This document shows positions 1 to 37,654 of a DNA stretch of 37,654 nucleotides, piece by piece. Made by a program: the position numbers and the translations under genes. Numbering within the stretch: the stretch's first letter is position 1; every line of letters starts with the position of its first letter. The DNA lies in IMG/VR virus record IMGVR_UViG_2529292719_000024. The stretch is one strand, 5' to 3'. Origin of the DNA: a virus. Its lineage: Duplodnaviria > Heunggongvirae > Uroviricota > Caudoviricetes. The notes under the pieces are model-generated. The model worked only from the letters and a program-made list of their open reading frames with translations. It had not been told where the DNA came from and did no database searches.

Positions 1-747
1 CTACTCCTCGCACACAAAAACGTATAGATCGCTGCGACAGTGGCTAATGCTGTACTCAATAGGCCGTTGCTGTTGGTCAAGCGCCACTTGCTTGATCACC
101 AGCACCGGTATTTTGCTATCTAACTGAATATGTGACTGAAACTCGGCATCCGGCATCCGGGCGCTAACGCGGGAACGTGTACGTTGTGGGTAAATGTGCT
201 GGCTGCGGAAATAGTCATAAAGTGAAATCCCGATGGCATCAACATCATGAATTAAATGCGCCGGAACCCACGATTCCTCAATCGATACCGCTTCTTCATC
301 GACATAGCGAATACGCTTAAGCAAAAAGACATCACTTCCTGCTTCGACCGCCAGCTGCTGCGCGACTTCTTCGGGACATTTCACGACACGCTTGTTAACC
401 CATAGCGTATCGGGCTTTTTCCCGCGCAATACCACCTGCTGAGAAAAACCTCGCGCTTCTTTCAACGAGTATTCGAAGATGTTGTTGATCTGCGTGCCGT
501 AACCGCGCGAACGCGTCACCACCCCCTCTTCTTCCAGCGCCTGCATCGCCTTGCGCACCGTAATGCGCGAAACGCCGGTTAACTGACTTAAATCACGCTC
601 ACCGGGCAAAATATTGCCATGCTCCAGCACCCCGCTGCGCACGGCATTTTTTACCGTTTCGGCAAACTTAATATAAAGCGGCGTGTTATCCGCAGCTAAA
701 ATACGCTCGTTCAGTTGGGCAATCAGCTGGGTATGCGCTTGTTCCAT
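1..747 (-). CDS. GntR/HutC-family transcriptional regulator (host gene)
   Basis: 248-aa complete ORF; N-terminal HTH-like stretch (LPGERDLSQLTGVSRITVRKAMQALEEEG) typical of GntR regulators, followed by a C-terminal effector-type domain. Family assigned from recalled motif pattern only. Confidence 0.7.
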   Translation of the reverse strand: MEQAHTQLIAQLNERILAADNTPLYIKFAETVKNAVRSGVLEHGNILPGERDLSQLTGVSRITVRKAMQALEEEGVVTRSRGYGTQINNIFEYSLKEARGFSQQVVLRGKKPDTLWVNKRVVKCPEEVAQQLAVEAGSDVFLLKRIRYVDEEAVSIEESWVPAHLIHDVDAIGISLYDYFRSQHIYPQRTRSRVSARMPDAEFQSHIQLDSKIPVLVIKQVALDQQQRPIEYSISHCRSDLYVFVCEE

Positions 748-798
748 TTGTCTTTTTCCTGCCAGGGAGTCTGGTGGGAGTATATCACTGCTTCTTAT

Positions 799-1203
799 TT
801 AAGGCGTTTCTTTAATCCCATCAACGAATCCCTGCAACTCCTCCACCGTGCCATTAAACACATTAAAATCCACCGGACCATTGATGCCATCTACCTGTCC
901 ACGGTCGGAATGCTGCCAGAAGCGCCAGGCCATTCCGTCATTGTCCGGACGACGTTGATAATAGTGAGCCACCCACCACGGATATTCATTAAAATAGCCC
1001 GCCAGATTCGTGTGATAAAAAACGGCTCCTGAGTAAATAATCGGCTTTTTTCCCGTGCGTTTTTCTACCATTTTTAGCCACTGACTTACCCGCTTGCGTA
1101 ATTCTTTTGCCGATAATTTTCCCCGTTCTTCTACGTCCAGCACGGCAGGGAAATCTGATGCGCCGCGCGATAAATGCACTCTATCTTGTGCGATAAATGG
1201 CAT
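799..1203 (-). pseudogene. GH25-family muramidase-like protein, N-terminally truncated fragment
   Basis: 134-aa ORF with GH25-like C-terminal motifs (LDVE, PWWVAHY, WRFWQHSDRGQVDGINGPVDFNVF) but missing the ~60-80 N-terminal residues; the frame closes with a stop 4 codons upstream of the first Met, right beside the invertase stop. Confidence 0.45.
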
Positions 1204-1233
1204 CCACGCGGCGTTTCATTATTTGAAAAAGAA

Positions 1234-1806
1234 TTACATTTCAGGTTGCGTTATGACAGTCCCAACAGGGTGGTAGCGGTAGATCGTTGACAGTCCAATA
1301 TCATAGATAATTGCCAGCCGCTTTCTGTCATACCCTTTCTGGAGCAATCTTGCGATCTGCTCATGCTGCTCCTTCGTCAGTTTCGGGCGACGTCCTCCAA
1401 CTCTTCCTTGTGCTCGCGCAGCAGCCAGTCCTGCCAGCGTGCGCTCAACTATCAGTTCACGCTCCATTTCTGCCAGTGCACCCATCATATGAAAAAAGAA
1501 CCTTCCCATCGGAGTGCTGGTATCGATTGAATCCGTCAGACTGCGAAAATTGACACCTTTTGCGCGTAGCTCTTCTGTGAGAGCAATGAGGTGTTTCATT
1601 CTTCTACCCAACCGATCCAGCTTCCAGACCACCAATGTATCCCCTCTTTTAAGGCACTTTAAAGCGCGTTTCAGGCCTGGTCGTTCCGACTTGGTTCCGC
1701 TCATTTTGTCCTCAAAAATCTGTTCACATCCTGCGCACATTAATGCATTGCGTTGCAAATCTGTGTTTTGGTCATTTGTTGACACACGTATGTAGCCAAT
1801 CAGCAT
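1234..1806 (-). CDS. serine DNA invertase (Gin/Pin/Hin family)
   Basis: ATG at 1806 gives MLIGYIRVSTNDQNTDLQRNAL..., the catalytic-serine N-terminus of Gin/Pin-type invertases, with a C-terminal HTH. The ORF track's longer 1935 start adds a non-homologous 43-aa extension. Lies next to inverted repeats flanking tail-fibre cassettes. Confidence 0.9.
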   Translation of the reverse strand: MLIGYIRVSTNDQNTDLQRNALMCAGCEQIFEDKMSGTKSERPGLKRALKCLKRGDTLVVWKLDRLGRRMKHLIALTEELRAKGVNFRSLTDSIDTSTPMGRFFFHMMGALAEMERELIVERTLAGLAAARAQGRVGGRRPKLTKEQHEQIARLLQKGYDRKRLAIIYDIGLSTIYRYHPVGTVITQPEM

Positions 1807-1901
1807 TAAAAATACTCCCTTTTGAGTGGTTAAAGTACTGAGATAATGTGGGGAGGATTTGAGAGATAAACGTTGGTTTAGGAGAAGGCTCGGCGCTACC
1901 C

Positions 1902-2061
1902 GTTGGTGTGCCTGTTCCGTGGCCCACCGCCACACCGCCAGCAGGCTGGTTACAGTGCAACGGAGCTACGTTCACTAAAGAACAATATCCTGTTCTGGCC
2001 AGAGTCTACCCGACCCTCCGTCTTCCCGATTTACGCGGTGAGTTTATCCGTGGATGGGACG
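1902..2061. repeat. left inverted repeat (~160 bp) of the invertible tail-fibre segment
   Basis: Plus-strand 1902-2061 is near-identical to the reverse complement of ~3296-3460; both encode VPVPWPTATPPAGWLQCNGATFTKEQYPVLARVYPTLRLPDLRGEFIRGWDDGRK. Boundaries +/- 5 bp. Confidence 0.85.
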
Positions 2062-2390
2062 ACGGGCGCAAAGTTGATACAGGACGTAAGTTGCTGTCCG
2101 CACAAGGGGCAACGCTGTTAAGAACAGCAATGCTGGATTATTATAACCAGGACACTACGGGAACCTCGGGGATAGTCGGCATGGGATTCAACAATGAAGA
2201 TTCCATTACAGACCTTCGTGAGGGCAGCTTTAAAATGCCGGACGGGACAACATTCAGCGATCCTGTCGTGGCAATGTCAGACAATGGTATGCAGGCTACT
2301 ATTCTGACCTCTATCAGAAGCGGGTATGCGAAGGGTATCACTGTCAGACCCCGTAGCATTGCACTTAATTACATTGTGAGGGCAGTTTAA
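1902..2390 (+). CDS. alternative tail-fibre C-terminal cassette (Sv'-like), promoterless and silent in this orientation
   Basis: Frame opens inside the inverted repeat with the same peptide as the expressed fibre, then diverges into a different 105-aa C-terminus ending IALNYIVRAV (expressed fibre ends IAFNYIVRAA). The track's start is GTG inside the repeat, so it is a fusion cassette, not a stand-alone gene. Confidence 0.7.
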   Translation, partial: VGVPVPWPTATPPAGWLQCNGATFTKEQYPVLARVYPTLRLPDLRGEFIRGWDDGRKVDTGRKLLSAQGATLLRTAMLDYYNQDTTGTSGIVGMGFNNEDSITDLREGSFKMPDGTTFSDPVVAMSDNGMQATILTSIRSGYAKGITVRPRSIALNYIVRAV

Positions 2391-3004
2391 TGAGTAACAC
2401 TGCAGTTCTGGATGAAAACGGTATCGCCACTGTAGCGGGCGAGATCACTGTATATCACTATGACGAGGAAACCCGGGAATACACCTCATCCTCTGTGGAG
2501 TATCTCGCCCTTGGGGTGGGTACTCCGGCACATTCGTGCGCCGATGCACCGCCGGAGGCAATTTCGGGTTACGTGGTTTGCCGGACTGCCACGCTGAACG
2601 GGTGGGAGCATGTGCCTGATCACCGCGGCGAGACGGTATACAGCAAGGAGAACGGTAACCCCGTTCTGATTACCCAACCGGGTGATTACCCGGCGGACAC
2701 CACCACAAAACAGCCGGCCACGCCATGGGATACCTGGAACGGTGAGGCGTGGGTAACCGATACTGAACGGCAGCGAGCCGCAGAACTGGAGGTTGCCAGA
2801 CAGCAACGCCAGCAACGGGTGAAACAGGCGATGGCGTCCGTCGATCTTATCAACCTCAAACTGCGTGCTGGTCGCAGTCTGACACCAGAAGAAACGGCAA
2901 AACTGAACGCCGTGCTGGATTATATCGACGAGCTGAACGCACTGGATATCAGCACGGCACCTGAAATCAGCTGGCCGGAAGCGCCACTGGCACTTGCCAG
3001 CTGA
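2390..3004 (+). CDS. tail fibre assembly protein (Tfa / Mu U-like chaperone)
   Basis: 204 aa; motifs WEHVPDHRGETVY, WNGEAWVTDTE and C-terminal DISTAPEISWPEAP match the lambda Tfa / Mu U pattern; start overlaps the stop of the Sv' cassette. Confidence 0.85.
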   Translation: MSNTAVLDENGIATVAGEITVYHYDEETREYTSSSVEYLALGVGTPAHSCADAPPEAISGYVVCRTATLNGWEHVPDHRGETVYSKENGNPVLITQPGDYPADTTTKQPATPWDTWNGEAWVTDTERQRAAELEVARQQRQQRVKQAMASVDLINLKLRAGRSLTPEETAKLNAVLDYIDELNALDISTAPEISWPEAPLALAS

Positions 3005-3010
3005 ACGGTA

Positions 3011-4609
3011 TCAAGCCGCCCTCACGATATAGTTAAACGCGATATTGCGGGGGCGGGTTATGTTAAAGAATGCTCCGTTTAATTCGGCTTTTGCGCGACT
3101 GTTTGTTCCACCCAGAATTGCGTACCACAAATAATCGCTACGGTAATTCCCCGCAAACACCTTATCGCCGCCATAGTCAATATTATTTCCGTTACTCATG
3201 TACGAGATATCCAGCGAAGAATCGTTATCGTCATGACCGCCGACCAGTGTACCTTTCTGCCATGAAAGCAACTTACGCCCCTCGTCAATCTTGCGCCCGT
3301 CGTCCCATCCACGGATAAACTCACCGCGTAAATCGGGAAGACGGAGGGTCGGGTAGACTCTGGCCAGAACAGGATATTGTTCTTTGGTGAACGTAGCTCC
3401 GTTGCACTGTAACCAGCCTGCTGGCGGTGTGGCGGTGGGCCACGGAACAGGCACACCAACAGGCAATGCAGAGCCTTCCCCCAAACCAAGGTAATTGAGG
3501 ACATCTTTTATACTGCCCTTAGCGATAATAGCGCGACCAATAGCTGTAAGGGTTGCCAGCGCTGCGCGGTCTGCTCCGGTAAAATAAGGCAACCGATCTG
3601 CTGCAGTGGCAAGTCCTGCCAGAGCAGTGAGCGTGGCATCTGCCGGTTGTTTTCCGTTTGCCAGATCGTATGCAGCCTTGACCGCTTTCGGTGTGGCGGC
3701 CAGTATTTCAGACGTGCTGTTGATGGCACTGCTCAATTGTATGGTGCCTTTTGCCGTCAGCGAGGCAGCAGGCACTCCCGTTATCTGACTCCACGGGTGA
3801 GTGTGGCTGACGGGCGCCTTGCCGGCTGCAAGGTCGTATGCAGCCTTGACCGCCTTCGGCGTGGCAGCCTCAGTTTCTGATTGACTGTCCGTGGCGCTGC
3901 TCAGTTGTACGGTGCCTTTTGCCGTCAGCGAGGCAGCAGGCACTCCCGTTATCTGACTCCACGGGTGAGTGTGGCTGACGGGGGCCTTGCCGGCAGCCAG
4001 GTCATATGCAGCCTTGACGGCCTTTGGTGTGGCGGCCAGCGTTTCAGAGGTGCTGTTGGTTGCACTGCTCAGTTGTACGATCCCTTTACGGGTCGTTGTT
4101 GCATCCTGGGCTGTGTATTTTCCCCGGGCCAGATCATACGCGATTTTCACAGCCTTCGGCGTGGCAGCCTCAGTTTCTGATTGACTGTCCGTGGCACTGC
4201 TCAGCTGTACGGTGCCTTTTGCCGTCAGCGAGGCAGCAGGCACTCCCGTTATCTGACTCCACGGGTGAGTGTGACTGACGGGTGCCTTGCCGGCTGCAAG
4301 GTCGTATGCAGCCTTGACGGCTTTTGGTGTGGCGGCCAGCGTTTCAGAGGTGCTGTTGGTGGCACTGCTCAGTTGGGTGAACCCCTTAGCTGTCAGTGTC
4401 GCGTCCGGGTGGTTACGGGAACGTACGTGTTCAGCCAGTGACTGTGCGGCTTCCTCCGTTTTTTTCTTCAGCCATTTCGTCCTGTTTGCCAGTTGCCGGG
4501 GGGCTCGATTTGATATCCCGTCAGCACCACCCAGAACCGGATCTGATGTCTCCAGTTGATAGATATTTTCTTCCCACTTTTCTGTTTCATTCAGGTTTCC
4601 CATAATCAA
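3011..4609 (-). CDS. tail fibre protein (Mu S / lambda Stf-like), constant shaft plus currently fused variable C-terminus
   Basis: 532 aa; repeated phage fibre motif GxxQLSSATxSxSExxAATPKAVKxAYDLA...PVSHTHPWSQITGVP; the C-terminal 147 aa lie inside the invertible segment (inverted repeat plus variable end). Confidence 0.9.
   Translation of the reverse strand: MIMGNLNETEKWEENIYQLETSDPVLGGADGISNRAPRQLANRTKWLKKKTEEAAQSLAEHVRSRNHPDATLTAKGFTQLSSATNSTSETLAATPKAVKAAYDLAAGKAPVSHTHPWSQITGVPAASLTAKGTVQLSSATDSQSETEAATPKAVKIAYDLARGKYTAQDATTTRKGIVQLSSATNSTSETLAATPKAVKAAYDLAAGKAPVSHTHPWSQITGVPAASLTAKGTVQLSSATDSQSETEAATPKAVKAAYDLAAGKAPVSHTHPWSQITGVPAASLTAKGTIQLSSAINSTSEILAATPKAVKAAYDLANGKQPADATLTALAGLATAADRLPYFTGADRAALATLTAIGRAIIAKGSIKDVLNYLGLGEGSALPVGVPVPWPTATPPAGWLQCNGATFTKEQYPVLARVYPTLRLPDLRGEFIRGWDDGRKIDEGRKLLSWQKGTLVGGHDDNDSSLDISYMSNGNNIDYGGDKVFAGNYRSDYLWYAILGGTNSRAKAELNGAFFNITRPRNIAFNYIVRAA
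3296..3460. repeat. right inverted repeat of the invertible tail-fibre segment
   Basis: Reverse complement matches 1902-2061 with 1-2 mismatches; lies inside the tail-fibre coding sequence at the constant/variable junction. Confidence 0.85.
3590..4440. repeat. three tandem ~300-bp coding repeats in the tail-fibre shaft
   Basis: Near-identical blocks at ~3590-3880, 3881-4180 and 4181-4440 (e.g. gtccgtggcgctgctcagttgtacggtgccttttgccgtcagcgaggcagcaggcactcccgttatctgactccacgggtgagtgtg); the same antisense peptide recurs in three plus-strand ORFs. Confidence 0.75.
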
Positions 4610-5196
4610 CTGCTCCCGTGGTTATAACTGCCATCATGGATGGCGGTATTGTTATAGCGAATGGCCACAGACTGATACTCCAGGCTGGCCAGATGGCAGC
4701 GGGCCGGTGCAAATGCAGCGAGCGTCTGACGCAGCATCGCGGCCTGATCGTTAGTAATGGGCTGTTTCAGAATAACGCGATAAACCGCCCAGGCGGCTGC
4801 ATCTCCATGAACAAACAGTCCGTTATAGCTGCGATTGCCGTCGTAACTGAGACGACCTGTGCCTTCAATCAGATCCACTTCACCAAAGCCAAAACGGCGG
4901 ATAACTTCCCGGATTGACCACGGCGTCCCTTTATACCGGTGTAGTTCGATGGCTGCTTTTATAAGCATGCGGCGAACATCGTCCGATTCCGCCAGCTCCC
5001 AGCCATCGCCAGACAGTGAGAACTGCTCGCCCAGCCATGGCAGCGCAGAACTGTCGACGATATCGACGAGAAAGACCATCAGTACGCTCAGGTCGATGTT
5101 ATCCAGCCGCCCTGCCAGTCTTCCCAGCGTCCTGAGACTGATATCACCCTCAAGCGGTGGCGGGAGTTGTAATGGCTCAGTCATCAGACACTCCAC
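4606..5196 (-). CDS. tail protein I-like (Mu gp48 / P2 gpI family)
   Basis: 196 aa, sits between the baseplate J-like gene and the tail fibre gene as in P2/Mu baseplate modules; start overlaps the upstream gene. Confidence 0.65.
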   Translation of the reverse strand: MECLMTEPLQLPPPLEGDISLRTLGRLAGRLDNIDLSVLMVFLVDIVDSSALPWLGEQFSLSGDGWELAESDDVRRMLIKAAIELHRYKGTPWSIREVIRRFGFGEVDLIEGTGRLSYDGNRSYNGLFVHGDAAAWAVYRVILKQPITNDQAAMLRQTLAAFAPARCHLASLEYQSVAIRYNNTAIHDGSYNHGSS

Positions 5197-6280
5197 TCAT
5201 GTTAAGTGTGATCGCCGTACAGTTTGCCCATTCGTTTTCTGCCACCACCCTCAGTGCCGGTGTCACCAGTTCAACCTGGTACACCCCGGAAACGGACAAT
5301 GCACTGATAATCTGGCTGGGGACAATATCACGCCCCAGCGTGGCGGCACGTGATGCCACCCAGTTCTGTATGGCGCTGTTAGCGGCATCTTTTACAGACC
5401 TGGCATCCTGATCACGATAGATCGTAATCCTGGCTTCAATGGTGTAATCCACCTTCACTGGTGTTTTAGCCCGCACTGTATCAGTGAGTGGCCTGACTTT
5501 CTCATCAGAGCAGAAACTCTCTACCAGCGTGAGAACACCGCCGTCCGGCAGACCGGTACTGAGCAGCGGATACAGATCTACGGTCCCGGGAACCGGGGAA
5601 AGCATAGCAACATCGACAATGTTGGGATGGGCCTGCATGGCATGAAAGCGGTATGCGCCACGGCTTCCGGCATTGGTGAATGACTCCGGGGCCAGCCTGA
5701 TACGCTCCCGGAGCCTGTCATCGTCTTCCTGTTCTGAACCGCCGGAACTGGCCGTCAGATTGCTCACCAGCAGGTCGACGTTATCAATCTCATCGAGTAA
5801 CTGACTGACCTGCGCAGGTTGCCAGCCGTTACCAGCGGTACCGGGTTCGGTACAGGTGGACGTGACATTGACCAGCAGCAATCCGGCCTTCAGTACCACA
5901 TCTGTATCGGTGGCAAAAATAACGCTGTCGGAAGCGCTGACGCGGGTGCCTGCCGGGATCAGCACATCAATGGTCAGTGCCTCATCCACAGAGAACTGAA
6001 GTGTGGTGGTGGCAGGCTGCGCGGCAAGGCGGTATACACCAACCAGTTCTCCGAGGTAATCAATCATCGGCTCTCGTGAAAAGGCGACCAGATTCTGCTT
6101 TGCTGCCTCCTGTACCGCAACCCTGACCAGCATTTCGCGATAGGCCCACAGATCAATCAGCAGACGTTCTGCCTGTGCCGGGTACAGCGTTTTGCCGGTA
6201 TCCGCTTCATACTTCGCAATCATTTCTGCCGTGATTTTGTCGGCATCGCGTTCAATAAAATCGGGTTCTGTCAGCGCCAT
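5177..6280 (-). CDS. baseplate J-like protein (Mu gp47)
   Basis: 367 aa; size and position (after the W-like gene, before the I-like gene) fit the baseplate J family. Confidence 0.75.
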   Translation of the reverse strand: MALTEPDFIERDADKITAEMIAKYEADTGKTLYPAQAERLLIDLWAYREMLVRVAVQEAAKQNLVAFSREPMIDYLGELVGVYRLAAQPATTTLQFSVDEALTIDVLIPAGTRVSASDSVIFATDTDVVLKAGLLLVNVTSTCTEPGTAGNGWQPAQVSQLLDEIDNVDLLVSNLTASSGGSEQEDDDRLRERIRLAPESFTNAGSRGAYRFHAMQAHPNIVDVAMLSPVPGTVDLYPLLSTGLPDGGVLTLVESFCSDEKVRPLTDTVRAKTPVKVDYTIEARITIYRDQDARSVKDAANSAIQNWVASRAATLGRDIVPSQIISALSVSGVYQVELVTPALRVVAENEWANCTAITLNMSGVSDD

Positions 6281-6618
6281 AGCAACTCCTGAGTCCGGGT
6301 CTGTCCGTCTGAGCCTTTCCAGCTCACCCGGAGCGTAAGATGTTCGCCGTCGACGGCGGGTTTAACTGACATAAGCTGGCAGCGGGGCTCCCAGCGTCGG
6401 ATGGCATCGACGGATTCGCGCACCACATGCGGAATGGCCCGGTCTACAGGCCAGTCGATATAAAGATGCAGATTGCTGCCGAACTCCGGGCGATGCGGGT
6501 CGCTGCCGCGGGGAGTCCGCAGGATAATTTGAATCGCCTGCCGGATATCATCCAGCCCCCGGACAATTTCGCCGGGAGCCTGCAGGGTCGGTTGCCAGAA
6601 TACTGAGGTTGTTTTCAT
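6271..6618 (-). CDS. baseplate wedge protein (P2 gpW / T4 gp25-like)
   Basis: 115 aa; size and position between the spike and J-like genes. Confidence 0.7.
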   Translation of the reverse strand: MKTTSVFWQPTLQAPGEIVRGLDDIRQAIQIILRTPRGSDPHRPEFGSNLHLYIDWPVDRAIPHVVRESVDAIRRWEPRCQLMSVKPAVDGEHLTLRVSWKGSDGQTRTQELLWR

Positions 6619-6672
6619 GGGGGCAGTATTGCCCCCGTGCGGGAACGCTGATATTAAAGGCGTTTAAAAAGC

Positions 6673-7269
6673 TCAGTGGGAGTGGTGGCTGGAGTTTTCG
6701 CCATCAGACAACATACTGCCCGTGGCATGGGCATTCCCTTTAATCTCGATATTGCCATGGATGGTCGCGGTAACACCTTCACCACCAGAACCCGCCATGC
6801 CTCCTTCGTAAATCAGCTTACCCCTGACACGCAGATCTCCGGTAAGTTCGGTTTCCGGTGCGTCAATCGTGGCTTTCTGTGTTTTCAATACCACATCAGC
6901 ACCACACTCAATGACAATATGCTCAATGCCGCCCCGGATGATCAGAGTGTGCGTCTTCCGGTTGTAGCTGTACTCTGCACCATCAGCAAACCGGGTTCCC
7001 CGGATATTTTTGTCACTGAACGGTGGTTTATCGACGTCTGAATACACCGCGCCCAGAATAACACCATCCTCGCCGTTGGCATCGAGCAGCACCTCAACCT
7101 GCTCCCCCACGTCAGGGAGCCAGTAATCTTTGTTATCCTGGGTATTGCGCTGCAGCACGTTAAGCCAGTTTGTGCGCAGGTTATCGCATTCAGGCAGACG
7201 AACGCGGGCCTGAACCCTGTCGGCATCAACGGCACTGACCGTACCGACCTGACGAGTGACACCAGTCAT
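6673..7269 (-). CDS. baseplate spike protein (P2 gpV-like)
   Basis: 198 aa; His-rich C-terminal tip (ENSSHHSH), a feature of gpV-type spike apex domains; follows the hub-like gene. Confidence 0.7.
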   Translation of the reverse strand: MTGVTRQVGTVSAVDADRVQARVRLPECDNLRTNWLNVLQRNTQDNKDYWLPDVGEQVEVLLDANGEDGVILGAVYSDVDKPPFSDKNIRGTRFADGAEYSYNRKTHTLIIRGGIEHIVIECGADVVLKTQKATIDAPETELTGDLRVRGKLIYEGGMAGSGGEGVTATIHGNIEIKGNAHATGSMLSDGENSSHHSH

Positions 7270-8438
7270 TTTTTCTTCTCTCTTATTACTGTGGACGTGC
7301 TGCCGTCCGGTTTATAGATGGTCAGCATCCGGGTTTTGCCGATTTTTTTACCTTTCTTCGCCTTGCCCTGTGTGATCGGCCCCCGTGCCACTTCCAGCTC
7401 TGTGGTGTAGCCGCTGTTACGGTCAAACGCATGGCGGGCAGTGGTTATGAGCCATGGCCCGGATAACTGCCCAAAACCCACCAGTTCAATTTTGTTGCCT
7501 GCTGTCAGTTGAGGTGTTCCCGTCAGCGTCAGGGAGCCGTTCTGCTGGTATTCGTTATGTCTGGCCAGTGCTGAATCCGCTTTAATCCGGGCACTGTCCG
7601 GGTCGCTGACGCGGCTGTTAACTTTAAGTGAGTCAGCGCTGGTAACCTTACCACCTTTGAGCTTTTTGTCGCTTTCACGGGTACCACCATCAGCTTCGTA
7701 GACGATCAGTTTTTTACTGCTGCTTTTCTGGTGTTTTACCTTTGCAGATTTATAGACCCGGTTGATGGTGTCACGCAGGGAAAAGCGGGCCACATCCTGC
7801 GGTTTTAACTGCCTGACCGGCTCCTGACTGCGCAGTGTGGCCAGATGAGAAAAAATCAGCTGGTCACTGACCACTTTCACTGCATAACCATACTCGCTGG
7901 CCAGCCGGCGCAGAAAACCCACGTCGGTTTCAGCATACTGGGTCCCCCGGTCGATTCTGATGGACTCAATGCTGCCCACCAGTTTCAGCCGGTGCTTTCT
8001 GGCAATCCGCCCCGCAACAGCTGCCAGCGTGGTGTTCTCAAAACCACGACTGGTTTTAGTCCGCAGGGCACTGTTAACCGAGGTGGCCACCCCACGGATA
8101 GAAACAACGGAAGCGGGCGAACTCACTTCGATCTCGTCTATAGAGAACGTACCGCAGGACAGCAGCTTCTCGTCCTGATAGCCCATTTTCAGCGTCAGCG
8201 TGTCCCCCTTGCCCGGATACCACTTATCCAGCCAGCGGCCATCGGTGTCGTCCAGCTCCACCTCAATGGTATCGGACTCATTTTTGATGTTATCGCTCCA
8301 GGTCACACGGGTGACATAAGGCGCGATATCAGAGGTGATGTTTTTCTGCAGATACCACAGAGTGAACACCGGTGTCAGCACATCGCTGACGCCGGTTAAC
8401 GCTGATGTGACTTGCGCAGTGCTGTTTATCTCAGCCAT
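7266..8438 (-). CDS. tail / baseplate hub protein (P2 gpD-like, Mu gp44-like)
   Basis: 390 aa, lysine-rich C-terminus; placed between the X-like and spike genes. Confidence 0.65.
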   Translation of the reverse strand: MAEINSTAQVTSALTGVSDVLTPVFTLWYLQKNITSDIAPYVTRVTWSDNIKNESDTIEVELDDTDGRWLDKWYPGKGDTLTLKMGYQDEKLLSCGTFSIDEIEVSSPASVVSIRGVATSVNSALRTKTSRGFENTTLAAVAGRIARKHRLKLVGSIESIRIDRGTQYAETDVGFLRRLASEYGYAVKVVSDQLIFSHLATLRSQEPVRQLKPQDVARFSLRDTINRVYKSAKVKHQKSSSKKLIVYEADGGTRESDKKLKGGKVTSADSLKVNSRVSDPDSARIKADSALARHNEYQQNGSLTLTGTPQLTAGNKIELVGFGQLSGPWLITTARHAFDRNSGYTTELEVARGPITQGKAKKGKKIGKTRMLTIYKPDGSTSTVIREKKK

Positions 8439-8641
8439 GGGGCAATATCCTCTTCTGTACGGGCTTCTTCAGCCTCAATCACCGGGATCAGTAACAACAG
8501 CCCGGAGGGCAGCACCGGCGTGATGGCCACGTGCGGATTGGCGGCAATAATCCGGGGATAGCCCAGCGGGTCACCGTAGTACTGCCATGCCAGCGAATCC
8601 CAGCGCTCTCCGTCACGGGTAACATGTTCAAGAAACATCAC
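8426..8641 (-). CDS. tail protein X-like (LysM-type small tail protein)
   Basis: 71 aa with LysM-like stretch DGERWDSLAWQYYGDPLGYPRIIAANPHV; overlaps both neighbours. Confidence 0.55.
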   Translation of the reverse strand: MMFLEHVTRDGERWDSLAWQYYGDPLGYPRIIAANPHVAITPVLPSGLLLLIPVIEAEEARTEEDIAPWLR

Positions 8642-9522
8642 ACACTCCTCGTCAGTATTCTGGCGGCCATTGCACTTAATCCCGGAGACATGCGGTTGAA
8701 TGCTGTTCCGACGGCGTTAAGCTGCCCGGAAACGGTATCCAGAGCACCTGCAATATTTCTTTTGTCCACACCACTCAGCGCAGACTGTGCCTGCTGTACA
8801 TACGTGGCTGCTTCGCTGGCTGTTCTGGCCAGACTGATGGCATCGGGCATGGATTCAGAGAGTGCGTTAAACGCCGGAACACTTTTCCCCAGAGCCCCGG
8901 AGATATTACCCAGTCCGCTCATCAGCCCCGGCACACGGGTCAGTGCGACAACGGGGTTATCCTTCATTTTCTGTGTCACCCGAACGGCGCTGATAGTGGT
9001 CTGGAGTACAGACTGCGCCTGTTTCGCATAGTTGACGCCGTTGCGGATGAACTGCGCCACCCCGGAAGGTGAAGGAATGGCACCGGAGACCGCCCCGACA
9101 CCCGGGAGCTTCGTGCGTATTGCCGGTGGTTGCAGAGGATTTTTCGGGTCACCGGTGTATTCCCGGAGAGACACGGTGGCACTGACAGCCAGCACGTTGC
9201 CGGTACTGTCAGTCTGCTCGCTGGTTGCAGTCACATCGGTAATCACGAACCAGCCGCGATAGTCACCGTTGCCGAAGACCAGCGCCAGTGCCTGATGGGC
9301 TTTCATGGCTGTTCGCAGTCTCGCCAGCTCCACATCGGGTACACAATAATGCTGATGGAAAACCAGAGTTATCTGGATTTCGTCCAGCCTGTCGCCGACG
9401 AACTGCAGGCCAGGCTTACCCCCGATGCGGGCATGCTCCGCATAATCGACGCCGAACGTGGCCTCGAAGCCGTCCCAGTAGGTAATCAGCTCAAACTCAA
9501 TATCACCCAGTACGGCAAACAT
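8638..9522 (-). CDS. tail protein (P2 gpU-like N-terminus / Mu DNA-circularisation protein N-like)
   Basis: 294 aa directly downstream of the tape measure gene, 1-nt overlap; N-terminal region resembles gpU-type tail proteins. Confidence 0.55.
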   Translation of the reverse strand: MFAVLGDIEFELITYWDGFEATFGVDYAEHARIGGKPGLQFVGDRLDEIQITLVFHQHYCVPDVELARLRTAMKAHQALALVFGNGDYRGWFVITDVTATSEQTDSTGNVLAVSATVSLREYTGDPKNPLQPPAIRTKLPGVGAVSGAIPSPSGVAQFIRNGVNYAKQAQSVLQTTISAVRVTQKMKDNPVVALTRVPGLMSGLGNISGALGKSVPAFNALSESMPDAISLARTASEAATYVQQAQSALSGVDKRNIAGALDTVSGQLNAVGTAFNRMSPGLSAMAARILTRSV

Positions 9523-12473
9523 CAGCGGTACTCCTTACGTTGTTTCTGAGCCAGCAGACGCTCCAGCATTTTTTCCAGCTCATGCAGACTCATATTCAGG
9601 GCACCAGTCAGTCCTGCAGGCGCTGTGGTTTCCCTGCCATTGAGGAAAAACTGAGGATTAAAGCTGACCTGGATACCACCAGACGTTCCACCGCCGGTTG
9701 CAGCTGCACCACGGCCTGAATATCCGGCAGCCAAGATTTCAGGCGAGGGGATACGGGGAACATCCGGTGTCATCTCATTTGCCAGACGTTGCCCTGGTAA
9801 AATCGATGCCCGGGTGGAGAGCGGAATAACGGGCATGGAAGACAAACTATTGATTACGGCTCCGATCGCATTTTTAGCAGACGACATAAACCCATTGATA
9901 TCGGGCAACGGCATACTGAAGCGAACACCTGAAGTGTTATCCCGTATTTCTGGCCCCTGAATGCTCACGGGCATTCTGGGGAGCAGTTCACTGGCCATTC
10001 GCTGCCCGGCCAGAGCTGCAAGCGGAGTGGTCCGCTGCAGGCCAATGGCGGCCCCCTGCGCGATATTGTCACCAAAGCCCATAAACACGCGGCTCGGCGA
10101 ATGAATGCCCAGCTTTTCGCTGAACCAGCCACTGATGCTGTCACCCATTCCGGTTACACTGGATTTGAGCGACTCCCATTTGTTTTTGATACCGTTAATC
10201 AGACCGTCGACAAGATGGCCACCGAAGTCGGTGAACTTTGCCGGCAGATCAACACCAAGATATTTCAGCGCAGCTGCAAAGGCTTTATAGAGCAGACCTG
10301 CCGGCGACCAGTTAATCAGCAGCTTACCAGTTCCCGCGATACCGCCGTTAAAGGCTTCCTGAATGTCAGCCCAGCACTGTTTAAACCAGCTACTGATGCT
10401 GTCACCCATTCCGGTTACACTGGATTTGAGCGACCCCCATTTGCTTTTGATACCGTTAATCAGACCGTCGATAAGATGGCCACCGAAGTCGGTGAACTTT
10501 GCCGGCAGAGCAACGCCGAAATATTTCAGCGCAGCCGCAAAGGCTTTATAGAGCAGGCCTGCCGGCGACCAGTTAATCAGCAACTTACCAATTCCCACAA
10601 TGCCGCCGTTAAAGGCTTCCTGAATGTCAGCCCAGCGCTGTTTAAACCAACCACTGACAGCCCCCCAGTTGCGGTAGATAAGGTAAGCTGCTGTCGCGAC
10701 AGCGGTGATAACGAGACCGATGGGATTCATCATCAGCGCTCGCCCAATCCAGAGAACGGCACGTGCAGCGCTCATAAAACCGCGAACGAGGCTGCCCGCC
10801 AGAACTTTGCTGAGTTTCAGTCCTCCGCTGGTCAGTCGGCTGAATCCAGTGACAAGCCAGCGTAATTTGCCACCTTCTCCGAGTGCGGTAGTCAGTCGAT
10901 GCCAGTTGGTCCGGAGTAAAACAGTAGTTTTCCAGACGTTCACAAAGGGGGAAATAAGGAGATTCAGCCCCAGTTTGAGACCAATAGTCGCTATCTTAAT
11001 CGCAAGGAGCGCACTGATGAGCTTAAAAGCCCCACTGACAAATTGCGGGTGAGTCGCTACCCAGTGTTTTGTCCCCTGAATGAGTGGGAGCAGTTCCTGA
11101 GTCAGAGAAATAAAAGATGGAGCTAATTGATCGCCCAGCGTAATTGCCAGATCGCGACTGCTGACCATAAGTGTTTTAGTGGCTTCAAGGGGAGATTTCA
11201 GCCGCTGATCATAAGCACTGGCAAGCAAATCGTTATCCGCAGCCCTGAGAGCACCGGCACGGATCTCTCGATATCTGTCCATGTTGGCCAGCATCGGGCG
11301 GATAAATGCCATGACCTGCATATCCGCGAACATATCGCCCAGACCAAAGTTTTTCGCCAGAGCCTGAAGTGCCTCATCTCTTGCCGTATCATTCTTTATT
11401 TTCATGGCTGATTTGAAGCCGGCCAGCGCTTCGGGGCTTTTGGCATTGAGGTAACGTTCTATAACACTCAACATCCCTTCAATCGGAGAGATCCCCGCAG
11501 CTTTATAACTCGCAATAGATCCCTGCAAATCAATACCCAGATCAGCAAACTGTTTCTGAGTATCGCGGGCAAAAATTTTGGTAAGAAAGTTTTTAAAATT
11601 ATTGGCTGCTTCGTCGGTGGAACCTGCACCGATTTTTGCTATCTGGAGACTGGCCCCGATTTCAGCAACAGCCTCTTTTCCACTGGCAAGACCCGCCATC
11701 ATTGGGGCCAGGGACTGCATCCACTTGACCTGATCCGGGATTTCAAATGACCCCTGGTCACCGGCATAAGCCATAATATTCTGAACGGCACCAAAATCTC
11801 TGGCCGCACCTTTCAGGGAGTTTTGCCAGACTGCGGCCACTTTTGCCCAGTCCTGAGCAGACGTGCGTGTTGCCGTTGCCGCGCGGGCAATATCCGGCAT
11901 CAGAAAACCGATATCTGACACATTATCAATATTGTCGCTGATGAGTGAACCCACCGCCTCCTGCAGCTCATCCTGATACTGATTGTATTTAAGCGCCCAG
12001 CCTTTTATCTGTCCGGCAAGTGCATCCCGCGTTTTATTGTCATATTTTGCGGTGATCGACATATCAATCATTTTGTCCTGAAAAGACATGGACTGCTGAA
12101 CGGCAGGGGAAACCGTATGATAAACAGTCTGTGCCATGCCATACGCTTCAATCCCCTGACCATACAGCGCCATGCGGTTAGCTTTCAGCGCATCACTGGT
12201 AGCGGATGCCGCTGACAGACGGCGCTGCTGGCGCTCAATTTGCTCCATGGTGCGGCTTACCCGCAGCAGCTCGCTGTTGAGATGCTGCATCCGGGAAGAA
12301 CCCAGTTGACCATAACGTTCTGTTGCACGGGTTAAAGCGTTCTGACGTTCCTGCAGGCGGCGTGAGGTATCGCTCAGGGAATCAAGCGCACGGCGGGTAC
12401 CGCTCATTGCAGAACGGAATGTGCTGCCAATCATCCCGCCGATAACAACGCCGACTGAAAACTGTCCCGACAT
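9522..12473 (-). CDS. tail tape measure protein
   Basis: 983 aa, largest ORF in the tail module; coiled-coil N-terminus, internal hydrophobic segments, internal duplication; sits after the chaperone gene. Confidence 0.9.
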   Translation of the reverse strand: MSGQFSVGVVIGGMIGSTFRSAMSGTRRALDSLSDTSRRLQERQNALTRATERYGQLGSSRMQHLNSELLRVSRTMEQIERQQRRLSAASATSDALKANRMALYGQGIEAYGMAQTVYHTVSPAVQQSMSFQDKMIDMSITAKYDNKTRDALAGQIKGWALKYNQYQDELQEAVGSLISDNIDNVSDIGFLMPDIARAATATRTSAQDWAKVAAVWQNSLKGAARDFGAVQNIMAYAGDQGSFEIPDQVKWMQSLAPMMAGLASGKEAVAEIGASLQIAKIGAGSTDEAANNFKNFLTKIFARDTQKQFADLGIDLQGSIASYKAAGISPIEGMLSVIERYLNAKSPEALAGFKSAMKIKNDTARDEALQALAKNFGLGDMFADMQVMAFIRPMLANMDRYREIRAGALRAADNDLLASAYDQRLKSPLEATKTLMVSSRDLAITLGDQLAPSFISLTQELLPLIQGTKHWVATHPQFVSGAFKLISALLAIKIATIGLKLGLNLLISPFVNVWKTTVLLRTNWHRLTTALGEGGKLRWLVTGFSRLTSGGLKLSKVLAGSLVRGFMSAARAVLWIGRALMMNPIGLVITAVATAAYLIYRNWGAVSGWFKQRWADIQEAFNGGIVGIGKLLINWSPAGLLYKAFAAALKYFGVALPAKFTDFGGHLIDGLINGIKSKWGSLKSSVTGMGDSISSWFKQCWADIQEAFNGGIAGTGKLLINWSPAGLLYKAFAAALKYLGVDLPAKFTDFGGHLVDGLINGIKNKWESLKSSVTGMGDSISGWFSEKLGIHSPSRVFMGFGDNIAQGAAIGLQRTTPLAALAGQRMASELLPRMPVSIQGPEIRDNTSGVRFSMPLPDINGFMSSAKNAIGAVINSLSSMPVIPLSTRASILPGQRLANEMTPDVPRIPSPEILAAGYSGRGAAATGGGTSGGIQVSFNPQFFLNGRETTAPAGLTGALNMSLHELEKMLERLLAQKQRKEYR
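10105..10620. repeat. 258-bp in-frame tandem duplication inside the tape measure gene
   Basis: Two consecutive near-identical 86-aa blocks (KQRWADIQEAFNGGIVGIGKLLINWSPAGLLYKAFAAALKYFGVALPAKFTDFGGHLIDGLINGIKSKW... then KQCWADIQEAFNGGIAGTGKLLINWSPAGLLYKAFAAALKYLGVDLPAKFTDFGGHLVDGLINGIKNKW...); antisense ORFs 10105-10290 and 10363-10551 are offset by exactly 258 nt. Confidence 0.8.
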
Positions 12474-12548
12474 AGTGGTTAACCTCCGGGGAAGGTGAAA
12501 AGACGTGAGGGGATAACGCAGAACAGCCGCTACTGGCGGCTGTCTGTA

Positions 12549-12806
12549 CTATGATTTGTCGCCGTACTCGCTTTTGATTTGCTCTTCAGCCTGCTCCAGC
12601 CACATCTCCAGATCGTCAGTATCGAGGGCATCAATCTCCCCCGGCTGAAACCGGAACCATCTCGCCAGCAGCCCCTGCGCCTGCGTCAACGCCCTGGTTG
12701 CTCTCACCCATCCCCGTGATGAGCTGAAATCGTTTCTGTAACTGCAGGTAATCAGCCAGATCCATATTGTCGAGATCTTCCGGGAGAAGACCAGTACTGC
12801 GGGCAA
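12549..12806 (-). CDS. possible frameshift extension of the tail assembly chaperone (E'-like)
   Basis: Overlapping ORF in the +1 frame relative to the chaperone; reading through from the chaperone's last codons would add an acidic tail DALDTDDLEMWLEQAEEQIKSEYGDKS. Only the part after the shift point would be translated. Confidence 0.3.
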   Translation of the reverse strand: MPAVLVFSRKISTIWIWLITCSYRNDFSSSRGWVRATRALTQAQGLLARWFRFQPGEIDALDTDDLEMWLEQAEEQIKSEYGDKS

Positions 12807-12966
12807 TCAGCGGTTCGTCCCAGTCTGCCGGGTTTTTGCTGATTTTGCGCACCTGCTTCAGGTCTTTTACCGTCAGGCGTTTCAGTTCAACCAGCTCAAT
12901 TCTGGTGCCTGCAGCAGTGGTGAAGGGATAAGACAATTTAAAAGTATCGGATGGGGTCTGTGACAT
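12631..12966 (-). CDS. tail assembly chaperone (P2 gpE / Mu gp41-like)
   Basis: 111 aa immediately upstream of the tape measure gene, with an overlapping downstream ORF in another frame; AGGAG ribosome-binding site ~7 nt upstream of the ATG. Confidence 0.65.
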   Translation of the reverse strand: MSQTPSDTFKLSYPFTTAAGTRIELVELKRLTVKDLKQVRKISKNPADWDEPLIARSTGLLPEDLDNMDLADYLQLQKRFQLITGMGESNQGVDAGAGAAGEMVPVSAGGD

Positions 12967-13036
12967 GATTGTGCTCCTGTGTAAGTTCAGGGCAGTATGT
13001 CGGGAGAAGCGCGTGACGGATATTAAAGGAGATTAA

Positions 13037-13060
13037 GAAGAAGGGGCCGGAGCCCCTGTG
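13037..13060 (-). terminator. candidate intrinsic terminator / attenuator inside the tail operon
   Basis: Hairpin GGGGC-CGGA-GCCCC (13043-13056) followed on the minus-strand transcript by U-rich uucuucuuaaucuccuuuaau; lies between the hypothetical gene 13064-13345 and the chaperone. Confidence 0.35.
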
Positions 13061-13063
13061 ATG

Positions 13064-13345
13064 TCAGCAAGTGCGAAACCCCTTGCAGTTACGCAGGAAA
13101 GCGATGAGAAGCGTCTTTCCCTCAGATTTGCCGATGCCGGAGAACCAGTGGTCGGGAGGCTCCCATGCTTCAATCAAATCCGCCAGTTTGCGGGCCTTTG
13201 AACGTGTGCAGTCAATCGGGTCATTGGTTTTACGGGTATTAAAAAGGGTTTCCACCCCCGGAATATCAAGGAGGGTAAACCACGTACCATTTGACATGCC
13301 CAGTGCCGCACATCGTCCTCCTTTATCCGTCAGTTCAACCCTCAC
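13064..13345 (-). CDS. hypothetical protein between tail tube and chaperone genes
   Basis: 93-aa ORF, start 3 nt after the tube gene stop; no recognisable family. Confidence 0.45.
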   Translation of the reverse strand: MRVELTDKGGRCAALGMSNGTWFTLLDIPGVETLFNTRKTNDPIDCTRSKARKLADLIEAWEPPDHWFSGIGKSEGKTLLIAFLRNCKGFRTC

Positions 13346-13347
13346 CG

Positions 13348-13869
13348 TCAGCCCCCGATATTGATACGGTAGTCAGTCAGTTGATCAACACCGCCGACCC
13401 GGAAGATGTTGGCCAGATAGTCCAGTTGCAGCAGCTCTTCACCATCCAGTACCTGTCTGATATACGTGCAGGTGAAGCTACTGGAGAACTCGGCGTTCTC
13501 GTGCTGTTTGAACGTCCCCAGCGGGTTCTTCTTGAACATAATCGTCAGGAAGGTGACCAGCGGGATTTCGTCAATCAGCCCCTGCGAGCTGTAGCGCTGG
13601 ACGCTGGAACGACACTGCAGTGCCAGCGACCTGTACGGGTTCGCGGCAGACAGCATCGCATCGCGGTAAAAGCTGTTCCATTTGATTTCGCCTTCCAGCT
13701 TGTCAAACCCAGCCGGGAGTTCCACCTTACCCACCATCCCCAGCGCCTTGTGTTCCTGCATAATCATGGAGACATCGGGGAGTTTGACTTCCTCAGCCCG
13801 TCCCAGCAGGTTAGTACCATCCAGATAGATGTTGGCATTCGTGATGCGGTTTATCTCAATCTTTGACAT
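13348..13869 (-). CDS. tail tube protein (P2 FII / Mu M-like)
   Basis: 173 aa immediately after the sheath gene (1-nt overlap); N-terminal NANIYLDGTNLLGRAEEVKLP pattern as in contractile-tail tube proteins. Confidence 0.8.
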   Translation of the reverse strand: MSKIEINRITNANIYLDGTNLLGRAEEVKLPDVSMIMQEHKALGMVGKVELPAGFDKLEGEIKWNSFYRDAMLSAANPYRSLALQCRSSVQRYSSQGLIDEIPLVTFLTIMFKKNPLGTFKQHENAEFSSSFTCTYIRQVLDGEELLQLDYLANIFRVGGVDQLTDYRINIGG

Positions 13870-15296
13870 CAGTTGCCCCCTTTCAGGGTTAACAGGTATT
13901 CCGAGGTGATCTCAGTCTCAAACGTCAGTCGCTCCAGCGGCGGTGGTGGCGTATATTTGTAGCTCAGCAACAGGTGCCCGGCGGCCAGCTCCGTCTCCGG
14001 ATTGCGGGCCGGATCAAACCAGCAACGGAAGCCCAGTACCGCACCATCACCAGTCATTTTGCGACCGTAGGCGTTGACCGACTCCGTCAGTGCATCAATC
14101 AGCGCCTGAGTAATCGGCATGTCGATGTACTGCTGGCTGAAATAACGAATGGACTCGTTGATCACATCACCGGTGCGGCGAACGTTCTCAAAGTTACGCA
14201 TATGGGTGACCGTTGGCCATGCTGCCGTCCGGTTACCCCACAGACGAAGGCCGCTGCCGTAACTGCTGAATACCGTGGTGATCCCCTGTTCGTTAAGCAG
14301 GTTCACCTCACTCTGCGGGTCATCAATCATCGCGGACAGCTGGCGCTCCACGCCGGTGATCCCCAGAATCTCCTGATTGGAGGATGACCACCAGTAGCCC
14401 TTGTCCAGATCGACTCTGGCACGCAGACCTGCTGCACGCTGGCTGAGCGGCTCCAGACGCTCTGTGTTTGTCACCGGGTCATATACCTTCACATGCGGAT
14501 AGCACAGACGGACGCGGTCGGAGCTGGTATTGAAGTTGATGGTGCCTTCCGGGCCACGACCTGCCAGAGCCTGTGCAAAGGTGGTACCGACAGGCGCATC
14601 AATGTAGGTTATCGCGCCCAGCTTCTCTGCCATGGCGATAAGCTCAACTGCGACACTCTTCTGGGTGCAGAACACCGGCGCAATCAGAATTTTGGCGAAA
14701 TAGCCGTACAGGTTGAAGCTGTCGTTAAGCAGCTTCATGCCGGTTCGGTTTCCGGCGCTGTTCACCCCGCCGATGATGTCCGCCGCAGTCACCTTCGACG
14801 GGTCCGCGTACTCATAGCTCACCTTCACGCTGCCACCGGCCTCAATAGCCTTGCCCAGGTTCGTGAGCACACCCGCCTGCGCATCAACACGGTAGTCCGT
14901 GTTCGCCGTGTGGGTGGTGCTGCCTTCACTGTTTTTCACCACCACATTAGCGACAACCGGATGCGCCAGTCTGGCCTGCCCTGTCGATTTGTCAAAGGTA
15001 ACCACCTCATCCTCGATCGCCGTTTTATGTTTCGCCGGGTCGAGGACGTTAATGACCAGAACGGTGCCTGCACCATGGTCATAAATCGCATCCAGCGCCT
15101 GCGGAATGGTAAAGCCGGTGAACTGGCTGCCAAATGCCGCTGCGTCTTTCTCAGACAGGCACTGTACCAGCGTATTGACATCCCCCATCGGGGCGGTACC
15201 AATCAGGCCAATAACGGCAGATTTCACCGTTTTAACCGGGCGGGCTCCGTTTTCCACCTCAATGGTTTCGGGACCATGCAGATAGTTAGCTGCCAT
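13869..15296 (-). CDS. tail sheath protein (Mu L-like)
   Basis: 475 aa, directly upstream of the tube gene; size and position typical of a contractile sheath. Confidence 0.85.
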   Translation of the reverse strand: MAANYLHGPETIEVENGARPVKTVKSAVIGLIGTAPMGDVNTLVQCLSEKDAAAFGSQFTGFTIPQALDAIYDHGAGTVLVINVLDPAKHKTAIEDEVVTFDKSTGQARLAHPVVANVVVKNSEGSTTHTANTDYRVDAQAGVLTNLGKAIEAGGSVKVSYEYADPSKVTAADIIGGVNSAGNRTGMKLLNDSFNLYGYFAKILIAPVFCTQKSVAVELIAMAEKLGAITYIDAPVGTTFAQALAGRGPEGTINFNTSSDRVRLCYPHVKVYDPVTNTERLEPLSQRAAGLRARVDLDKGYWWSSSNQEILGITGVERQLSAMIDDPQSEVNLLNEQGITTVFSSYGSGLRLWGNRTAAWPTVTHMRNFENVRRTGDVINESIRYFSQQYIDMPITQALIDALTESVNAYGRKMTGDGAVLGFRCWFDPARNPETELAAGHLLLSYKYTPPPPLERLTFETEITSEYLLTLKGGN

Positions 15297-15540
15297 GGGC
15301 GTCCTCCGTTTTCACTTCGCTGTCACTGCTGCTTCTGCGCTTTGGTGACTGCACAGCCGGTGTGACGGCGGGTTTAGTATCTTCTGGTACCGGCGTCAGA
15401 TGCTTCAGCGCCACCAGTACCTTCACGTAGTCATGCTCCTCCGGCAGGGAAACCGTCTTCCCCGGCCAGAGCAGGATTTCGGTTCCGTCCGACAGCGTGA
15501 CGCCGCTGGCCGGGCCGGAATAGCGGTATTCTTTCATCAC
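15286..15540 (-). CDS. small hypothetical protein (Mu gp38-position)
   Basis: 84-aa ORF overlapping both neighbours in the head-tail joining region. Confidence 0.45.
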   Translation of the reverse strand: MMKEYRYSGPASGVTLSDGTEILLWPGKTVSLPEEHDYVKVLVALKHLTPVPEDTKPAVTPAVQSPKRRSSSDSEVKTEDAHGS

Positions 15541-16001
15541 TCGCTTTCCTCATAGTTCACTTCGGTTAACAGCGGGCCGGACGGTAAATCGCTGTCTTCG
15601 ATAAAGATGCTTTCAGTCGCGAAGTCGAGGGCGTATTGCCACAGCCCCCTGACTTCACCGATAAACACCTCGCGGGTCAGCCAGATACGGCAGCGGCACC
15701 CGGGCGGGGTGTGGCCACCGAGAATGCGGCGGACAGCATCCAGGACATTAATCGCCCCTTTTTTACCGTTGAGCTGGCGGAAGACCACCGTGACGCAGAG
15801 CTGGATAGTCTGAGACTGGATCACCGCACCGGTATCATCCGGCCTGTCAAAGCGCGAACCGGCATAGCTCAGCAGCAACGCGCCAACCGGATGGTTCAGG
15901 CGATATTCAGCCGGTTTCTCCGGGAAGTACTCCACCTGCAGTTGCGGCAGCTTCTCGCGTAACCGGGCCAGCACCGCATCAAGGACGGGCAGAACGTTCA
16001 T
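15537..16001 (-). CDS. Mu gp37-like protein (putative tail completion / head-tail joining)
   Basis: 154 aa; position-conserved between the capsid-proximal genes and the sheath. Confidence 0.5.
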   Translation of the reverse strand: MNVLPVLDAVLARLREKLPQLQVEYFPEKPAEYRLNHPVGALLLSYAGSRFDRPDDTGAVIQSQTIQLCVTVVFRQLNGKKGAINVLDAVRRILGGHTPPGCRCRIWLTREVFIGEVRGLWQYALDFATESIFIEDSDLPSGPLLTEVNYEESE

Positions 16002-16447
16002 CAGTATTTCTCCAGTAAACCGTCACGACCGCCGAAAGTGGCCGGGCGACTGCGTACACGAAACTCGCCAGGCTCAGGCACATCTTTCTGAGTGGACGGC
16101 AGCCCCAGCGTGAGCCTGTTATCACGTAACTCCCTGAGTTGCCGCAGCGCTTCTTTGTGGTCATCCTTCACCGTATCCGGGAGGTCACCTTCCGGGCGGC
16201 GGGCGTAGAGCCGGTAACGGACCAGCGTGATGGCAATGTCCCGCAGAACAGTCGGTATCTCTGCCAGTGGCAGGATATAGCGTCCGCGCAGATGGGCATC
16301 AATCAGCTCGTCGGCATAGCGGATACAGCTGTCCACCACACGGGTATTCACTGTTGCAGGCGAGTCGAAGTCCATCTCTTCACTGGTGAGTTCGATAAGC
16401 GTCCGCTCCGGCACCTGCGCAAGCAAATCCTCCAGGGTGCAGTACAT
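16001..16447 (-). CDS. Mu gp36-like protein (putative head-tail connector)
   Basis: Start refined to the ATG giving MYCTLEDLLAQ..., 1 nt after the upstream gene's stop; the track's longer ORF would overlap that gene by ~160 nt. Confidence 0.5.
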   Translation of the reverse strand: MYCTLEDLLAQVPERTLIELTSEEMDFDSPATVNTRVVDSCIRYADELIDAHLRGRYILPLAEIPTVLRDIAITLVRYRLYARRPEGDLPDTVKDDHKEALRQLRELRDNRLTLGLPSTQKDVPEPGEFRVRSRPATFGGRDGLLEKY

Positions 16448-16448
16448 G

Positions 16449-16787
16449 TCACACCCCGCGCAGGATACGAATGACGTCGCCTTCACCCCCGGCTTCATCA
16501 AGTGCAATACCACAGGATTTACCGTCGCCGGACTGCGGCACGGCTCTGGCCTGAGCATCTGACTGAACAGCCACACCACGGCTGACAGCGGCCCCGGCCT
16601 CGACAGCAATAATGCCCAGAACGCTCACCGGCGTGCTGTCGCCGGTAACAGCATCCACTTCGGCAACCCCGAGCGCTGCGGCACCGGCTTTACAGGGGGT
16701 ATTATCTGCCCCGACAAAACGCTGCTGTGCCAGTGCTGCCCCTGCCGTTACGGTTGTGATCAGAATGACCTGCTGAGTGGTTCCCAT
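16449..16787 (-). CDS. small Gly/Ala/Val-rich head-associated protein (possible decoration protein)
   Basis: 112 aa directly after the major capsid gene. Confidence 0.4.
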   Translation of the reverse strand: MGTTQQVILITTVTAGAALAQQRFVGADNTPCKAGAAALGVAEVDAVTGDSTPVSVLGIIAVEAGAAVSRGVAVQSDAQARAVPQSGDGKSCGIALDEAGGEGDVIRILRGV

Positions 16788-16796
16788 AACGCCTCC

Positions 16797-17750
16797 TTAT
16801 TTACTGATACCGGTAATGAGATACCCGGCATCGCCACCAACCACGGCGACTTTGTAGATATCGGTATAACGGCAGTACTTCACCTTGCCACCGGCTCCGT
16901 CGTATTTGTCGGCAACAGGCATCCCCTTACGACGCAGGGTGTAGCCGAAGGACGGCTCGTTCTCGTCCGCGCTGTCCGCCCCCGGCTGCGGTTTGCCGAC
17001 ATAGTGCAGCATCAGATTGTCTCCCCAGATATCCGCCGGCACGCTGTTCTTATCCATTGCCGCTTTCATGGACGGCAGGGAGACTGGGGCACCGATGACG
17101 ATCTCTTCGATCTGAAAGAGATCCTGCAGGATTTCTGTGGTGATGCGCTTGCGTTCGTTGGCTCCGATGGCGGCCTGAATCGCCGGGTGGAACTTCAGCA
17201 GCGCCATCACGCCGGCCCCCATGGTCATCAGGTTAGGACGCAGCCCCGTGGCCGTACGGACCGCTTCCATACCGGCTTCAATCACCCCGATGGGGTCCCC
17301 CTTACCACCGGCCCAGCGATCACTGGCTGTCAGTTTTTTGACGTGCCCGGTACGGTAGACCTTTTCATCCTGAGCCAGACGGGCAGCGATAAGTTCACGG
17401 CGCAGGTTCACGCCATTCGTGGCGCGACGGATGGCCTTGCTCTCTTCGTTAAACATGGACTCCGCCTGCTCGCGATAGTCCACCGGCGCAGCCAGATCGT
17501 GTTCACCCAGCACCAGGTCCAGCGTGCCTGTTTTTTCACGGACCAGAACATTGCTGTCCGCCCCGACGGCACGCTCGGTGTCATATTCCACAAAGGCGGT
17601 TTTCCCGAAGGTCGGTACACGCACGCCTTCCTTGTCCGTCAGCACGACGGGGAAAATACGTTCGCCGATGAATGCGGCATTTTTATAGCCACGGGCGATA
17701 CTGGTCAGTACCGGATCAACGACACGTTTACCTTTTAAGTAATCAGACAT
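16797..17750 (-). CDS. major capsid protein (Mu T-like)
   Basis: 317 aa following the protease/scaffold gene. Confidence 0.8.
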   Translation of the reverse strand: MSDYLKGKRVVDPVLTSIARGYKNAAFIGERIFPVVLTDKEGVRVPTFGKTAFVEYDTERAVGADSNVLVREKTGTLDLVLGEHDLAAPVDYREQAESMFNEESKAIRRATNGVNLRRELIAARLAQDEKVYRTGHVKKLTASDRWAGGKGDPIGVIEAGMEAVRTATGLRPNLMTMGAGVMALLKFHPAIQAAIGANERKRITTEILQDLFQIEEIVIGAPVSLPSMKAAMDKNSVPADIWGDNLMLHYVGKPQPGADSADENEPSFGYTLRRKGMPVADKYDGAGGKVKYCRYTDIYKVAVVGGDAGYLITGISK

Positions 17751-17764
17751 GCTCTCTCCTTAAA

Positions 17765-18880
17765 TTACAGGCAGCGTGCGACAGCAGCCTCATAGCTGAT
17801 GCCTTCTTTTTTGGACAGGGCCACTGCTTTCTGATGCAGGGCCAGACGCTCAGGATCGGCTTCCGCAAACTCTGCCACATCCACCTTCACCGTGTCGCCG
17901 ACACGCTCTTTTGTGGCCTGTTCGGCGAAATTCATCACCGGCTCCCCGTCGGAGAGCAATGAACGAAAGGCGGTGGCCAGCGGTGTGCGGCTTTCCCCCT
18001 CAGCAAACTCCACCGGCTTGTCGCCACCGGCGACGGCATCCAGCAGGGCAACCACCACGGAGGAGGCGCGGGGAGCCAGACGGCCCTCTGCGACCAGTTT
18101 TTCTGCAAAGGCCACATTGTCCTTATGCAGTTGCTCCTGTCTGACCTGTGCATCACGCGCATCGCGATCAGCAGCCTGCTGCTTCAGGCGGCGGTTCTCC
18201 TCCTGAAGGGTTTCAATCTCTTCTTTTGTCATCGATGATTCCTCGTTACTTGCGGAAGACGGCCCCGGGCCTGTCTCACTGAATTGTGCACCTGCTGCAT
18301 CCTGCGACAGTGTGTCGCGGTACGCCTCTTCGCGCAGATTGTTGAGCTGCCATTCCGGCAGGACTTTTTCTGCCTCGTCCAGACTGAAGCGGGCGATCAG
18401 AAAATCGCGCAGCTTTCCCCACAGGGAGGCATTCGTGATGGCCTGCCAGTCGGCGAACTCCACCACACCTTCTTCCTGCTCACTGAAGGACACCTGTTTC
18501 AGCCCCTTGATGGAAGGTGGCTGTGCCCCGAGAAAGCCCACATGGCGAAGGTAGAGCACGCCGGGCTTCGGATTGGACGGTGAATCCGGGAGGTAGAAAG
18601 AGGCGGACACTTTTTTGAATCGTCCGTCGGTGACCATCTCAGCAAACTGCGGGTCCAGCTGGGCAGGCTCTGCCATCAGATCGACGCCGCTGAGCGACAG
18701 GGCTTTCACCCAGCCCCACGCCGGGTCTTCCGTTCTGGGATGACCAATCACGAGTGGTGCTTCATGGACGGACGGGTCATAGGCTTTCACGCAGGCGGCA
18801 AGATCGTCTGGCGTGAACGGCAGTTTTTTGCCGTGCATATCGGTATGAGTACCGGCTTTAAAAATGTGAATGGCTGACAT
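17765..18880 (-). CDS. head maturation protease / scaffold (Mu I-like)
   Basis: 371 aa; N-terminal domain plus Ala/Glu/Gln-rich coiled-coil scaffold-like C-terminus; directly upstream of the capsid gene. Confidence 0.75.
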   Translation of the reverse strand: MSAIHIFKAGTHTDMHGKKLPFTPDDLAACVKAYDPSVHEAPLVIGHPRTEDPAWGWVKALSLSGVDLMAEPAQLDPQFAEMVTDGRFKKVSASFYLPDSPSNPKPGVLYLRHVGFLGAQPPSIKGLKQVSFSEQEEGVVEFADWQAITNASLWGKLRDFLIARFSLDEAEKVLPEWQLNNLREEAYRDTLSQDAAGAQFSETGPGPSSASNEESSMTKEEIETLQEENRRLKQQAADRDARDAQVRQEQLHKDNVAFAEKLVAEGRLAPRASSVVVALLDAVAGGDKPVEFAEGESRTPLATAFRSLLSDGEPVMNFAEQATKERVGDTVKVDVAEFAEADPERLALHQKAVALSKKEGISYEAAVARCL

Positions 18881-19094
18881 TTTGCTGTCCCGCGTTATGT
18901 TGTCGGAGACAGTTTGTGAGAAATGCAGGCCCGGCGATTTTAATCTGCTTTAGAAAACATCAGGGGAGAAGGACAGGGAAAGCAATGCGGTGAACCGGAG
19001 GCGGTTATAAAACAGAGGCTGTAAAGCCTTTATAAAGGTAATACAGCCCCTCATTCTCTGGCAATGATAAATCACCCGCCTGAAGAGAGAAAAC
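18881..19094 (-). promoter_or_regulatory. 214-bp intergenic region upstream of the protease/scaffold gene (candidate internal late promoter)
   Basis: The only sizeable non-coding gap in the head module, where Mu has its C-dependent PI promoter; contains a small hairpin AGGCT-GTAA-AGCCT (~19016-19029). Confidence 0.3.
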
Positions 19095-19553
19095 TCAGCG
19101 ACGGGCCGCTGATTCAAGATGGCGGACAATGGTATCGAGGATGGGGATTACCACTTCAGGCTGTAGTTCTCCATCCCCCGTCACCGGCAGGAACGGGCGG
19201 GCCGGAAGTTCAACAGACTCATTACGCCCCGTTTTACCCCCGAACTGGTGAATGGCACCGTAAACAACGTTGGTCCCCACAACAGCCTGCCGGTCGTCAT
19301 GGTCGGTTGATACTGACCCCATCAGACGCCCGGTATCCTGCAGTGTCTGCCCGTCACGTTCTTCCGCTGCCAGCGAGGGCATCCACCCCGGACGCCCCTC
19401 ATCAAGAAAGTTAAACTGTGTTTCCGCCAGCAGGGTTCCGGCGATTTTGCGCATCGCGGGCTCCAGGTCTGTGGCAGCAAGATCCAGCGCACGGAGGCTC
19501 CGGCGCAGGGATTTATCGTTAATGGTGATACTGACCAGGTTATCGGAAGCCAT
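19095..19553 (-). CDS. virion morphogenesis protein (Mu G-like)
   Basis: 152 aa downstream of the F-like gene. Confidence 0.65.
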   Translation of the reverse strand: MASDNLVSITINDKSLRRSLRALDLAATDLEPAMRKIAGTLLAETQFNFLDEGRPGWMPSLAAEERDGQTLQDTGRLMGSVSTDHDDRQAVVGTNVVYGAIHQFGGKTGRNESVELPARPFLPVTGDGELQPEVVIPILDTIVRHLESAARR

Positions 19554-19555
19554 TG

Positions 19556-20377
19556 TTATCCTCTCAGTTCCTGTTGTGCCAGTGGCTGAAGCGTACCCTG
19601 ATAGCGGGCCAGGTCGGGACGGTATGCTGCCCCCGGTGCATAAGACCAGCCGACGTCGGTGGTCACCTTCGTGGTGCCGGTATTAAAGGTGGCCACGTTC
19701 CGCATTTCGCCGGTTTTCTCTGAGACCAGTTTCAGTTCCTGGCCCATGGCAGAGCCGGAGCTGATAACCTTCAGGCCACGGGCACGTACATCCGCCGCAC
19801 TCAGGGCAATCACACTACAGCGGCAGCGCCAGCCGTTCGGCGGGTAAAATGCCTGCCAGAACGGGTCATCCCAGCGCAGCACCAGACCATGCAGCGCCAG
19901 ATGGCTCCTGCGGGTATGGCTGTCGTTGATGCCGGTATACATCCAGTACGGCCTGTCGTCGACGTTTTCCATCTGTTCCGCCCAACGACCGGCGCTGTAG
20001 AGTACGGACATATTGGTGCGAAAGATGGTATCGAGCCGCCACGGACTGCCCTGCTGAATGGTGACCGGCTCACCCGTTACCGGGTCAGTCGTGTCACGTG
20101 GTCCCCACCATCCCTTACGCTTCAGCACCGGCTCCAGCTCCTGCCGGAACCAGCGATCGGTTTTTCCTTCATCGACAGCCTGCTGCAGTGCCCCGCGAAT
20201 ATCTTCCAGGATATCCAGGCGGGTCACTTTAGCAACGGTAAAGGCGCGGGCATGGGCCTCCTGCCACATTTCTTCCCAGTCCCAGGTAATCTGATACCCT
20301 TTGGACTTCAGGTAGTTGATTGCCCGCTTCGGGGGAAGCGTCATGCAGTACGCCAGTTCAGCCGTTGTCACGCTCAT
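19556..20377 (-). CDS. minor head protein (Mu F-like)
   Basis: 273 aa directly after the portal gene, as in Mu-type head modules. Confidence 0.75.
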   Translation of the reverse strand: MSVTTAELAYCMTLPPKRAINYLKSKGYQITWDWEEMWQEAHARAFTVAKVTRLDILEDIRGALQQAVDEGKTDRWFRQELEPVLKRKGWWGPRDTTDPVTGEPVTIQQGSPWRLDTIFRTNMSVLYSAGRWAEQMENVDDRPYWMYTGINDSHTRRSHLALHGLVLRWDDPFWQAFYPPNGWRCRCSVIALSAADVRARGLKVISSGSAMGQELKLVSEKTGEMRNVATFNTGTTKVTTDVGWSYAPGAAYRPDLARYQGTLQPLAQQELRG

Positions 20378-21854
20378 GCAGACGCCCCCAGATATTTGTC
20401 ACAAAGAGAATGCGGGCCAGCCGCTCCTGCAGATCGTCCGTGTTCATCTGAGGGTAGAGCTCCGCCAGTTCGCCCAGCAGCTCAGACGGGTTAACCCCAT
20501 TTTCGACCCGCCTGAACAGAGGTGCCAGGACGGGTTCCAGCGTGCCATTTAACGCGCCTCCGTTCATCAGAATGTCCAGCGCGTCGTCAAGCTGCTGCTG
20601 AGCCTGAATATCAGCATCAATCGCCTCGGCAAATGACAGCGGCAGCATGTTATTCTGGCGTTCCGACGGTGGTGTCTCGTCAATATCGCCGTCCTGCAGT
20701 TGGTACTCACGCCTGAAGTACTGCGGGGTCAGACGCAGACCCGCCCGGGTGAGTTTTTCGTCGCGGGTGGCACGGGTGTCATCAATGGCCTCCTGTTCCC
20801 ACATGGCCCAGACCGGACACGGCACATCGCCGAAGTTCAGGGTGACCACCGTTCTGATGACCTGATTCACTGCCGCCTGAATGATGTCCGCATCCGCATC
20901 GCGGATATCAGCCGTTACCTCCAGCCCGGCCTGTGCAGAGGCCTTGTTACTGTTCGCTTCCGTGGTCTGATTCTGACCGAGTAATGCAATGGAGATCTCA
21001 CTGCGTGACAGTGTGATCAGCTCGCGAAATACCTCGCTGCTGTCTGCCTTGCCATCCGCTGCCCTGAGCTCAATACTGCTGTCATCGGGGATGGCGGCCA
21101 CCGCGTCCTCCACCATCTGCTCCATGGAGTCCAGCAGTTTTTCAATCTCTGCATCATTTGCGCCCCTCGGGTGCTTACCGATCACCCACGGGGAGCCAAA
21201 CTTTTCGGCAAAGCGGAGCCAGAATTTCATCCCGCCTTTCTTGAAGGCGACCGGCCAGAAGCACATGGACAGGTCCGGGAAACCGTAAGGATTGTCATAC
21301 GAGGCATCCTGTGCCGGCACCACGAATTTTGACGGTGACAGCAGCTCACCCTCCACACCCGCATCACGCGCCCGGAAGCGCAGGCAGTTGTCCGTATCAA
21401 ACTGAAACCACTCAGGCGGTTTGCCGACAATATCCGTCACCGCCCACGACCTGACCGAACGGCCCCACATGATTTCACAGGGCTGATACCCGTAGAGCAC
21501 GGCATCGCTCATTTCACCGATGATGCGGGACAGATCCAGATCGTCGAGCATGTCGCGGATGAAACGGAAGACCCGGGCAGAGGCGTGACCACGCTCCAGT
21601 CCACGCTCCAGCGATTTGAGCGCTGCTTTACGTCTGCGGATACAGCCCCCGACCAGCGGGTCGGTGCGCAGTTCGCGGTAGATATGGATATCCCGTCCCT
21701 GAGCCTTGAGAATGGGATCAGGATTGGGCAGATACATGCCCAGTCCGTAAAAGTCGATCGCGCGGCTGCGGGAGGCAATCTGCGCGGTCAGTGATTTCTG
21801 AGGCTCAGAAAAAGCAACAAATTCATCGGGTGAAACCCAGATACCCCTCGCCAT
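20358..21854 (-). CDS. portal protein (Mu gp29-like)
   Basis: 498 aa; start overlaps the terminase stop (TGATG). Confidence 0.85.
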   Translation of the reverse strand: MARGIWVSPDEFVAFSEPQKSLTAQIASRSRAIDFYGLGMYLPNPDPILKAQGRDIHIYRELRTDPLVGGCIRRRKAALKSLERGLERGHASARVFRFIRDMLDDLDLSRIIGEMSDAVLYGYQPCEIMWGRSVRSWAVTDIVGKPPEWFQFDTDNCLRFRARDAGVEGELLSPSKFVVPAQDASYDNPYGFPDLSMCFWPVAFKKGGMKFWLRFAEKFGSPWVIGKHPRGANDAEIEKLLDSMEQMVEDAVAAIPDDSSIELRAADGKADSSEVFRELITLSRSEISIALLGQNQTTEANSNKASAQAGLEVTADIRDADADIIQAAVNQVIRTVVTLNFGDVPCPVWAMWEQEAIDDTRATRDEKLTRAGLRLTPQYFRREYQLQDGDIDETPPSERQNNMLPLSFAEAIDADIQAQQQLDDALDILMNGGALNGTLEPVLAPLFRRVENGVNPSELLGELAELYPQMNTDDLQERLARILFVTNIWGRLHERDNG

Positions 21855-23449
21855 CAGAATCCCTCCAGCATACGGGCCGCCTGACGACGACGGCGTGAGC
21901 TTGCCTTCACCGGCCCTTTGTTAATTTCACGGCTGGCGAAATACGCCAGCGCCAGTGCGATGGCTGAATCCCCGTGGCGTTTACCACCGTCAGCCTTTGC
22001 TTTTGAGCGTTGCTCCGGTACGCGGGGGACACCGTTCACCACCTGAACGGCCCGCAGGTCATCCAGTGTGTCTTCATCCTTTGGTAAGTCCACCAGGTTA
22101 CCGTCTTCCAGTGCAGCTTTGACCGGAGGCATATGCTCCCGGTACCAGCCTTCGGTTGGCATCACCTGCTGAACCCGGCTGGAGCCGTAGCGCTGCATGG
22201 CGTATTCAGCCAGATAGGCACCATTACCACGGGCATCAAACGCTGCACCCAGCAGACCGGGCAGGCCATCCATCAGATACCAGGTGATTTGCTCCTGCTG
22301 TCTGAACGGCACGTTACGCAGCTCCAGTACGAATGGCACGCGTCGTACCAGGTTCTTCTCCTGCAGCAGGGGATAGTCCACCGACAAATCACCGCTACGG
22401 CCAAAGTCGCGCCCCAGGAAAGAGCGGGCATCAGTGGGGAGTGCCTCCAGCAAGGGTTTCAGATACTCATCAAGCCAGTCCTGCGTCTCGCGGAAGCGAA
22501 CCTCATCAGACAGCAGTTCATAACCTTCCTTGCAGGTCAGACGCAATACCGGCGTATCAGCGGACATGCGGGACTCTATCAGGGCACGGGACAGCCAGGC
22601 ACCGCCACCGTTGGCCGGAATACAGTCAAGCTCTTCGGATGCGCCGGCACCGTAGAATTTGTACACCGATGCCATCCAGGCCTGCTCGGATGCCTCCGAC
22701 CATTCCTTCCCGGTGCGCAGACAGACGCGCCGGAACAGCCCCTCAGATACGGCTTCCCGGAAAGTGATGCGATGTATGCTGCCTCCCTGACGTCCGGCAC
22801 GGATATCCCCGATAAGCGTATTGAACGGATTGTCGTCACCGTCATGGGTGGAGATAACGCGTACCTTTCCCCCCCAGATAAGCATCGCCAGCGCCGCTTT
22901 CAGCAGTTCGTCCAGTTGCTCATGGAACGCCGCTTCGTCGATAACAATAATACCCTGACGGCCACGCAGGTTAGACGGGCGGCTGGAGAGCGCAACAATA
23001 CGAAAGCCGGAGTCAGGAAATTTGATGGTGTAAGTCTTGATGTGTTTGTCGTCGTCGTCCTCTTCCCAGAATCCTTCTTCAATTTCACTGGCCGCATAGT
23101 TGAATGCCCGTGCCCACATCGCACACGCCTGAATGTATTCGACGGTCATGTCCTGGTTATAAGCGATGTAATACACATTCATCCCGCCTGCTGGCGCAGA
23201 AGAGGCGGCGGTCAGTACGTTATCGGATGCCTCAGCCCATGTAATACCGGTACGACGGCTCTTTTCTATCACCTTAAGCGGAGAGGTGTCTGCCACCCAG
23301 CGCTGCTGGTAAGGCAACAGAACGGGAGGGGCATCCAGCGCCGAGGTATCAGGCAAAACGGGAGCAAGGTTATTCCTCCCGTCCATGGGACTCATCCCTT
23401 CGGGGCCGCCGCCAGCGGCGTTTAAAATCACTCCGGATGATTTTGTCAT
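21854..23449 (-). CDS. terminase large subunit (Mu gp28-like)
   Basis: 531 aa; start overlaps the upstream small-subunit gene by 4 nt; followed by the portal gene. Confidence 0.85.
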   Translation of the reverse strand: MTKSSGVILNAAGGGPEGMSPMDGRNNLAPVLPDTSALDAPPVLLPYQQRWVADTSPLKVIEKSRRTGITWAEASDNVLTAASSAPAGGMNVYYIAYNQDMTVEYIQACAMWARAFNYAASEIEEGFWEEDDDDKHIKTYTIKFPDSGFRIVALSSRPSNLRGRQGIIVIDEAAFHEQLDELLKAALAMLIWGGKVRVISTHDGDDNPFNTLIGDIRAGRQGGSIHRITFREAVSEGLFRRVCLRTGKEWSEASEQAWMASVYKFYGAGASEELDCIPANGGGAWLSRALIESRMSADTPVLRLTCKEGYELLSDEVRFRETQDWLDEYLKPLLEALPTDARSFLGRDFGRSGDLSVDYPLLQEKNLVRRVPFVLELRNVPFRQQEQITWYLMDGLPGLLGAAFDARGNGAYLAEYAMQRYGSSRVQQVMPTEGWYREHMPPVKAALEDGNLVDLPKDEDTLDDLRAVQVVNGVPRVPEQRSKAKADGGKRHGDSAIALALAYFASREINKGPVKASSRRRRQAARMLEGF

Positions 23450-23991
23450 GTGGCAATCCCCAGAATCTCGCGACGAAGCGCCTGTACTGCGTCGCTTGAC
23501 AGTCCCCCCTTACGGGCAATTTTCTCGGCGTTGCTGGCTGCCTGCTGCGCTCTGGCCCGTACTTCAGACTGGAACTTTTTGAGGTTGACGGACGCGCGGG
23601 ACAGCGTAGCCACATTCTTCGCCACCTTCGACAGCAGGGCCACGCGTTCTTTAGGATCGACTTCGCCTTCTTCCGCCTCCTGCAACTGGACAATACTCTC
23701 GAACAGCTCGGTCTGAATAAGGGCTATCACAGCCTCCGAACGCGCATCCTGATCGTCTGCTGCGCCTTCGGTCAGCATGCGGGCCGCTTCTGTTGCCGCA
23801 CGGATAGCACCATAGCGGCGCTCAATCTTCTGTCCATAGCGATGGATAGCGGATTTGCTGATGACGTACCCCCGCTCACGCAGCAGGGACTCCAGCTCGT
23901 TATACCCGCTGAAGCCGGATTCAGTCAGCGCCCGTTCAAGCCAGCGGCGCACGTCTTCCGGCAGCTTTTCTATTGTGCTGCGTCTGGCCAT
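23446..23991 (-). CDS. putative terminase small subunit (Mu gp27-like)
   Basis: 181-aa basic/helical protein immediately upstream of the large terminase. Confidence 0.55.
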   Translation of the reverse strand: MARRSTIEKLPEDVRRWLERALTESGFSGYNELESLLRERGYVISKSAIHRYGQKIERRYGAIRAATEAARMLTEGAADDQDARSEAVIALIQTELFESIVQLQEAEEGEVDPKERVALLSKVAKNVATLSRASVNLKKFQSEVRARAQQAASNAEKIARKGGLSSDAVQALRREILGIAT

Positions 23992-24302
23992 TATTCACTC
24001 CAGTACTTTTCCGGGCGGGCAATACCCGGACCACATTCCACGGTGTATTCCACCAGGTCTACGCCGAGGCGGGTCAGGTCAGCAAACCAGTCGCCAGAAG
24101 GTTTTTTCTCCAGATCAACCATTTTACGGTCAGCCAGATAATCCAGTTCGCGGCGCAGTTCCAGCGGTGTGGTGTCCGGGTAGATGGCACGGGACACATC
24201 CAGCAGCAGCGTCTCGCTGGCGGTGTAAGGGCGGGTCTTGTTCAGGGCAACCAGCAGACTCCAGCGCAGGGATTCGCGGCGTACCCGGGTAATATCGACC
24301 AT
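23991..24302 (-). CDS. hypothetical protein
   Basis: 103-aa ORF translationally coupled between the lysis cassette and terminase genes. Confidence 0.45.
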   Translation of the reverse strand: MVDITRVRRESLRWSLLVALNKTRPYTASETLLLDVSRAIYPDTTPLELRRELDYLADRKMVDLEKKPSGDWFADLTRLGVDLVEYTVECGPGIARPEKYWSE

Positions 24303-24628
24303 TATTGACCTCCGGTATTGCGGTACTGCTGTACCACTTCCAGTTTGTTATAAAGCGCGTCCAGTTTGGCCTCAATGACTGTCTGGCCACGGATATAATC
24401 CTCTCGACGGACATAATTCAGCGGTAAATCCGCTTTAAATCGCATAAATTCTTTTTCCAGCTCGCCCCAGTTGGAGGCGGATTGTTGCAGGGCCTGTTCA
24501 AGGGAGGCGAATCGTGCCGCCTGGCGTTCTTCTGTTTTACTGAACAACCATTTGGCGAGCCCTCCCACAAACCCCATGAAGGTGAGCAGAAAACTCACCA
24601 CCGTCCAGAATTCAACCTGCAGTGTCAT
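24302..24628 (-). CDS. membrane-anchored coiled-coil protein (lysis-associated?)
   Basis: 108 aa; N-terminal hydrophobic segment WTVVSFLLTFMGFVGGLAKWLF then coiled coil; directly downstream of the spanin gene. Confidence 0.45.
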   Translation of the reverse strand: MTLQVEFWTVVSFLLTFMGFVGGLAKWLFSKTEERQAARFASLEQALQQSASNWGELEKEFMRFKADLPLNYVRREDYIRGQTVIEAKLDALYNKLEVVQQYRNTGGQ

Positions 24629-25277
24629 TTCTGTAATCCTTCCCGTTCATCCAGTAACGCGTTTATCTGGTTCCGCCAGCGACGACATTGTCCTGCGTTG
24701 TCGATGATGTTGGCGAGAACGTCACGCTGGGAGACACCCGAATCGCGTAACCGGGTGTCAGTGGTTTCAGGTTGCCCGGTCGCTGTGCCAGAGCGGGTGC
24801 CAGCGGCGGCAACTGAGTCTGAATGACCGGTGTCGACGGATGCGTTGTCATATCCGAGTGCGGCGTTGTACTGGCGCACGAAACCGCGAGTAAACACGCA
24901 CTCAATGGGATGGCTCTTACCTTTTTCATCAATCCAGCGCTGTGTGACATCGTTAATTTGCCCCTGTAGTTGTTTATTCCGGCTCTCCAGTTGAGCAATC
25001 TGCTCAAGATAACCGGCTTCAGCCCGCTGCCCGGCGGCCACCTGCTCCTGATACCGTCTGGCCCAGGCCCGCAGCGCAGCATTCTCAAGCGTTGCCTGCT
25101 CCGTTTTGTACGCGTCAAATGCTGACTGCAACTGACTGAGCGCGGTATCACCGTCACGCTTTGCAGAGTCATGACCACTTCTGTATCCCATGGCATACAG
25201 GCCGACCAGAAAGGCATTGATAAGAATGGCCAGCAGAATGCCGCGCCACGGCAGCTTTTTAATCAGATGCCACACAA
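24625..25277 (-). CDS. i-spanin (Rz-like)
   Basis: Start refined to GTG at 25277, preceded by GGAGG ~8 nt upstream; N-terminal membrane helix GILLAILINAFLVGLYAMG then a long periplasmic coiled coil. Confidence 0.55.
24663..24929 (-). CDS. o-spanin (Rz1-like lipoprotein), embedded in the i-spanin gene
   Basis: Alternative-frame ORF wholly inside the i-spanin gene, starting MKKVRAIPLSACLLAVSCASTT (signal peptide plus lipobox-like AVSC), proline-rich body. Confidence 0.45.
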   Translation of the reverse strand: MKKVRAIPLSACLLAVSCASTTPHSDMTTHPSTPVIQTQLPPLAPALAQRPGNLKPLTPGYAIRVSPSVTFSPTSSTTQDNVVAGGTR

Positions 25278-25999
25278 CTGCTGCCTCCCCATGTGAGATA
25301 TCGCGGTGCCAGTTCGCGCAGGATGCGCTGCGGATAATGGCGGTTCTCCCGCCAGCTGGCCGCATTGCGTCCGGCATTCACCGTCGCGACATGTCCGAAC
25401 CAGCGGGTGCTGTCCAGACCTTTCTGTGATGCAAGCCGCCTGTCCCGTTGTACCCAGCCCAGACCACCGTTATAGCCCGACAGTGTCATGGCCATACGCT
25501 CGCAGTCACTGGCGGCGCTGACACGCTGCCACAGCCAGCGGTCATAGCTGACCAGCGCCCGGATAGCCCATGCCGGATTAAACGGCTCACGACTGCTCAG
25601 CATCGGTATCAACTGGCTTATCCAGTCGGCAGTGGCAGGCATGAACTGCGCCAGTCCCTGAGCGCCAGCCGGCGAGATCGCATCAGGTCGCCAGCCGCTT
25701 TCCTGATGCAGTTGCGCGGCGAAATCGGCCACCGGCGCAGACAGTCCCCATTCAAGCCGGGCATTACGGATCACATCATCGCGATACTGCAGCGCAGCCT
25801 GCGGAGGTTGTGCTGCGCATGCCTGGCTGAAAAAGCCGCCACACCAGAGCAACATTGCGACAAAGAATACCCATGCCATATGAACCAGAAAGGTCCCGGC
25901 GCGGACTGACAGGCGTTCGGTTCTGATGAAGACCCGAAAGGCTTCGAAAGCCAGTTTCAGGGACATGCATACAATCCAGGTGATCTGCGGCCAGTTCAT
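25259..25999 (-). CDS. endolysin, lytic transglycosylase type (probably signal-anchor-release)
   Basis: Transglycosylase-like motif ESGWRPDAISPAGAQGLAQFMP; N-terminal hydrophobic Gly-rich segment MAWVFFVAMLLWCGGFF; true start may be internal (ATG at 25879). Confidence 0.75.
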   Translation of the reverse strand: MNWPQITWIVCMSLKLAFEAFRVFIRTERLSVRAGTFLVHMAWVFFVAMLLWCGGFFSQACAAQPPQAALQYRDDVIRNARLEWGLSAPVADFAAQLHQESGWRPDAISPAGAQGLAQFMPATADWISQLIPMLSSREPFNPAWAIRALVSYDRWLWQRVSAASDCERMAMTLSGYNGGLGWVQRDRRLASQKGLDSTRWFGHVATVNAGRNAASWRENRHYPQRILRELAPRYLTWGGSSCVASD

Positions 26000-26001
26000 G
26001 A

Positions 26002-26352
26002 TTAAAGCCCCATCGCAACAGCCAGGCAGACCGCTGCAACAATCAGTGCACGGCGGATTAACGCAGCAGAAAACACCAGGTGAAGGCCGGTCTGTACCGG
26101 GAAACGCCCTTCAGCCATCAGCCTGTCGTCATGTTTCAGGTACTGACCGGGACGGGCTTTGGGGAAGAGCGAACGGTCAAGCCAGTAACCCAGCACTGCT
26201 GCCAGCGTGATGAGTGCCAGCTTGTAGATCACAACAGGCAGCTGCTGTGGTGAGACCAGAGCGATGGTGCCCAGCAACAGCACTGAGGTCAGCAGCCAGC
26301 CGCTGAGGCGAGGTTTTTTAACAGGGGGAATGAATTTTTTCAGGTTTTTCAT
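26002..26352 (-). CDS. putative holin / small three-helix membrane protein
   Basis: Start refined to MKNLKKF (GAGGA upstream); three hydrophobic helices; directly upstream of the endolysin gene with 3 bp between. Confidence 0.4.
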   Translation of the reverse strand: MKNLKKFIPPVKKPRLSGWLLTSVLLLGTIALVSPQQLPVVIYKLALITLAAVLGYWLDRSLFPKARPGQYLKHDDRLMAEGRFPVQTGLHLVFSAALIRRALIVAAVCLAVAMGL

Positions 26353-26482
26353 GTGTGTATCCTCGTTTGGTGGAGACAGCATCACAAATACAGGGCGCAA
26401 AGGATTTTAAAGCGCGTTAAGAGAGCCGGGGATACGGGATGTGCAGGATAAACGATGAATTATTCACAGAGGAGAATACGAT
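26353..26482. promoter_or_regulatory. divergent intergenic region: candidate late-operon promoter and promoter of the P-loop gene
   Basis: 130-bp non-coding gap between divergently oriented genes; no consensus sigma-70 hexamers could be assigned confidently. Confidence 0.3.
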
Positions 26483-26959
26483 ATGACGCACACACTGAAT
26501 CCGGTCATCACTGTCACTGTGTCCGGTCCTGTGGGCAGCGGTAAAAGTTACGTACTGGCGCGGATAGAAGAGATGGTGAAACAGGAACTCGGAAACAGCG
26601 TCATTGTCGATGCTGCTGACGTGGAGAATGAGCGCCGTATGAATGGCGAAGATCTGACGACCTGGCAGAAGCCACGGGGTGGCACAGTGATCAGGCTAGA
26701 GGAATACACGGGACAGGGCCTGTTGTCATACGGCGAGGAGCGTATCTGTCGGACGAATGAGCTGCTGGATGTTATATGCCCCACGGGCCGGCAACCCTGG
26801 ATACTGCCCGATGCACTGCATGCCACCATTGCGGCACTGATGACAGTTTACGATCAGGAGCTGCTCATGAAGGAGTTACGTAAACTCACCGGTCAGCCAA
26901 CAGAATGTTGTTCGTCTCCGAAGTACGGCAAACAGGAAAACGCCCCGGATAATCCTTAA
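26483..26959 (+). CDS. small P-loop NTPase / kinase-like protein, uncharacterised
   Basis: 158 aa; Walker A motif VSGPVGSGKSYVL at residues 13-25; GAGGAG ribosome-binding site 8 nt upstream of the ATG; oriented against all neighbouring phage genes. Confidence 0.6.
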   Translation: MTHTLNPVITVTVSGPVGSGKSYVLARIEEMVKQELGNSVIVDAADVENERRMNGEDLTTWQKPRGGTVIRLEEYTGQGLLSYGEERICRTNELLDVICPTGRQPWILPDALHATIAALMTVYDQELLMKELRKLTGQPTECCSSPKYGKQENAPDNP

Positions 26960-26974
26960 GATACCTCCTGAACA

Positions 26975-27000
26975 GAAACAGCCCTGAAGGGCTGCACTAA
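26975..27000. terminator. bidirectional hairpin terminator between convergent genes
   Basis: Perfect stem-loop CAGCCC-TGAA-GGGCTG (26979-26994); on the minus-strand transcript it is followed by UUUCUGUUC; it sits between the P-loop gene stop (26959) and the minus-strand gene stop (26997). Confidence 0.5.
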
Positions 27001-27587
27001 AAAAAGAAGTGTATTATTGCCCAAACAGCTATAACGATGATTCCCAGCCCAAGAGCCGATTCTAACTTATCTTTGGCAGTCATTTTTACTGTTGTAGCGG
27101 GCGCAGGTAAGTCTTGCTGCTGTGGATTTTCTGTTAGTTGTTTACGAGAAGAAACATCGCCCCTATTAGTTTGCTTCATGTTGATTACAGATGCGTTATG
27201 GGCATTATCAGCAGCAATTGACTGAAGTTTTACAAAAGTTTTTGAATCTGTTTTAGCCAGAAGTAACCTATTTCCCGTAAACATTGCCTTAAAAGTGATA
27301 GTTTTTTTCGTCTTGTCCGCCGCACCAAGCAAACCTCCAATGACCAACCCTGCACCACCAAAGATTAATCCACCAAGCAACCCTGCGCCTGCCGCCTTAC
27401 CTATACGGCTTTCCTCTTCACTATCCGCAAGTTCAATCGATAAAAGCTCTTCTTTCAGATTTAATACAATATTTTCAGGAAAGCCTTGTTTTGGTTTTTT
27501 GGCAAACACGATGGTACCGAACCCCATGCTTGCCCACCCTTTAGGAAAACTTCCTGCGATAACCTGAATCCCTGCCATGTTCATCAC
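26997..27587 (-). CDS. glycine-zipper membrane protein, uncharacterised
   Basis: 196 aa; central glycine-zipper segment AAGAGLLGGLIFGGAGLVIGGLLGAA and C-terminal helix LGLGIIVIAVWAIIHFFF; low-GC coding sequence. Confidence 0.6.
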   Translation of the reverse strand: MMNMAGIQVIAGSFPKGWASMGFGTIVFAKKPKQGFPENIVLNLKEELLSIELADSEEESRIGKAAGAGLLGGLIFGGAGLVIGGLLGAADKTKKTITFKAMFTGNRLLLAKTDSKTFVKLQSIAADNAHNASVINMKQTNRGDVSSRKQLTENPQQQDLPAPATTVKMTAKDKLESALGLGIIVIAVWAIIHFFF

Positions 27588-27668
27588 CTTTTACATTAAA
27601 ATTTCAGAACGCAGCATGATGCCGCCTTTGTCTTTTTTCTGATCCCATGGTAATTCAGCTGTTATTTT

Positions 27669-28655
27669 CTATTTAAGAATAAAACGGTATTTACTGTCAG
27701 GAGTGCTTTGCTGATCAAGTAGCAGTGAACGACATGGAGCAGTCAAAACCCGAGCATAACTACCATCAGGGCTTATGTTAATGTAACAAACCTTGCCCTT
27801 AACACTATAATTTTCGGGGACGGATGCCTTTGCTGATACAGTAAATTTAAGGGTATGCCAGCCCGTTTTTTGCTTGTAGCTTGAAACCGAATGGAAATCA
27901 TCTGAGTACTTATTTAACCCTGGAAACATGCTGCGCAGTGCGGGGATGGAATCTTCTATTATTTTATCGTTGGTTTTAATGTTAAAAACGCTGGTTTCAG
28001 TAGAAGCTACTGCTTTGGCATTTCCCCATTTACCAGCGAACACAATCATTCCCACGAAAAATATTGCTACAAGAACTAACACTCCCCCCAACACTACTAC
28101 ATGAGGCTTCCGGCTTCTGGTTGGTACAGTTGCGACTGATTTTGCACCGCTTTCCGATGGAGGTGATAGAGTTTTACTCTCATCACGAATATTCAGCAGA
28201 TCATCAAAATAACCAAACACAGCCTGCAACTGCTCTTTGTCTAGGCCTTTAAGATGGGTTGTACCGAAATGCTTCAGACAGTATCTGTCACGGTCAAGAC
28301 GATACCCAGGGTCAGTAAGCGCCATTATTTTGCTGACCAGAAGATTACAGTCCTTCATATTCTGGATCTGTTGTGCATATCTCTGAAGGATCTCAACCGC
28401 ACCATGATAATCAGCCGCAGTCATTTCATTAACTGTTTTGGTATTAAGTTTCGTGTGGATCGTCATCCATAGCTCGCGCTTACTTTCCCCCAGATCAACC
28501 AATTCATCCATCAATCTGTGTAAATCGCGTTTTTGCAGCAACGAAATTGGTTGCTGGGCCGAAGGAAGTATGTCAGCAGAATAGTTATGAATGGTAACAT
28601 CACCGCTGACAACGTTACCCACATCCCCGTTAACTGTTTGCTTCTCTTTACTCAT
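27669..28655 (-). CDS. single-pass membrane protein with a cytoplasmic N-domain and an extracytoplasmic C-domain, uncharacterised
   Basis: 328 aa; start overlaps the repressor stop (ATGA); one transmembrane helix PHVVVLGGVLVLVAIFFVGMIVFAG; N-terminus MSKEKQTVNGDVGNVVSGDVTIHNY mirrors the repressor C-terminus. Confidence 0.65.
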   Translation of the reverse strand: MSKEKQTVNGDVGNVVSGDVTIHNYSADILPSAQQPISLLQKRDLHRLMDELVDLGESKRELWMTIHTKLNTKTVNEMTAADYHGAVEILQRYAQQIQNMKDCNLLVSKIMALTDPGYRLDRDRYCLKHFGTTHLKGLDKEQLQAVFGYFDDLLNIRDESKTLSPPSESGAKSVATVPTRSRKPHVVVLGGVLVLVAIFFVGMIVFAGKWGNAKAVASTETSVFNIKTNDKIIEDSIPALRSMFPGLNKYSDDFHSVSSYKQKTGWHTLKFTVSAKASVPENYSVKGKVCYINISPDGSYARVLTAPCRSLLLDQQSTPDSKYRFILK

Positions 28656-29113
28656 CTTCTCTTGGTATTTTTGTTCATTATTCCACCTGTTCCTATGGTT
28701 ACGTTACCTTTGATAACATTCCCCAGAACATCTCCATGAATAACCTGTTCCGCCCGTTCTCTGGAGGAGCCAGTAGTCAAGGCCGACAAAACTGAACCTT
28801 TGACCTGTAATGGTGCCTGCCGGTAGTGCTGCAGTAACTCCATTTCATCACGTGATAAAGTTATACCTGATGACTCCCCGGTAAGAATGAACTGTACATT
28901 GGCCCCAATTCTTGCAAAGGCTGCAAGTAACTCACCTCCGGGAACAGCAACCCCTCGTTCATATTTCCCCCACATTTCTCTTGAAACGCCACAAAGGGCT
29001 GCTACTTCAGCCTGCTTGAGTGATAACCGCGAACGCTCAGCTTTGAACCGCGACGCGCAAAGAGAATCAAAATTCACATAAACCTCATTGACAATGAGAA
29101 CAATAGTTCTCAT
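28652..29113 (-). CDS. prophage repressor, XRE-type HTH without a LexA-like peptidase domain
   Basis: 153 aa; HTH LKQAEVAALCGVSREMWGKYERG; divergent from the early operon across a 50-bp gap; C-terminus ends HGDVLGNVIKGNVTIGTGG. Confidence 0.8.
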   Translation of the reverse strand: MRTIVLIVNEVYVNFDSLCASRFKAERSRLSLKQAEVAALCGVSREMWGKYERGVAVPGGELLAAFARIGANVQFILTGESSGITLSRDEMELLQHYRQAPLQVKGSVLSALTTGSSRERAEQVIHGDVLGNVIKGNVTIGTGGIMNKNTKRR

Positions 29114-29123
29114 AATCTATCAC
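29088..29123 (+). promoter_or_regulatory. candidate sigma-70 early promoter overlapping the repressor start codon
   Basis: TTGACA (29088-29093), 17-bp spacer, CATAAT (29111-29116) on the plus strand, ~45 bp upstream of the first early gene. Confidence 0.45.
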
Positions 29124-29163
29124 ATATAAAACAAACATCATTGCATCAACAAAGGAGACAACA

Positions 29164-29352
29164 ATGACTTCCGAACAAGTTAAAAATCTCTTCCGTCAGC
29201 GTGGTATCACGTTTCCCCGCTGGGCCGAAGAACACGGCTACAGCCGCAATGAGGTCTATCGTGTTCTCAATGGACAGACCAAAGCTCGTTACGGCAAAGC
29301 CCATGAAATTGCCGTAAAACTGGGATTAAAACCCACGTCAAATGCGGCATAA
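29164..29352 (+). CDS. small DNA-binding regulator (Ner/Cro-like)
   Basis: 62 aa, first gene of the early operon, divergent from the repressor; HTH-like segment HGYSRNEVYRVLNGQTKARYG; AAAGGAG ribosome-binding site. Confidence 0.6.
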   Translation: MTSEQVKNLFRQRGITFPRWAEEHGYSRNEVYRVLNGQTKARYGKAHEIAVKLGLKPTSNAA

Positions 29353-29404
29353 ATTTTCCACATATGCAACAGGTTATCACATATTGCAAAAATGGAAATG
29401 TGAC

Positions 29405-29713
29405 ATGAGTAAAGTAAATATTTCCAGTTCTGGGACCCGCATCCTACGTGTACTCAAAGCTCTACGCGGTCATGCTCTGAACGGTGTTTCTAACGGTGAA
29501 CTGGCATCAGCCCTGGGGGAGTCCCCGGCGAATATCAATCGAGCACTTAATACCCTTATTGAAGAGGGACTGGCCATGAAATTAGAGAACGGACGTTTCG
29601 CACCGGGAATCCAGTTACTACAGATCGCCATGGCTCACAGTCACGAGATGGCGCGTGCACAGGATCGTATTAACGAAATCAACCAACGAGTTATTTCAGG
29701 TAGTCGTTTGTAA
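29405..29713 (+). CDS. winged-helix DNA-binding protein, hypothetical
   Basis: Start refined to MSKVNISS; helix-turn-helix-like LNGVSNGELASALGESPANINRALNTLIEEGLA. Confidence 0.45.
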   Translation: MSKVNISSSGTRILRVLKALRGHALNGVSNGELASALGESPANINRALNTLIEEGLAMKLENGRFAPGIQLLQIAMAHSHEMARAQDRINEINQRVISGSRL

Positions 29714-29723
29714 GGAGTAATCA

Positions 29724-30638
29724 ATGGGACGCACCAAATCACCCGTTAACACTGAACTGAATGTTGAGGTTCCGCTGTCAGATAACATCAATGTCAATTT
29801 GAACGCTATGACACAGCATCGCATGGAAATTATGCAGCAGTTTGGTGATGGACTGCCTTATGAACGTGATCGCATTGTTCACGAAGCACGTTTTTATATG
29901 GCGCAGAGTGCTGAATCTATGCTGGAAGCGGGTAAGCGGCTGATCATCTTAAAAGAAAATGAGCCACACGGTGATTTTACAAACATTTTAGAAAATGAAC
30001 TCGGACTTGCACCACAAGTTGCTCGCCGCATGATGCAAGCCAGTATGAAGTTTTTGGGAGAAGGTGATGAGCCAACAAAACGCTCAACGTTGAGCGTTTT
30101 GGGGAAAGCCAAACTGTACGACCTGATGGTTCTGGATAATGAAGAACTTGATGAATTGGCCGACGGCGGCACAGTTGCCGGCCTGACGCTTGACGACGTT
30201 GATCGCATGTCAGTACGTGAATTGCGTCAGGCCCTGCGCGAAGCGCGCGAAACCAACGCAGCACAACAGCGCGTACTCGCTGACAAAAATGAAAAAATAG
30301 ACTCACTCTCCACCAGACTGGAGAAGAAATCCCGTATTCAGCCGCCTGAGCCTGATGAAGAGGTTAAGAAGCTGCGGGCGGAAGTGACAGCATTAGCGGT
30401 TGAGGCGGAATCTGCTATCGCCGTTCGACTGTCCAGCGCTTTTGAGACGCTGTGCGCATATTGTGCTGAAAACATGATTGATACCCCCAGAGACTTCATG
30501 GCAGGCCTGGTCTGTCAACTGGAAAGCACAGCGCGTAGCCTGCGCTCCACATTTGACCTGCCGGATGAGCCAACAGGCAATGCCGCGCCTTCATGGCTGA
30601 CTGAGCCGACGCCACAGATTAACGGGCTGGAGGCATAA
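29724..30638 (+). CDS. hypothetical coiled-coil protein upstream of the transposase
   Basis: 304 aa, acidic and helical; no motif recognised. Confidence 0.55.
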   Translation: MGRTKSPVNTELNVEVPLSDNINVNLNAMTQHRMEIMQQFGDGLPYERDRIVHEARFYMAQSAESMLEAGKRLIILKENEPHGDFTNILENELGLAPQVARRMMQASMKFLGEGDEPTKRSTLSVLGKAKLYDLMVLDNEELDELADGGTVAGLTLDDVDRMSVRELRQALREARETNAAQQRVLADKNEKIDSLSTRLEKKSRIQPPEPDEEVKKLRAEVTALAVEAESAIAVRLSSAFETLCAYCAENMIDTPRDFMAGLVCQLESTARSLRSTFDLPDEPTGNAAPSWLTEPTPQINGLEA

Positions 30639-30641
30639 CCA

Positions 30642-32411
30642 ATGAATGCTGCCCTGACTGAACGACTGGTTTATGTCGCCCGCGCGGCACGTGACGCGGG
30701 GCATGGTAAACGCGGTGCAATATACGACGCTGCCTGTGCTGAACTTGGCATGTCCCGCGCCACTCTGCTGCGCAGGCTGAAGGAGGTCTCTGTGACTGAT
30801 AAACGCAAAAAACGCGCTGATGCCGGACGCAGCGCCCTGACCCGCGACGAAGCCGCGCTGATATCTGCCACACTGCGTGAGGCCACCCGCAAGAACGGTA
30901 AACGCCTCTATTCCATCGCAGATGCAGTGGAAACCCTGCGGGCTAACGGCTTTATCACCGCAGGCAGAACAGATGAAACCACCGGTGAGTTTTTCCCGTT
31001 GTCTGAAGATGCCATCAGCCGTGCTCTGCGTAACTATGGCCTGCACCCGGAACAACTGGATGCTCCTGCACCGCATACCGAAGTGGCCAGTCTGCACCCC
31101 AATCATGTCTGGCAGATTGACGCCTCACTCTGCACGCTTTACTACCTGAGCAATGGACATAAAGGGCTGCAGGTGATGGACAGCGCGAAGTTCTACAAGA
31201 ACAAGCCCGCTAACCTTGCCCGTATCGCCAGTGACCGCGTGTGGAGTTACGAGATTACCGACCATGCCAGCGGCTGGATTTACGTTGAGTATGTGACGGG
31301 CGCGGAATCAGGTGAGAACCTGTGTTCTGTGCTTATCAACGCCATGCAGGAGCGTGGCGGCGCAGACGTGCTGCACGGCGTGCCAAAAATACTCTATCTC
31401 GACCCCGGCTCGGCAAACACCGCGGGTATGACGAAAAACATGTGCCGCTCACTGGGCATCGACCTGATAGCGCACAAGCCGCATAACGCCCGCGCCACCG
31501 GACAGGTGGAAAAGGCGCGGGACATTATCGAACGCAAGCTGGAGCCGGGTCTGAAGTTCCGGCCGGTTCACAGTCTGGAAGAACTCAATGCGCTGGCCGC
31601 GAAATGGCGCAGCCACTTTAACGCCACGGCTGTTCACAGCCGCCACGGTAAAACCCGCACGGATATCTGGCTGAAGATTACTGCTGAGCAGCTGAAAAAA
31701 GCGCCTTCCGTTGAGGTATGTCGTGAACTGGCTGTGGCGGCACCAGAACTCCGCAAAGTCACGCCAAAACTTCGTGTCTCGTTCCGGGGCACTGAATTTG
31801 ACGTATCAACGGTACCGGGCGTACTGGTCGGTGAAAAACTGATGATTACCCGTAACCCGTGGCGCAGCGATGTGGCACAGGTGGTTCTGACCGGTGAGGA
31901 CGGCCACGAGACGTTCTTCCTGGTCGAAGAAGTCAGAAAGAACGAGTTTGGCTTTGCTGAAGGCGCGGCGGTATTTGGCGAAAGTTACAAAGCCCTGCCG
32001 GAAACCCCGGCGCAGATGGCGGCAAAAGAAACCGAAGCGCTGGTCACCGGTACAGACAACGCCGCAGATGCAGCTGCCGCACGCAAGGCGAAGGCGCTGC
32101 CGTTCGGCGGGCGGCTTGACCCATATAAACATATTGATGACGCCACACTTCCGGCCTATATGCCGAAGCGAGGTCAGGCCTCTGACGTACGCGGGCCGCG
32201 CACTGAACAACGTCCCATGACTCATGTGGAGGCCGCGAAAGCCCTGCGCGATAAGTTCAGCGCCGACGGCCTTACCTGGACGCCGGAACATTACCGCCAG
32301 TTAACGGCACAGTATCCGGACGGCGTACCGGAAGCCGCACTGGATGAAGTCATGGCCACGCTGACCACGCCGGCCCGCAGCAGCGTTATCAGCATTGTTA
32401 ACGGCAACTGA
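30642..32411 (+). CDS. Mu-type DDE transposase (A protein)
   Basis: 589 aa; RNase-H-like core with candidate catalytic acidic residues (HVWQIDASLCTLYY, LYLDPGSANTAGM); followed by a B-like ATPase as in transposable phages. Confidence 0.8.
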   Translation: MNAALTERLVYVARAARDAGHGKRGAIYDAACAELGMSRATLLRRLKEVSVTDKRKKRADAGRSALTRDEAALISATLREATRKNGKRLYSIADAVETLRANGFITAGRTDETTGEFFPLSEDAISRALRNYGLHPEQLDAPAPHTEVASLHPNHVWQIDASLCTLYYLSNGHKGLQVMDSAKFYKNKPANLARIASDRVWSYEITDHASGWIYVEYVTGAESGENLCSVLINAMQERGGADVLHGVPKILYLDPGSANTAGMTKNMCRSLGIDLIAHKPHNARATGQVEKARDIIERKLEPGLKFRPVHSLEELNALAAKWRSHFNATAVHSRHGKTRTDIWLKITAEQLKKAPSVEVCRELAVAAPELRKVTPKLRVSFRGTEFDVSTVPGVLVGEKLMITRNPWRSDVAQVVLTGEDGHETFFLVEEVRKNEFGFAEGAAVFGESYKALPETPAQMAAKETEALVTGTDNAADAAAARKAKALPFGGRLDPYKHIDDATLPAYMPKRGQASDVRGPRTEQRPMTHVEAAKALRDKFSADGLTWTPEHYRQLTAQYPDGVPEAALDEVMATLTTPARSSVISIVNGN

Positions 32412-32421
32412 GGAGGGATAC

Positions 32422-33588
32422 ATGCTGGTACTGAAGCAGCAACTGAAAGAGGCCCGTATTCCACAGGCGGTGGTGGCGAGAGCTGTCGATGTTTCTGAGG
32501 CCACGCTGGCCCAGATTGTGAATCATAACGCGTGGCCCCGCACCAGCCCCGGAGAAGTGCGCCGGCGTCTTGCGTCCTGGCTGGAAAGTCAGGGGATTGA
32601 TACAACGAAGAGTTTTGATGCTGTACAGGGCGCGGCCACGCCCCGTACAGCGGGTACCACAGATAAAACGAGCCTCAGTGAGGAAGAGAATATGTTACTC
32701 AAAAAACAGGTGTTATTTCCAGCAACCAAAAAAGCGTTTGGTCTTTTCCGTGACCCGTTCGCCGACGAAGCCATGCAGGGTTCTGATGATGTGTTCACCA
32801 CTCCGGACATTCGCTACGTGCGTGAGGCGCTGTACCAGACAGCCCGTCATGGTGGGTTTATGGCCGTCATCGGTGAGTCCGGTGCGGGTAAATCCACGCT
32901 GCGCCGTGACCTGACTGAACGTATCAACCGCGAGAATGCGCCGGTGATTGTTATCGAGCCATACATCATCGCTATGGAAGACAACGATGTGAAAGGGAAA
33001 ACCCTGAAGGCAGCAGCGATTGCCGAAGCCATTATCAGTACCATCGCACCACTGGAAAGCATCAGACGCAGTCAGGACGCCCGCTTTCGCCAGCTGCATC
33101 GCGTCCTGAAAGACAGCAGCCAGGCGGGGTTCAGCCACGTTCTGGTGATTGAGGAGGCCCACAGTCTGCCCATTCCGACACTGAAACACCTCAAACGCTT
33201 TTTTGAGCTGGAGTCCGGTTTCAAAAAACTGCTGTCCATCGTACTGATTGGCCAGCCGGAACTGGCGACAAAACTGTCTGAACGCAATATGGAAGTCCGT
33301 GAAGTCGTTCAGCGCTGTGAGGTGGTCGAACTTCTGCCTCTGGACAATAACCTTGAAGAGTTTCTGACGTTCAAACTGCAACGGGCCGGTAAACAACTGA
33401 CGGACATTATGGACGCCAGCGCAGTGGATGCCATACGTGCCCGCCTGAGCAATCCGGGAAGTCATCGTAAAAATATGGTCAGCCTGCTGTATCCGCTGGC
33501 CGTCAGTAACCTGGTAATAGCCGCCATGAATCTGGCCGCTGAAATCGGGGTTCCACAGGTCAACGCTGACGTTGTCAAAGGGGTTTAA
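32422..33588 (+). CDS. AAA+ ATPase transposition protein (MuB-like target DNA activator)
   Basis: Start refined to MLVLKQQ (AGGAGGG 5 nt upstream); N-terminal HTH region, Walker A GESGAGKST, Walker B-like VLVIEEAH. Confidence 0.8.
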   Translation: MLVLKQQLKEARIPQAVVARAVDVSEATLAQIVNHNAWPRTSPGEVRRRLASWLESQGIDTTKSFDAVQGAATPRTAGTTDKTSLSEEENMLLKKQVLFPATKKAFGLFRDPFADEAMQGSDDVFTTPDIRYVREALYQTARHGGFMAVIGESGAGKSTLRRDLTERINRENAPVIVIEPYIIAMEDNDVKGKTLKAAAIAEAIISTIAPLESIRRSQDARFRQLHRVLKDSSQAGFSHVLVIEEAHSLPIPTLKHLKRFFELESGFKKLLSIVLIGQPELATKLSERNMEVREVVQRCEVVELLPLDNNLEEFLTFKLQRAGKQLTDIMDASAVDAIRARLSNPGSHRKNMVSLLYPLAVSNLVIAAMNLAAEIGVPQVNADVVKGV

Positions 33589-33590
33589 TA

Positions 33591-33860
33591 ATGAAATCCA
33601 CCACAGGTATCAACCAGCAAATCAGCAAAGTGCAGTCAGCCATTATGGCGCTTAAGGCGACGAACACGGATGTACAAAGCATCACCATCAGGGGTAACAA
33701 ACCTGTCATCCGCGTTTCCCGGAGTGCGCATTGCATGCGCATGCTTGAGCAGGGAAAGGCCTGTTATCTGTATACCGGACATGACCACAGGGGATATTTC
33801 CGTCAGGGCGTTTTCGAACTGCACGGCTGTCGCGTCGTGTGGCCGGAATCTTTGTGGTAA
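33591..33860 (+). CDS. hypothetical small protein (Mu kil-position)
   Basis: 89 aa immediately after the B-like gene; function assigned by position only. Confidence 0.4.
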   Translation: MKSTTGINQQISKVQSAIMALKATNTDVQSITIRGNKPVIRVSRSAHCMRMLEQGKACYLYTGHDHRGYFRQGVFELHGCRVVWPESLW

Positions 33861-33887
33861 TCAGCACAACTGGAGAAATCATAAAAA

Positions 33888-34418
33888 ATGGCAAAAAGTA
33901 CAAAAGGTGCAAAACGTATCAAGGCCGCAGCAGCACTCTGGGTGCCGGGGACACGTGAAGAGGTCATTGAGGGAATCAGACTACTCGGTGACGCACAACG
34001 TGAACTGGTCAGGGCTGAAACAGAAATGAATGACGCCATTGGCGATATCACCGCACGTTATGCCCCGCTCACCGAGAGCCTGAAAAAACGCATGGCCGAA
34101 CTGCAGTCCGGTATTCAGACATGGTGTGAGGCACACCGTGATGAACTGACCGGCAACGGGAAGGTGAAGTTCGCTAACCTCACCACCGGCGAGGTGCAGT
34201 GGCGAAACCGTCCGCCATCAGTCAGTATCCGTGGGGCGGATAATGTTATTGAATTACTGAGACGTCTGGGGCTTGAGCGCTTTATTCGTGTAAAAGAGGA
34301 AATAAATAAAGACGCTATCCTGAATGAAAAAGAGGCCGTGAAAAATATTCCCGGTATTTCCATTAAAAGCGACATTGAGGATTTTTCAATAATTCCTTTT
34401 GAGCAGGATGTGCAGTAA
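33888..34418 (+). CDS. gam: host-nuclease inhibitor protein Gam (Mu Gam / Ku-like)
   Basis: 176 aa; motifs PPSVSIRGADNVIELLRRLGLERFIR and C-terminal EDFSIIPFEQ closely match recalled Mu Gam. Confidence 0.85.
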   Translation: MAKSTKGAKRIKAAAALWVPGTREEVIEGIRLLGDAQRELVRAETEMNDAIGDITARYAPLTESLKKRMAELQSGIQTWCEAHRDELTGNGKVKFANLTTGEVQWRNRPPSVSIRGADNVIELLRRLGLERFIRVKEEINKDAILNEKEAVKNIPGISIKSDIEDFSIIPFEQDVQ

Positions 34419-34452
34419 ACACACCACGTTAATTATTTAATAAAAACATTTT

Positions 34453-34485
34453 CTTTTTTATTCCGGCGTCAGCGCCGCGGGCTTC
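34453..34485 (+). other. stable GC-rich hairpin inside the early operon
   Basis: CCGGCGT(C)CAG...CTG(C)ACGCCGG: 7+3 bp stem with a 12-nt loop, preceded by an AT-rich tract, in the 97-bp gap after gam. Confidence 0.4.
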
Positions 34486-34515
34486 TGCACGCCGGAAACA
34501 GAGGAGAATTAAATC

Positions 34516-34710
34516 ATGATATTTAAATGTATTCAGTGCGAGAGGGATATAACAGCCCTGCGTTTTCACAGCGCCATCGCCGTGATGTCCGGTAAATACC
34601 ACATCCCTGCGGTACGCGTCACCCTGGTCTGCCCGTACTGCAGCCAGCATTTTTCGGCAGACGTGCCCGTCATGGAATTCTCCCGCCCTGACAGGGAGGA
34701 CTCGCAATGA
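34516..34710 (+). CDS. small zinc-ribbon protein (two CxxC pairs)
   Basis: 64 aa with CIQCER...CPYCSQ; GAGGAG ribosome-binding site upstream. Confidence 0.5.
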   Translation: MIFKCIQCERDITALRFHSAIAVMSGKYHIPAVRVTLVCPYCSQHFSADVPVMEFSRPDREDSQ

Positions 34711-34979
34711 TTACCCCACAGGAAGCACGACAGCGCACCCGAACCCTTGTTGAACACTATGTCAACGAGTGTGAATGCCGCGACCTCACCGATGTGAAGC
34801 ACGTCCTGACGGCGCTAATCAGCATGACCGCTCAGGCCATTGTGGCGACCAACGGAAAGGCGGCTGCCCTGCAGGTACTGGTGAACACACTCACCCACAC
34901 GGCAGAGCATGAGGTGCCGTACCGGATGGAAACCACTGCAGAAGGCGGCCTGCACATCACCGTCAGCCGGAAGCACTGA
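34707..34979 (+). CDS. hypothetical protein
   Basis: 90-aa ORF, start overlaps the preceding stop. Confidence 0.45.
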   Translation: MITPQEARQRTRTLVEHYVNECECRDLTDVKHVLTALISMTAQAIVATNGKAAALQVLVNTLTHTAEHEVPYRMETTAEGGLHITVSRKH

Positions 34980-34988
34980 GGGCGCGGC

Positions 34989-35285
34989 ATGACACGGAAC
35001 ACCATACTCACCCGCACCGCCCTCTACCGTCTGGCCCTGCAGCGTTTCGGGCCGGACGCACAGGCCCTGAAACTGACAGAAGAGGCCGCTGAACTGGCGG
35101 CCAGTGCTGCCCGCAATCTGAACGGACAGGGCAGCGAAAGTGACCTCGCGGCAGAGCTGGCAGACGTGGAAATCATGACAGAGCAATTGCGCCTTCAGGG
35201 GATGGACCGGCTGATTGACTTCCACAAACAGAAAAAACTGGAACGTCTGGCTGCACGACTGGGCGTGATTTACACGAACGAGTAA
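34989..35285 (+). CDS. possible MazG-like nucleotide pyrophosphohydrolase
   Basis: 98 aa; EExxE (LTEEAAELAA) and E-x-x-D (AAELADVEIM) motifs at the spacing seen in small MazG-type proteins; tentative. Confidence 0.35.
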   Translation: MTRNTILTRTALYRLALQRFGPDAQALKLTEEAAELAASAARNLNGQGSESDLAAELADVEIMTEQLRLQGMDRLIDFHKQKKLERLAARLGVIYTNE

Positions 35286-35299
35286 CCGGGAGGCATTCA

Positions 35300-35515
35300 A
35301 TGGCTGACATACTCAGGGAAATCACCGCATGGACACTGATTCTTACTGGCCTGGCGACATGCCTCAGTGCGGGGGCAGCCCTGGCTGCCCTGCTGATGCA
35401 CATAACAACACAGTGGTTATGGGAAAAGCTTAAAGCAGCATACAGCCTGAAAGAGCTGTCCGACGCTGTCCGGGCATGGAAACGGCAGAAAAATACCGGA
35501 GATACAGAACAATGA
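35300..35515 (+). CDS. small membrane protein
   Basis: 71 aa with one hydrophobic helix WTLILTGLATCLSAGAALAALLM. Confidence 0.4.
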   Translation: MADILREITAWTLILTGLATCLSAGAALAALLMHITTQWLWEKLKAAYSLKELSDAVRAWKRQKNTGDTEQ

Positions 35516-36195
35516 CAGACCAGAATAAACACATTGAGAAACTGAAAAAGTTGCTGGCGCTGGCCGCATCCGGCAACCCGCACGAGGCCGCTCTGGCACT
35601 GCGCCGAGCCCGTAAACTGATGGATGTTCACGGCATCACACATTCCGACATTGCTATGAGTGATATTGATGAAACCATCAGTCATTACTGGCCGACAGGC
35701 AGTCTCCGTCCACCGCGCTACATGCTGGGCCTGATGAACATCATCCGCGAGGCATTTGGTGTTAACTCCATCATTCACCCCGGCACGCATCCGTCTGTGG
35801 GGTTCTACGGTAACCGGGAACGAGCGGCACTGGCTGCGTACACCTGGGAAGTGCTGGTCCGCCAACTGAAAAAGGCGCGTCAGCAGTATATCAGCGCACA
35901 GAACAAAAGAATAAAAAACGCCACCCGTACCAGCCGTGGAAACCAGTTTGCTGAAGGCTGGGTACTGGCCGTTATCAGTGAAATACAGTCCTTTGCCCTG
36001 ACCGATGATGAGCGTGAACTGATGCAACAGTGGCTGGAACATAAATACCCGCAAACGCAAACCACCAGGGCGCGTAAACCGGGAAGAAGCCGCAATGGCG
36101 ACGCCTCGCGCTATGCGGGGTTTCGTGAAGGGCAGAACGTCAGACTGCACCGCCCGGTCAGTGGGCAGGAACAACAGAAACTGGAGGCCAGATGA
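35512..36195 (+). CDS. phage early protein with a DUF2786-like N-terminal motif
   Basis: Start refined to MTDQNKHIEKLKKLLALAASGNPHEAALALRRARKLMDVHGIT; basic C-terminal region. Confidence 0.5.
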   Translation: MTDQNKHIEKLKKLLALAASGNPHEAALALRRARKLMDVHGITHSDIAMSDIDETISHYWPTGSLRPPRYMLGLMNIIREAFGVNSIIHPGTHPSVGFYGNRERAALAAYTWEVLVRQLKKARQQYISAQNKRIKNATRTSRGNQFAEGWVLAVISEIQSFALTDDERELMQQWLEHKYPQTQTTRARKPGRSRNGDASRYAGFREGQNVRLHRPVSGQEQQKLEAR

Positions 36196-36422
36196 TTACG
36201 CTATCAGGTAACAGCCGGAAATTAAAAGCCTGCCGAATATCTGCCAGATACCTTTTTGCCCGCGCCTTTTTTAAGAACGTCAGGCCGGGGATCACAATTG
36301 GTGTTATTGCCGGACGCGAACAGGTTGAAAAATACATGTCAGGTGCATGGTGGAATAACGACCCTGTCATTGCTGCCCGTAATATTCATATCAGTTGGGG
36401 GGATATTCAGAATGACGGCTGA
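36192..36422 (+). CDS. hypothetical small protein
   Basis: 76-aa ORF coupled to its neighbours by overlapping start and stop. Confidence 0.35.
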   Translation: MITLSGNSRKLKACRISARYLFARAFFKNVRPGITIGVIAGREQVEKYMSGAWWNNDPVIAARNIHISWGDIQNDG

Positions 36423-36627
36423 ATCTGTTGTATGTGCCCTGTTCTGGTATTGTTTTGTCGGTTGGTGTACTGCTGAACTGCCCCGCCGTTCAGGGTTTTA
36501 TTCACGTTACAGTGGTGCCGGCTACTGGATTAGCTGGTCGGTGATATTCCTGTGCTGGCCTGTGGCGCTTCCTTTATATGTCGATTATATCGGTGGCGCA
36601 GGTAAAAGGAGCAACGATGATGACTAA
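36412..36627 (+). CDS. small two-helix membrane protein
   Basis: Internal ATG at 36412; hydrophobic helices VVCALFWYCFVGWCTAEL and WISWSVIFLCWPVALPLYV. Confidence 0.35.
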   Translation: MTAESVVCALFWYCFVGWCTAELPRRSGFYSRYSGAGYWISWSVIFLCWPVALPLYVDYIGGAGKRSNDDD

Positions 36628-37069
36628 ACAACGTCTTATCCAGCTCATTCATATTGCCCGTAATGAACTGGGTATGGATGAAGACACCTACCGCCAGATG
36701 TTACAGGGGCTGACCGGTAAAGCCTCAACCAAAGGAATGGATACCACACAACTAAACTGCGTGCTGGAATCCATGAAAAGGAAAGGCTTTCGCGTTAAGC
36801 CTGCCGGAAAAGCCAGCTCCGGTTTACCGCTGGATAACCATCCGCAGTCCAGGAAAATCCGTGCGCTATGGCTTGAAATGGCTGCTGCCGGCATTGTTCG
36901 TGACCGTTCAGAAAATGCATTAGCGCGGTGGATCAAGCGGGAAACGGGCATCAGCGCCCTGCGCTGGCTCAATACTGAACAGGCAAGCAGTGTTATTGAG
37001 AAACTGAAGAAGTGGCAGCACAGAGCTGCGGGAGTAAAACATGAGCGACCTGAATCAGTTTCGAAGTAA
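36617..37069 (+). CDS. GemA-like protein (Mu gp16 family)
   Basis: Start refined to MMTKQRLIQLIHIARNELGMDEDTYRQML (AAAGGAG upstream); position just before the Mor-like gene as in Mu. Confidence 0.65.
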   Translation: MMTKQRLIQLIHIARNELGMDEDTYRQMLQGLTGKASTKGMDTTQLNCVLESMKRKGFRVKPAGKASSGLPLDNHPQSRKIRALWLEMAAAGIVRDRSENALARWIKRETGISALRWLNTEQASSVIEKLKKWQHRAAGVKHERPESVSK

Positions 37070-37241
37070 AGGGCCGGAACTCCTGGTGGAACTGGCACAG
37101 CATACCTCTGAGACCGTTCGCGAGATTATTGATATTGAGCCCGCAATTGCCGACCAGATTGGTCAGGCCGTCGCGAACCGCATGATGCAGGTCTGGGGCG
37201 GGCAAAACGTTTATTTCCCGATGGGCATGGTATGGAAGTAA
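37041..37241 (+). pseudogene. Mor/C-family transcription activator, C-terminally truncated by IS66 insertion
   Basis: 66-aa ORF; LLVELAQ...VWGGQNVYFP resembles the Mor N-terminal region (recalled HLGGGQVYIP); the C-terminal DNA-binding part is missing, and the stop codon TAA is formed by the first bases of the IS end (aaG TAA GCG). Confidence 0.65.
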
Positions 37242-37654
37242 GCGACTCGTCAGAACCGTATTGATATTTACTGAGAGCTCAGATCAACTTTCCAGGGCAA
37301 CAGATCGCGTACCCGGTTTGCCGGCCAGTCCTGGATATGTTCAATGACGTAACGCAGCCACTTTTCTGACTCCACATTGTTCAGACGGCATGTGCCGATC
37401 AGCGAGTACAACACCGCCGCATGTTCACCACCGCTGTCGGAACCCGCGAACATCCAGTTTTTCCGGCCTACGGCCACTCCCCGTAAGGCGTTCTCTGCGA
37501 TGTTGTTGTCGATTTCCACCCAGCCATTACTGCAGTACACGTTCAGTGCATCCCACTGTTTCAGCAGGTATGCGAACGCTTTTGCCGTATCTGAGTGACG
37601 CGACAGTGTTTTCATCTGTTGCTGTATCCAGTCATACAGTGACTGCATCAGTGG
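37238..37654 (-). mobile_element. IS66-family insertion sequence, terminal 0.4 kb (continues beyond window)
   Basis: Terminal sequence GTAAGCGACTCGTCAGAACCG at 37238, then an ORF whose C-terminus matches the IS66 TnpC pattern ([26 protein letters not shown]...LPWKVDL). Confidence 0.75.
37268..37654 (-). CDS. IS66-family transposase (TnpC-like), C-terminal part; 5' end outside window
   Basis: 126-aa C-terminal translation with recalled IS66 transposase motifs; the frame is open to the window edge. Confidence 0.75.

What the first reader, a model, noticed from the sequence alone, without database searches (positions are those of the whole stretch)
1234..4609. Invertase-driven invertible tail-fibre segment with long inverted repeats and only one Tfa chaperone gene
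A Gin/Pin-type invertase lies next to a ~1.56-kb segment bounded by ~160-bp inverted repeats (1902-2061 and 3296-3460) that sit inside the fibre coding sequence. Inversion would swap the fibre's C-terminal 92 aa for the alternative 105-aa end at 2062-2390 and place the Tfa gene (2390-3004) downstream of it. The current fibre tip has no cognate Tfa in its own orientation, and the repeats are far longer than the ~30-bp crossover sites I recall for Mu. One host-range state may therefore be chaperone-independent or non-functional, or a second chaperone gene has been lost.
Basis: partly seen in the sequence, partly recalled or inferred. Interest (0 to 1): 0.5.

Follow-up and report, generated by a model that had tools for sequence, protein, structure and literature searches.

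The report
Invertible phage tail-fibre tip switch
A prophage in E. coli carries a working DNA-flipping switch that swaps the receptor-binding tip of its tail fibre. It is an ordinary member of a known class, but one of its two tips can never be co-transcribed with the only fibre-assembly chaperone gene.

Summary
A Gin-like serine invertase (1806..1234, minus strand) sits beside a 1,617-bp invertible segment (1873-3489). The segment holds two alternative tail-fibre tips and one tfa gene.

Inversion happens in nature. 73 complete E. coli genomes have the window's orientation and 64 have the flipped one. Two isolates with the same insertion site differ only by this inversion, which maps the crossover to 7 bp (1873-1879 / 3483-3489).

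The crossover interval lies in the core of 26-bp pix/gix-like sites at the outer ends of the repeats. The 229-bp repeats are therefore not oversized recombination sites. They are the conserved collar-domain coding start of both tips, which resemble the T4 gp37 tip.

"Only one Tfa" is correct but not a local defect. Relatives in P2-like, P1-like and Mu-like elements carry 3 to 10 tip cassettes with a single tfa, as I recall for p15B Min. One such locus was shown experimentally to invert (EPEC, Goldberg 2014).

In this family the Tfa N-terminal domain does not co-vary with the tip, which suggests a generalist chaperone. Tip B is convergent with tfa, so the fibre operon can never transcribe both. 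How tip B folds is unresolved. This is a new member of a known kind, of modest interest.

The parts
1234..1806 (-). Serine DNA invertase of the Gin/Pin/Min type, 190 aa, catalytic Ser9
   Evidence: Resolvase plus HTH_7 domains. PHROG 125 'DNA invertase', E 1e-94. Matches Mu Gin structures 4M6F/3UJ3 at E 2e-93 and 1e-92 over residues 1-181.
1722..1785 (-). Candidate Fis-dependent recombinational enhancer inside the 5' part of the invertase gene. Two 15-mers: CDS 22-36 GTGTCAACAAATGAC and CDS 71-85 GCGCAGGATGTGAAC, with centres 49 bp apart
   Evidence: Pattern scan. Both blocks are conserved in the alignment with the 5' end of Mu gin. This is inferred and was not tested.
1861..1886 (-). Left 26-bp crossover site. 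The minus strand reads TTCTCCTAAACC AA CGTTTATCTCTC, with the core dinucleotide at 1873-1874
   Evidence: It aligns with Mu gixR at the same distance from the invertase start codon. The crossover maps to 1873-1879.
1870..2098 (.). Left arm of the 229-nt inverted repeat. It encodes the collar-domain start of the silent tip
   Evidence: Pfam Collar PF07484, E 4e-15.
1873..3489 (.). Invertible segment, 1,617 bp, measured between the two site cores
   Evidence: Flipping exactly this interval converts locus L001 into L006 with 0 differences over 9,545 bp.
1875..2390 (+). Silent tip cassette A, 171 aa from GLGEGS to the stop codon, with no start codon of its own. It is always followed by tfa
   Evidence: All 11 cassettes of tip cluster 1 are adjacent to tfa.
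2390..3004 (+). Tail fibre assembly protein (Tfa), 204 aa. It is the only one in the window and is antisense to the fibre operon in this orientation
   Evidence: Caudo_TAP PF02413, E 1e-27. PHROG 105. No other tfa-like sequence in the window.
3011..3487 (-). Expressed tip cassette B, 158 aa, fused to the constant part of the fibre. It is convergent with tfa
   Evidence: Homologous to the T4 gp37 tip (2XGF), E 1e-15, including the C-terminal NIAFNYIVRxA motif.
3264..3492 (.). Right arm of the inverted repeat. It encodes the collar-domain part of the expressed tip
3476..3501 (+). Right 26-bp crossover site, TTCCCCCAAACC AA GGTAATTGAGGA, with the core at 3488-3489
   Evidence: The inner half is one mismatch from the e14 repeat printed in the PMC4272514 supplement.
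3490..4603 (-). Constant part of the tail-fibre gene, with five Phage_fiber_2 repeats
   Evidence: Pfam PF03406, E 1e-93, and Collar. The start codon follows the 530-aa RefSeq CDS in L001.

Best explanation
This is a Gin/Pin/Min-type site-specific inversion switch at the right end of a transposable prophage. Pfam hits (rve transposase, AAA ATPase) and the Bcepmuvirus label on a related phage record point to a Mu/BcepMu-like phage.

The serine invertase recombines two inverted 26-bp sites that share an AA core (1861-1886 and 3476-3501). This flips 1,617 bp. The flip exchanges the C-terminal receptor-binding tip of the fibre: tip B (158 aa) is expressed now, and tip A (171 aa) is expressed after the flip.

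Both tips resemble the T4 gp37 tip. Each has a conserved collar domain, a variable middle, and a conserved C-terminal ...RPRN(I/V)AFNYIVRAA. The 229-bp inverted repeat is simply the shared collar-coding start of the two cassettes. Recombination happens only at the outer edge of the repeat.

The single tfa is hard-wired downstream of tip A. This is the minimal two-cassette form of an architecture seen in related P2-like, P1-like and Mu-like elements, where 3 to 10 tip cassettes share one tfa (as I recall for p15B Min). In that family the Tfa behaves as a generalist and does not track the variable part of the tip.

Shown here: the anatomy, inversion in nature, the crossover position, the family-wide single-tfa pattern, and the lack of Tfa/tip co-variation.

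Inferred: dependence on a Fis enhancer, that one Tfa can serve all tips, and how (or whether) tip B folds when tfa is antisense.
For: Anatomy.

Invertase: E 2e-93 to Mu Gin structure 4M6F, with Ser9 present.

Both orientations occur in complete E. coli genomes. 73 have the window's orientation and 64 the flipped one. Two genomes carry one copy in each orientation (H20/H51 and H27/H52).

AVS0786 and AVS0501 have the prophage in the same interrupted gene and are identical over 9,545 bp apart from the inversion. Zero differences remain only when the flip boundaries lie within 1873-1879 / 3483-3489. Boundaries deeper in the repeat or outside the core leave 2 to 54 mismatches. Inner half-sites swap while outer halves stay fixed in flipped loci.

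The site and its spacing to the start codon match Mu gixR/gin.

The tip is homologous to the T4 gp37 tip.

Single-tfa arrays: SF-173 has 3 tips. EPEC E2348/69 has 3 tips, with inversion shown by PCR and WGS and 215-bp repeats (PMC4272514). IMG/VR loci have 4 to 8 tips. Plasmid p1-HYM1 has 10 collar hits (9 full-length, one partial) and 1 tfa. 211 plasmids hold 839 collar cassettes.

All 51 full-length cassettes without an adjacent tfa are intact ORFs ending in the conserved motif. Eight tip clusters occur both with and without an adjacent tfa.

Tfa N-domain identity is about 0.62 regardless of tip identity. In 448 locus pairs, Tfa N-domains more than 80% identical sit next to tips less than 30% identical. 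One Tfa N-domain class sits next to 29 of 36 tip clusters.

Lambda Tfa can replace T4 gp38 (Montag et al. 1989, as cited in PMC9659904).
Against: - No promoter-like site that could drive tfa in the antisense state was found in 1100-4800. In the window's orientation Tfa is therefore probably not made from this element, and nothing shows that tip B folds without it.
- A published survey of this tip family states that a tfa lies directly downstream of every member examined (PMC9659904). The tfa-less cassettes break that rule.
- A 38%-identical relative of tip B in Klebsiella phage Kp4845-2 does have its own adjacent tfa.
- The generalist-Tfa idea rests on a co-variation analysis of one sample of loci fetched for similarity to tip B, not on any binding or folding data.
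- The enhancer is only a conserved-sequence inference.
Confidence: 0.85

Rival explanations
1. The tip-B state is functional without a cis-expressed Tfa. Tip B would fold unaided, or use a Tfa supplied in trans by another prophage in the same cell.
For: - The tipB-tfa-tipA block is conserved at 98% or more in 205 of 5,426 E. coli genomes.
- The block is shared at about 99-100% with a P1-like Salmonella Typhi plasmid.
- All 51 full-length tfa-less cassettes in the family are intact.
- Both orientations are about equally common.
- Cross-substitution of Tfa-type chaperones is known (PMC9659904).
Against: - No direct data exist.
- Polymorphism in tip B is too low to show purifying selection: 3 synonymous-only versus 4 amino-acid-changing codons.
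- Orientation ratios in lysogens say nothing about virion function.
- Homologous tips elsewhere keep an adjacent tfa.
Confidence: 0.4
2. The tip-B state is a dead end. Tfa is required, is antisense and silent, and virions made in this orientation lack working fibres. This would be a tolerated cost of the compact architecture.
For: - Tip B is convergent with tfa and there is no crossover site between them, so no isomer can co-orient them.
- No promoter candidate was found for tfa.
- Tips of this family are otherwise reported always to have a tfa directly downstream (PMC9659904).
Against: - The same layout persists across Mu-like, P2-like and P1-like elements with intact cassettes. That is hard to reconcile with a useless cassette.
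- In EPEC about 90% of a clonal population sits in the reference orientation of the large inversion. In the reference annotation that orientation has tfa antisense to the fibre gene.
Confidence: 0.3
3. Tfa is made in both orientations, from an unrecognised promoter inside the segment or reading in from the invertase side.
For: It would neatly explain one tfa serving many tips. The promoter scan also failed to find the invertase's own promoter, so the scan is insensitive.
Against: - No sigma-70-like site was found on either strand in 1100-4800.
- tfa overlaps the stop codon of tip A, so any internal promoter would have to lie in variable coding sequence.
- On the invertase side the prophage ends after about 80 bp.
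Confidence: 0.2
4. This is a degenerate Mu-type G segment that recently lost its second chaperone gene (U) by deletion.
For: Classical collar-tip segments with two tips and two tfa genes exist (L023, L031, L045, L071). A distant relative of tip B has its own tfa.
Against: - The two convergent stop codons are only 6 bp apart, and no second tfa-like sequence was found anywhere in the window.
- The identical module is widespread and is shared between unrelated phage types.
- Tightly packed tfa-less cassettes, each starting with its own site, are the rule in arrays of 3 to 10 tips.
Confidence: 0.1
5. Inversion results from general homologous recombination between the 229-bp repeats rather than from the invertase.
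For: The repeats are long and similar enough for RecA.
Against: The natural inversion pair is reproduced with zero mismatches only if exchange occurred in the 7-bp core at the outer edge. All repeat-arm polymorphisms travel with the segment.
Confidence: 0.02

Closest known systems
Phage Mu G segment / Gin
   Same: - The invertase matches Mu Gin structures at E 2e-93 with Ser9 conserved.
- The 26-bp site aligns with gixR at the same distance from the start codon, and the 5' gene region is conserved.
- The switch fuses a constant fibre part to alternative C-terminal parts at the right end of a transposable phage.
   Different: - Mu has 34-bp repeats and two chaperones, arranged S-U / U'-S'. Here there are 229-bp coding repeats and one tfa.
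- The tips here are collar/gp37-like.
- This Tfa finds no solved structure by sequence.
- No com/mom genes follow the invertase. The phage backbone differs: Pfam gives rve and AAA_22 proteins, and a related record is labelled Bcepmuvirus.
Min multiple-inversion system of plasmid p15B and P1-like phage-plasmids
   Same: - Loci with this architecture hold collar-type tip cassettes that each start with a crossover site, one tfa, and an invertase 84% identical to the window's (tblastn).
- In the P1-like loci a truncated second invertase gene lies alongside.
- The very same tipB-tfa-tipA module occurs in a P1-like Salmonella plasmid.
- The description of p15B itself (six sites, psi-min) is from my memory of Sandmeier et al. 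1990-92. Those papers were not held.
   Different: The window has only two sites and two tips. It lies in a chromosomal transposable prophage, not a P1-like plasmid.
EPEC E2348/69 P2-like prophage 'shufflon' (Goldberg et al. 2014, PMC4272514)
   Same: - It has 215-bp, 92%-identical repeats that begin ACCTTGGTTTGGGGGAAGGCTC, homologous to the window's repeat.
- It has three tips, one tfa and an adjacent invertase.
- Coexisting isomers were shown by WGS and PCR.
   Different: It has three sites and four isomers, on a P2-like backbone. The authors do not discuss the chaperone.
e14 P segment / Pin
   Same: The inner half of the crossover site is nearly identical: e14 AAACCTTGGTTTGGGAGAAGG versus window AAACCTTGGTTTGGGGGAAGG.
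   Different: From memory, and not tested here, e14 carries two tfa genes (tfaE and tfaP) and a different kind of tip.
T4 gp37 / lambda Stf receptor-binding tips with gp38/Tfa chaperones
   Same: The collar domain and the C-terminal NIAFNYIVRxA motif are shared. A Tfa lies downstream of tip A. Chaperones of this group can substitute for one another (PMC9659904).
   Different: That family is described as always having the assembly gene directly downstream. Tip B and the other tfa-less cassettes surveyed do not.

Membership tests
Gin/Hin/Cin/Pin/Min (Din) serine-invertase switches | Small serine recombinase with an N-terminal catalytic domain, an active-site serine, and a C-terminal HTH | tested here: met
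   PF00239 plus PF02796. E 2e-93 to Gin structure 4M6F, with Ser9 aligned.
Gin/Hin/Cin/Pin/Min (Din) serine-invertase switches | Two 26-bp imperfect-palindrome crossover sites in inverted orientation with an identical 2-bp core | tested here: met
   Sites at 1861-1886 and 3476-3501, both with an AA core. They align to Mu gixR and resemble the e14 repeat.
Gin/Hin/Cin/Pin/Min (Din) serine-invertase switches | The segment really inverts, with exchange at the site core | tested here: met
   73 versus 64 genomes in the two orientations. An isogenic pair differs only by the flip, with the crossover confined to 7 bp. Not tested within a single culture.
Gin/Hin/Cin/Pin/Min (Din) serine-invertase switches | Fis-bound recombinational enhancer in cis, within the 5' part of the invertase gene | tested here: inconclusive
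   Two 15-mers 49 bp apart are conserved with Mu gin. No binding data. The consensus match is partial.
Mu-type G segment (Sv-U / U'-Sv') | Each alternative tip is followed by its own assembly gene | tested here: not met
   Only one tfa in the segment and in the whole window. Mu reference layout.
Min-type multiple-inversion arrays | Three or more crossover sites giving more than two isomers | tested here: not met
   Only two sites within 3 mismatches in the window's segment. Sister loci of the same prophage have three (L005, L003, L014).
Min-type multiple-inversion arrays | Tfa-less collar-tip cassettes that each begin with a site, sharing a single tfa | tested here: met
gp37/Stf-type fibre tip with a Tfa chaperone | Collar domain plus conserved C-terminal NIAFNYIVRxA motif | tested here: met
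   PF07484. Alignment to 2XGF.
gp37/Stf-type fibre tip with a Tfa chaperone | Assembly gene directly downstream of the tip | tested here: not met
   Met for tip A, whose stop overlaps the tfa start. Not met for the expressed tip B, which is convergent with tfa.
Caudo_TAP tail fibre assembly proteins | Match to PF02413 above its threshold | tested here: met
   97.3 bits against a cutoff of 22.1. Chaperone activity is not testable here.

The most novel reading that the evidence does not exclude
Fibre tips of the gp37/Stf type may not each need their own chaperone gene. In this two-tip switch, and in relatives with up to 10 tips, a single generalist Tfa is used. It is necessarily antisense to the fibre operon whenever the cassette convergent with it (here tip B) is expressed. 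If tip-B virions are infectious, these tips either fold without a cis-expressed Tfa or the Tfa is expressed independently of orientation. Either outcome would break the reported 'tfa always directly downstream' rule and would matter for engineering host range.
Probability: 0.4. Interest if true: 0.5.

Novelty: new member of a known kind. Interest (0 to 1): 0.3.

Why it matters
As a switch it is textbook biology: Mu, P1, e14 and p15B-type host-range variation. The value here is mostly clean-up. The long repeats are explained, the crossover is mapped, and natural inversion is documented.

One point is worth a specialist's attention. A widespread set of collar-tip cassettes, 2 to 10 per locus in Mu-like, P2-like and P1-like elements, runs on one chaperone gene. 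That gene cannot be co-transcribed with at least one of the tips.

If those states are functional, one Tfa could support many engineered tips, or none might be needed. That would be useful for retargeting phages and tailocins. If those states are dead ends, it would put a number on a hidden cost of these bet-hedging switches.

Tried and rejected
- Promoter and terminator scan of 1100-4800. It found no sigma-70-like site on either strand, so it cannot explain tfa expression in the antisense state. It also missed the invertase's own promoter, so it is insensitive.
- Test for purifying selection on tip B across 9 loci. Only 7 polymorphic codons (3 synonymous-only, 4 with an amino-acid change), so uninformative.
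- Sequence search of the Tfa against solved structures. No hit, so similarity to the Mu Tfa structure could not be shown.
- Structure prediction of the Tfa was not run. The only alignment I had came from fetched loci, which the tool does not accept, and a single-sequence model of a chaperone for a trimeric fibre would say little.
- Tfa N-domain versus collar domain. Pairwise BLASTP gave E 0.002, but hhalign gave probability 10%. I treat this as a hint only.
- The original p15B Min papers (Sandmeier et al.) are not in the library. What I say about p15B itself is from memory.
- The D6-like plasmid paper, the Pantoea tailocin preprint and the SfMu paper describe classical layouts with one chaperone per tip, and do not address single-tfa arrays.
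- Phage vB_EcoM-673R5 (L090) has several cassettes, but the record is fragmented and frameshifted, so I did not use it.
- The homologous-recombination explanation is rejected by the crossover mapping.
- The recent-deletion explanation is judged unlikely.

Full report
**1. What is in the sequence**

The window holds a transposable prophage. It encodes an rve-family transposase and an AAA ATPase, and a closely related partial phage record is classified as Bcepmuvirus. Matches to other E. coli genomes begin at about window position 1150-1156, which marks the prophage end.

At that end lie the following features:
- A 190-aa ORF on the minus strand, 1806..1234.
- A silent fibre-tip cassette, 1875-2390 on the plus strand.
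- A tfa gene, 2390-3004 on the plus strand.
- The tail-fibre gene on the minus strand, 4609..3011. The equivalent RefSeq CDS corresponds to an ATG at 4603.

The ORF at 1806..1234 is a serine invertase. It has Resolvase and HTH_7 domains and matches PHROG 125 'DNA invertase'. It matches Mu Gin structures 4M6F and 3UJ3 at E 2e-93 and 1e-92 over residues 1-181. Ser9 aligns with the serine of 4M6F, and 3UJ3 carries Ala at that position.

The inverted repeat is real and larger than reported. Its arms are 1870-2098 and 3264-3492, 229 nt, 93% complementary. tfa is a Caudo_TAP protein, and it is the only tfa-like sequence in the whole 37.6-kb window.

**2. Where recombination happens and why the repeats are long**

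At the outer edge of each repeat arm there is a 26-bp imperfect palindrome:
- Left site, 1861-1886, reads on the minus strand TTCTCCTAAACC AA CGTTTATCTCTC.
- Right site, 3476-3501, reads TTCCCCCAAACC AA GGTAATTGAGGA.

The left site aligns with Mu gixR at the same distance from the invertase start codon. The inner half of the right site differs by one base from the e14 repeat printed by Goldberg et al..

A natural experiment maps the crossover. E. coli AVS0786 and AVS0501 carry the prophage in the same interrupted gene. Over 9,545 bp they are identical except for the inverted segment. Flipping 1873-3489 in silico gives zero differences. Moving the boundaries 10 or more bp inward, or any distance outward, leaves 2 to 54 mismatches.

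Exchange therefore occurred within 1873-1879 / 3483-3489, which is the site core. All polymorphisms of the repeat arms travelled with the segment. This excludes homologous recombination along the repeat.

The rest of the repeat encodes the phage tail collar domain that begins both tips (PF07484). The tips are homologous to the T4 gp37 receptor-binding tip, PDB 2XGF, including the C-terminal NIAFNYIVRxA. The long repeat is thus shared coding sequence, not an oversized site.

From memory, the P1 C segment has even longer repeats (about 0.6 kb) with cix sites at their outer ends. I did not check this here.

**3. Does it invert in nature?**

Of 5,426 complete E. coli genomes, 73 contain the 3.6-kb region in the window's orientation. 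Another 64 contain it in the computed flipped orientation. Two genomes hold one copy in each orientation (H20/H51 and H27/H52).

The flip keeps the reading frame. It replaces the last 158 aa (92 unique) with 171 aa (105 unique) and places tfa immediately downstream.

**4. The single Tfa**

This is not peculiar to this element.

Sister prophages have a third cassette with its own site and still only one tfa (SF-173 and the 'P88-like' record).

A scan of viral contigs with tip B returned 80 loci. Several of them have 4 to 8 collar cassettes, one tfa, an invertase and, in the P1-like loci, a truncated second invertase gene. That is the layout I recall for p15B Min. The original papers were not available.

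Further examples:
- A P1-like plasmid, p1-HYM1, has 10 collar hits (9 full-length, one partial) and one tfa.
- 211 plasmids carry 839 such cassettes.
- The EPEC E2348/69 P2-like prophage has three tips, one tfa and 215-bp repeats homologous to those here. Its isomers were demonstrated by WGS and PCR (PMC4272514).
- The exact tipB-tfa-tipA module occurs at 98% or more in 205 E. coli genomes. It also occurs at about 99-100% in a P1-like Salmonella Typhi plasmid.

A recent local loss of a second chaperone gene is therefore unlikely.

**5. What the comparative data say about the chaperone**

The broader survey used the loci held: the viral contigs plus the E. coli and phage records fetched by then.

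- All 51 full-length cassettes without an adjacent tfa are intact ORFs ending in the conserved C-terminal motif.
- Eight tip clusters occur both next to a tfa in some loci and without one in arrays. The tfa-less tips are therefore not a separate chaperone-independent class.
- Tip B's own cluster (8 of 8) is never adjacent to a tfa. A 38%-identical relative in Klebsiella phage Kp4845-2 is.
- The first 100 residues of the Tfa stay about 62% identical whatever the tip. In 448 locus pairs, Tfa N-domains more than 80% identical sit beside tips less than 30% identical.
- One Tfa N-domain class sits next to 29 of 36 tip clusters.

From memory of North et al. 2019, the N-terminal domain of Mu's Tfa is the variable, fibre-binding domain. 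I did not check this here. If the same holds in this family, the lack of co-variation fits a generalist chaperone. It would recognise the conserved collar or C-terminal parts of the tip, which I recall lie together in the gp37 tip structure. Lambda Tfa is known to substitute for T4 gp38 (PMC9659904).

**6. What remains unexplained**

There is no crossover site between tip B and tfa, so tip B and tfa are always convergent. No isomer of any array can co-orient them. In arrays with three or more sites, other tfa-less tips can be expressed with tfa downstream in the same direction. This follows from the site orientations.

I found no promoter-like sequence that could drive tfa in the antisense state. 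On the invertase side the prophage ends within about 80 bp.

Three possibilities remain for the tip-B state:
- Tip B folds without a cis-expressed Tfa, unaided or with one supplied in trans.
- tfa has an unrecognised promoter.
- The state yields defective fibres.

Sequence cannot decide among them. My estimates are roughly 0.4, 0.2 and 0.3.

**7. Comparison with known systems, and verdict**

The element works like Mu G/Gin, P1 C/Cin, e14 P/Pin and p15B Min.

It meets the defining features of the Din invertase family that I could test: enzyme, sites, and inversion at the core. The enhancer is only inferred. It fails the Mu-type criterion of one chaperone per tip. It has too few sites to count as a multiple-inversion array itself, but its cassettes and single tfa are of that type.

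It is a new member of a known kind. It is ordinary as a switch, with one modestly interesting open question about chaperone use.

Noticed in passing
L092 (LT905089.1, Salmonella Typhi plasmid) 5001-7562; window 1873-3489: The same tipB-tfa-tipA module occurs in a P1-like, roughly 97-kb Salmonella Typhi plasmid. The collar is 100% and the tfa 99% identical at protein level. There it sits beside a Min-like invertase (84%) and a truncated second invertase. The whole invertible module has therefore moved between unrelated phage types.
   Followed up: partly
window 2495-2665 (Tfa residues 36-92) versus window 3264-3500 (collar): The conserved N-terminal part of the Tfa weakly resembles the fibre's own collar domain, sharing YL.LG.G..P...PP..G..C......PD.RGE. 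BLASTP gives E 0.002, but hhalign probability is only 10%. It could be chance, or a hint about how the chaperone docks.
   Followed up: partly
window 3011-3060 (3' end of the tip ORF): The last roughly 50 nt of the tip ORF, which encode RPRNIAFNYIVRAA, match at about 96% in most of the 698 E. coli genomes with any hit. The full tip B is present in only 205. Together with the collar, this gives two conserved anchors flanking a variable middle, which suits cassette exchange by homologous recombination.
   Followed up: no
window 799-1203 and 37268-37648; prophage ends at about 1150 and about 37260: The prophage is flanked on one side by the C-terminal part of a GH25 muramidase gene (profile positions 79-180 of 180). 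On the other side is an IS66 transposase fragment. The two flanks are not halves of one gene, so there has been a rearrangement or an insertion at a junction.
   Followed up: partly
H20/H51 (NZ_OZ547152.1) and H27/H52 (NZ_CP025851.1): Two E. coli genomes carry two copies of this prophage region at different chromosomal positions, one in each orientation. Across the genome hits the region also sits beside many different host genes. This fits a transposable phage.
   Followed up: no
window 3660-4409: The fibre shaft contains three copies of a 282-nt repeat at 80-89% identity. These correspond to Phage_fiber_2 repeats. I did not check whether shaft length varies among strains.
   Followed up: no
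L016 5469-5645, L017 4009-4185, L091 13103-13279, L092 7386-7562: P1-like loci have a truncated 5' fragment of a second invertase gene (about 59 aa, 59% identical) next to the active one, in the opposite direction. I recall this being described as psi-min in p15B.
   Followed up: no
L087 (EPEC E2348/69) 4890-7001: In the EPEC P2-like prophage the tail genes on the far side of the invertase (annotated 'phage tail protein' and 'tape measure') point toward the invertible segment. Read-through from a convergent late operon could in principle transcribe tfa when it is antisense to the fibre gene. No such operon exists on that side in the window's prophage.
   Followed up: no

What the first reader, a model, noticed from the sequence alone, without database searches (positions are those of the whole stretch)
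12549..12966. Tail assembly chaperone with an overlapping ORF in the +1 frame: possible non-canonical programmed frameshift at the stop codon
The gene pair before the tape measure has the usual chaperone/extension layout, but the downstream ORF is +1 (equivalently -2) relative to the chaperone, not -1. The only short route into it is near the last codons: ...GCC GGG GGA GAT TGA TGC CCT..., where a +1 shift at the stop would add DALDTDDLEMWLEQAEEQIKSEYGDKS. The run CCGGGGGAG just upstream could alternatively allow a -2 slip.
Basis: inference. Interest (0 to 1): 0.45.

Follow-up and report, generated by a model that had tools for sequence, protein, structure and literature searches.

The report
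Tail chaperone +1 frameshift, site relocated
The phage tail-assembly chaperone gene does carry a conserved extension in the +1 frame, but ribosomes most likely enter it about 95 bases upstream of the stop codon, by a +1 slip on CGA_UUU_C, which makes this an ordinary but so far unannotated member of the known tail-chaperone frameshift family.

Summary
On the minus strand a 111-aa tail assembly chaperone (12631-12966, Pfam Phage_TAC_7) lies between the tube and tape-measure genes. An ORF in its +1 (= -2) frame overlaps it and ends at 12549.

The proposed entry point does not hold. Among 98 distinct relatives, only 22 have a G5 run that 0-frame ribosomes can reach. The 0-frame stop sits at six different positions. 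The +1 peptide GLLARWFRFQPGEID, encoded upstream of the run, is almost invariant, while the 0-frame residues there vary at +1 wobble positions.

The only element shared by 116 distinct sequences is UUU_C at chaperone codon F80 (window 12729-12726). CGA precedes it in 97 of 98 enteric and Ralstonia-type sequences. Stop codons bracket the shift to -8..+27 nt around this site. The site aligns with Phe84 inside phage P2's proven -1 slippery heptamer GGU_UUU_UUG.

Best explanation: a low-level +1 P-site slip of tRNA-Phe (UUU to UUC) yields a 138-aa product like P2 E+E'. Entry into the +1 frame by a programmed shift is well supported. The exact site and direction are inferred, and no protein data exist. 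Phage Mu (-2) and other phages (+1) already show this kind of frameshift, so novelty is modest.

The parts
12631..12966 (-). Tail assembly chaperone gene in the 0 frame, 111 aa, comparable to P2 gpE and lambda gpG. An AGGAG Shine-Dalgarno sequence lies 8 nt upstream of the ATG.
   Evidence: ORF list and sequence. Pfam PF10109 Phage_TAC_7, E = 5.5e-21. RefSeq calls it 'phage tail assembly protein'.
12726..12732 (-). Proposed +1 shift site CGA_UUU_C. CGA is R79 (12732-12730), UUU is F80 (12729-12727) and the C is at 12726.
   Evidence: TTT_C in 98 of 98 and CGA in 97 of 98 distinct enteric and Ralstonia-type relatives, while other invariant residues use mixed synonymous codons. UUU_C is also present in all 18 BcepMu-type and Komp-type sequences. 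Stop codons bracket the shift to -8..+27 nt. The site aligns with F84 of the P2 slippery heptamer.
12549..12725 (-). +1-frame extension read after the shift, 58 aa plus TAG: SSSRGWVRATRALTQAQGLLARWFRFQPGEIDALDTDDLEMWLEQAEEQIKSEYGDKS. The predicted fusion protein is 80 + 58 = 138 aa.
   Evidence: Translation. phrog_8286, E = 5.5e-34. Variation falls at +1 wobble positions. No conserved start codon or Shine-Dalgarno sequence in this frame.
12570..12668 (-). Core of the extension that resembles P2 E' (fusion residues 100-132, LARWFRFQPGEIDALDTDDLEMWLEQAEEQIKS).
   Evidence: Pfam PF06528 Phage_P2_GpE positions 4-36 of 37, E = 0.0016, 18.3 bits, below the 23-bit cutoff. BLASTP to P2 E+E' residues 107-133, E = 0.03. 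Colinear hhalign, E = 1.9e-4.
12631..12644 (-). Judged not to be the conserved shift site.
   Evidence: Sequence. Only 22 of 98 relatives have a reachable G5 run. The 0-frame stop position is variable.
9522..12473 (-). Tape measure protein gene, 983 aa. It is the presumed substrate of the chaperone.
   Evidence: Pfam PF10145, E = 1.2e-20. Annotated as such in PhiKM and RefSeq.
13348..13869 (-). Tail tube gene (P2 FII-like). It is the presumed binding partner of the extension domain.
   Evidence: Pfam PF04985, E = 2.9e-53.

Best explanation
The window is a Bcepmuvirus-like E. coli prophage, 99.6% identical to phage PhiKM. Its tail operon encodes a gpE/gpG-type tail assembly chaperone.

Most ribosomes read the 0 frame and make the 111-aa chaperone. 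A minority, with peptidyl-tRNA-Phe on UUU (F80) in the P site, slip one base forward onto UUC within CGA_UUU_C (12732-12726, minus strand). They then continue in the +1 frame for 58 codons and produce a 138-aa fusion.

By analogy with lambda G/GT and P2 E/E+E', the shared N-terminal domain would coat the tape measure protein. The extension, which resembles P2 E', would recruit tube subunits, so the shift frequency would set the ratio of the two proteins.

**Shown here**
- Gene order, frame relation and family membership of the chaperone.
- Purifying selection on the +1 frame.
- Nucleotide-level invariance of UUU_C, and of CGA in one clade.
- The stop-codon bracket around the site.
- Positional homology with the P2 slippery site.

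**Inferred**
- That the shift is ribosomal and in the +1 direction.
- That it happens by a P-site slip of tRNA-Phe. A possible helping role of the weak I:A-decoded CGA in the E site is speculative.
- The shift efficiency and the roles of the two products.
For: 1. **Context.** Sheath, tube, chaperone, tape measure and gpU-like genes lie in order. The window is 99.6% identical to PhiKM, a Bcepmuvirus.
2. **Frame.** The extension is in the +1 frame in the window and in all relatives, including BcepMu, phiE255, a Salmonella prophage and Ralstonia and Pseudomonas phages.
3. **Selection switches frame.** Upstream of the site, diversity peaks at 0-frame position 3 (42 v 5 and 37 v 8 codons). In the E'-like part it peaks at the +1 wobble position (27 v 3 and 23 v 2).
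4. **Site invariance.**
   - TTT_C occurs in 98 of 98 and CGA in 97 of 98 distinct sequences.
   - Other invariant residues use mixed codons: Asp 41/56, 82/16 and 45/53; Tyr 47/51.
   - A nearby Phe varies between TTC, TTT and TAC.
   - BcepMu-type sequences have UCC/GCC/UCU_UUU_CGC/U, although UUU is only 10 of 59 Phe codons in neighbouring genes. Komp-type sequences have GUG/ACG_UUU_C.
   - CGA is 9 of 138 Arg codons in neighbouring window genes.
5. **Bracket.** The +1 frame opens only 8 nt upstream of TTT in Ralstonia-type and Komp-type sequences. The 0 frame ends by +30 or +36 nt in lineages that keep the +1 ORF intact.
6. **P2 homology.** P2 E+E' is annotated with a -1 shift at GGT_TTT_TTG. 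The fusion alignment aligns colinearly with E+E' (4-123 v 5-135, E = 1.9e-4), and window F80 falls on P2 F84. The extension lengths are 58 and 56 aa.
7. **No separate gene signals.** No start codon or Shine-Dalgarno sequence is conserved in the +1 frame.
8. **Precedent.** P-site slippage on UUU_C is the established +1 mechanism for influenza PA-X (UCC_UUU_CGU). Those authors predicted a wider UUU_C class with restricted A- and E-site codons (PMC3498833). Phage tail chaperone genes use -1, -2 or +1 shifts (PMC5009743; PMC10274946).
Against: - There is no protein-level evidence. All support is comparative.
- Between the site and LLARWF (about 50 nt) the wobble-phase signal is mixed: 11 v 6 and 7 v 6 codons, not significant. 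Selection data alone therefore do not pin the switch to UUU_C.
- The upper bracket rests on a few lineages with early 0-frame stops, and these could be defective.
- Invariance of CGA_UUU_C could partly reflect dual coding (R-F in frame 0, D-F in frame +1) if the shift were one codon earlier.
- The 0-frame A-site codon after UUU (CAG, CAA or CUG) is not rare, and no stop follows it.
- No conserved stimulatory RNA structure was found (consensus -2.2 kcal/mol), and no conserved upstream Shine-Dalgarno-like element was seen. The drive for shifting is therefore unexplained and may be weak.
- The match to PF06528 is below Pfam's cutoff, and hhalign probability is only 47%.
Confidence: 0.68

Rival explanations
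1. The shift occurs at the end of the chaperone gene, either as +1 at the stop (GAT_TGA) or as -2/+1 on the G5 run (GCC_GGG_GGA). It would add about 27 aa (EIDALD...).
For: - The run GGG_GGA would allow perfect re-pairing of tRNA-Gly, either +1 from GGG or -2 from GGA.
- Phage Mu uses a -2 shift on a G5 run, CGG_GGG_CGA (PMC5009743).
- Genomic or assembly variants fused at this run exist: L014, L093, P0003-P0005 and P0007-P0009.
Against: - Only 22 of 98 distinct relatives have a G5 run reachable in frame 0. 29 terminate upstream of it and 47 lack it.
- The product would lack LLARWFRFQP, which is under strong +1-frame selection and is part of the E'-like domain.
- tRNA-Asp on GAU cannot re-pair on AUU.
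- The run's bases vary as ordinary wobble positions.
Confidence: 0.05
2. A programmed shift into the +1 frame does occur in this phage, but at another position between F80 and LLARWF. One candidate is +1 on GGG_G (GCA_GGG_GCU, 12673-12670). Another is out-of-frame decoding at the rare CGA codon, with Asp-tRNA reading GAU, giving ...QK-DF-SSS....
For: - Most enteric relatives have CAGGGG just before LLARWF.
- CGA is rare (9 of 138 Arg codons) and almost invariant.
- D-F in the +1 frame is invariant.
- The phase signal in the linker is ambiguous.
Against: - The fourth G of CAGGGG varies freely (G, C, T or A) and is absent in Salmonella-type sequences.
- Lineages with 0-frame stops at +30 or +36 cannot reach it.
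- CGA is replaced by UCC, GCC, GUG or ACG in the BcepMu and Komp clades, whereas UUU_C is universal.
- The Trp six residues after the site (W86) is invariant in the +1 frame across 16 diverse sequences.
Confidence: 0.17
3. There is no frameshift. The +1 ORF is a separate small gene translated from its own start codon, as several deposited annotations imply (BcepMu gp42, KompPAO1 CDS0016, phrog_8286).
For: - Annotators have called it as a stand-alone ORF.
- It forms its own PHROG family.
- The window has a TTG at 12806.
Against: - No start codon occupies a conserved position. The best is in 44 of 98 sequences, and none of those has a Shine-Dalgarno-like sequence.
- In Ralstonia-type and Komp-type sequences the frame opens only 8 nt before UUU_C.
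- The peptide aligns with P2 E', which is known to be made only as an E+E' fusion.
Confidence: 0.05
4. The overlap is a by-product of indels or sequencing error, or a decaying gene, with no function.
For: Databases contain many one-off fused or broken versions. Some relatives are in-frame fusions (L014, L093).
Against: - The same two-frame arrangement is present in 116 distinct sequences from several bacterial orders, with purifying selection in the +1 frame.
- Matches to this 561-bp stretch occur in 637 of 5426 complete E. coli genomes, 576 of them at 99% identity or more.
Confidence: 0.02

Closest known systems
Phage P2 gpE / gpE+E' (-1 programmed frameshift at U_UUU_UUG)
   Same: - The chaperone domain is homologous (Pfam Phage_TAC_7), and the gene sits in the same place between the tube and tape-measure genes.
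- The extension is homologous at low similarity (PF06528-like; colinear hhalign E = 1.9e-4).
- The shift codon aligns: window F80 (UUU) falls on P2 F84 (UUU).
- The fusion lengths are similar, 138 v 142 aa.
   Different: The direction is +1 here and -1 in P2. The site is CGA_UUU_C instead of the heptamer GGU_UUU_UUG. The 0-frame tail after the site is 31 aa here and 6 aa in P2.
Phage Mu gp41 / gp41-42 (-2 programmed frameshift, about 2.2%)
   Same: The extension lies in the same relative frame (+1 = -2). The chaperone belongs to the same Pfam family by name ('E, or 41 or 14'). Both are myovirus tail operons and both phages have a Mu-like lifestyle (PMC3498833; PMC5009743).
   Different: Mu shifts on CGG_GGG_CGA near the end of gp41, a G5 run followed by a rare CGA in the A site. 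Here the window's G5 run is not conserved, and the conserved site is UUU_C. The Mu extension shows no PF06528 match.
Lambda gpG / gpGT (-1 at G_GGA_AAG) and the general tail-chaperone frameshift of Xu, Hendrix and Duda 2004
   Same: The gene position, the two nested products sharing an N-terminus, and the presumed role in setting the G:GT ratio for assembly on the tape measure all match (PMC5009743).
   Different: No sequence similarity was detected. The direction and slippery motif differ.
Influenza A PA-X +1 frameshift (UCC_UUU_CGU), with UUU-pyrimidine +1 sites in E. coli
   Same: The proposed slip is the same: P-site tRNA-Phe moving from UUU to UUC, with no stop codon and no obvious RNA structure. 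BcepMu relatives have UCC_UUU_CGC, which is almost the PA-X motif.
   Different: The host here is bacterial. The E-site codon is CGA in this clade, and the A-site codon is CAG, CAA or CUG rather than a rare Arg codon. The proteins are unrelated.
prfB (RF2) +1 frameshift at CUU_UGA with an upstream Shine-Dalgarno-like element
   Same: The direction is +1.
   Different: Here no stop codon lies at the conserved site, the 0-frame stop position varies, and no Shine-Dalgarno-like element was seen at the required spacing upstream of the site in the sequence sets printed.

Membership tests
Tail assembly chaperone frameshift pair (lambda G/GT type) | Gene lies between the major tail or tube gene and the tape-measure gene. 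| tested here: met
   Tube 13348-13869, chaperone 12631-12966, tape measure 9522-12473, all on the minus strand.
Tail assembly chaperone frameshift pair (lambda G/GT type) | A second ORF overlaps the 3' part of the chaperone gene in another frame and lacks its own translation start. | tested here: met
   +1-frame ORF to 12549. No start codon or Shine-Dalgarno sequence conserved across 98 relatives.
Tail assembly chaperone frameshift pair (lambda G/GT type) | A slippery sequence is conserved in relatives within the overlap. | tested here: met
   UUU_C in 116 of 116 distinct sequences and CGA_UUU_C in 97 of 98 in the enteric/Ralstonia clade. It is a +1-type site, not the usual X_XXY_YYZ.
Tail assembly chaperone frameshift pair (lambda G/GT type) | Both the short and the extended protein are made, at a fixed low ratio, and both are needed for tail assembly. 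| not testable with these tools
   Needs proteomics or genetics.
Pfam PF10109 Phage_TAC_7 (P2 E, Mu gp41) | Score above the gathering threshold (25 bits). | tested here: met
   74.8 bits, E = 5.5e-21, residues 8-81.
Pfam PF06528 Phage_P2_GpE (E' region) | Score above the gathering threshold (23 bits). | tested here: not met
   18.3 bits, E = 0.0016, over profile positions 4-36 of 37. Profile comparison with P2 E+E' gives E = 1.9e-4 and probability 47%. It resembles the family but is not a certified member.
Mu-type -2 frameshift | A conserved G run read as xGG_GGG in frame 0, followed by a slow codon, and used by relatives. | tested here: not met
   The window's run is GGG_GGA_GAU. It is reachable in only 22 of 98 relatives and absent in 47. 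The Mu site was read directly for comparison.
prfB-like +1 shift at a stop codon | [quoted passage not shown] | tested here: not met
   The 0-frame stop lies at six different distances. GAU to AUU gives no re-pairing. No Shine-Dalgarno-like element at that spacing was seen in the printed sequence sets; a systematic scan of all relatives was not run.
UUU_C P-site-slip +1 class (PA-X type) | UUU in frame 0 followed by C, invariant at synonymous positions. | tested here: met
UUU_C P-site-slip +1 class (PA-X type) | A junction peptide showing Phe followed by the +1-frame residue, and loss of shifting when UUU_C is mutated. | not testable with these tools
   Needs mass spectrometry or a reporter assay.

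The most novel reading that the evidence does not exclude
This family would be a bacterial and phage example of the PA-X-type +1 frameshift class, which slips on UUU_C with restricted flanking codons and no stop codon or RNA structure.

The site sits at exactly the codon where the homologous P2 gene shifts -1 on U_UUU_UUG. That would mean one anchored Phe codon has changed frameshift direction during evolution while the two-domain product was kept.

The near-invariant rare CGA (decoded by an I:A wobble) would then act as an E-site enhancer. The product is missing from current RefSeq annotation of a prophage whose chaperone region matches 637 of 5426 complete E. coli genomes, 576 of them at 99% identity or more.
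Probability: 0.55. Interest if true: 0.5.

Novelty: new member of a known kind. Interest (0 to 1): 0.4.

Why it matters
**Annotation.** The 138-aa product is absent from the deposited records checked: one RefSeq E. coli genome and the PhiKM, KP12 and Komp_PAO1_1 records. The feature names in the 12 E. coli rows listed also show no second product. In BcepMu and phiE255 the +1 ORF is instead called a separate gene. Matches to this chaperone region occur in about 12% of complete E. coli genomes. Naming the real site would allow correct annotation.

**Recoding biology.**
- It adds a well-sampled natural case of +1 shifting on UUU_C in bacteria, with no stop or rare A-site codon.
- It gives a testable idea about an E-site CGA.
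- Within one homologous chaperone family it shows -1 (P2, Pasteurella phage), +1 (this clade) and -2 (Mu) solutions. Two of them are anchored on the same Phe codon.

**Method.** A frameshift site can lie far from the 0-frame stop. It can be located by combining stop-codon brackets from relatives with invariance at synonymous sites.

Tried and rejected
- **Shift at the stop or G5 run.** Rejected from 98 relatives.
- **+1 slip on GGG_G just before LLARWF.** I considered this first. It was rejected as the shared site because the fourth base varies (G, C, T, A), Salmonella-type sequences lack it, and early-stop lineages cannot reach it.
- **prfB-like GUU_UAG with a GAGGUG Shine-Dalgarno-like element in KP12-type relatives.** Rejected because the +1 peptide upstream of it is under selection.
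- **Conserved downstream RNA structure.** RNAalifold on 28 diverse sequences gave -2.2 kcal/mol with essentially no covariation.
- **Conserved upstream Shine-Dalgarno-like element.** None was seen. AAGGAG-CGA-UUU occurs only in a few Ralstonia-type sequences.
- **Independent start for the +1 ORF.** None is conserved.
- **NCBIfam.** No hits for the chaperone, the fusion or the extension.
- **PDB sequence search with the fusion profile.** Nothing relevant.
- **Search for annotated full-length fusions.** The 138-aa hits are one-off indel products with junctions at different places, not annotated frameshift products.
- **Papers not held.** Christie et al. 2002, and Xu et al. 2004 was not among the search results. 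Their content is cited only through papers that quote them.

Full report
**1. What is in the window**

All relevant genes are on the minus strand.
- Tail sheath, 13869-15296 (PF04984 and PF17482).
- Tail tube, 13348-13869 (PF04985, E = 2.9e-53).
- A 93-aa ORF of unknown function, 13064-13345.
- A 111-aa ORF, 12631-12966, that matches Pfam Phage_TAC_7 ('tail assembly chaperone proteins E, or 41 or 14') at E = 5.5e-21.
- A 983-aa tape measure protein, 9522-12473.
- A P2 gpU-like gene, 8638-9522.

The region is 99.6% identical to Escherichia phage PhiKM, classified as a Bcepmuvirus. Matches to the 561-bp chaperone stretch occur in 637 of 5426 complete E. coli genomes, 576 of them at 99% identity or more.

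**2.

A second open frame runs from 12806 to a TAG at 12551-12549. It overlaps the last 176 nt of the chaperone gene. Chaperone codons start at coordinates congruent to 0 mod 3 and the second frame's at 2 mod 3. On the minus strand that is one base downstream, so the frame is +1 (= -2) and not -1.

**3. The extension is real and conserved**

The same arrangement, always +1, is present in many relatives:
- Klebsiella phage KP12, Escherichia phage Phi06_2974 B, a Salmonella Infantis prophage, Ralstonia phage YO107_2, BcepMu and phiE255.
- Nine further genomes of other Enterobacterales.
- 120 viral contigs.
- BcepMu-type and Pseudomonas Komp_PAO1-type contigs.

After removing duplicates there are 98 distinct enteric and Ralstonia-type sequences, 12 BcepMu-type and 6 Komp-type. 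The +1 peptide ...GLLARWFRFQP(G/S)EID.L..D....W...A..QIK... is almost invariant.

In the same nucleotides the 0-frame residues vary: AAGEVV*, PAGEMVQVSAGGD*, SPGEVV*, ATGEVV*, GKVVQ.... These changes fall on 0-frame position 1, which is the +1-frame wobble position.

Mean pairwise diversity by codon position shows the switch:
- Upstream of the site, 0.19/0.15/0.44 for 0-frame positions 1/2/3. Position 3 exceeds position 1 in 42 v 5 codons.
- In the extension domain, 0.35/0.15/0.11. Position 1 exceeds position 3 in 27 v 3 codons.
- The independent Ralstonia-type group gives the same flip (37 v 8, then 23 v 2).

**4.

- The 0-frame stop lies at six different distances from the upstream landmark. 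In 37 of 98 sequences it is a TAG directly after ...GEVV, upstream of the G run.
- Only 22 of 98 have a G5 run reachable in frame 0. 29 have it behind a stop, and 47 lack it: CCGAGTGAG, CCCAGTGAA, CCTGGGGAG and others, which is ordinary wobble variation of Pro-Gly/Ser-Glu.
- A shift there would skip LLARWFRFQP, the most conserved part of the extension.
- At GAU_UGA the P-site tRNA-Asp has nothing to re-pair with.

**5. Where the shift most likely is**

I looked for what all sequences share between the opening of the +1 frame and the first 0-frame stop.
- **Lower bound.** In Ralstonia-type and Komp-type sequences a +1-frame TGA ends 8 nt before a TTT codon.
- **Upper bound.** Lineages L107/L111/L121 end the 0 frame 30 nt after that TTT (...RFQAMLSMAA*), and L035 ends it at 36 nt (...GESN*). 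Both keep the +1 ORF intact.
- **Inside this 35-nt bracket** the only invariant bases are CGA_TTT_C. TTT_C occurs in 98 of 98 and CGA in 97 of 98 (one CGG).

Controls support nucleotide-level selection:
- Other invariant residues in the same gene use mixed synonymous codons: Asp 41/56, 82/16, 45/53; Tyr 47/51; Glu 89/9.
- A Phe two codons downstream varies between TTC, TTT and TAC.
- CGA is 9 of 138 Arg codons in the window's neighbouring genes.
- In the GC-rich BcepMu clade the aligned codon is still UUU_C (UCC/GCC/UCU_UUU_CGC/U in 12 of 12), although UUU is only 10 of 59 Phe codons nearby.
- Komp-type sequences have GUG/ACG_UUU_C in 6 of 6.

In the window the site is CGA 12732-12730 (R79), TTT 12729-12727 (F80) and C 12726.

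**6. Homology with P2**

P2 E+E' is annotated with a -1 shift at GGT_TTT_TTG (sequence; also described in PMC3931495).
- From the conserved D-L motif, both proteins have Phe as the 12th residue: DLVALAGKVVGF in P2 and DLADYLQLQKRF here.
- A profile of 16 predicted fusion proteins aligns colinearly with P2 E+E' (columns 4-123 v residues 5-135, E = 1.9e-4, probability 47%). Window F80 falls on P2 F84, the UUU inside the slippery heptamer.
- The extension matches Pfam PF06528 (P2 GpE) over positions 4-36 of 37, but below threshold (18.3 bits v 23).
- The predicted fusion is 80 + 58 = 138 aa, against 142 aa for P2.
- A Trp six residues after the site (W86) is invariant in the +1 frame in the 16-sequence alignment.

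**7. Mechanism**

At CGA_UUU_C the only re-pairing that works is peptidyl-tRNA-Phe moving from UUU to UUC, which is +1. A -2 move would land on GAU.
- This is the mechanism shown for influenza PA-X (UCC_UUU_CGU). tRNA-Phe binds UUC better than UUU, and those authors predicted a class of UUU_C sites with restricted E- and A-site codons (PMC3498833).
- I found no conserved RNA structure, no conserved Shine-Dalgarno-like element, and no slow A-site codon.
- The shift is therefore probably inefficient. That would fit the low levels known for lambda and for Mu, about 2.2% (PMC3498833).
- A role for CGA (I:A wobble) as a weak E-site codon is my inference only.
- The function of the two products follows from lambda G/GT and P2 E/E+E' (PMC5009743) and was not tested here.

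**8. Limits**

- No protein data exist.
- Between the site and LLARWF the phase signal is mixed (11 v 6 and 7 v 6 codons). This is expected for a weakly constrained, doubly read linker, but it means selection alone does not fix the site.
- The upper bracket depends on a few lineages that might be defective.
- A shift one codon earlier (out-of-frame decoding at CGA) or, in this lineage only, at GGG_G further down is not excluded.

**9. Comparison and novelty**

Frameshifting in tail chaperone genes is well known.
- -1 is usual, -2 occurs in Mu, and +1 occurs in other phages (PMC5009743).
- 350 'forward' cases are listed among actinobacteriophage annotations (PMC10274946).
- The Mu site, read directly, is CGG_GGG_CGA.
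- A Pasteurella phage relative carries the same E'-like domain in the -1 frame.

This is therefore a new member of a known kind. What seems not to be recorded is the site itself.
- In the RefSeq genome checked only the 111-aa protein is annotated, and the other 11 listed hits show the same feature names.
- PhiKM, KP12 and Komp_PAO1_1 show no joined CDS.
- BcepMu annotates the +1 ORF as a separate 'G-like' gene, with a further ORF as the slippage product.
- A protein search with the predicted fusion found only one-off indel fusions.

**10. Verdict**

- Observation: confirmed.
- Interpretation: partly supported. The frameshift into +1 is supported, but the site is wrong.
- Best explanation: +1 slip at CGA_UUU_C, confidence about 0.68.
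- Interest: moderate to low, 0.4.

Noticed in passing
window 10123-10657 (minus-strand tape-measure gene): The tape-measure gene contains a 261-bp unit repeated 2.0 times at 93% identity, which is an in-frame 87-aa duplication (also visible in the translation). Tape-measure length sets tail length, so this allele may give a longer tail. The PhiKM record has a sequencing gap in this gene.
   Followed up: partly
window 13041-13057 (minus strand): An intrinsic-terminator-like hairpin, AGGGGCTCCGGCCCCT followed by TCTTCTT, lies between the 93-aa ORF and the chaperone start, inside the tail operon. It could lower expression of the chaperone and tape-measure genes relative to sheath and tube.
   Followed up: no
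window 12519-12546 (minus strand): A stable GC-rich hairpin (ACAGCCGC-CAGUA-GCGGCUGU core) lies directly after the stop of the +1 ORF and before the tape-measure Shine-Dalgarno sequence. The 91-nt region folds at -27.6 kcal/mol, z = -3.8. Its function is unknown.
   Followed up: no
window 13064-13345 (minus strand): A 93-aa ORF sits between the tube and chaperone genes. It matches phrog_1239 (unknown function, E = 1.5e-47) and is present in PhiKM and KP12 but not at this position in BcepMu or phiE255.
   Followed up: no
window 12638-12642, with L014, L093 and proteins P0003-P0005, P0007-P0009: The G5 run is a recurrent indel point in public sequences. Erwinia tracheiphila (L014), L093 and several Logan-assembly proteins have a one-base loss in or beside the run (G5 to G4 in L014, a lost C before the run in L093) that fuses frame 0 to EIDALD.... 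This could be homopolymer sequencing error, real mutation or phase variation, and it was not resolved.
   Followed up: partly
L107, L111, L121 and L035 (relatives): These lineages have premature 0-frame stops 30 or 36 nt after the UUU_C site, giving chaperones of about 89-90 aa (close to the 91 aa of P2 gpE). They keep an intact and conserved +1 ORF.
   Followed up: yes
L003 (BcepMu NC_005882 24858-25363) and L007 (phiE255): The deposited BcepMu annotation treats the +1 ORF as 'gp42, lambda G-like', and a further overlapping ORF (gp43) as the T-like slippage product. phiE255 annotates the +1 ORF as a separate small gene, 'gp16, conserved domain protein'. The comparative data here suggest instead gp41 plus a +1 extension through UCC_UUU_CGC.
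   Followed up: partly
L141 (Pasteurella phage AFS-2018a, MH238466 22335-22800): This relative carries the same E'-like domain (VAWWFGWNVSEIEQMTLDELSTWLEQANRQIK) in the -1 frame, probably entered at CAA_AAG_G near the end of its chaperone gene. It is not annotated.
   Followed up: partly

Follow-up and report, generated by a model that had tools for sequence, protein, structure and literature searches.

The question raised by this locus is what a small protein with a nucleotide-binding signature is doing between the lysis genes and the immunity genes of a prophage, on the strand opposite to both of its neighbors. The window (the whole 37,654-nucleotide stretch of DNA analyzed, IMG/VR record IMGVR_UViG_2529292719_000024) holds a BcepMu-like transposable prophage, for which the nearest phage record is Escherichia phage PhiKM, classified in Bcepmuvirus. 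An earlier note, made from the sequence alone, had described a 158-aa open reading frame (N terminus, MTHTLNPVITVTVSGPVGSGKSYVLARIEE) as an orphan with a Walker A motif (GPVGSGKS), a strong ribosome-binding site, and opposed orientation, and had suggested a small nucleotide or sugar kinase, a kinase-type toxin, or a third component of the neighboring membrane module. The features were all present as described. Here, we report that the frame is a genuine phage accessory gene under selection, that it is no orphan and has no link to its membrane-protein neighbors, and that it is, with a probability of about 0.55, the short architecture of a mosaic accessory family, phrog_3787, occupying the first slot of the variable region that runs from the repressor to the late promoter.

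The late (lysis) operon and the immunity region are separated by a variable region, in which the gene lies (Table 1), flanked on either side by a minus-strand gene. On one side, the holin gene heads a minus-strand run that continues with an SLT transglycosylase gene, further lysis-region genes, and Mu-type head genes. Located 3' of the 158-aa gene, on the same minus strand, are the genes for the 196-aa, then the 328-aa, and then the 153-aa helix-turn-helix (HTH) protein, beyond which lies the plus-strand early operon, encoding Ner-like, IclR-type HTH, DUF3102, and rve transposase proteins, followed by an AAA_22/ExeA-type protein (at the usual position of the transposition ATPase), Gam, and GemA.

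Three observations concern these neighbors. The 328-aa gene and the stop of the HTH repressor gene share 4 nt, and the pair travels together in two other loci (L044 and L045). The N-terminal 130 aa of the 328-aa protein resemble the flagellar regulator Flk (NF007987, E 2.9e-12), and a 197-aa Flk_N-like protein was found at its place in L048; the 328-aa protein looks like a repressor-linked, lysogen-expressed membrane protein. At the far end of the early operon, a Mor-family activator gene 3' of GemA (37041-37241) is cut to 66 codons in the window and is followed by an IS66-family (ISCro1-like) transposase fragment (37268-37648); CE10, IAI39, and other genomes with the prophage match the window only as far as the break in the Mor gene. 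Because of this shortening, the prophage copy in the window may be unable to switch on its middle and late genes.

Table 1. Features of the 158-aa gene, its control region, and its neighbors, in window coordinates.
Feature	Position	Strand	Remark
Holin gene (Holin_2-3), upstream neighbor	26002-26352	minus	Pfam E 1.6e-41
Divergent control region, 130 bp	26353..26482	.	between holin/late operon and 158-aa gene
Imperfect dyad TTTAAAGCGCGTTAA	26406..26420	.	kept in nine of nine aligned loci, including L044, which lacks the gene
Conserved block GCAGGATAAA	26443..26452	+	from intergenic alignment; includes GCAGGAT, 26443-26449
Shine-Dalgarno GAGGAG	26469..26474	+	8 nt 5' of ATG; GGAG/GGA kept in intergenic alignment
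CDS, 158 aa, ATG start	26483..26959	+	RefSeq WP_000149906.1; member of phrog_3787
N-terminal 'mini P-loop' domain, ~75-80 aa	26483..26722	+	sole part common to remote homologues
Walker A codons (GPVGSGKS, residues 15-22)	26525..26548	+	G20 and K21 kept in all 36 aligned N-terminal domains
Second module, residues ~85-146, predicted helical	26735..26920	+	recurs at C terminus of other proteins with the N-terminal domain
Short tail ..NAPDNP and stop codon	26939..26959	+	specific to the 158-aa allele type
Terminator-like GC-rich hairpin and T run of convergent repressor/membrane-gene operon	26978..26995	-	19 nt past stop of 158-aa gene
196-aa hydrophobic membrane protein gene, downstream neighbor	26997-27587	minus	
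328-aa membrane protein gene	27669-28655	-	
153-aa HTH_31/HTH_3 repressor gene	28652-29113	-	

The sole strong match of the protein was phrog_3787 (E 2.1e-107, 359 bits; residues 1-157 on profile positions 1-157 of 242), which is annotated as 'unknown function' and was also the only PHROG matched by remote stand-alone homologues. A tblastn search of 50,697 phage records returned PhiKM as the only match, its 242-aa protein (XRL29432.1) being 92% identical over residues 1-157. The gene was present in 583 of 5,426 complete E. coli genomes, about one in nine, within BcepMu-like prophages and with ST131 genomes included. For synteny, reference proteins were mapped onto 43 loci (29 of them from IMG/VR, found via the N-terminal domain, here the N-domain) and two further loci, and the contexts of the remaining loci were read from gene tables. 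In all BcepMu-like loci but L044, the gene next to the holin gene and divergent from it encodes an N-domain protein (so in L001-L004, L012, L015-L038, and L045-L049), and this slot was kept at 32 to 57% domain identity (L012, L035, L037, and L038; 32% in L012). WP_000149906.1, WP_000194951.1, and XRL29432.1 of PhiKM all belong to phrog_3787 and share the holin-side position. A family of this size, whose position next to the holin is kept down to 32% identity, is no orphan. Literature searched on the accessions, the PHROG identifier, and ST131 Mu-like prophages contained no mention of the gene or the family.

The divergent control region contained no sigma-70 consensus promoter (26353..26482), and three blocks in it were conserved when nine diverged loci were aligned. 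The left edge of the variable region falls directly after the dyad, which is a candidate activator (Mor-type) site. Within the conserved block on the plus strand, GATAAA (26447-26452) is a possible -10 element of an activator-dependent promoter for the 158-aa gene; were it so, the dyad would be centered at about -45 of that promoter. A site near -45 is the promoter geometry used by Mor and C of Mu. Relatives of this prophage encode an intact Mor-family activator. Given the geometry of the dyad and the intact Mor-family gene of relatives, activator-dependent expression in lytic growth, rather than in the lysogen, is considered the likeliest pattern.

Further features of the window relate to this control region. 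Matches resembling the dyad (TTTAAAGsGCdTTA, ≤2 mismatches) numbered 8, against 0.65 expected by chance, at four places (26406-26421, 1648-1671, 6655-6668, and 24426-24447), with that at 6655-6668 sitting in a 54-bp gap between minus-strand open reading frames (ORFs); all four places are candidates for activator sites of late transcription units. The third conserved block is an inverted repeat over the holin Shine-Dalgarno sequence (26362-26382; GTCTCC-N8-GGAGAC in relatives, with GTATCC in the window), which may fold into an RNA hairpin that regulates translation of the holin. A holin with dual starts, as in lambda S, was considered because of a conserved CAGCAT upstream and was rejected, since the upstream ATG is in frame in the window and out of frame in L004.

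The shared control region bears on one alternative, namely, that the gene encodes a lysis-linked cytoplasmic regulator or helper of the holin/transglycosylase/spanin cassette, co-regulated through the region that it shares with the holin gene. Its divergence from the holin gene and the conserved dyad common to both fit this reading, as do two remote homologues. The start of a stand-alone homologue in a Yersinia prophage (L005) overlaps the stop codon of a LysC-domain (PF23793) gene, downstream of a holin gene and ahead of HNH and terminase genes, and another protein (P0088) carries the N-domain fused to PG_binding_1, a domain typical of endolysins. Other homologues, however, lie between HNH and small-terminase genes (L007, L008, L050, and L051, in Acinetobacter and other prophages), near an integrase gene (L010), or in early-type clusters, and L044-type prophages retain the whole lysis cassette while the N-domain gene is absent. 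The end of the lysis cassette is commonly reported as an insertion spot for accessory genes, and for that reason adjacency to the holin gene is by itself weak evidence. We consider a dedicated lysis function improbable.

Two more homologues were found amid small ORFs and methylase genes (L052) and on a 79-kb phage-like contig encoding an NAD-type DNA ligase (L053). The latter contig also encodes, about 4.4 kb from the N-domain gene, an Acb2/Tad1-type hairpin-domain protein (L053:180-596), the domain being named for anti-defense proteins.

The 158-aa length, taken in the earlier note as pointing to a kinase, is one of several architectures. Forms of 141, 158, 182, and 242/247 aa were found at the slot, the 242/247-aa form being the majority (PhiKM, ST131, and others), and an 88-aa stand-alone protein and fusions of ~140, 291, and 300 aa share only the N-domain with the other forms. 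Relatives of the 158-aa form are 83 to 87% identical to that of the window and have the same ..PDNP tail, and the 141-aa form ends in ..KATEK. The 182-aa form (L004; P0028 and P0030) is without residues 51-86 and 96-124 and keeps both the frame and the C-terminal domain; in these variants, the middle of the protein seems dispensable, or else the alleles are inactive. Deletion between short repeats was considered for the 182-aa gaps and dropped, as the alignment gave it no clear support. In a DNA alignment, the window and the 242/247-aa alleles are homologous only as far as ~26938-26950, six codons short of the window stop, and the window copy has its own 6-residue tail in place of their ~90-aa C-terminal domain.

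Such a breakpoint could also be left by decay, with the gene a functionless, 3'-truncated pseudogene of the 242/247-aa gene after cassette replacement. The longer form is the majority one, homology to it ends at codon ~153, and the PHROG profile is covered over only part of its length, all of which agree with a remnant. Against decay, the ribosome-binding site and start are intact, and a second 158-aa allele (L046; 91.5% nucleotide identity) has the tail, the stop, and ~19 nt beyond in common with the window and is followed by a different cassette (a 126-aa ORF, Dam, a 175-aa ORF, and another repressor), so that the 158-aa form is no accident of membrane-gene insertion. Between alleles, dN/dS (Nei-Gojobori) was 0.2 to 0.4 in both halves of the gene, and it was 0.28 between the two independent 158-aa alleles, which are 83% identical, have the conserved ..PDNP tail, and lie in different cassettes; the gene has therefore been kept by purifying selection in its short form. 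In addition, the same helical module forms the natural end of the 141-aa forms and of several remote homologues. A decaying remnant is thus a quite improbable explanation.

The preferred reading, a mosaic accessory family, draws on the way in which the C-terminal parts are shared. Window residues ~85-140 reappear at the C terminus of P0034, P0036, P0057, and P0062 and of the 141-aa forms, and the C-terminal domain of the 247-aa form is similar, by eye, to the C-terminal regions of P0038, P0042, and P0047. Some C-terminal modules recur in different combinations across N-domain proteins. In L044, where homology to the window ends at 26419, another plus-strand ORF fills the slot (L044:3160-3394, in E. 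coli 503025 and ~27 other genomes; MTEPKQSG..KTYTLSLDAC..NVMLIGDVAATS). It is unannotated in RefSeq and resembles, by eye, the C-terminal module of the N-domain proteins P0041, P0058, and P0060; given that likeness, C-terminal modules would also exist as separate genes.

The two membrane genes and the 153-aa repressor gene accompany only the window-type allele, being found with it in 97 genomes and in L002 and L015-L020. The 97 genomes carry an identical 3.3-kb stretch with the 158-aa gene beside the two membrane genes, and this adjacency speaks for reading the protein as a third component of a system with the two membrane proteins and the HTH repressor, for example, a defense or exclusion module. 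This idea is largely refuted by synteny. In ~480 genomes, a phrog_3787-type gene occurs without the two-gene membrane module and with other cassettes; the cassette after the 242/247-aa forms consists of a 134-aa ORF, a 71-aa ORF, Dam, and a 118-aa repressor. The divergent 158-aa allele of L046 has the same tail ahead of its own cassette, in L045 the 328-aa gene and its repressor gene stand with a 247-aa form and no intact 196-aa gene, the 141-aa form of L048 and L049 is joined to still other cassettes, and L044-type prophages (~27 genomes, including strain B7A) hold the 328-aa gene and the 153-aa repressor gene, with no N-domain gene in that prophage. The gene is, moreover, convergent with the membrane operon, whose terminator lies in between, and PADLOC gave no match for the protein and no significant match for the neighboring membrane genes. 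Membership in such a module is very unlikely.

One trace of exchange was seen beside the intact 328-aa gene of L045, where a 32-codon remnant of the 196-aa membrane gene (L045:3993-4088, 94% identical) is the scar of a cassette exchange within the accessory region. The locus as a whole provides a map of an exchangeable accessory region of E. coli BcepMu-like prophages, bounded by the conserved dyad on one side and the repressor on the other, which is useful for finding lysogenic-conversion or defense cargo there.

The part of the protein common to the whole family is its N-domain. When its profile was run against 1.84 billion representative proteins, 66 sequences were recovered; outside the E. 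coli group, only the first ~75 residues are common to the homologues, followed by unrelated C-terminal regions in proteins of 125 to 364 aa or standing alone as a 70- to 90-aa protein, the stand-alone copies being carried by unrelated phages. Across 36 diverse N-domains (~30 to 50% identity), G20 and K21 were the only invariant residues, with G15 in 35 and S/T22 in 34, so the Walker A motif is genuine and conserved rather than a chance match; a few members have GAESSGKN or GAENAGKN as the loop. Also strongly conserved were I28, G37, [DE]46 (30/36), E50 (31/36), W61 (30/36), P64, and E74 (30/36). A candidate Walker B residue, D43, follows the strand VIV and was found in 14/36, with the better-conserved [DE]46 three positions on.

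An AlphaFold2 (AF2) model of the N-domain alone (pLDDT 84.9, pTM 0.72) had no significant neighbor among solved structures, and structure search returned no kinase or NTPase fold. The predicted order is strand, GxxGxGK[ST] loop, helix, strand, a loop with [DE]46/E50/W61/P64, and a strand ending at E74, the strand assignment being taken from a low-confidence AF2 model of the full-length 247-aa form (pLDDT 46, shallow family alignment). Neither family models nor fold comparison recognized a full alpha/beta core (at least 5 strands, ~150 aa or more), and no lid or substrate-binding region was recognized in any family or structure search. The N-domain appears to keep the strand/P-loop/helix core of P-loop NTPases without the rest of the fold.

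Searches of Pfam, NCBIfam, and PADLOC with the 158-aa and 247-aa forms gave only matches below threshold, all within residues ~4-60 around the Walker A motif. These were AAA_30 (17.9 bits; cut-off, 27) in Pfam, ABC_tran (PF00005; 13.6 bits; cut-off, 25; residues 4-49 only), Zeta_toxin (PF06414; 12.6 bits; cut-off, 22.3; residues 11-47), and, in NCBIfam, guanylate/uridine kinase equivalogs (12 to 13 bits, E 0.05 to 0.07; cut-offs, 180 to 263) and ABC equivalogs (11 to 15 bits; cut-offs, 266 to 875). The best PADLOC model was SngB (E 0.007, 13 bits, Walker A region only), and SngB, HerA, and PtuA spanned E 0.007 to 0.06. When ten remote homologues were searched against Pfam, the N-domain fell in no family, and the sole real domain was the PG_binding_1 of P0088; the second module matched nothing below E 0.1 among PDB sequences. 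In a profile scan of genome contigs, generic VSGPxGSGK matches predominated, and of the two loci obtained, L014 (345 aa, PilT/type II secretion-type ATPase in appearance, apparently complete) was set aside as a false positive.

A canonical small P-loop kinase (nucleotide or sugar) or a zeta-like kinase toxin, to which the Walker A motif, a size of ~160 aa, and weak matches to guanylate, uridine, and thymidylate kinase and Zeta_toxin models pointed, is most improbable, the matches being sub-threshold and at the Walker A motif only, the domain a mere ~75 aa with no lid or kinase fold recognized, and no conserved small partner gene having been seen across the loci. Of the two outcomes named in the earlier note as counting against its proposals, lack of co-occurrence with the membrane genes was thus found, and assignment to a housekeeping kinase family was not. 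The identical RefSeq protein is named 'ABC transporter ATPase', and fragments of relatives are labeled 'KAP family NTPase' or 'P-loop NTPase fold protein', with 'hypothetical protein' also in use; the names 'ABC transporter ATPase' and 'KAP family NTPase' gained no support from any search in this analysis and should not be spread further.

The protein comprises a ~75-aa N-terminal mini-domain and a ~55-aa module predicted to be helical, with other alleles adding, replacing, or dropping C-terminal modules. As a guess, we favor a small accessory protein that binds phosphate or nucleotides and is probably oligomeric. In the mechanism that we propose, the N-domain would bind a phosphate-bearing ligand (NTP or nucleic acid) via the invariant G-K-[ST] loop, near which the conserved acidic residues [DE]46, E50, and E74 would lie; self-association of the N-domain would probably be needed to complete the sheet; and the exchangeable C-terminal modules would steer the protein to different partners, as would be expected of a factor in phage-host or phage-phage conflict. 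The gene would probably be transcribed in lytic growth and not in the lysogen, with an activator-dependent promoter lying in the 130 bp that separate it from the divergent holin gene. Taken as a whole (ligand binding, self-association, module targeting, and lytic expression), this mechanism is tentative, and we put the odds against it. If the mini-domain does bind nucleotides, it would be an unusually small natural P-loop unit, with a bearing on the origin of the commonest nucleotide-binding fold, and a compact module for protein engineering.

Among known phages, the same architecture of a variable region between repressor and holin is found in the Burkholderia transposable phages KS10 and BcepMu: KS10 gp10-gp13 and BcepMu gp17-gp22 run from the repressor through hypothetical genes to the holin and SLT lysin (PMC2628397). 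All repressor-to-holin genes in the KS10 gene table are on the strand of the repressor (PMC2628397), and KS10 therefore has no counterpart of the plus-strand 158-aa gene.

Among known proteins, the likeness to P-loop NTPases consists of GxxGxGK[ST] between a hydrophobic strand and an amphipathic helix, with a short strand after it. The strand/Walker A/helix/strand region of ABC ATPases matched the N-domain profile (ABC-B transporters in the PDB, E ~3e-5 over 36 residues); in contrast to ABC ATPases, reading of the 158-aa sequence recognized no LSGGQ-type signature, Q-loop, Walker B, or H-loop, and the N-domain has ~75 aa against ~200 aa for an ABC ATPase domain. The only PDB sequence similarity spanning nearly the whole N-domain was to 9jix, the de novo P-loop ATPase PL2x4_2 (query positions 8-68/73; E 2e-4 with alignment A4 and 0.02 with A2), and 6c2u, a designed 'phosphate-loop protein', matched at positions 11-46 only. 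Both are artificial constructs, as small as the N-domain is, and their similarity to it, by sequence profile, is marginal. Prototypes of the 6c2u type bind nucleotides and nucleic acids as oligomers. The N-domain (~70 to 80 aa) might itself occur in nature as a free-standing, minimal strand/P-loop/helix/strand unit for which homo-oligomerization is required before NTP or nucleic acid is bound, and which phages use as a portable phosphate-binding handle fused to interchangeable target-recognition modules, a speculative reading that we regard as unlikely. If true, it would make this family the living counterpart of P-loop prototypes, whether designed or ancestral, and would add a new class to the small proteins of phage conflict.

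What the first reader, a model, noticed from the sequence alone, without database searches (positions are those of the whole stretch)
26997..29113. Repressor-linked membrane-protein pair sharing a GDV-GNV-G-VTI motif: candidate undescribed exclusion, abortive-infection or induction-sensing module
The prophage repressor (28652..29113) lacks a LexA-like peptidase domain. It is translationally coupled (ATGA overlap) to a 328-aa single-pass membrane protein, followed by a 196-aa glycine-zipper membrane protein, with a hairpin terminator closing the unit. The repressor's last ~20 residues (HGDVLGNVIKGNVTIGTGG) and the membrane protein's first ~20 (NGDVGNVVSGDVTIHNY) share a near-identical peptide motif. 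The underlying DNA is not similar, so this is conservation under selection, not a recent duplication. This is the position where temperate phages carry lysogen-expressed defence genes (as rexAB sits with cI in lambda). I recognise neither protein as a known defence family. Two readings are possible: a membrane sensor that competes with or sequesters the repressor to couple envelope signals to induction, or a sensor plus glycine-zipper membrane effector that excludes superinfecting phage.
Basis: partly seen in the sequence, partly recalled or inferred. Interest (0 to 1): 0.8.

Follow-up and report, generated by a model that had tools for sequence, protein, structure and literature searches.

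The report
Split, membrane-tethered prophage repressor module
In this Mu-like E. coli prophage the immunity repressor and the membrane protein encoded right after it carry matching short peptide motifs that change together across many phages, and in related phages the two proteins are one fused repressor, so they most likely work as a single split repressor anchored in the cell membrane, a way of wiring lysogeny to the cell envelope for which I found no description.

Summary
Rep (28652-29113, HTH only, no S24 peptidase) overlaps MemA (27669-28655) by ATGA. The Rep tail and MemA head share a 21-residue motif, the best of 2,550 tail-head pairs in the window, with unrelated codons.

The window is a Bcepmuvirus prophage of E. 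coli. In 80 related viral loci plus phiE255, BcepMu and two Burkholderia genomes, the Rep tail and the downstream head fall into at least 10 motif classes. Each tail matches its own partner (13 classes, z=6.3, 0 of 200,000 permutations). Rep homologues without the tail (ABU 83972-type prophage) have no such partner.

MemA's cytoplasmic domain is Flk_N/ORF6C-like. It is homologous to the C-terminal domain of a fused 267-aa repressor of a Pseudomonas Casadabanvirus phage (phrog_17822). That fused protein has a single glycine/asparagine/valine-rich linker in place of the tail-head pair. MemA's periplasmic domain is a separate lipoprotein gene in other loci.

Best reading: a split repressor joined by a cognate beta connector, with its regulatory half in the inner membrane and able to take an envelope input. 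Binding, direction and signal are inferred.

MemB (PH_gly_zipper-like) is an independent moron, so the sensor-plus-effector reading is not supported. No defence-family match and no description in the searched literature.

The parts
28652..29113 (-). Rep: XRE-type HTH immunity repressor (153 aa as the longest ORF; probable start GTG 29077, 141 aa). No S24 peptidase domain.
   Evidence: Pfam HTH_31/HTH_3 at aa 22-68 only. PHROG repressor/regulator families. 38% identical to phiE255 gp46. Same position as BcepMu gp17, called the lysogenic repressor in PMC2628397.
28682..28756 (-). Rep C-terminal tail motif RAEQVIHGDVLGNVIKGNVTIGTGG (the connector, tail half), followed by the basic end IMNKNTKRR
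   Evidence: Invariant among window-class Rep homologues while the HTH half varies. Co-varies with the partner head across classes.
28652..28655 (-). ATGA stop/start overlap of rep and memA (translational coupling)
   Evidence: The same 4-nt overlap occurs in L003, L005, L007, phiE255, BcepMu and several other loci.
27669..28655 (-). MemA: 328-aa N-in single-pass inner-membrane protein (phrog_10002)
28581..28643 (-). MemA N-terminal head motif KQTVNGDVGNVVSGDVTIHNY (the connector, head half); no confident structure in the monomer model
   Evidence: AF2 pLDDT is about 44 for aa 1-29.
28176..28568 (-). MemA cytoplasmic helical domain (aa 30-160), Flk_N/ORF6C-like. Homologous to the C-terminal domain of the fused Casadabanvirus repressor.
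   Evidence: NCBIfam Flk PRK10715, E=2.9e-12 over aa 19-147. Precomputed PF27202 Flk_N on homologues. pLDDT above 90. hhalign of family profile A4 against the Gregale repressor: probability 86.7%, E=4.4e-6. ORF6C hits on related members.
28032..28100 (-). MemA transmembrane helix (aa 186-208), preceded by the basic stretch TRSRKPH on the cytoplasmic side
   Evidence: Hydropathy, AF2 helix 190-205, sequence.
27672..27992 (-). MemA periplasmic alpha/beta domain (aa 222-328; PGLNKY motif and two Cys residues, aligned with Cys in the lipoprotein homologue)
   Evidence: pLDDT above 90. The homologous domain is a separate lipoprotein or periplasmic protein gene right after the Mem gene in L007, L022/23, L028, L067, L034/35, L087, L064, L078 and L088. 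No match to solved structures.
26997..27587 (-). MemB: 196-aa glycine-zipper protein (Gly zipper 27318-27401, C-terminal TM 27000-27059). An independent moron, not part of the Rep-MemA unit.
   Evidence: phrog_12025. Precomputed PF27000 PH_gly_zipper (weak) on homologues. Not co-conserved with MemA. The AF2 model failed.
26978..26995 (-). Intrinsic-terminator-like hairpin closing the leftward operon
   Evidence: sequence GCAGCCCTTCAGGGCTGT then TTCTGTT.
29088..29116 (+). Early promoter-like site (TTGACA-17-CATAAT) enclosing the perfect palindrome GAGAAC-AATA-GTTCTC (29096-29111): candidate Rep operator
   Evidence: Function is inferred only.

Best explanation
Rep and MemA are the two halves of one split immunity repressor.

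- Rep supplies the DNA-binding HTH.
- MemA supplies the Flk_N/ORF6C-like regulatory domain, which in a related transposable-phage repressor family (phage Gregale, Casadabanvirus; phrog_17822) is the C-terminal domain of the repressor polypeptide itself.
- The two halves are made together through the ATGA overlap.
- They are joined non-covalently by a cognate, homotypic beta-type connector: the G/N/Q/V-rich tail of Rep pairs with the matching head of MemA in the cytoplasm.
- MemA is anchored N-in in the inner membrane and carries a periplasmic domain, which is a separate lipoprotein in other phages. The repressor complex therefore sits at the membrane, and its integrity can be governed from the envelope.

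My committed model is that an envelope or periplasmic cue changes MemA's state. Rep is then withheld or released from productive operator binding at the early promoter, which gives a non-SOS route to induction.

Shown by analysis: the anatomy, the covariation, co-presence and co-absence of tail and partner, fusion and fission of the parts, and the homologies. Inferred: physical binding. Guessed: the direction of control and the nature of the cue. MemB is a separate lysogen-expressed moron riding in the same operon.
For: 1. Motif match beyond chance: it is the best of 2,550 tail-head pairs in the window and unique in the six-frame scan. The codons are unrelated.
2. Covariation: at least 10 sequence classes of tail-head pairs in 80 Rep-anchored viral loci, plus phiE255, BcepMu gp17/gp18 and P2-like phage 520873. 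In the class-level permutation test the cognate sum is 608 against 403 +/- 32, z=6.3, with 0 of 200,000 permutations reaching it.
3. Natural swap: Burkholderia loci L093 and L094 have similar Mem bodies, but each head matches its own Rep tail.
4. Co-presence and co-absence: the three tail-bearing Reps with no partner called at first (L043, L050, L073) and phage 520873 (L009) do have a head-bearing ORF downstream, two of them frameshifted. The homologous Rep of the commonest E. coli Bcepmu prophage has neither tail nor partner.
5. The Rep C-terminal half stays linked to MemA while the HTH half is exchanged.
6. Rosetta stone: window Rep matches phrog_17822 positions 10-88, L077 Mem matches positions 120-266, and the Gregale 'CI-like repressor' matches full length. 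hhalign of the Mem family against the Gregale repressor gives E=4.4e-6. The clear similarity covers the HTH half of Rep and Mem from about residue 28, so the fused protein has one G/N/V-rich linker where the split form has a tail-head pair. Nineteen viral contigs carry the fused form, 17 of them only 43-44% identical to Gregale yet matched over nearly the full length, so the fusion is not a sequencing artefact.
7. An alternative alpha-helical connector class (Rep helical C-terminus plus a Mem helical leader) argues that association itself is what is selected.
8. The periplasmic domain is fused to or split from different Mem body types.
9. The pair occurs in both Bcepmu-like and P2-like phages, which share no early genes, so a conserved phage-encoded third factor is unlikely.
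10. Rep lacks an S24 domain, so another induction route is needed.
Against: - No binding evidence exists. A Rep-MemA complex prediction could not be run, and AF2 gives no confident structure for the head in the monomer.
- The link from window MemA to the fused repressor goes through a family profile and an intermediate subfamily (L077 type). The hhalign probability is 86.7%. ORF6C reaches its Pfam cut-off only on the Gregale repressor, and window MemA itself has no Pfam hit in the local library.
- Tail-less Rep homologues presumably repress alone. Mem genes are frameshifted in some phages. MemA is therefore dispensable for repression as such.
- The periplasmic domain resembles nothing known, so the envelope cue is a guess.
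- The homotypic similarity could partly be a relic of how the gene was split.
- Rep's basic C-terminal end may merely encode the purine-rich ribosome-binding site of memA.
- There are no transcription data.
Confidence: 0.55

Rival explanations
1. Prion-like or amyloid-type anti-repressor switch. The tail and head are self-templating cross-beta motifs, as in HET-s/NWD2 or bacterial BASS pairs. Clustering of MemA nucleates a beta assembly that recruits and inactivates Rep, flipping the lysogen to lytic growth.
For: The architecture is the same as for BASS: a motif of about 20-25 aa at the C-terminus of one protein and the N-terminus of the neighbouring gene's product. The composition bias matches: N 3.6x, G 2.4x, Q 1.8x and V 1.7x enriched, L and P depleted. 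Homotypic rather than complementary similarity fits in-register stacking. Several heads carry 2-4 rung-like repeats (BcepMu and phiE255 gp18/gp47, L074, L064). The head has no confident structure in the monomer model.
Against: A simple covalent linker replaces the pair in the fused repressor, and an alpha-helical connector replaces it in another class. A plain stoichiometric connector therefore suffices. There is no NLR or Bell partner, and no G-phi-Q-phi-G core in the window motif. BASS were reported as rare or absent in Proteobacteria. Fibril formation is untested.
Confidence: 0.17
2. Repressor-guarded abortive infection or superinfection exclusion. MemA is a membrane effector or an injection blocker. 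The Rep tail keeps it inactive or reports repressor status, and loss of Rep unleashes it.
For: The position next to the repressor is where lysogen-expressed defence genes such as lambda rexAB sit (own knowledge). The cassette is low-GC and moron-like. Membrane anchoring and a periplasmic domain are compatible with blocking DNA entry.
Against: No PADLOC match. The conserved part is a soluble regulatory-type domain shared with a repressor C-terminal domain, with anti-repressor PHROGs and with Flk, not a pore former. Some family members have no TM at all (L074, L077). Most members are simple tail-anchored proteins with no periplasmic part.
Confidence: 0.13
3. One reading: MemA senses and MemB, the glycine-zipper protein, executes, as a two-component exclusion or abortive-infection system.
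For: The two genes are co-oriented, sit 81 nt apart and share one terminator. Glycine zippers can form membrane lesions (own knowledge).
Against: MemB is absent after MemA in Serratia L003. It is replaced by unrelated ORFs in L005 and by the periplasmic lipoprotein in L006/L007. It occurs without MemA behind a Phage_CI_repr repressor in Citrobacter. Its family is narrow, with 12 hits.
Confidence: 0.04
4. There is no direct Rep-MemA contact. Both motifs are recognised by a third party (a host protease, chaperone or targeting factor, or another phage protein), or the similarity is a functionless relic of a duplication.
For: Short G/N/V-rich terminal peptides can be degrons. Mu repressor stability is controlled through its C-terminus by ClpXP (own knowledge).
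Against: A conserved host factor would hold the motif constant, yet it diversifies into specificity classes within one host range. No phage gene outside the pair is shared between the Bcepmu-like and P2-like carriers. A relic would decay, and cognate pairs would not outscore non-cognate ones. The fusion evidence points to direct association.
Confidence: 0.08

Closest known systems
Fused 'CI-like repressor' of Pseudomonas phage Gregale (Casadabanvirus; phrog_17822, 267 aa)
   Same: The HTH belongs to the same Rep family. The C-terminal domain is homologous to the Mem cytoplasmic domain. The gene sits in the same place, divergent from a Ner-like gene and a transposase.
   Different: It is one soluble polypeptide with a single G/N/V-rich linker. 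It has no tail-head pair, no membrane anchor and no periplasmic domain.
Bacterial and fungal amyloid signalling motif pairs (BASS with Bell/NLR; HET-s/NWD2)
   Same: A short homotypic motif at the C-terminus of one protein and the N-terminus of the adjacent gene's product. The motif is G/N/Q/V/I-rich and L/P-poor. Cognate pairs resemble each other more than non-cognate pairs do.
   Different: The partners are an HTH repressor and a Flk-like membrane protein, not an NLR and a pore-forming effector. The hosts are Proteobacteria and their phages. There is no G-phi-Q-phi-G core in the window motif, and amyloid formation is untested.
Flk (Fluke/RflH), the flagellar type III secretion lock of Salmonella and E. 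coli
   Same: The cytoplasmic domain is homologous (NCBIfam E=2.9e-12; Flk-like 330-440 aa proteins appear in the exhaustive search). [quoted passage not shown]
   Different: Flk has no head motif and no partner repressor. It is chromosomal and acts on the flagellar export gate. Window MemA scores far below the Flk equivalog cut-off (46.6 against 353 bits) and has a periplasmic domain.
Phage anti-repressor and Rha/KilA-N proteins with an ORF6C-type C-terminal domain
   Same: Members of the Mem/repressor-CTD family hit Pfam ORF6C and three PHROGs annotated as anti-repressor.
   Different: The hits are weak, and none was obtained directly with window MemA. Those proteins are soluble, and no matched terminal motifs are known to me for them (own knowledge).
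Membrane-tethered transcription control (ECF sigma/anti-sigma with periplasmic sensors; ToxR/CadC-type regulators)
   Same: It works alike in outline: a DNA-binding regulator is held at the inner membrane by a single-pass protein whose periplasmic part can receive a signal (own knowledge).
   Different: No homology. Here the link is a matched terminal peptide pair, and the regulator is a phage immunity repressor.
Lambda cI-rexA-rexB operon
   Same: Lysogen-expressed genes co-transcribed downstream of the repressor, one of them a membrane protein (own knowledge).
   Different: No homology (PADLOC negative). The Rex proteins share no motif with CI and are not fused to repressors in relatives.

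Membership tests
LexA/lambda-CI type self-cleaving repressors | C-terminal S24 peptidase domain with a Ser-Lys dyad | tested here: not met
   Pfam finds only HTH_31/HTH_3 in the 153-aa protein. NCBIfam finds only weak HTH-family matches.
Bacterial amyloid signalling sequences (BASS; Dyrka et al. 2020) | Motif of about 25 aa at the C-terminus of one protein and the N-terminus of the adjacent gene's product | tested here: met
   Rep aa 120-144 and MemA aa 3-25. The arrangement recurs in at least 10 classes.
Bacterial amyloid signalling sequences (BASS; Dyrka et al. 2020) | Composition enriched in Q, N, G, V, I and depleted in K, P, L | tested here: met
   N 3.6x, G 2.4x, Q 1.8x, V 1.7x, I 1.2x; L 0.12x, P 0.27x, K 0.77x, compared with the description.
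Bacterial amyloid signalling sequences (BASS; Dyrka et al. 2020) | Partners are a Bell-type effector and an NLR (NB-ARC/NACHT plus repeats) | tested here: not met
   The partners are an XRE HTH and a Flk_N-like membrane protein.
Bacterial amyloid signalling sequences (BASS; Dyrka et al. 2020) | Forms cross-beta fibrils and templates its partner | not testable with these tools
   Needs peptides, ThT/EM or in-cell seeding assays. The AF2 monomer model gives no confident structure for the head.
Flk (flagella biosynthesis regulator, NCBIfam PRK10715 equivalog) | Full-length match above the equivalog cut-off (353 bits) | tested here: not met
   46.6 bits, and only aa 19-147 match: a shared domain, not an orthologue.
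Flk_N domain family (PF27202) | Homology of the cytoplasmic helical domain | tested here: met
   Precomputed PF27202 hits, flagged 'weak' in the context look-ups, on homologues P0001, P0017 and P0022. NCBIfam Flk E=2.9e-12. The local Pfam copy lacks this model.
Split version of the phrog_17822 HTH + ORF6C-like repressor | The Rep half matches the N-terminal part and the Mem half matches the C-terminal part of one fused protein | tested here: met
   The fused form is found in 19 viral contigs, 17 of them only 43-44% identical to Gregale. For window MemA itself the link is by family profile (E=4.4e-6), not by a direct pairwise hit.
Known anti-phage defence systems (PADLOC-DB 2.0) | Significant match of MemA or MemB to a defence-system model | tested here: not met
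   MemA's best hit is E=0.014 with no passing stretch, and MemB has no hit.
PH_gly_zipper (PF27000), for MemB | PH-like fold with an inserted glycine zipper | tested here: inconclusive
   Precomputed PF27000 hits on some homologues, flagged 'weak' in the context look-up. The model is absent from the local Pfam copy. The AF2 model is unusable, pLDDT 34.5.

The most novel reading that the evidence does not exclude
The tail-head connector is a self-templating, amyloid-like (prion-type) signalling motif. Clustering of the membrane half nucleates a cross-beta assembly that captures the repressor and irreversibly flips the prophage to lytic growth. This would be the first amyloid-signalling switch in a virus of bacteria and in Proteobacteria. 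It would also be a new, SOS-independent, envelope-triggered induction pathway with built-in immunity-class specificity.
Probability: 0.17. Interest if true: 0.92.

Novelty: new variant of a known kind. Interest (0 to 1): 0.78.

Why it matters
Induction of many temperate phages whose repressors lack a RecA-sensitive peptidase domain is poorly understood; these Mu-like phages, and P2-like phages carrying the same pair, have such repressors. This module suggests a concrete and testable route. The repressor is split: its regulatory half sits in the inner membrane, often with a periplasmic domain or lipoprotein, and a short matched peptide pair gives each immunity type its own private link.

If the model holds, it provides three things:
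- a way for prophages to read the state of the envelope;
- a natural set of orthogonal peptide connectors, at least 10 specificity classes, usable for engineering;
- an evolutionary link between phage repressor and anti-repressor domains (ORF6C-like) and the flagellar regulator Flk.

The module is in 97 of 5,426 complete E. coli genomes, including IAI39 and CE10. It is also in the type phage BcepMu, so the experiments are easy to set up.

Tried and rejected
Attempts that failed or gave nothing:
- The afdb50 fold library was unavailable.
- The MemB AF2 model failed, pLDDT 34.5.
- PADLOC was negative.
- Pfam found nothing for MemA, MemB or the separate lipoprotein.
The scan that ran (A8) gave only two Burkholderia loci, both informative.
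- tblastn of the MemA N-terminal part and the Rep C-terminal part against deposited phages gave few hits, but those hits led to phiE255 and phage 520873.
- Nine literature searches found no description of this pairing: amyloid signalling with prophage or repressor, BASS amyloid motifs, BcepMu repressor, Flk with prophage, Flk/FlgM/FlhB, glycine zipper with PH domain, membrane-anchored antirepressor, prion-like phage repressor, and ORF6C.

Explanations considered and rejected:
- Recent duplication or gene conversion. The same-codon fraction is 0.43 against 0.36 expected, and 4 of 11 in the window.
- A third copy of the motif elsewhere in the window. None was found.
- A conserved phage-encoded third factor. 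P2-like carriers share no early genes with the Bcepmu-like carriers.
- A MemA-MemB two-component system. The two are not co-conserved.
Full report
**Setting.** The window is an almost complete BcepMu-like (Bcepmuvirus) transposable prophage of E. coli.
- Late genes lie on the minus strand: holin 26002-26400, SLT endolysin 25259-25999, then head and tail genes.
- Early genes lie on the plus strand: Ner-like 29164-29352, IclR-type wHTH, DUF3102, DDE transposase 30642-32411.
- The 3-kb stretch 26400-29400 is at least 99% identical in 97 of 5,426 complete E. coli genomes, including IAI39 and CE10. About 500 further genomes carry the same phage backbone with other immunity cassettes.
- The cassette has 41-45% GC against 55-59% for the phage.

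**Checking the observation.** Every sequence claim holds.
- Rep (28652-29113, minus strand) has only an XRE-type HTH at aa 22-68 and no peptidase domain.
- Its stop overlaps the MemA start as ATGA.
- MemA (328 aa) has one TM helix at aa 186-208.
- MemB (196 aa) has a GxxxG run and a C-terminal TM.
- A hairpin with a T-rich run follows at 26995-26978.
- The Rep tail (RAEQVIHGDVLGNVIKGNVTI) aligns with the MemA head (KEKQTVNGDV-GNVVSGDVTI) at 11/21 identities, pairwise E=3e-4.
- Among 2,550 ordered tail-head combinations of 51 window ORFs (mean 18.5, sd 4.0), this adjacent pair is the maximum at 55.
- No third copy exists in the six-frame translation; each motif's next-best match elsewhere scores 35 or less.
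- Only 4 of 11 identical residues share a codon.

**The motif pair is general and co-varies.** MemA homologues in Serratia, Yersinia, Morganella and Salmonella keep the head almost invariant down to 44% overall identity. Each sits behind an overlapping HTH gene whose C-terminal half and tail are conserved while the HTH half is exchanged.

I then searched viral contigs with a Rep alignment and obtained 80 loci. In these loci the Rep tail and the head of the next ORF fall into at least 10 different sequence classes, and each tail matches its own partner. Examples:

| Rep tail | Partner head |
|---|---|
| SQIFNGDISGQFAGNQIINNG | RQEFNGTAQGQFSSRDIINIH |
| VNVSGNGNRVAGRDYNEKK | VNSSGDQNRTAGRDFTEN |
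| KQIFNGNIDGQVSAENIYNIG | EQHFNHTVGQVAANNIYNIY |
| AQAFHGPVGGGVAGRDIVNKG | KQEFQAAVEGGVAGRDITNE |

- With one representative for each of 13 classes, the cognate score sum is 608 against 403 +/- 32 for permuted partners (z=6.3). None of 200,000 permutations reached it.
- The same pattern holds in phiE255 gp46/gp47, in the type phage BcepMu gp17/gp18 and in the P2-like phage 520873.
- Two Burkholderia chromosomal loci have similar Mem bodies, but each head matches its own Rep tail, which is a natural swap experiment.
- If tail and head had diverged independently after an old duplication, cognate pairs would be no more alike than non-cognate ones. The excess therefore means concerted evolution.
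- Codon identity at shared residues is 0.43 against 0.36 expected, which argues against gene conversion.
- The three tail-bearing Reps with no partner called at first (L043, L050, L073) and phage 520873 (L009) do have a head-bearing ORF downstream.
- The homologous Rep of the commonest E. coli Bcepmu prophage (ABU 83972, ST131) has neither tail nor partner.

**What MemA is.**
- AF2 with 22 sequences gives no confident structure for the head (aa 1-29, pLDDT about 44). It gives a confident helical cytoplasmic domain (aa 30-160), a TM helix, and a confident alpha/beta periplasmic domain (aa 222-328).
- The cytoplasmic domain matches the flagellar regulator Flk (NCBIfam E=2.9e-12 over aa 19-147, far below the equivalog cut-off). 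Homologues carry precomputed PF27202 Flk_N hits.
- An exhaustive HMMER search finds 211 clusters at 50% identity. Most are proteins of 190-225 aa with a head motif and a C-terminal TM (by the N- and C-terminal sequences listed). The search also returns Flk-like 330-440 aa proteins with no head motif.
- Flk is an N-in, C-tail-anchored lock on the flagellar export gate (PMC13344023).
- Head-bearing partners have several body types: Flk_N-like plus tail anchor, the same plus a periplasmic domain, zinc ribbon plus two TMs, a short body plus two TMs, and a soluble form. The head therefore behaves as a portable adaptor.

**Rosetta-stone evidence.**
- Window Rep hits phrog_17822 at positions 10-88. 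The soluble partner of L077 hits the same PHROG at positions 120-266.
- phrog_17822 corresponds to the 267-aa 'CI-like repressor' of Pseudomonas phage Gregale (Casadabanvirus), which matches it over its full length and is divergent from a Ner-like gene and a transposase.
- Profile comparison of the Mem family (A4) with the Gregale repressor aligns Mem columns 31-152 with repressor residues 126-260 (probability 86.7%, E=4.4e-6).
- Pairwise, the clear similarity covers the HTH half of L077 Rep at the N-terminus of the fused protein and L077 Mem from about residue 28 onward. One G/N/V-rich linker stands where the split version has the tail-head pair.
- Nineteen viral contigs carry the fused form. 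Seventeen of them are only 43-44% identical to Gregale yet match over nearly the full length, so the fusion is real.
- The Gregale C-terminal domain reaches the Pfam ORF6C cut-off (E=1e-5). Related members hit three PHROGs annotated as anti-repressor.
- A further class replaces the beta pair by a helical Rep C-terminus and a helical Mem leader (L052, L059, L065, Ralstonia RS138). This again suggests that association is what matters, not the particular connector.

**The periplasmic part.** MemA aa 222-328 contains a PGLNKY motif and two Cys residues that align with Cys in the L006/L007 lipoprotein. This domain is encoded as a separate lipoprotein or periplasmic protein right after the Mem gene in L007, L022/23, L028, L067, L034/35, L087, L064, L078 and L088. 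It is fused in the window class and in L024. It therefore associates with different Mem body types and motif classes, but it is absent from many loci, including all P2-like ones. It matches no solved or viral model structure.

**MemB.** The family is narrow, with 12 hits and precomputed PF27000 PH_gly_zipper on some homologues.
- It is missing after MemA in Serratia.
- It is replaced by other ORFs in L005 and L006/L007.
- It occurs without MemA behind a Phage_CI_repr repressor in Citrobacter.
- It is an independent moron in the same operon.
- Its AF2 model failed.

**Interpretation.** The best-supported reading is a split repressor.
- Rep is the DNA-binding half.
- The MemA cytoplasmic domain is the regulatory half, supplied in trans.
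- The two are joined by a class-specific homotypic beta connector and held at the inner membrane, with an optional periplasmic input.
- Binding is inferred from covariation, co-presence and co-absence, fusion, and the interchangeable connectors. It has not been observed.
- Which way MemA acts (needed for, or antagonistic to, repression) and what it senses are open. I commit to an envelope cue leading to loss of productive Rep binding and so to induction, because Rep has no SOS-cleavable domain and tail-less relatives appear able to repress alone.
- The motif composition (N, G, Q, V rich; L, P poor) and its placement match bacterial amyloid signalling motifs. A templating mechanism is therefore not excluded. 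The fused and alpha-helical variants show that a simple connector is enough.
- Defence readings lack support: PADLOC is negative, and the conserved element is a regulator-type domain.

**Literature.** Searches on amyloid signalling, BASS, BcepMu repressors, Flk, anti-repressors, prion-like repressors, glycine zippers and ORF6C found no description of this pairing. The KS10 paper names BcepMu gp17 as the lysogenic repressor, and the searched passages do not mention gp18 (PMC2628397).

**Verdict.** This is a new variant of a known kind: a CI-like HTH plus C-terminal-domain repressor, here split, membrane-tethered and linked by matched peptides. Interest is high because it is widespread, specific, unexplained until now and directly testable.

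Noticed in passing
window 29087-29120: The perfect palindrome GAGAAC-AATA-GTTCTC (29096-29111) lies exactly between the -35 TTGACA and -10 CATAAT of the plus-strand early promoter-like site. It is a likely Rep operator. It also overlaps the annotated ATG start of Rep (29113), so GTG 29077 (141 aa, the length of the homologues) is the more plausible start.
   Followed up: partly
window 26483-26959 (+): This P-loop ORF ('ABC transporter ATPase', phrog_3787) is 158 aa here but 242 aa in phage PhiKM. DNA similarity to PhiKM ends at about 26947, so the immunity cassette junction truncates this gene.
   Followed up: partly
window 26500-29700: The whole immunity cassette (MemB, MemA, Rep and the start of the early operon) has 41-45% GC against 55-59% for the rest of the prophage. 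This indicates a horizontally exchanged module.
   Followed up: no
L095 (E. coli ABU 83972) 3292-3750; E. coli genomes generally: The commonest E. coli Bcepmu prophage (about 475 genomes, including ST131) carries a homologous Rep without the tail motif and without any Mem gene. A Dam methylase and small ORFs fill the slot.
   Followed up: partly
L052, L059, L065; L098 (Ralstonia phage RS138) 468-1821; P0086, P0103, P0104, P0113, P0135: There is an alternative connector class. Rep ends in a helical segment (...VLKLVVNR / ...ERILRLVA). The partner starts with a helical leader (DERLAKLA..L) placed ahead of a G/N/V-rich beta segment.
   Followed up: partly
L009 (Escherichia phage 520873) 2784-3396; L073 about 933; L043; L050: The partner gene is frameshifted in phage 520873 and in L073. 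L043 has tandem Rep genes before the partner. L050 has an insertion of about 650 nt between Rep and the partner.
   Followed up: partly
P0114, P0123, P0137, P0143, P0146-P0184 (Flk-like proteins): The chromosomal flagellar regulator Flk shares its N-terminal domain with phage repressor C-terminal domains and repressor partners (ORF6C-like). Flk may therefore be a domesticated phage regulatory module.
   Followed up: no
L093, L094; L008 and L096 (gp47, gp18); P0181-P0224: A Burkholderia-type subfamily has a head motif, half of the Flk_N-like domain, a coiled coil, a TM and a small periplasmic C..GK.Y..GS..D....C domain. Its heads contain two to four rung-like G/N/V repeats.
   Followed up: partly
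Rep C-termini in all classes (e.g. window 28655-28681): Every tail-bearing Rep ends in a Lys/Arg-rich stretch (KNTKRR, KKNK, ENKK, KRKR). Its purine-rich codons coincide with the ribosome-binding site of the coupled downstream gene, so the basic end may be an RNA-level constraint rather than a protein feature.
   Followed up: no
P0067, P0016 (truncated MemA clusters): Truncated MemA forms are recorded in the protein collection: 153 aa (53 member sequences) and 208 aa. They lack the TM and/or the periplasmic part, which may reflect recurrent inactivation or assembly breaks.
   Followed up: no

Follow-up and report, generated by a model that had tools for sequence, protein, structure and literature searches.

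How does a transposable prophage fare when an insertion sequence (IS) has entered the gene for its activator and its structural genes remain in place? The question is raised by one end of a 37,654-nucleotide stretch of DNA, here called the window, where an open reading frame (ORF) resembling the Mor activator breaks off at the terminus of an IS66-family element. The reading that we favor, and consider very probable, is that an ISCro1-like IS lies in mor, the sole Mor/C activator gene of a BcepMu-like prophage in yegX, that the helix-turn-helix (HTH) domain has been lost, and that the late genes are presumably silent.

RESULTS

The window carries a BcepMu-like transposable prophage in yegX

Comparison with relatives placed the prophage at positions 1156 to 37237, up to the IS, with a left end that reads TGATGCGCC.... 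The relatives match from 1156 on; bases 1 to 1155 come from the host and occur in 5,425 of 5,426 complete E. coli genomes. This host segment contains yegW (1 to 747) and, on the minus strand, the 3' part of yegX (799 to 1155), the host gene that the prophage interrupts. The late genes for lysis, head, and tail occupy the minus strand from about 1237 to 27578 and encode an invertase, tail fibres, a P2-like baseplate and tail, a Mu-like head, terminase, an SLT endolysin, and a holin. A repressor region (27672 to 29113) separates them from the early operon on the plus strand (29164 to 37237), which contains the genes for an rve transposase, an ExeA/MuB-like ATPase, Gam, GemA, and Mor, with a DUF2786 gene between Gam and GemA.

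The single early operon, with its rve transposase, ExeA/MuB-like AAA+ protein, Gam, GemA, and Mor, and the divergent repressor are as found in BcepMu-like phages. So are variable insertion sites, short target duplications, and TG...CA ends, with the right end and the duplication read in relatives. The same prophage family was found at different sites, in yegX (window), ygcP (strain 025542-1, L012), csiE (strain 504838, L001), and others, and the prophage of strain 025542-1 is flanked by a 6-bp target duplication, GATAGC. The prophage begins TGATGCG... and finishes ...TCTAATCA; this right end (...CTCAAGTCTAATCA / ...TCTAATCA) was read in three relatives that differ in their flanks, ∼160 bp past the mor stop codon. 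The nearest deposited phage genomes are those of Escherichia phage PhiKM, Phi06_2974 B, and Klebsiella phage KP12. PhiKM shows 97.9% DNA identity over 90% of a 24-kb query and has an intact Mor that is 97.7% identical.

The mor gene is interrupted by the end of an IS66-family element

The mor gene closes the early operon and is preceded by gemA, an order shared with the prophage of strain 025542-1, BcepMu, and KP12. The gemA gene (GemA, a homologue of Mu gp16; 36620 to 37066, plus strand) overlaps the start of mor by 26 bp. ORF analysis, alignment, and Pfam together identified the truncated Mor/C-family activator gene at 37041 to 37241 on the plus strand. Its product (MSDLNQFRSK...PMGMVWK) is 66 aa long, and all 66 residues are identical to residues 1 to 66 of an intact 129-aa Mor-family protein, WP_001281695.1, that is found in many E. 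coli genomes. The fragment matched the Pfam Mor family (PF08765) at 62.9 bits, against a cutoff of 24.9, over profile positions 1 to 57 of 107; the intact 129-aa allele scored 147.8 bits over profile positions 1 to 107.

A three-way DNA alignment showed where the likeness to intact mor copies ends, at 37237/37238. All copies are identical through ...GGTATGGAA(G), beyond which the window reads TAAGCGACTCG... / TAAGCGACTCGTCAG... and the intact copies read GTCAGTCAGCG... / GTCAGTCAGCGCGACC...; the intact Mor protein continues past the break as VSQRDREIFREFNGRNHHELARKFGVSLQWVYSVVKRVRKEE.... The breakpoint is uncertain by 1 base, since G37238 can be assigned to either partner. In agreement with the alignment, a megablast search of positions 36400 to 37654 against 5,426 complete E. 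coli genomes returned many matches of 99.5 to 99.8% identity, every one of which ends at query base 839, that is, at window position 37238. The annotation at these matches gives a "gp16 family protein" followed by the 129-aa "Mor transcription activator family protein," WP_001281695.1. Translation of the truncated gene stops at a TAA (37239 to 37241) that lies within GTAAGCG and is provided by the IS terminus, so that the 66-aa product has no foreign tail and all of its residues are native.

The sequence that follows, 37238 to 37654, is the terminal 417 bp of an ISCro1-like element of the IS66 family, with an inverted repeat that starts GTAAGCGACTCG (GTAAGCG) at 37238. The terminus GTAAGCGACTCGTCAG... 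coincides exactly with the end of the annotated ISCro1 copy of strain 504838 (L001, 7245 to 9943; 2,699 bp), which has tnpA, tnpB, and tnpC and an 8-bp duplication, CATTTCCC, on both sides. The IS bases of the window differ from that copy at 1 position in 417. Positions 37268 to 37654 on the minus strand encode the C-terminal 128 codons of TnpC, the IS66-type DDE transposase, transcribed toward mor; these residues matched DDE_Tnp_IS66 (PF03050; E value, 3.1e-24) and DDE_Tnp_IS66_C (PF13817; E value, 1.6e-15). Because CATTTCCC abuts GTAAGCG in the copy of strain 504838, the 8-bp target site in the window is predicted to be GTATGGAA, at 37230 to 37237. The first-pass annotation, made from the letters of the window, had described a Mor-like ORF cut after 66 aa by an IS66 end at 37238, and these comparisons confirmed that observation to the base, along with the family assignment of the IS.

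The break precedes the DNA-binding domain of Mor

A recent preprint gives the layout of the Mor/C family as a dimerisation domain, a β-linker, and a DNA-binding domain (bioRxiv 10.1101/2025.05.02.651988). A phmmer search of PDB sequences retrieved Mu Mor (1RR7; E value, 1.1e-9) and Mu C (9L0X, also 9VW8; E value, 3.7e-9), and alignment to 1RR7 placed the break just past the conserved GGxxVYxPxG of the β-linker. The 66-aa product thus retains the acidic dimerisation domain and the β-strand linker (GGQNVYFPMG) and has none of the HTH DNA-binding domain; in the intact protein, the HTH-type Pfam matches (HTH_23, HTH_29, Sigma70_r4, and KORA) are all at residues 66 to 110. The DNA-binding C terminus has therefore been removed, as had been proposed, and the window copy does not have the complete architecture of dimerisation domain, β-linker, and HTH. 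By descent, the gene is a member of PF08765; judged from the domains that remain, its product would not be a functional member.

Mor is the only comparable gene cut, and no second Mor/C gene was found

The intactness of the remaining genes was assessed by comparing the 53 annotated coding sequences of the intact prophage of strain 025542-1 with the stop-to-stop ORFs of the window. Full-length counterparts were present for 48 of the 53 (95.6 to 100% identity), and the tail-fibre gene was also full length, at 65% identity. Three genes had no close counterpart because they lie in an invertible tail-fibre segment (about 1888 to 3293) that carries different alleles. Mor alone was cut (66 of 129 residues), and the other 49 comparable genes were all full length, which bears out the earlier statement that the structural genes are intact.

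Searches for another activator in the window were negative. A phmmer search (--max) with intact Mor against all six-frame ORFs of at least 25 codons returned no Mor/C gene other than the truncated one, and Pfam revealed no second PF08765 member among 31 regulators and small or hypothetical window proteins. A weak BLASTP match to Mor in an antisense ORF within the ATPase gene (32592 to 32813; E value, 0.005 in a tiny database) was attributed to chance, as the ORF gave no Pfam Mor match. Intact relatives, KP12, and BcepMu likewise have a single Mor/C gene each, the last before the phage end; in the intact relatives, ∼160 bp and nothing else separates mor from that end. The first-pass annotation had seen no other intact Mor/C gene, and the searches and the single-copy arrangement of the relatives agree with it. 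A PADLOC scan of four unassigned window proteins gave nothing convincing.

Four late-gene junctions share a candidate promoter element

The late strand has eight intergenic gaps longer than 40 bp, and in four of the eight a two-part motif, YTAA-N6-TTAAWATC-N20-AWRCTG, is found at the same spacing. The motif combines a dyad, TTAA-N6-TTAA, with a −10-like hexamer and has no −35 element. The four candidate late promoters, all on the minus strand, lie upstream of the holin, lysis, and head genes (26377 to 26420; TTAA-N6-TTAAAATC-N20-ATGCTG), the head protease/scaffold and capsid genes (18910 to 18953; CTAA-N6-TTAAAATC-N20-AAACTG), the tail-assembly and tape-measure cluster (12993 to 13036; TTAA-N6-TTAATATC-N20-ATACTG), and the baseplate W gene (6624 to 6667; TTAA-N6-TTAATATC-N20-ATACTG). 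The annotated ATG of the W gene is only 6 nt past the −10-like hexamer. With one mismatch allowed, the window contained no further match; the motif was built from its own four sites, so that counts within the window are circular and do not constitute an independent test.

Independent support for the motif comes from its recurrence in KP12 and BcepMu. In KP12 (about 86% DNA identity), each of the four corresponding intergenic gaps has retained the dyad and the −10-like hexamer, and the spacer between the two has diverged. In BcepMu, which has no DNA-level similarity to the window, the holin and protease genes are each preceded by TAAAGCCGATTAAAAGAC and the W gene by TAGCCGGCTTTAATATCC, and gp41 has a weaker form of the motif in front of it; the rest of the BcepMu genome gave no match.

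With xAWRCT taken as the −10 element, the dyad center falls near −42.5 to −43.5. At the Mu promoter Pm, the Mor dimer is reported to bind a 16-bp dyad centered at −43.5 (PMC4390567), and Mor is described as "absolutely required" for Pm (PMC4287176). The four C-dependent late promoters of Mu are described as having a −10 element and lacking a −35 element (PMC2582627). A dyad near −43 with a −10 and no −35 is thus the layout of the Mor/C-dependent promoters of Mu, and this supports a block of late expression. We infer, with good support, that late expression is blocked by the loss of Mor and that a single Mor/C-type activator turns on four late operons in this phage group. TTAA-N6-TTAA would be the predicted operator of that activator in BcepMu-like phages. 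Within the literature collection searched, there was no earlier description of late promoters in BcepMu-like phages.

The interrupted allele is shared by a small clonal group

The window matches, base for base, the last 10.6 kb of contig AQDD01000055.1 (GCA_000355475.2), a contig that runs 1 base past the end of the window. At least three NCBI draft assemblies share the junction between mor and the IS, and about a dozen additional places resemble it; over 10.2 kb of flanking phage DNA, the three assemblies differ from the window at 0, 3, and 7 bases. Recurrence of the same junction in at least three assemblies that differ by single-nucleotide polymorphisms (SNPs) indicates a real transposition junction rather than an assembly chimera. 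Neither this junction nor the one between yegX and the phage occurs in any of the 5,426 complete RefSeq E. coli genomes. The 66-aa Mor is present on 21 contigs, a few of which are unrelated contig breaks; each contig with the protein ends inside the IS or is such a break. The allele is not confined to one isolate and has been passed down in a small clonal group, comprising at least three assemblies and about 17 contigs.

What lies beyond the IS was approached through the other side of the insertion in yegX. A 156-aa YegX fragment was predicted by joining an intact yegX to the right end of the phage across a 6-bp duplication (GAAATC); it ends ...DFSQGDF, with a stop codon from the phage right end. 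Exactly this fragment is in the public collection (EMV58087.1 and EMV58572.1, "E. coli 2872000"; 20 contigs), and the version built with a 5-bp duplication is absent from it. Its link to the genomes with the interrupted mor consists of the contig counts and of accession proximity: EMV58568.1, the 66-aa Mor, precedes EMV58572.1, the YegX fragment, by four numbers, a gap that fits three IS66 genes lying between the two. The fusion of the YegX fragment to the phage right end implies that this end still adjoins yegX in the lineage, which speaks against an IS-mediated deletion and, on these sequence comparisons, argues for a simple insertion. No match to either predicted junction was obtained in exact-pattern scans of JGI metagenome contigs, GTDB representative genomes, and IMG/VR.

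Two other leads were set aside. C-terminal Mor fragments considered as partner contigs (P0012 and P0017) come from other insertion sites, and P0012 is another mor allele as well. Contig ends at ...GGTATGGAAGG had the appearance of a hot spot; partial Mor proteins of 57 to 89 aa are equally common, which means that assemblies break throughout mor and that there is no hot spot.

DISCUSSION

The events at this locus can be reconstructed as follows. An ISCro1-like IS66-family element would have inserted by transposition at codon 66 of mor, with which the early operon ends, leaving the dimerisation domain and the β-linker and separating off the HTH DNA-binding domain. Four Mor-dependent promoters would drive the operons for lysis, head, tail, and baseplate, which lie on the strand opposite to the early operon; without a DNA-binding Mor, these promoters would stay silent. 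Upon derepression, such a prophage would express its early genes and probably transpose, and it would make neither lysis proteins nor virions. The 3' part of mor and the phage right end probably lie just beyond the IS; a simple insertion predicts a far junction that reads ...GAGCCGGTTAC, then GTATGGAA, then GGTCAGTCAGCG..., with the 3' part of mor running from GGTCAGTCAGCG. Most likely, then, the prophage is unable to make virions. It had been suggested that both middle and late gene expression are crippled. The late block is the part of this suggestion that our analysis supports; a separate middle step drops out, since this type of phage has one Mor/C activator.

The inactivation had also been called recent and due to a single hit. 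That no second lesion is present, with 49 other genes full length, sustains the single hit and is consistent with an evolutionarily recent event; inheritance of the allele within a lineage tempers "recent."

Three other accounts of the locus must be weighed. The window ends inside a multicopy repeat at a draft contig end, where a chimeric assembly could join mor to an unrelated IS copy. We give this almost no credence, because the join coincides with the outermost nucleotide of the IS inverted repeat, with 1 nt shared, recurs in at least three assemblies with SNP differences in the flanking phage DNA, and yields a protein with a RefSeq nonredundant accession number, WP_001705213.1. A more serious alternative is that the IS mediated a rearrangement, such as an adjacent deletion or inversion, so that the 3' part of mor, and possibly the right end, is gone or displaced; the prophage would then have more than one defect and would also be unable to transpose. 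The visible evidence covers one IS end only, and in strain 504838 a prophage of the same family has the same IS, in the same orientation, 51 bp beyond its right end; a deletion starting from an IS so placed would give this kind of Mor-IS junction. However, the prophage of strain 504838 is in csiE and that of the window in yegX, and the exact protein joining the 5' part of yegX to the phage right end exists, on a similar number of contigs and under an accession number neighboring that of the truncated Mor. We therefore regard a rearrangement as unlikely.

Finally, the insertion could be real and have little effect, if Mor were supplied in trans by a co-resident prophage, if the promoters were Mor independent, or if another regulator stepped in. 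Mor alleles with identical central regions do occur in different Mu-like prophages of E. coli, and draft assemblies often break inside mor at many positions, as expected with two related copies per genome. These breaks suggest that co-resident related prophages are common in E. coli, and a related prophage elsewhere in the same genome could provide Mor in trans. Against this, the four conserved late sites show no sigma-70 −35 element, the single-activator layout has been kept from E. coli to Burkholderia, and Mu Mor is, as noted, indispensable at Pm (PMC4287176). Escape from the effects of the insertion thus seems improbable to us, slightly more so than a rearrangement. The size of the IS adds a further obstacle. 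Mu packages its DNA by a headful mechanism, and by analogy the extra 2.7 kb would burden packaging and may prevent viable phage even with Mor in trans.

We return to the insertion into mor as the preferred reading and to what it implies. The prophage should be scored as defective in its lineage: probably immune, possibly transposing, and unable to bring about lysis or release virions. Automated tools would call it "intact," as every structural gene is present, and the case shows how a single regulatory lesion can disable a prophage that is otherwise complete. In itself, this is a real but ordinary prophage inactivation; ISCro1, the Mor/C family, and BcepMu-like prophages have all been described already. 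Two points are out of the ordinary. The first is a set of candidate late promoters, with a candidate operator, for BcepMu-like phages: the element TTAA-N6-TTAAWATC-N20-AWRCTG, a reusable by-product of this work, marks the same four gene junctions in the window and in KP12, and three to four of these in BcepMu, and provides a testable operator. The second is a speculative interference by the retained dimerisation domain. The 66-aa fragment could conceivably be dominant negative and poison Mor dimers or tetramers made by superinfecting or co-resident BcepMu-like phages, an idea to which we assign a very low probability. If it were true, the fragment would make a lethal prophage a harmless, mildly protective passenger, which could help explain the persistence of the allele.

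Comparison with known systems

The IS of the window is closest to the ISCro1 copy of strain 504838, with which it is 99.8% identical; that copy is complete, whereas the window shows one end and 128 codons of tnpC. A precedent for the disruption of a single prophage gene by an IS is nu1::IS of prophage Sp4 in E. coli O157 Sakai, reported in a study that also states that "defective" prophages can retain some activities (PMC2669165). That retained activity calls for caution in equating a single defect with complete inactivity. In both Sp4 and the present case, an IS has knocked out one essential phage function and left the prophage otherwise recognizable; the gene hit is a lambdoid packaging gene in Sp4, in contrast to the late-gene activator of a transposable phage here.

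The activators of Mu, Mor (1RR7 and 9L0Y) and C (9L0X and 9VW8), belong to the same family, PF08765, and the intact allele has the same length of 129 aa. Both share with it the acidic dimerisation domain, the GGxxVYxPxG β-linker, and the basic HTH domain. As in the window, mor of Mu comes after gemA, where the early operon ends, and the candidate target promoters of the window resemble those of Mu in layout. The relatedness to Mu Mor is detectable only at an E value of 1e-9, however, and Mu uses a two-step cascade from Mor to C, whereas the phage of the window has one family member. The window gene, moreover, is truncated and without the DNA-binding domain, and its operator, TTAA-N6-TTAA, is a prediction made here.

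PhiKM (97.9% DNA identity) and KP12 are closer relatives than BcepMu. BcepMu gp01, the "late transcriptional activator," shares 54% amino acid identity with Mor over 91% of the protein. The BcepMu gene order is a mirror image of that in the window, running from Mor and GemA through further early genes to the ExeA-like ATPase, the rve transposase, and the repressor, and then to the holin, the SLT endolysin, the head genes, and the P2-like tail genes; the early part is syntenic with gp01 to gp17. Mor is the terminal gene there as well, a few hundred bp from the genome end. BcepMu differs in its Burkholderia host, in having no DNA-level similarity, and in its intact Mor gene, and it has the intergenic motif at the same holin, protease, and W junctions.

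Candidate late promoters

Four intergenic gaps on the late strand of the window share a bipartite motif, YTAA-N6-TTAAWATC-N20-AWRCTG, whose spacing is the same at each site (minus strand; 26377-26420, 18910-18953, 12993-13036, and 6624-6667). The motif recurs in Klebsiella phage KP12, in gaps at the same gene junctions, and a variant form occurs at such junctions in Burkholderia phage BcepMu (positions 11486, 18813, and 30775). We propose the motif as a candidate operator plus −10 element of activator-dependent late promoters; no account of it turned up in the literature that was available to search. At the baseplate W site (window 6618-6630), the annotated ATG lies just 6 nt past a −10-like hexamer (AATACTGCCCCCATG), and the same close arrangement is present in KP12 and in BcepMu (30810-30825). 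This leaves two readings: a leaderless W mRNA, or an error in assigning the W start codon or the promoter.

Alleles and breaks in mor

A great many contigs from draft genomes and metagenomes break off or start inside mor, the gene for the Mor/C-family late activator, at varied break codons (L006-L011, L013-L023, and members of protein clusters), and the partial Mor products from such contigs range from 49 to 119 aa. These breaks fit a conserved central segment of mor that is repeated among coresident Mu-like prophages. Downstream of a second mor allele, with the C terminus ...EEISRLQGQLFEDDDEPDDDRD, two additional genes (80 and 207 aa) precede the phage end. A heavily deleted relative of the window prophage (L027; ENA ERZ28585818 scaffold_1274), which keeps fragments of portal and Gam together with SLT, encodes a Mor of 110 aa in which 26 unrelated residues stand in place of the first 45. 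This relative is an example of later-stage decay in the same phage family.

Insertions and variation around the prophage

In strain 504838, an independent ISCro1 copy (within L001 7192-9951) lies in csiE, 51 bp beyond the right end of a prophage of the same family, in the same orientation as the copy in the window and with an 8-bp duplication. ISCro1 has thus inserted twice, separately, within ∼450 bp of the right end of this phage family in unrelated strains, which may reflect coincidence or target preference. The window prophage breaks yegX, a host GH25 muramidase gene (junction region, window 799-1155 and 1156-1203), and the lineage therefore carries a yegX knockout as well; the 156-aa N-terminal YegX fragment is annotated as GenBank EMV58572.1. 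Within 1237-3293, a Gin-like DNA invertase gene (1237-1806) adjoins an invertible tail-fiber segment. At 1888-3293, the allele or its orientation is not that of the strain 025542-1 prophage, which is 98.8% identical elsewhere, and the tail-fiber proteins of the two share just 65% identity.

An inter-operon gene

A P-loop NTPase gene that looks moron-like (26483-26956, plus strand; 158 aa; PGAP name, "ABC transporter ATPase") has the late promoter region on one side and, on the other, the late-strand gene upstream of it; the NTPase gene is on the strand opposite to both. PADLOC returned only marginal matches for its product (SngB and mad8; E of about 0.01). At a comparable inter-operon position, KP12 carries a Dam methylase gene.
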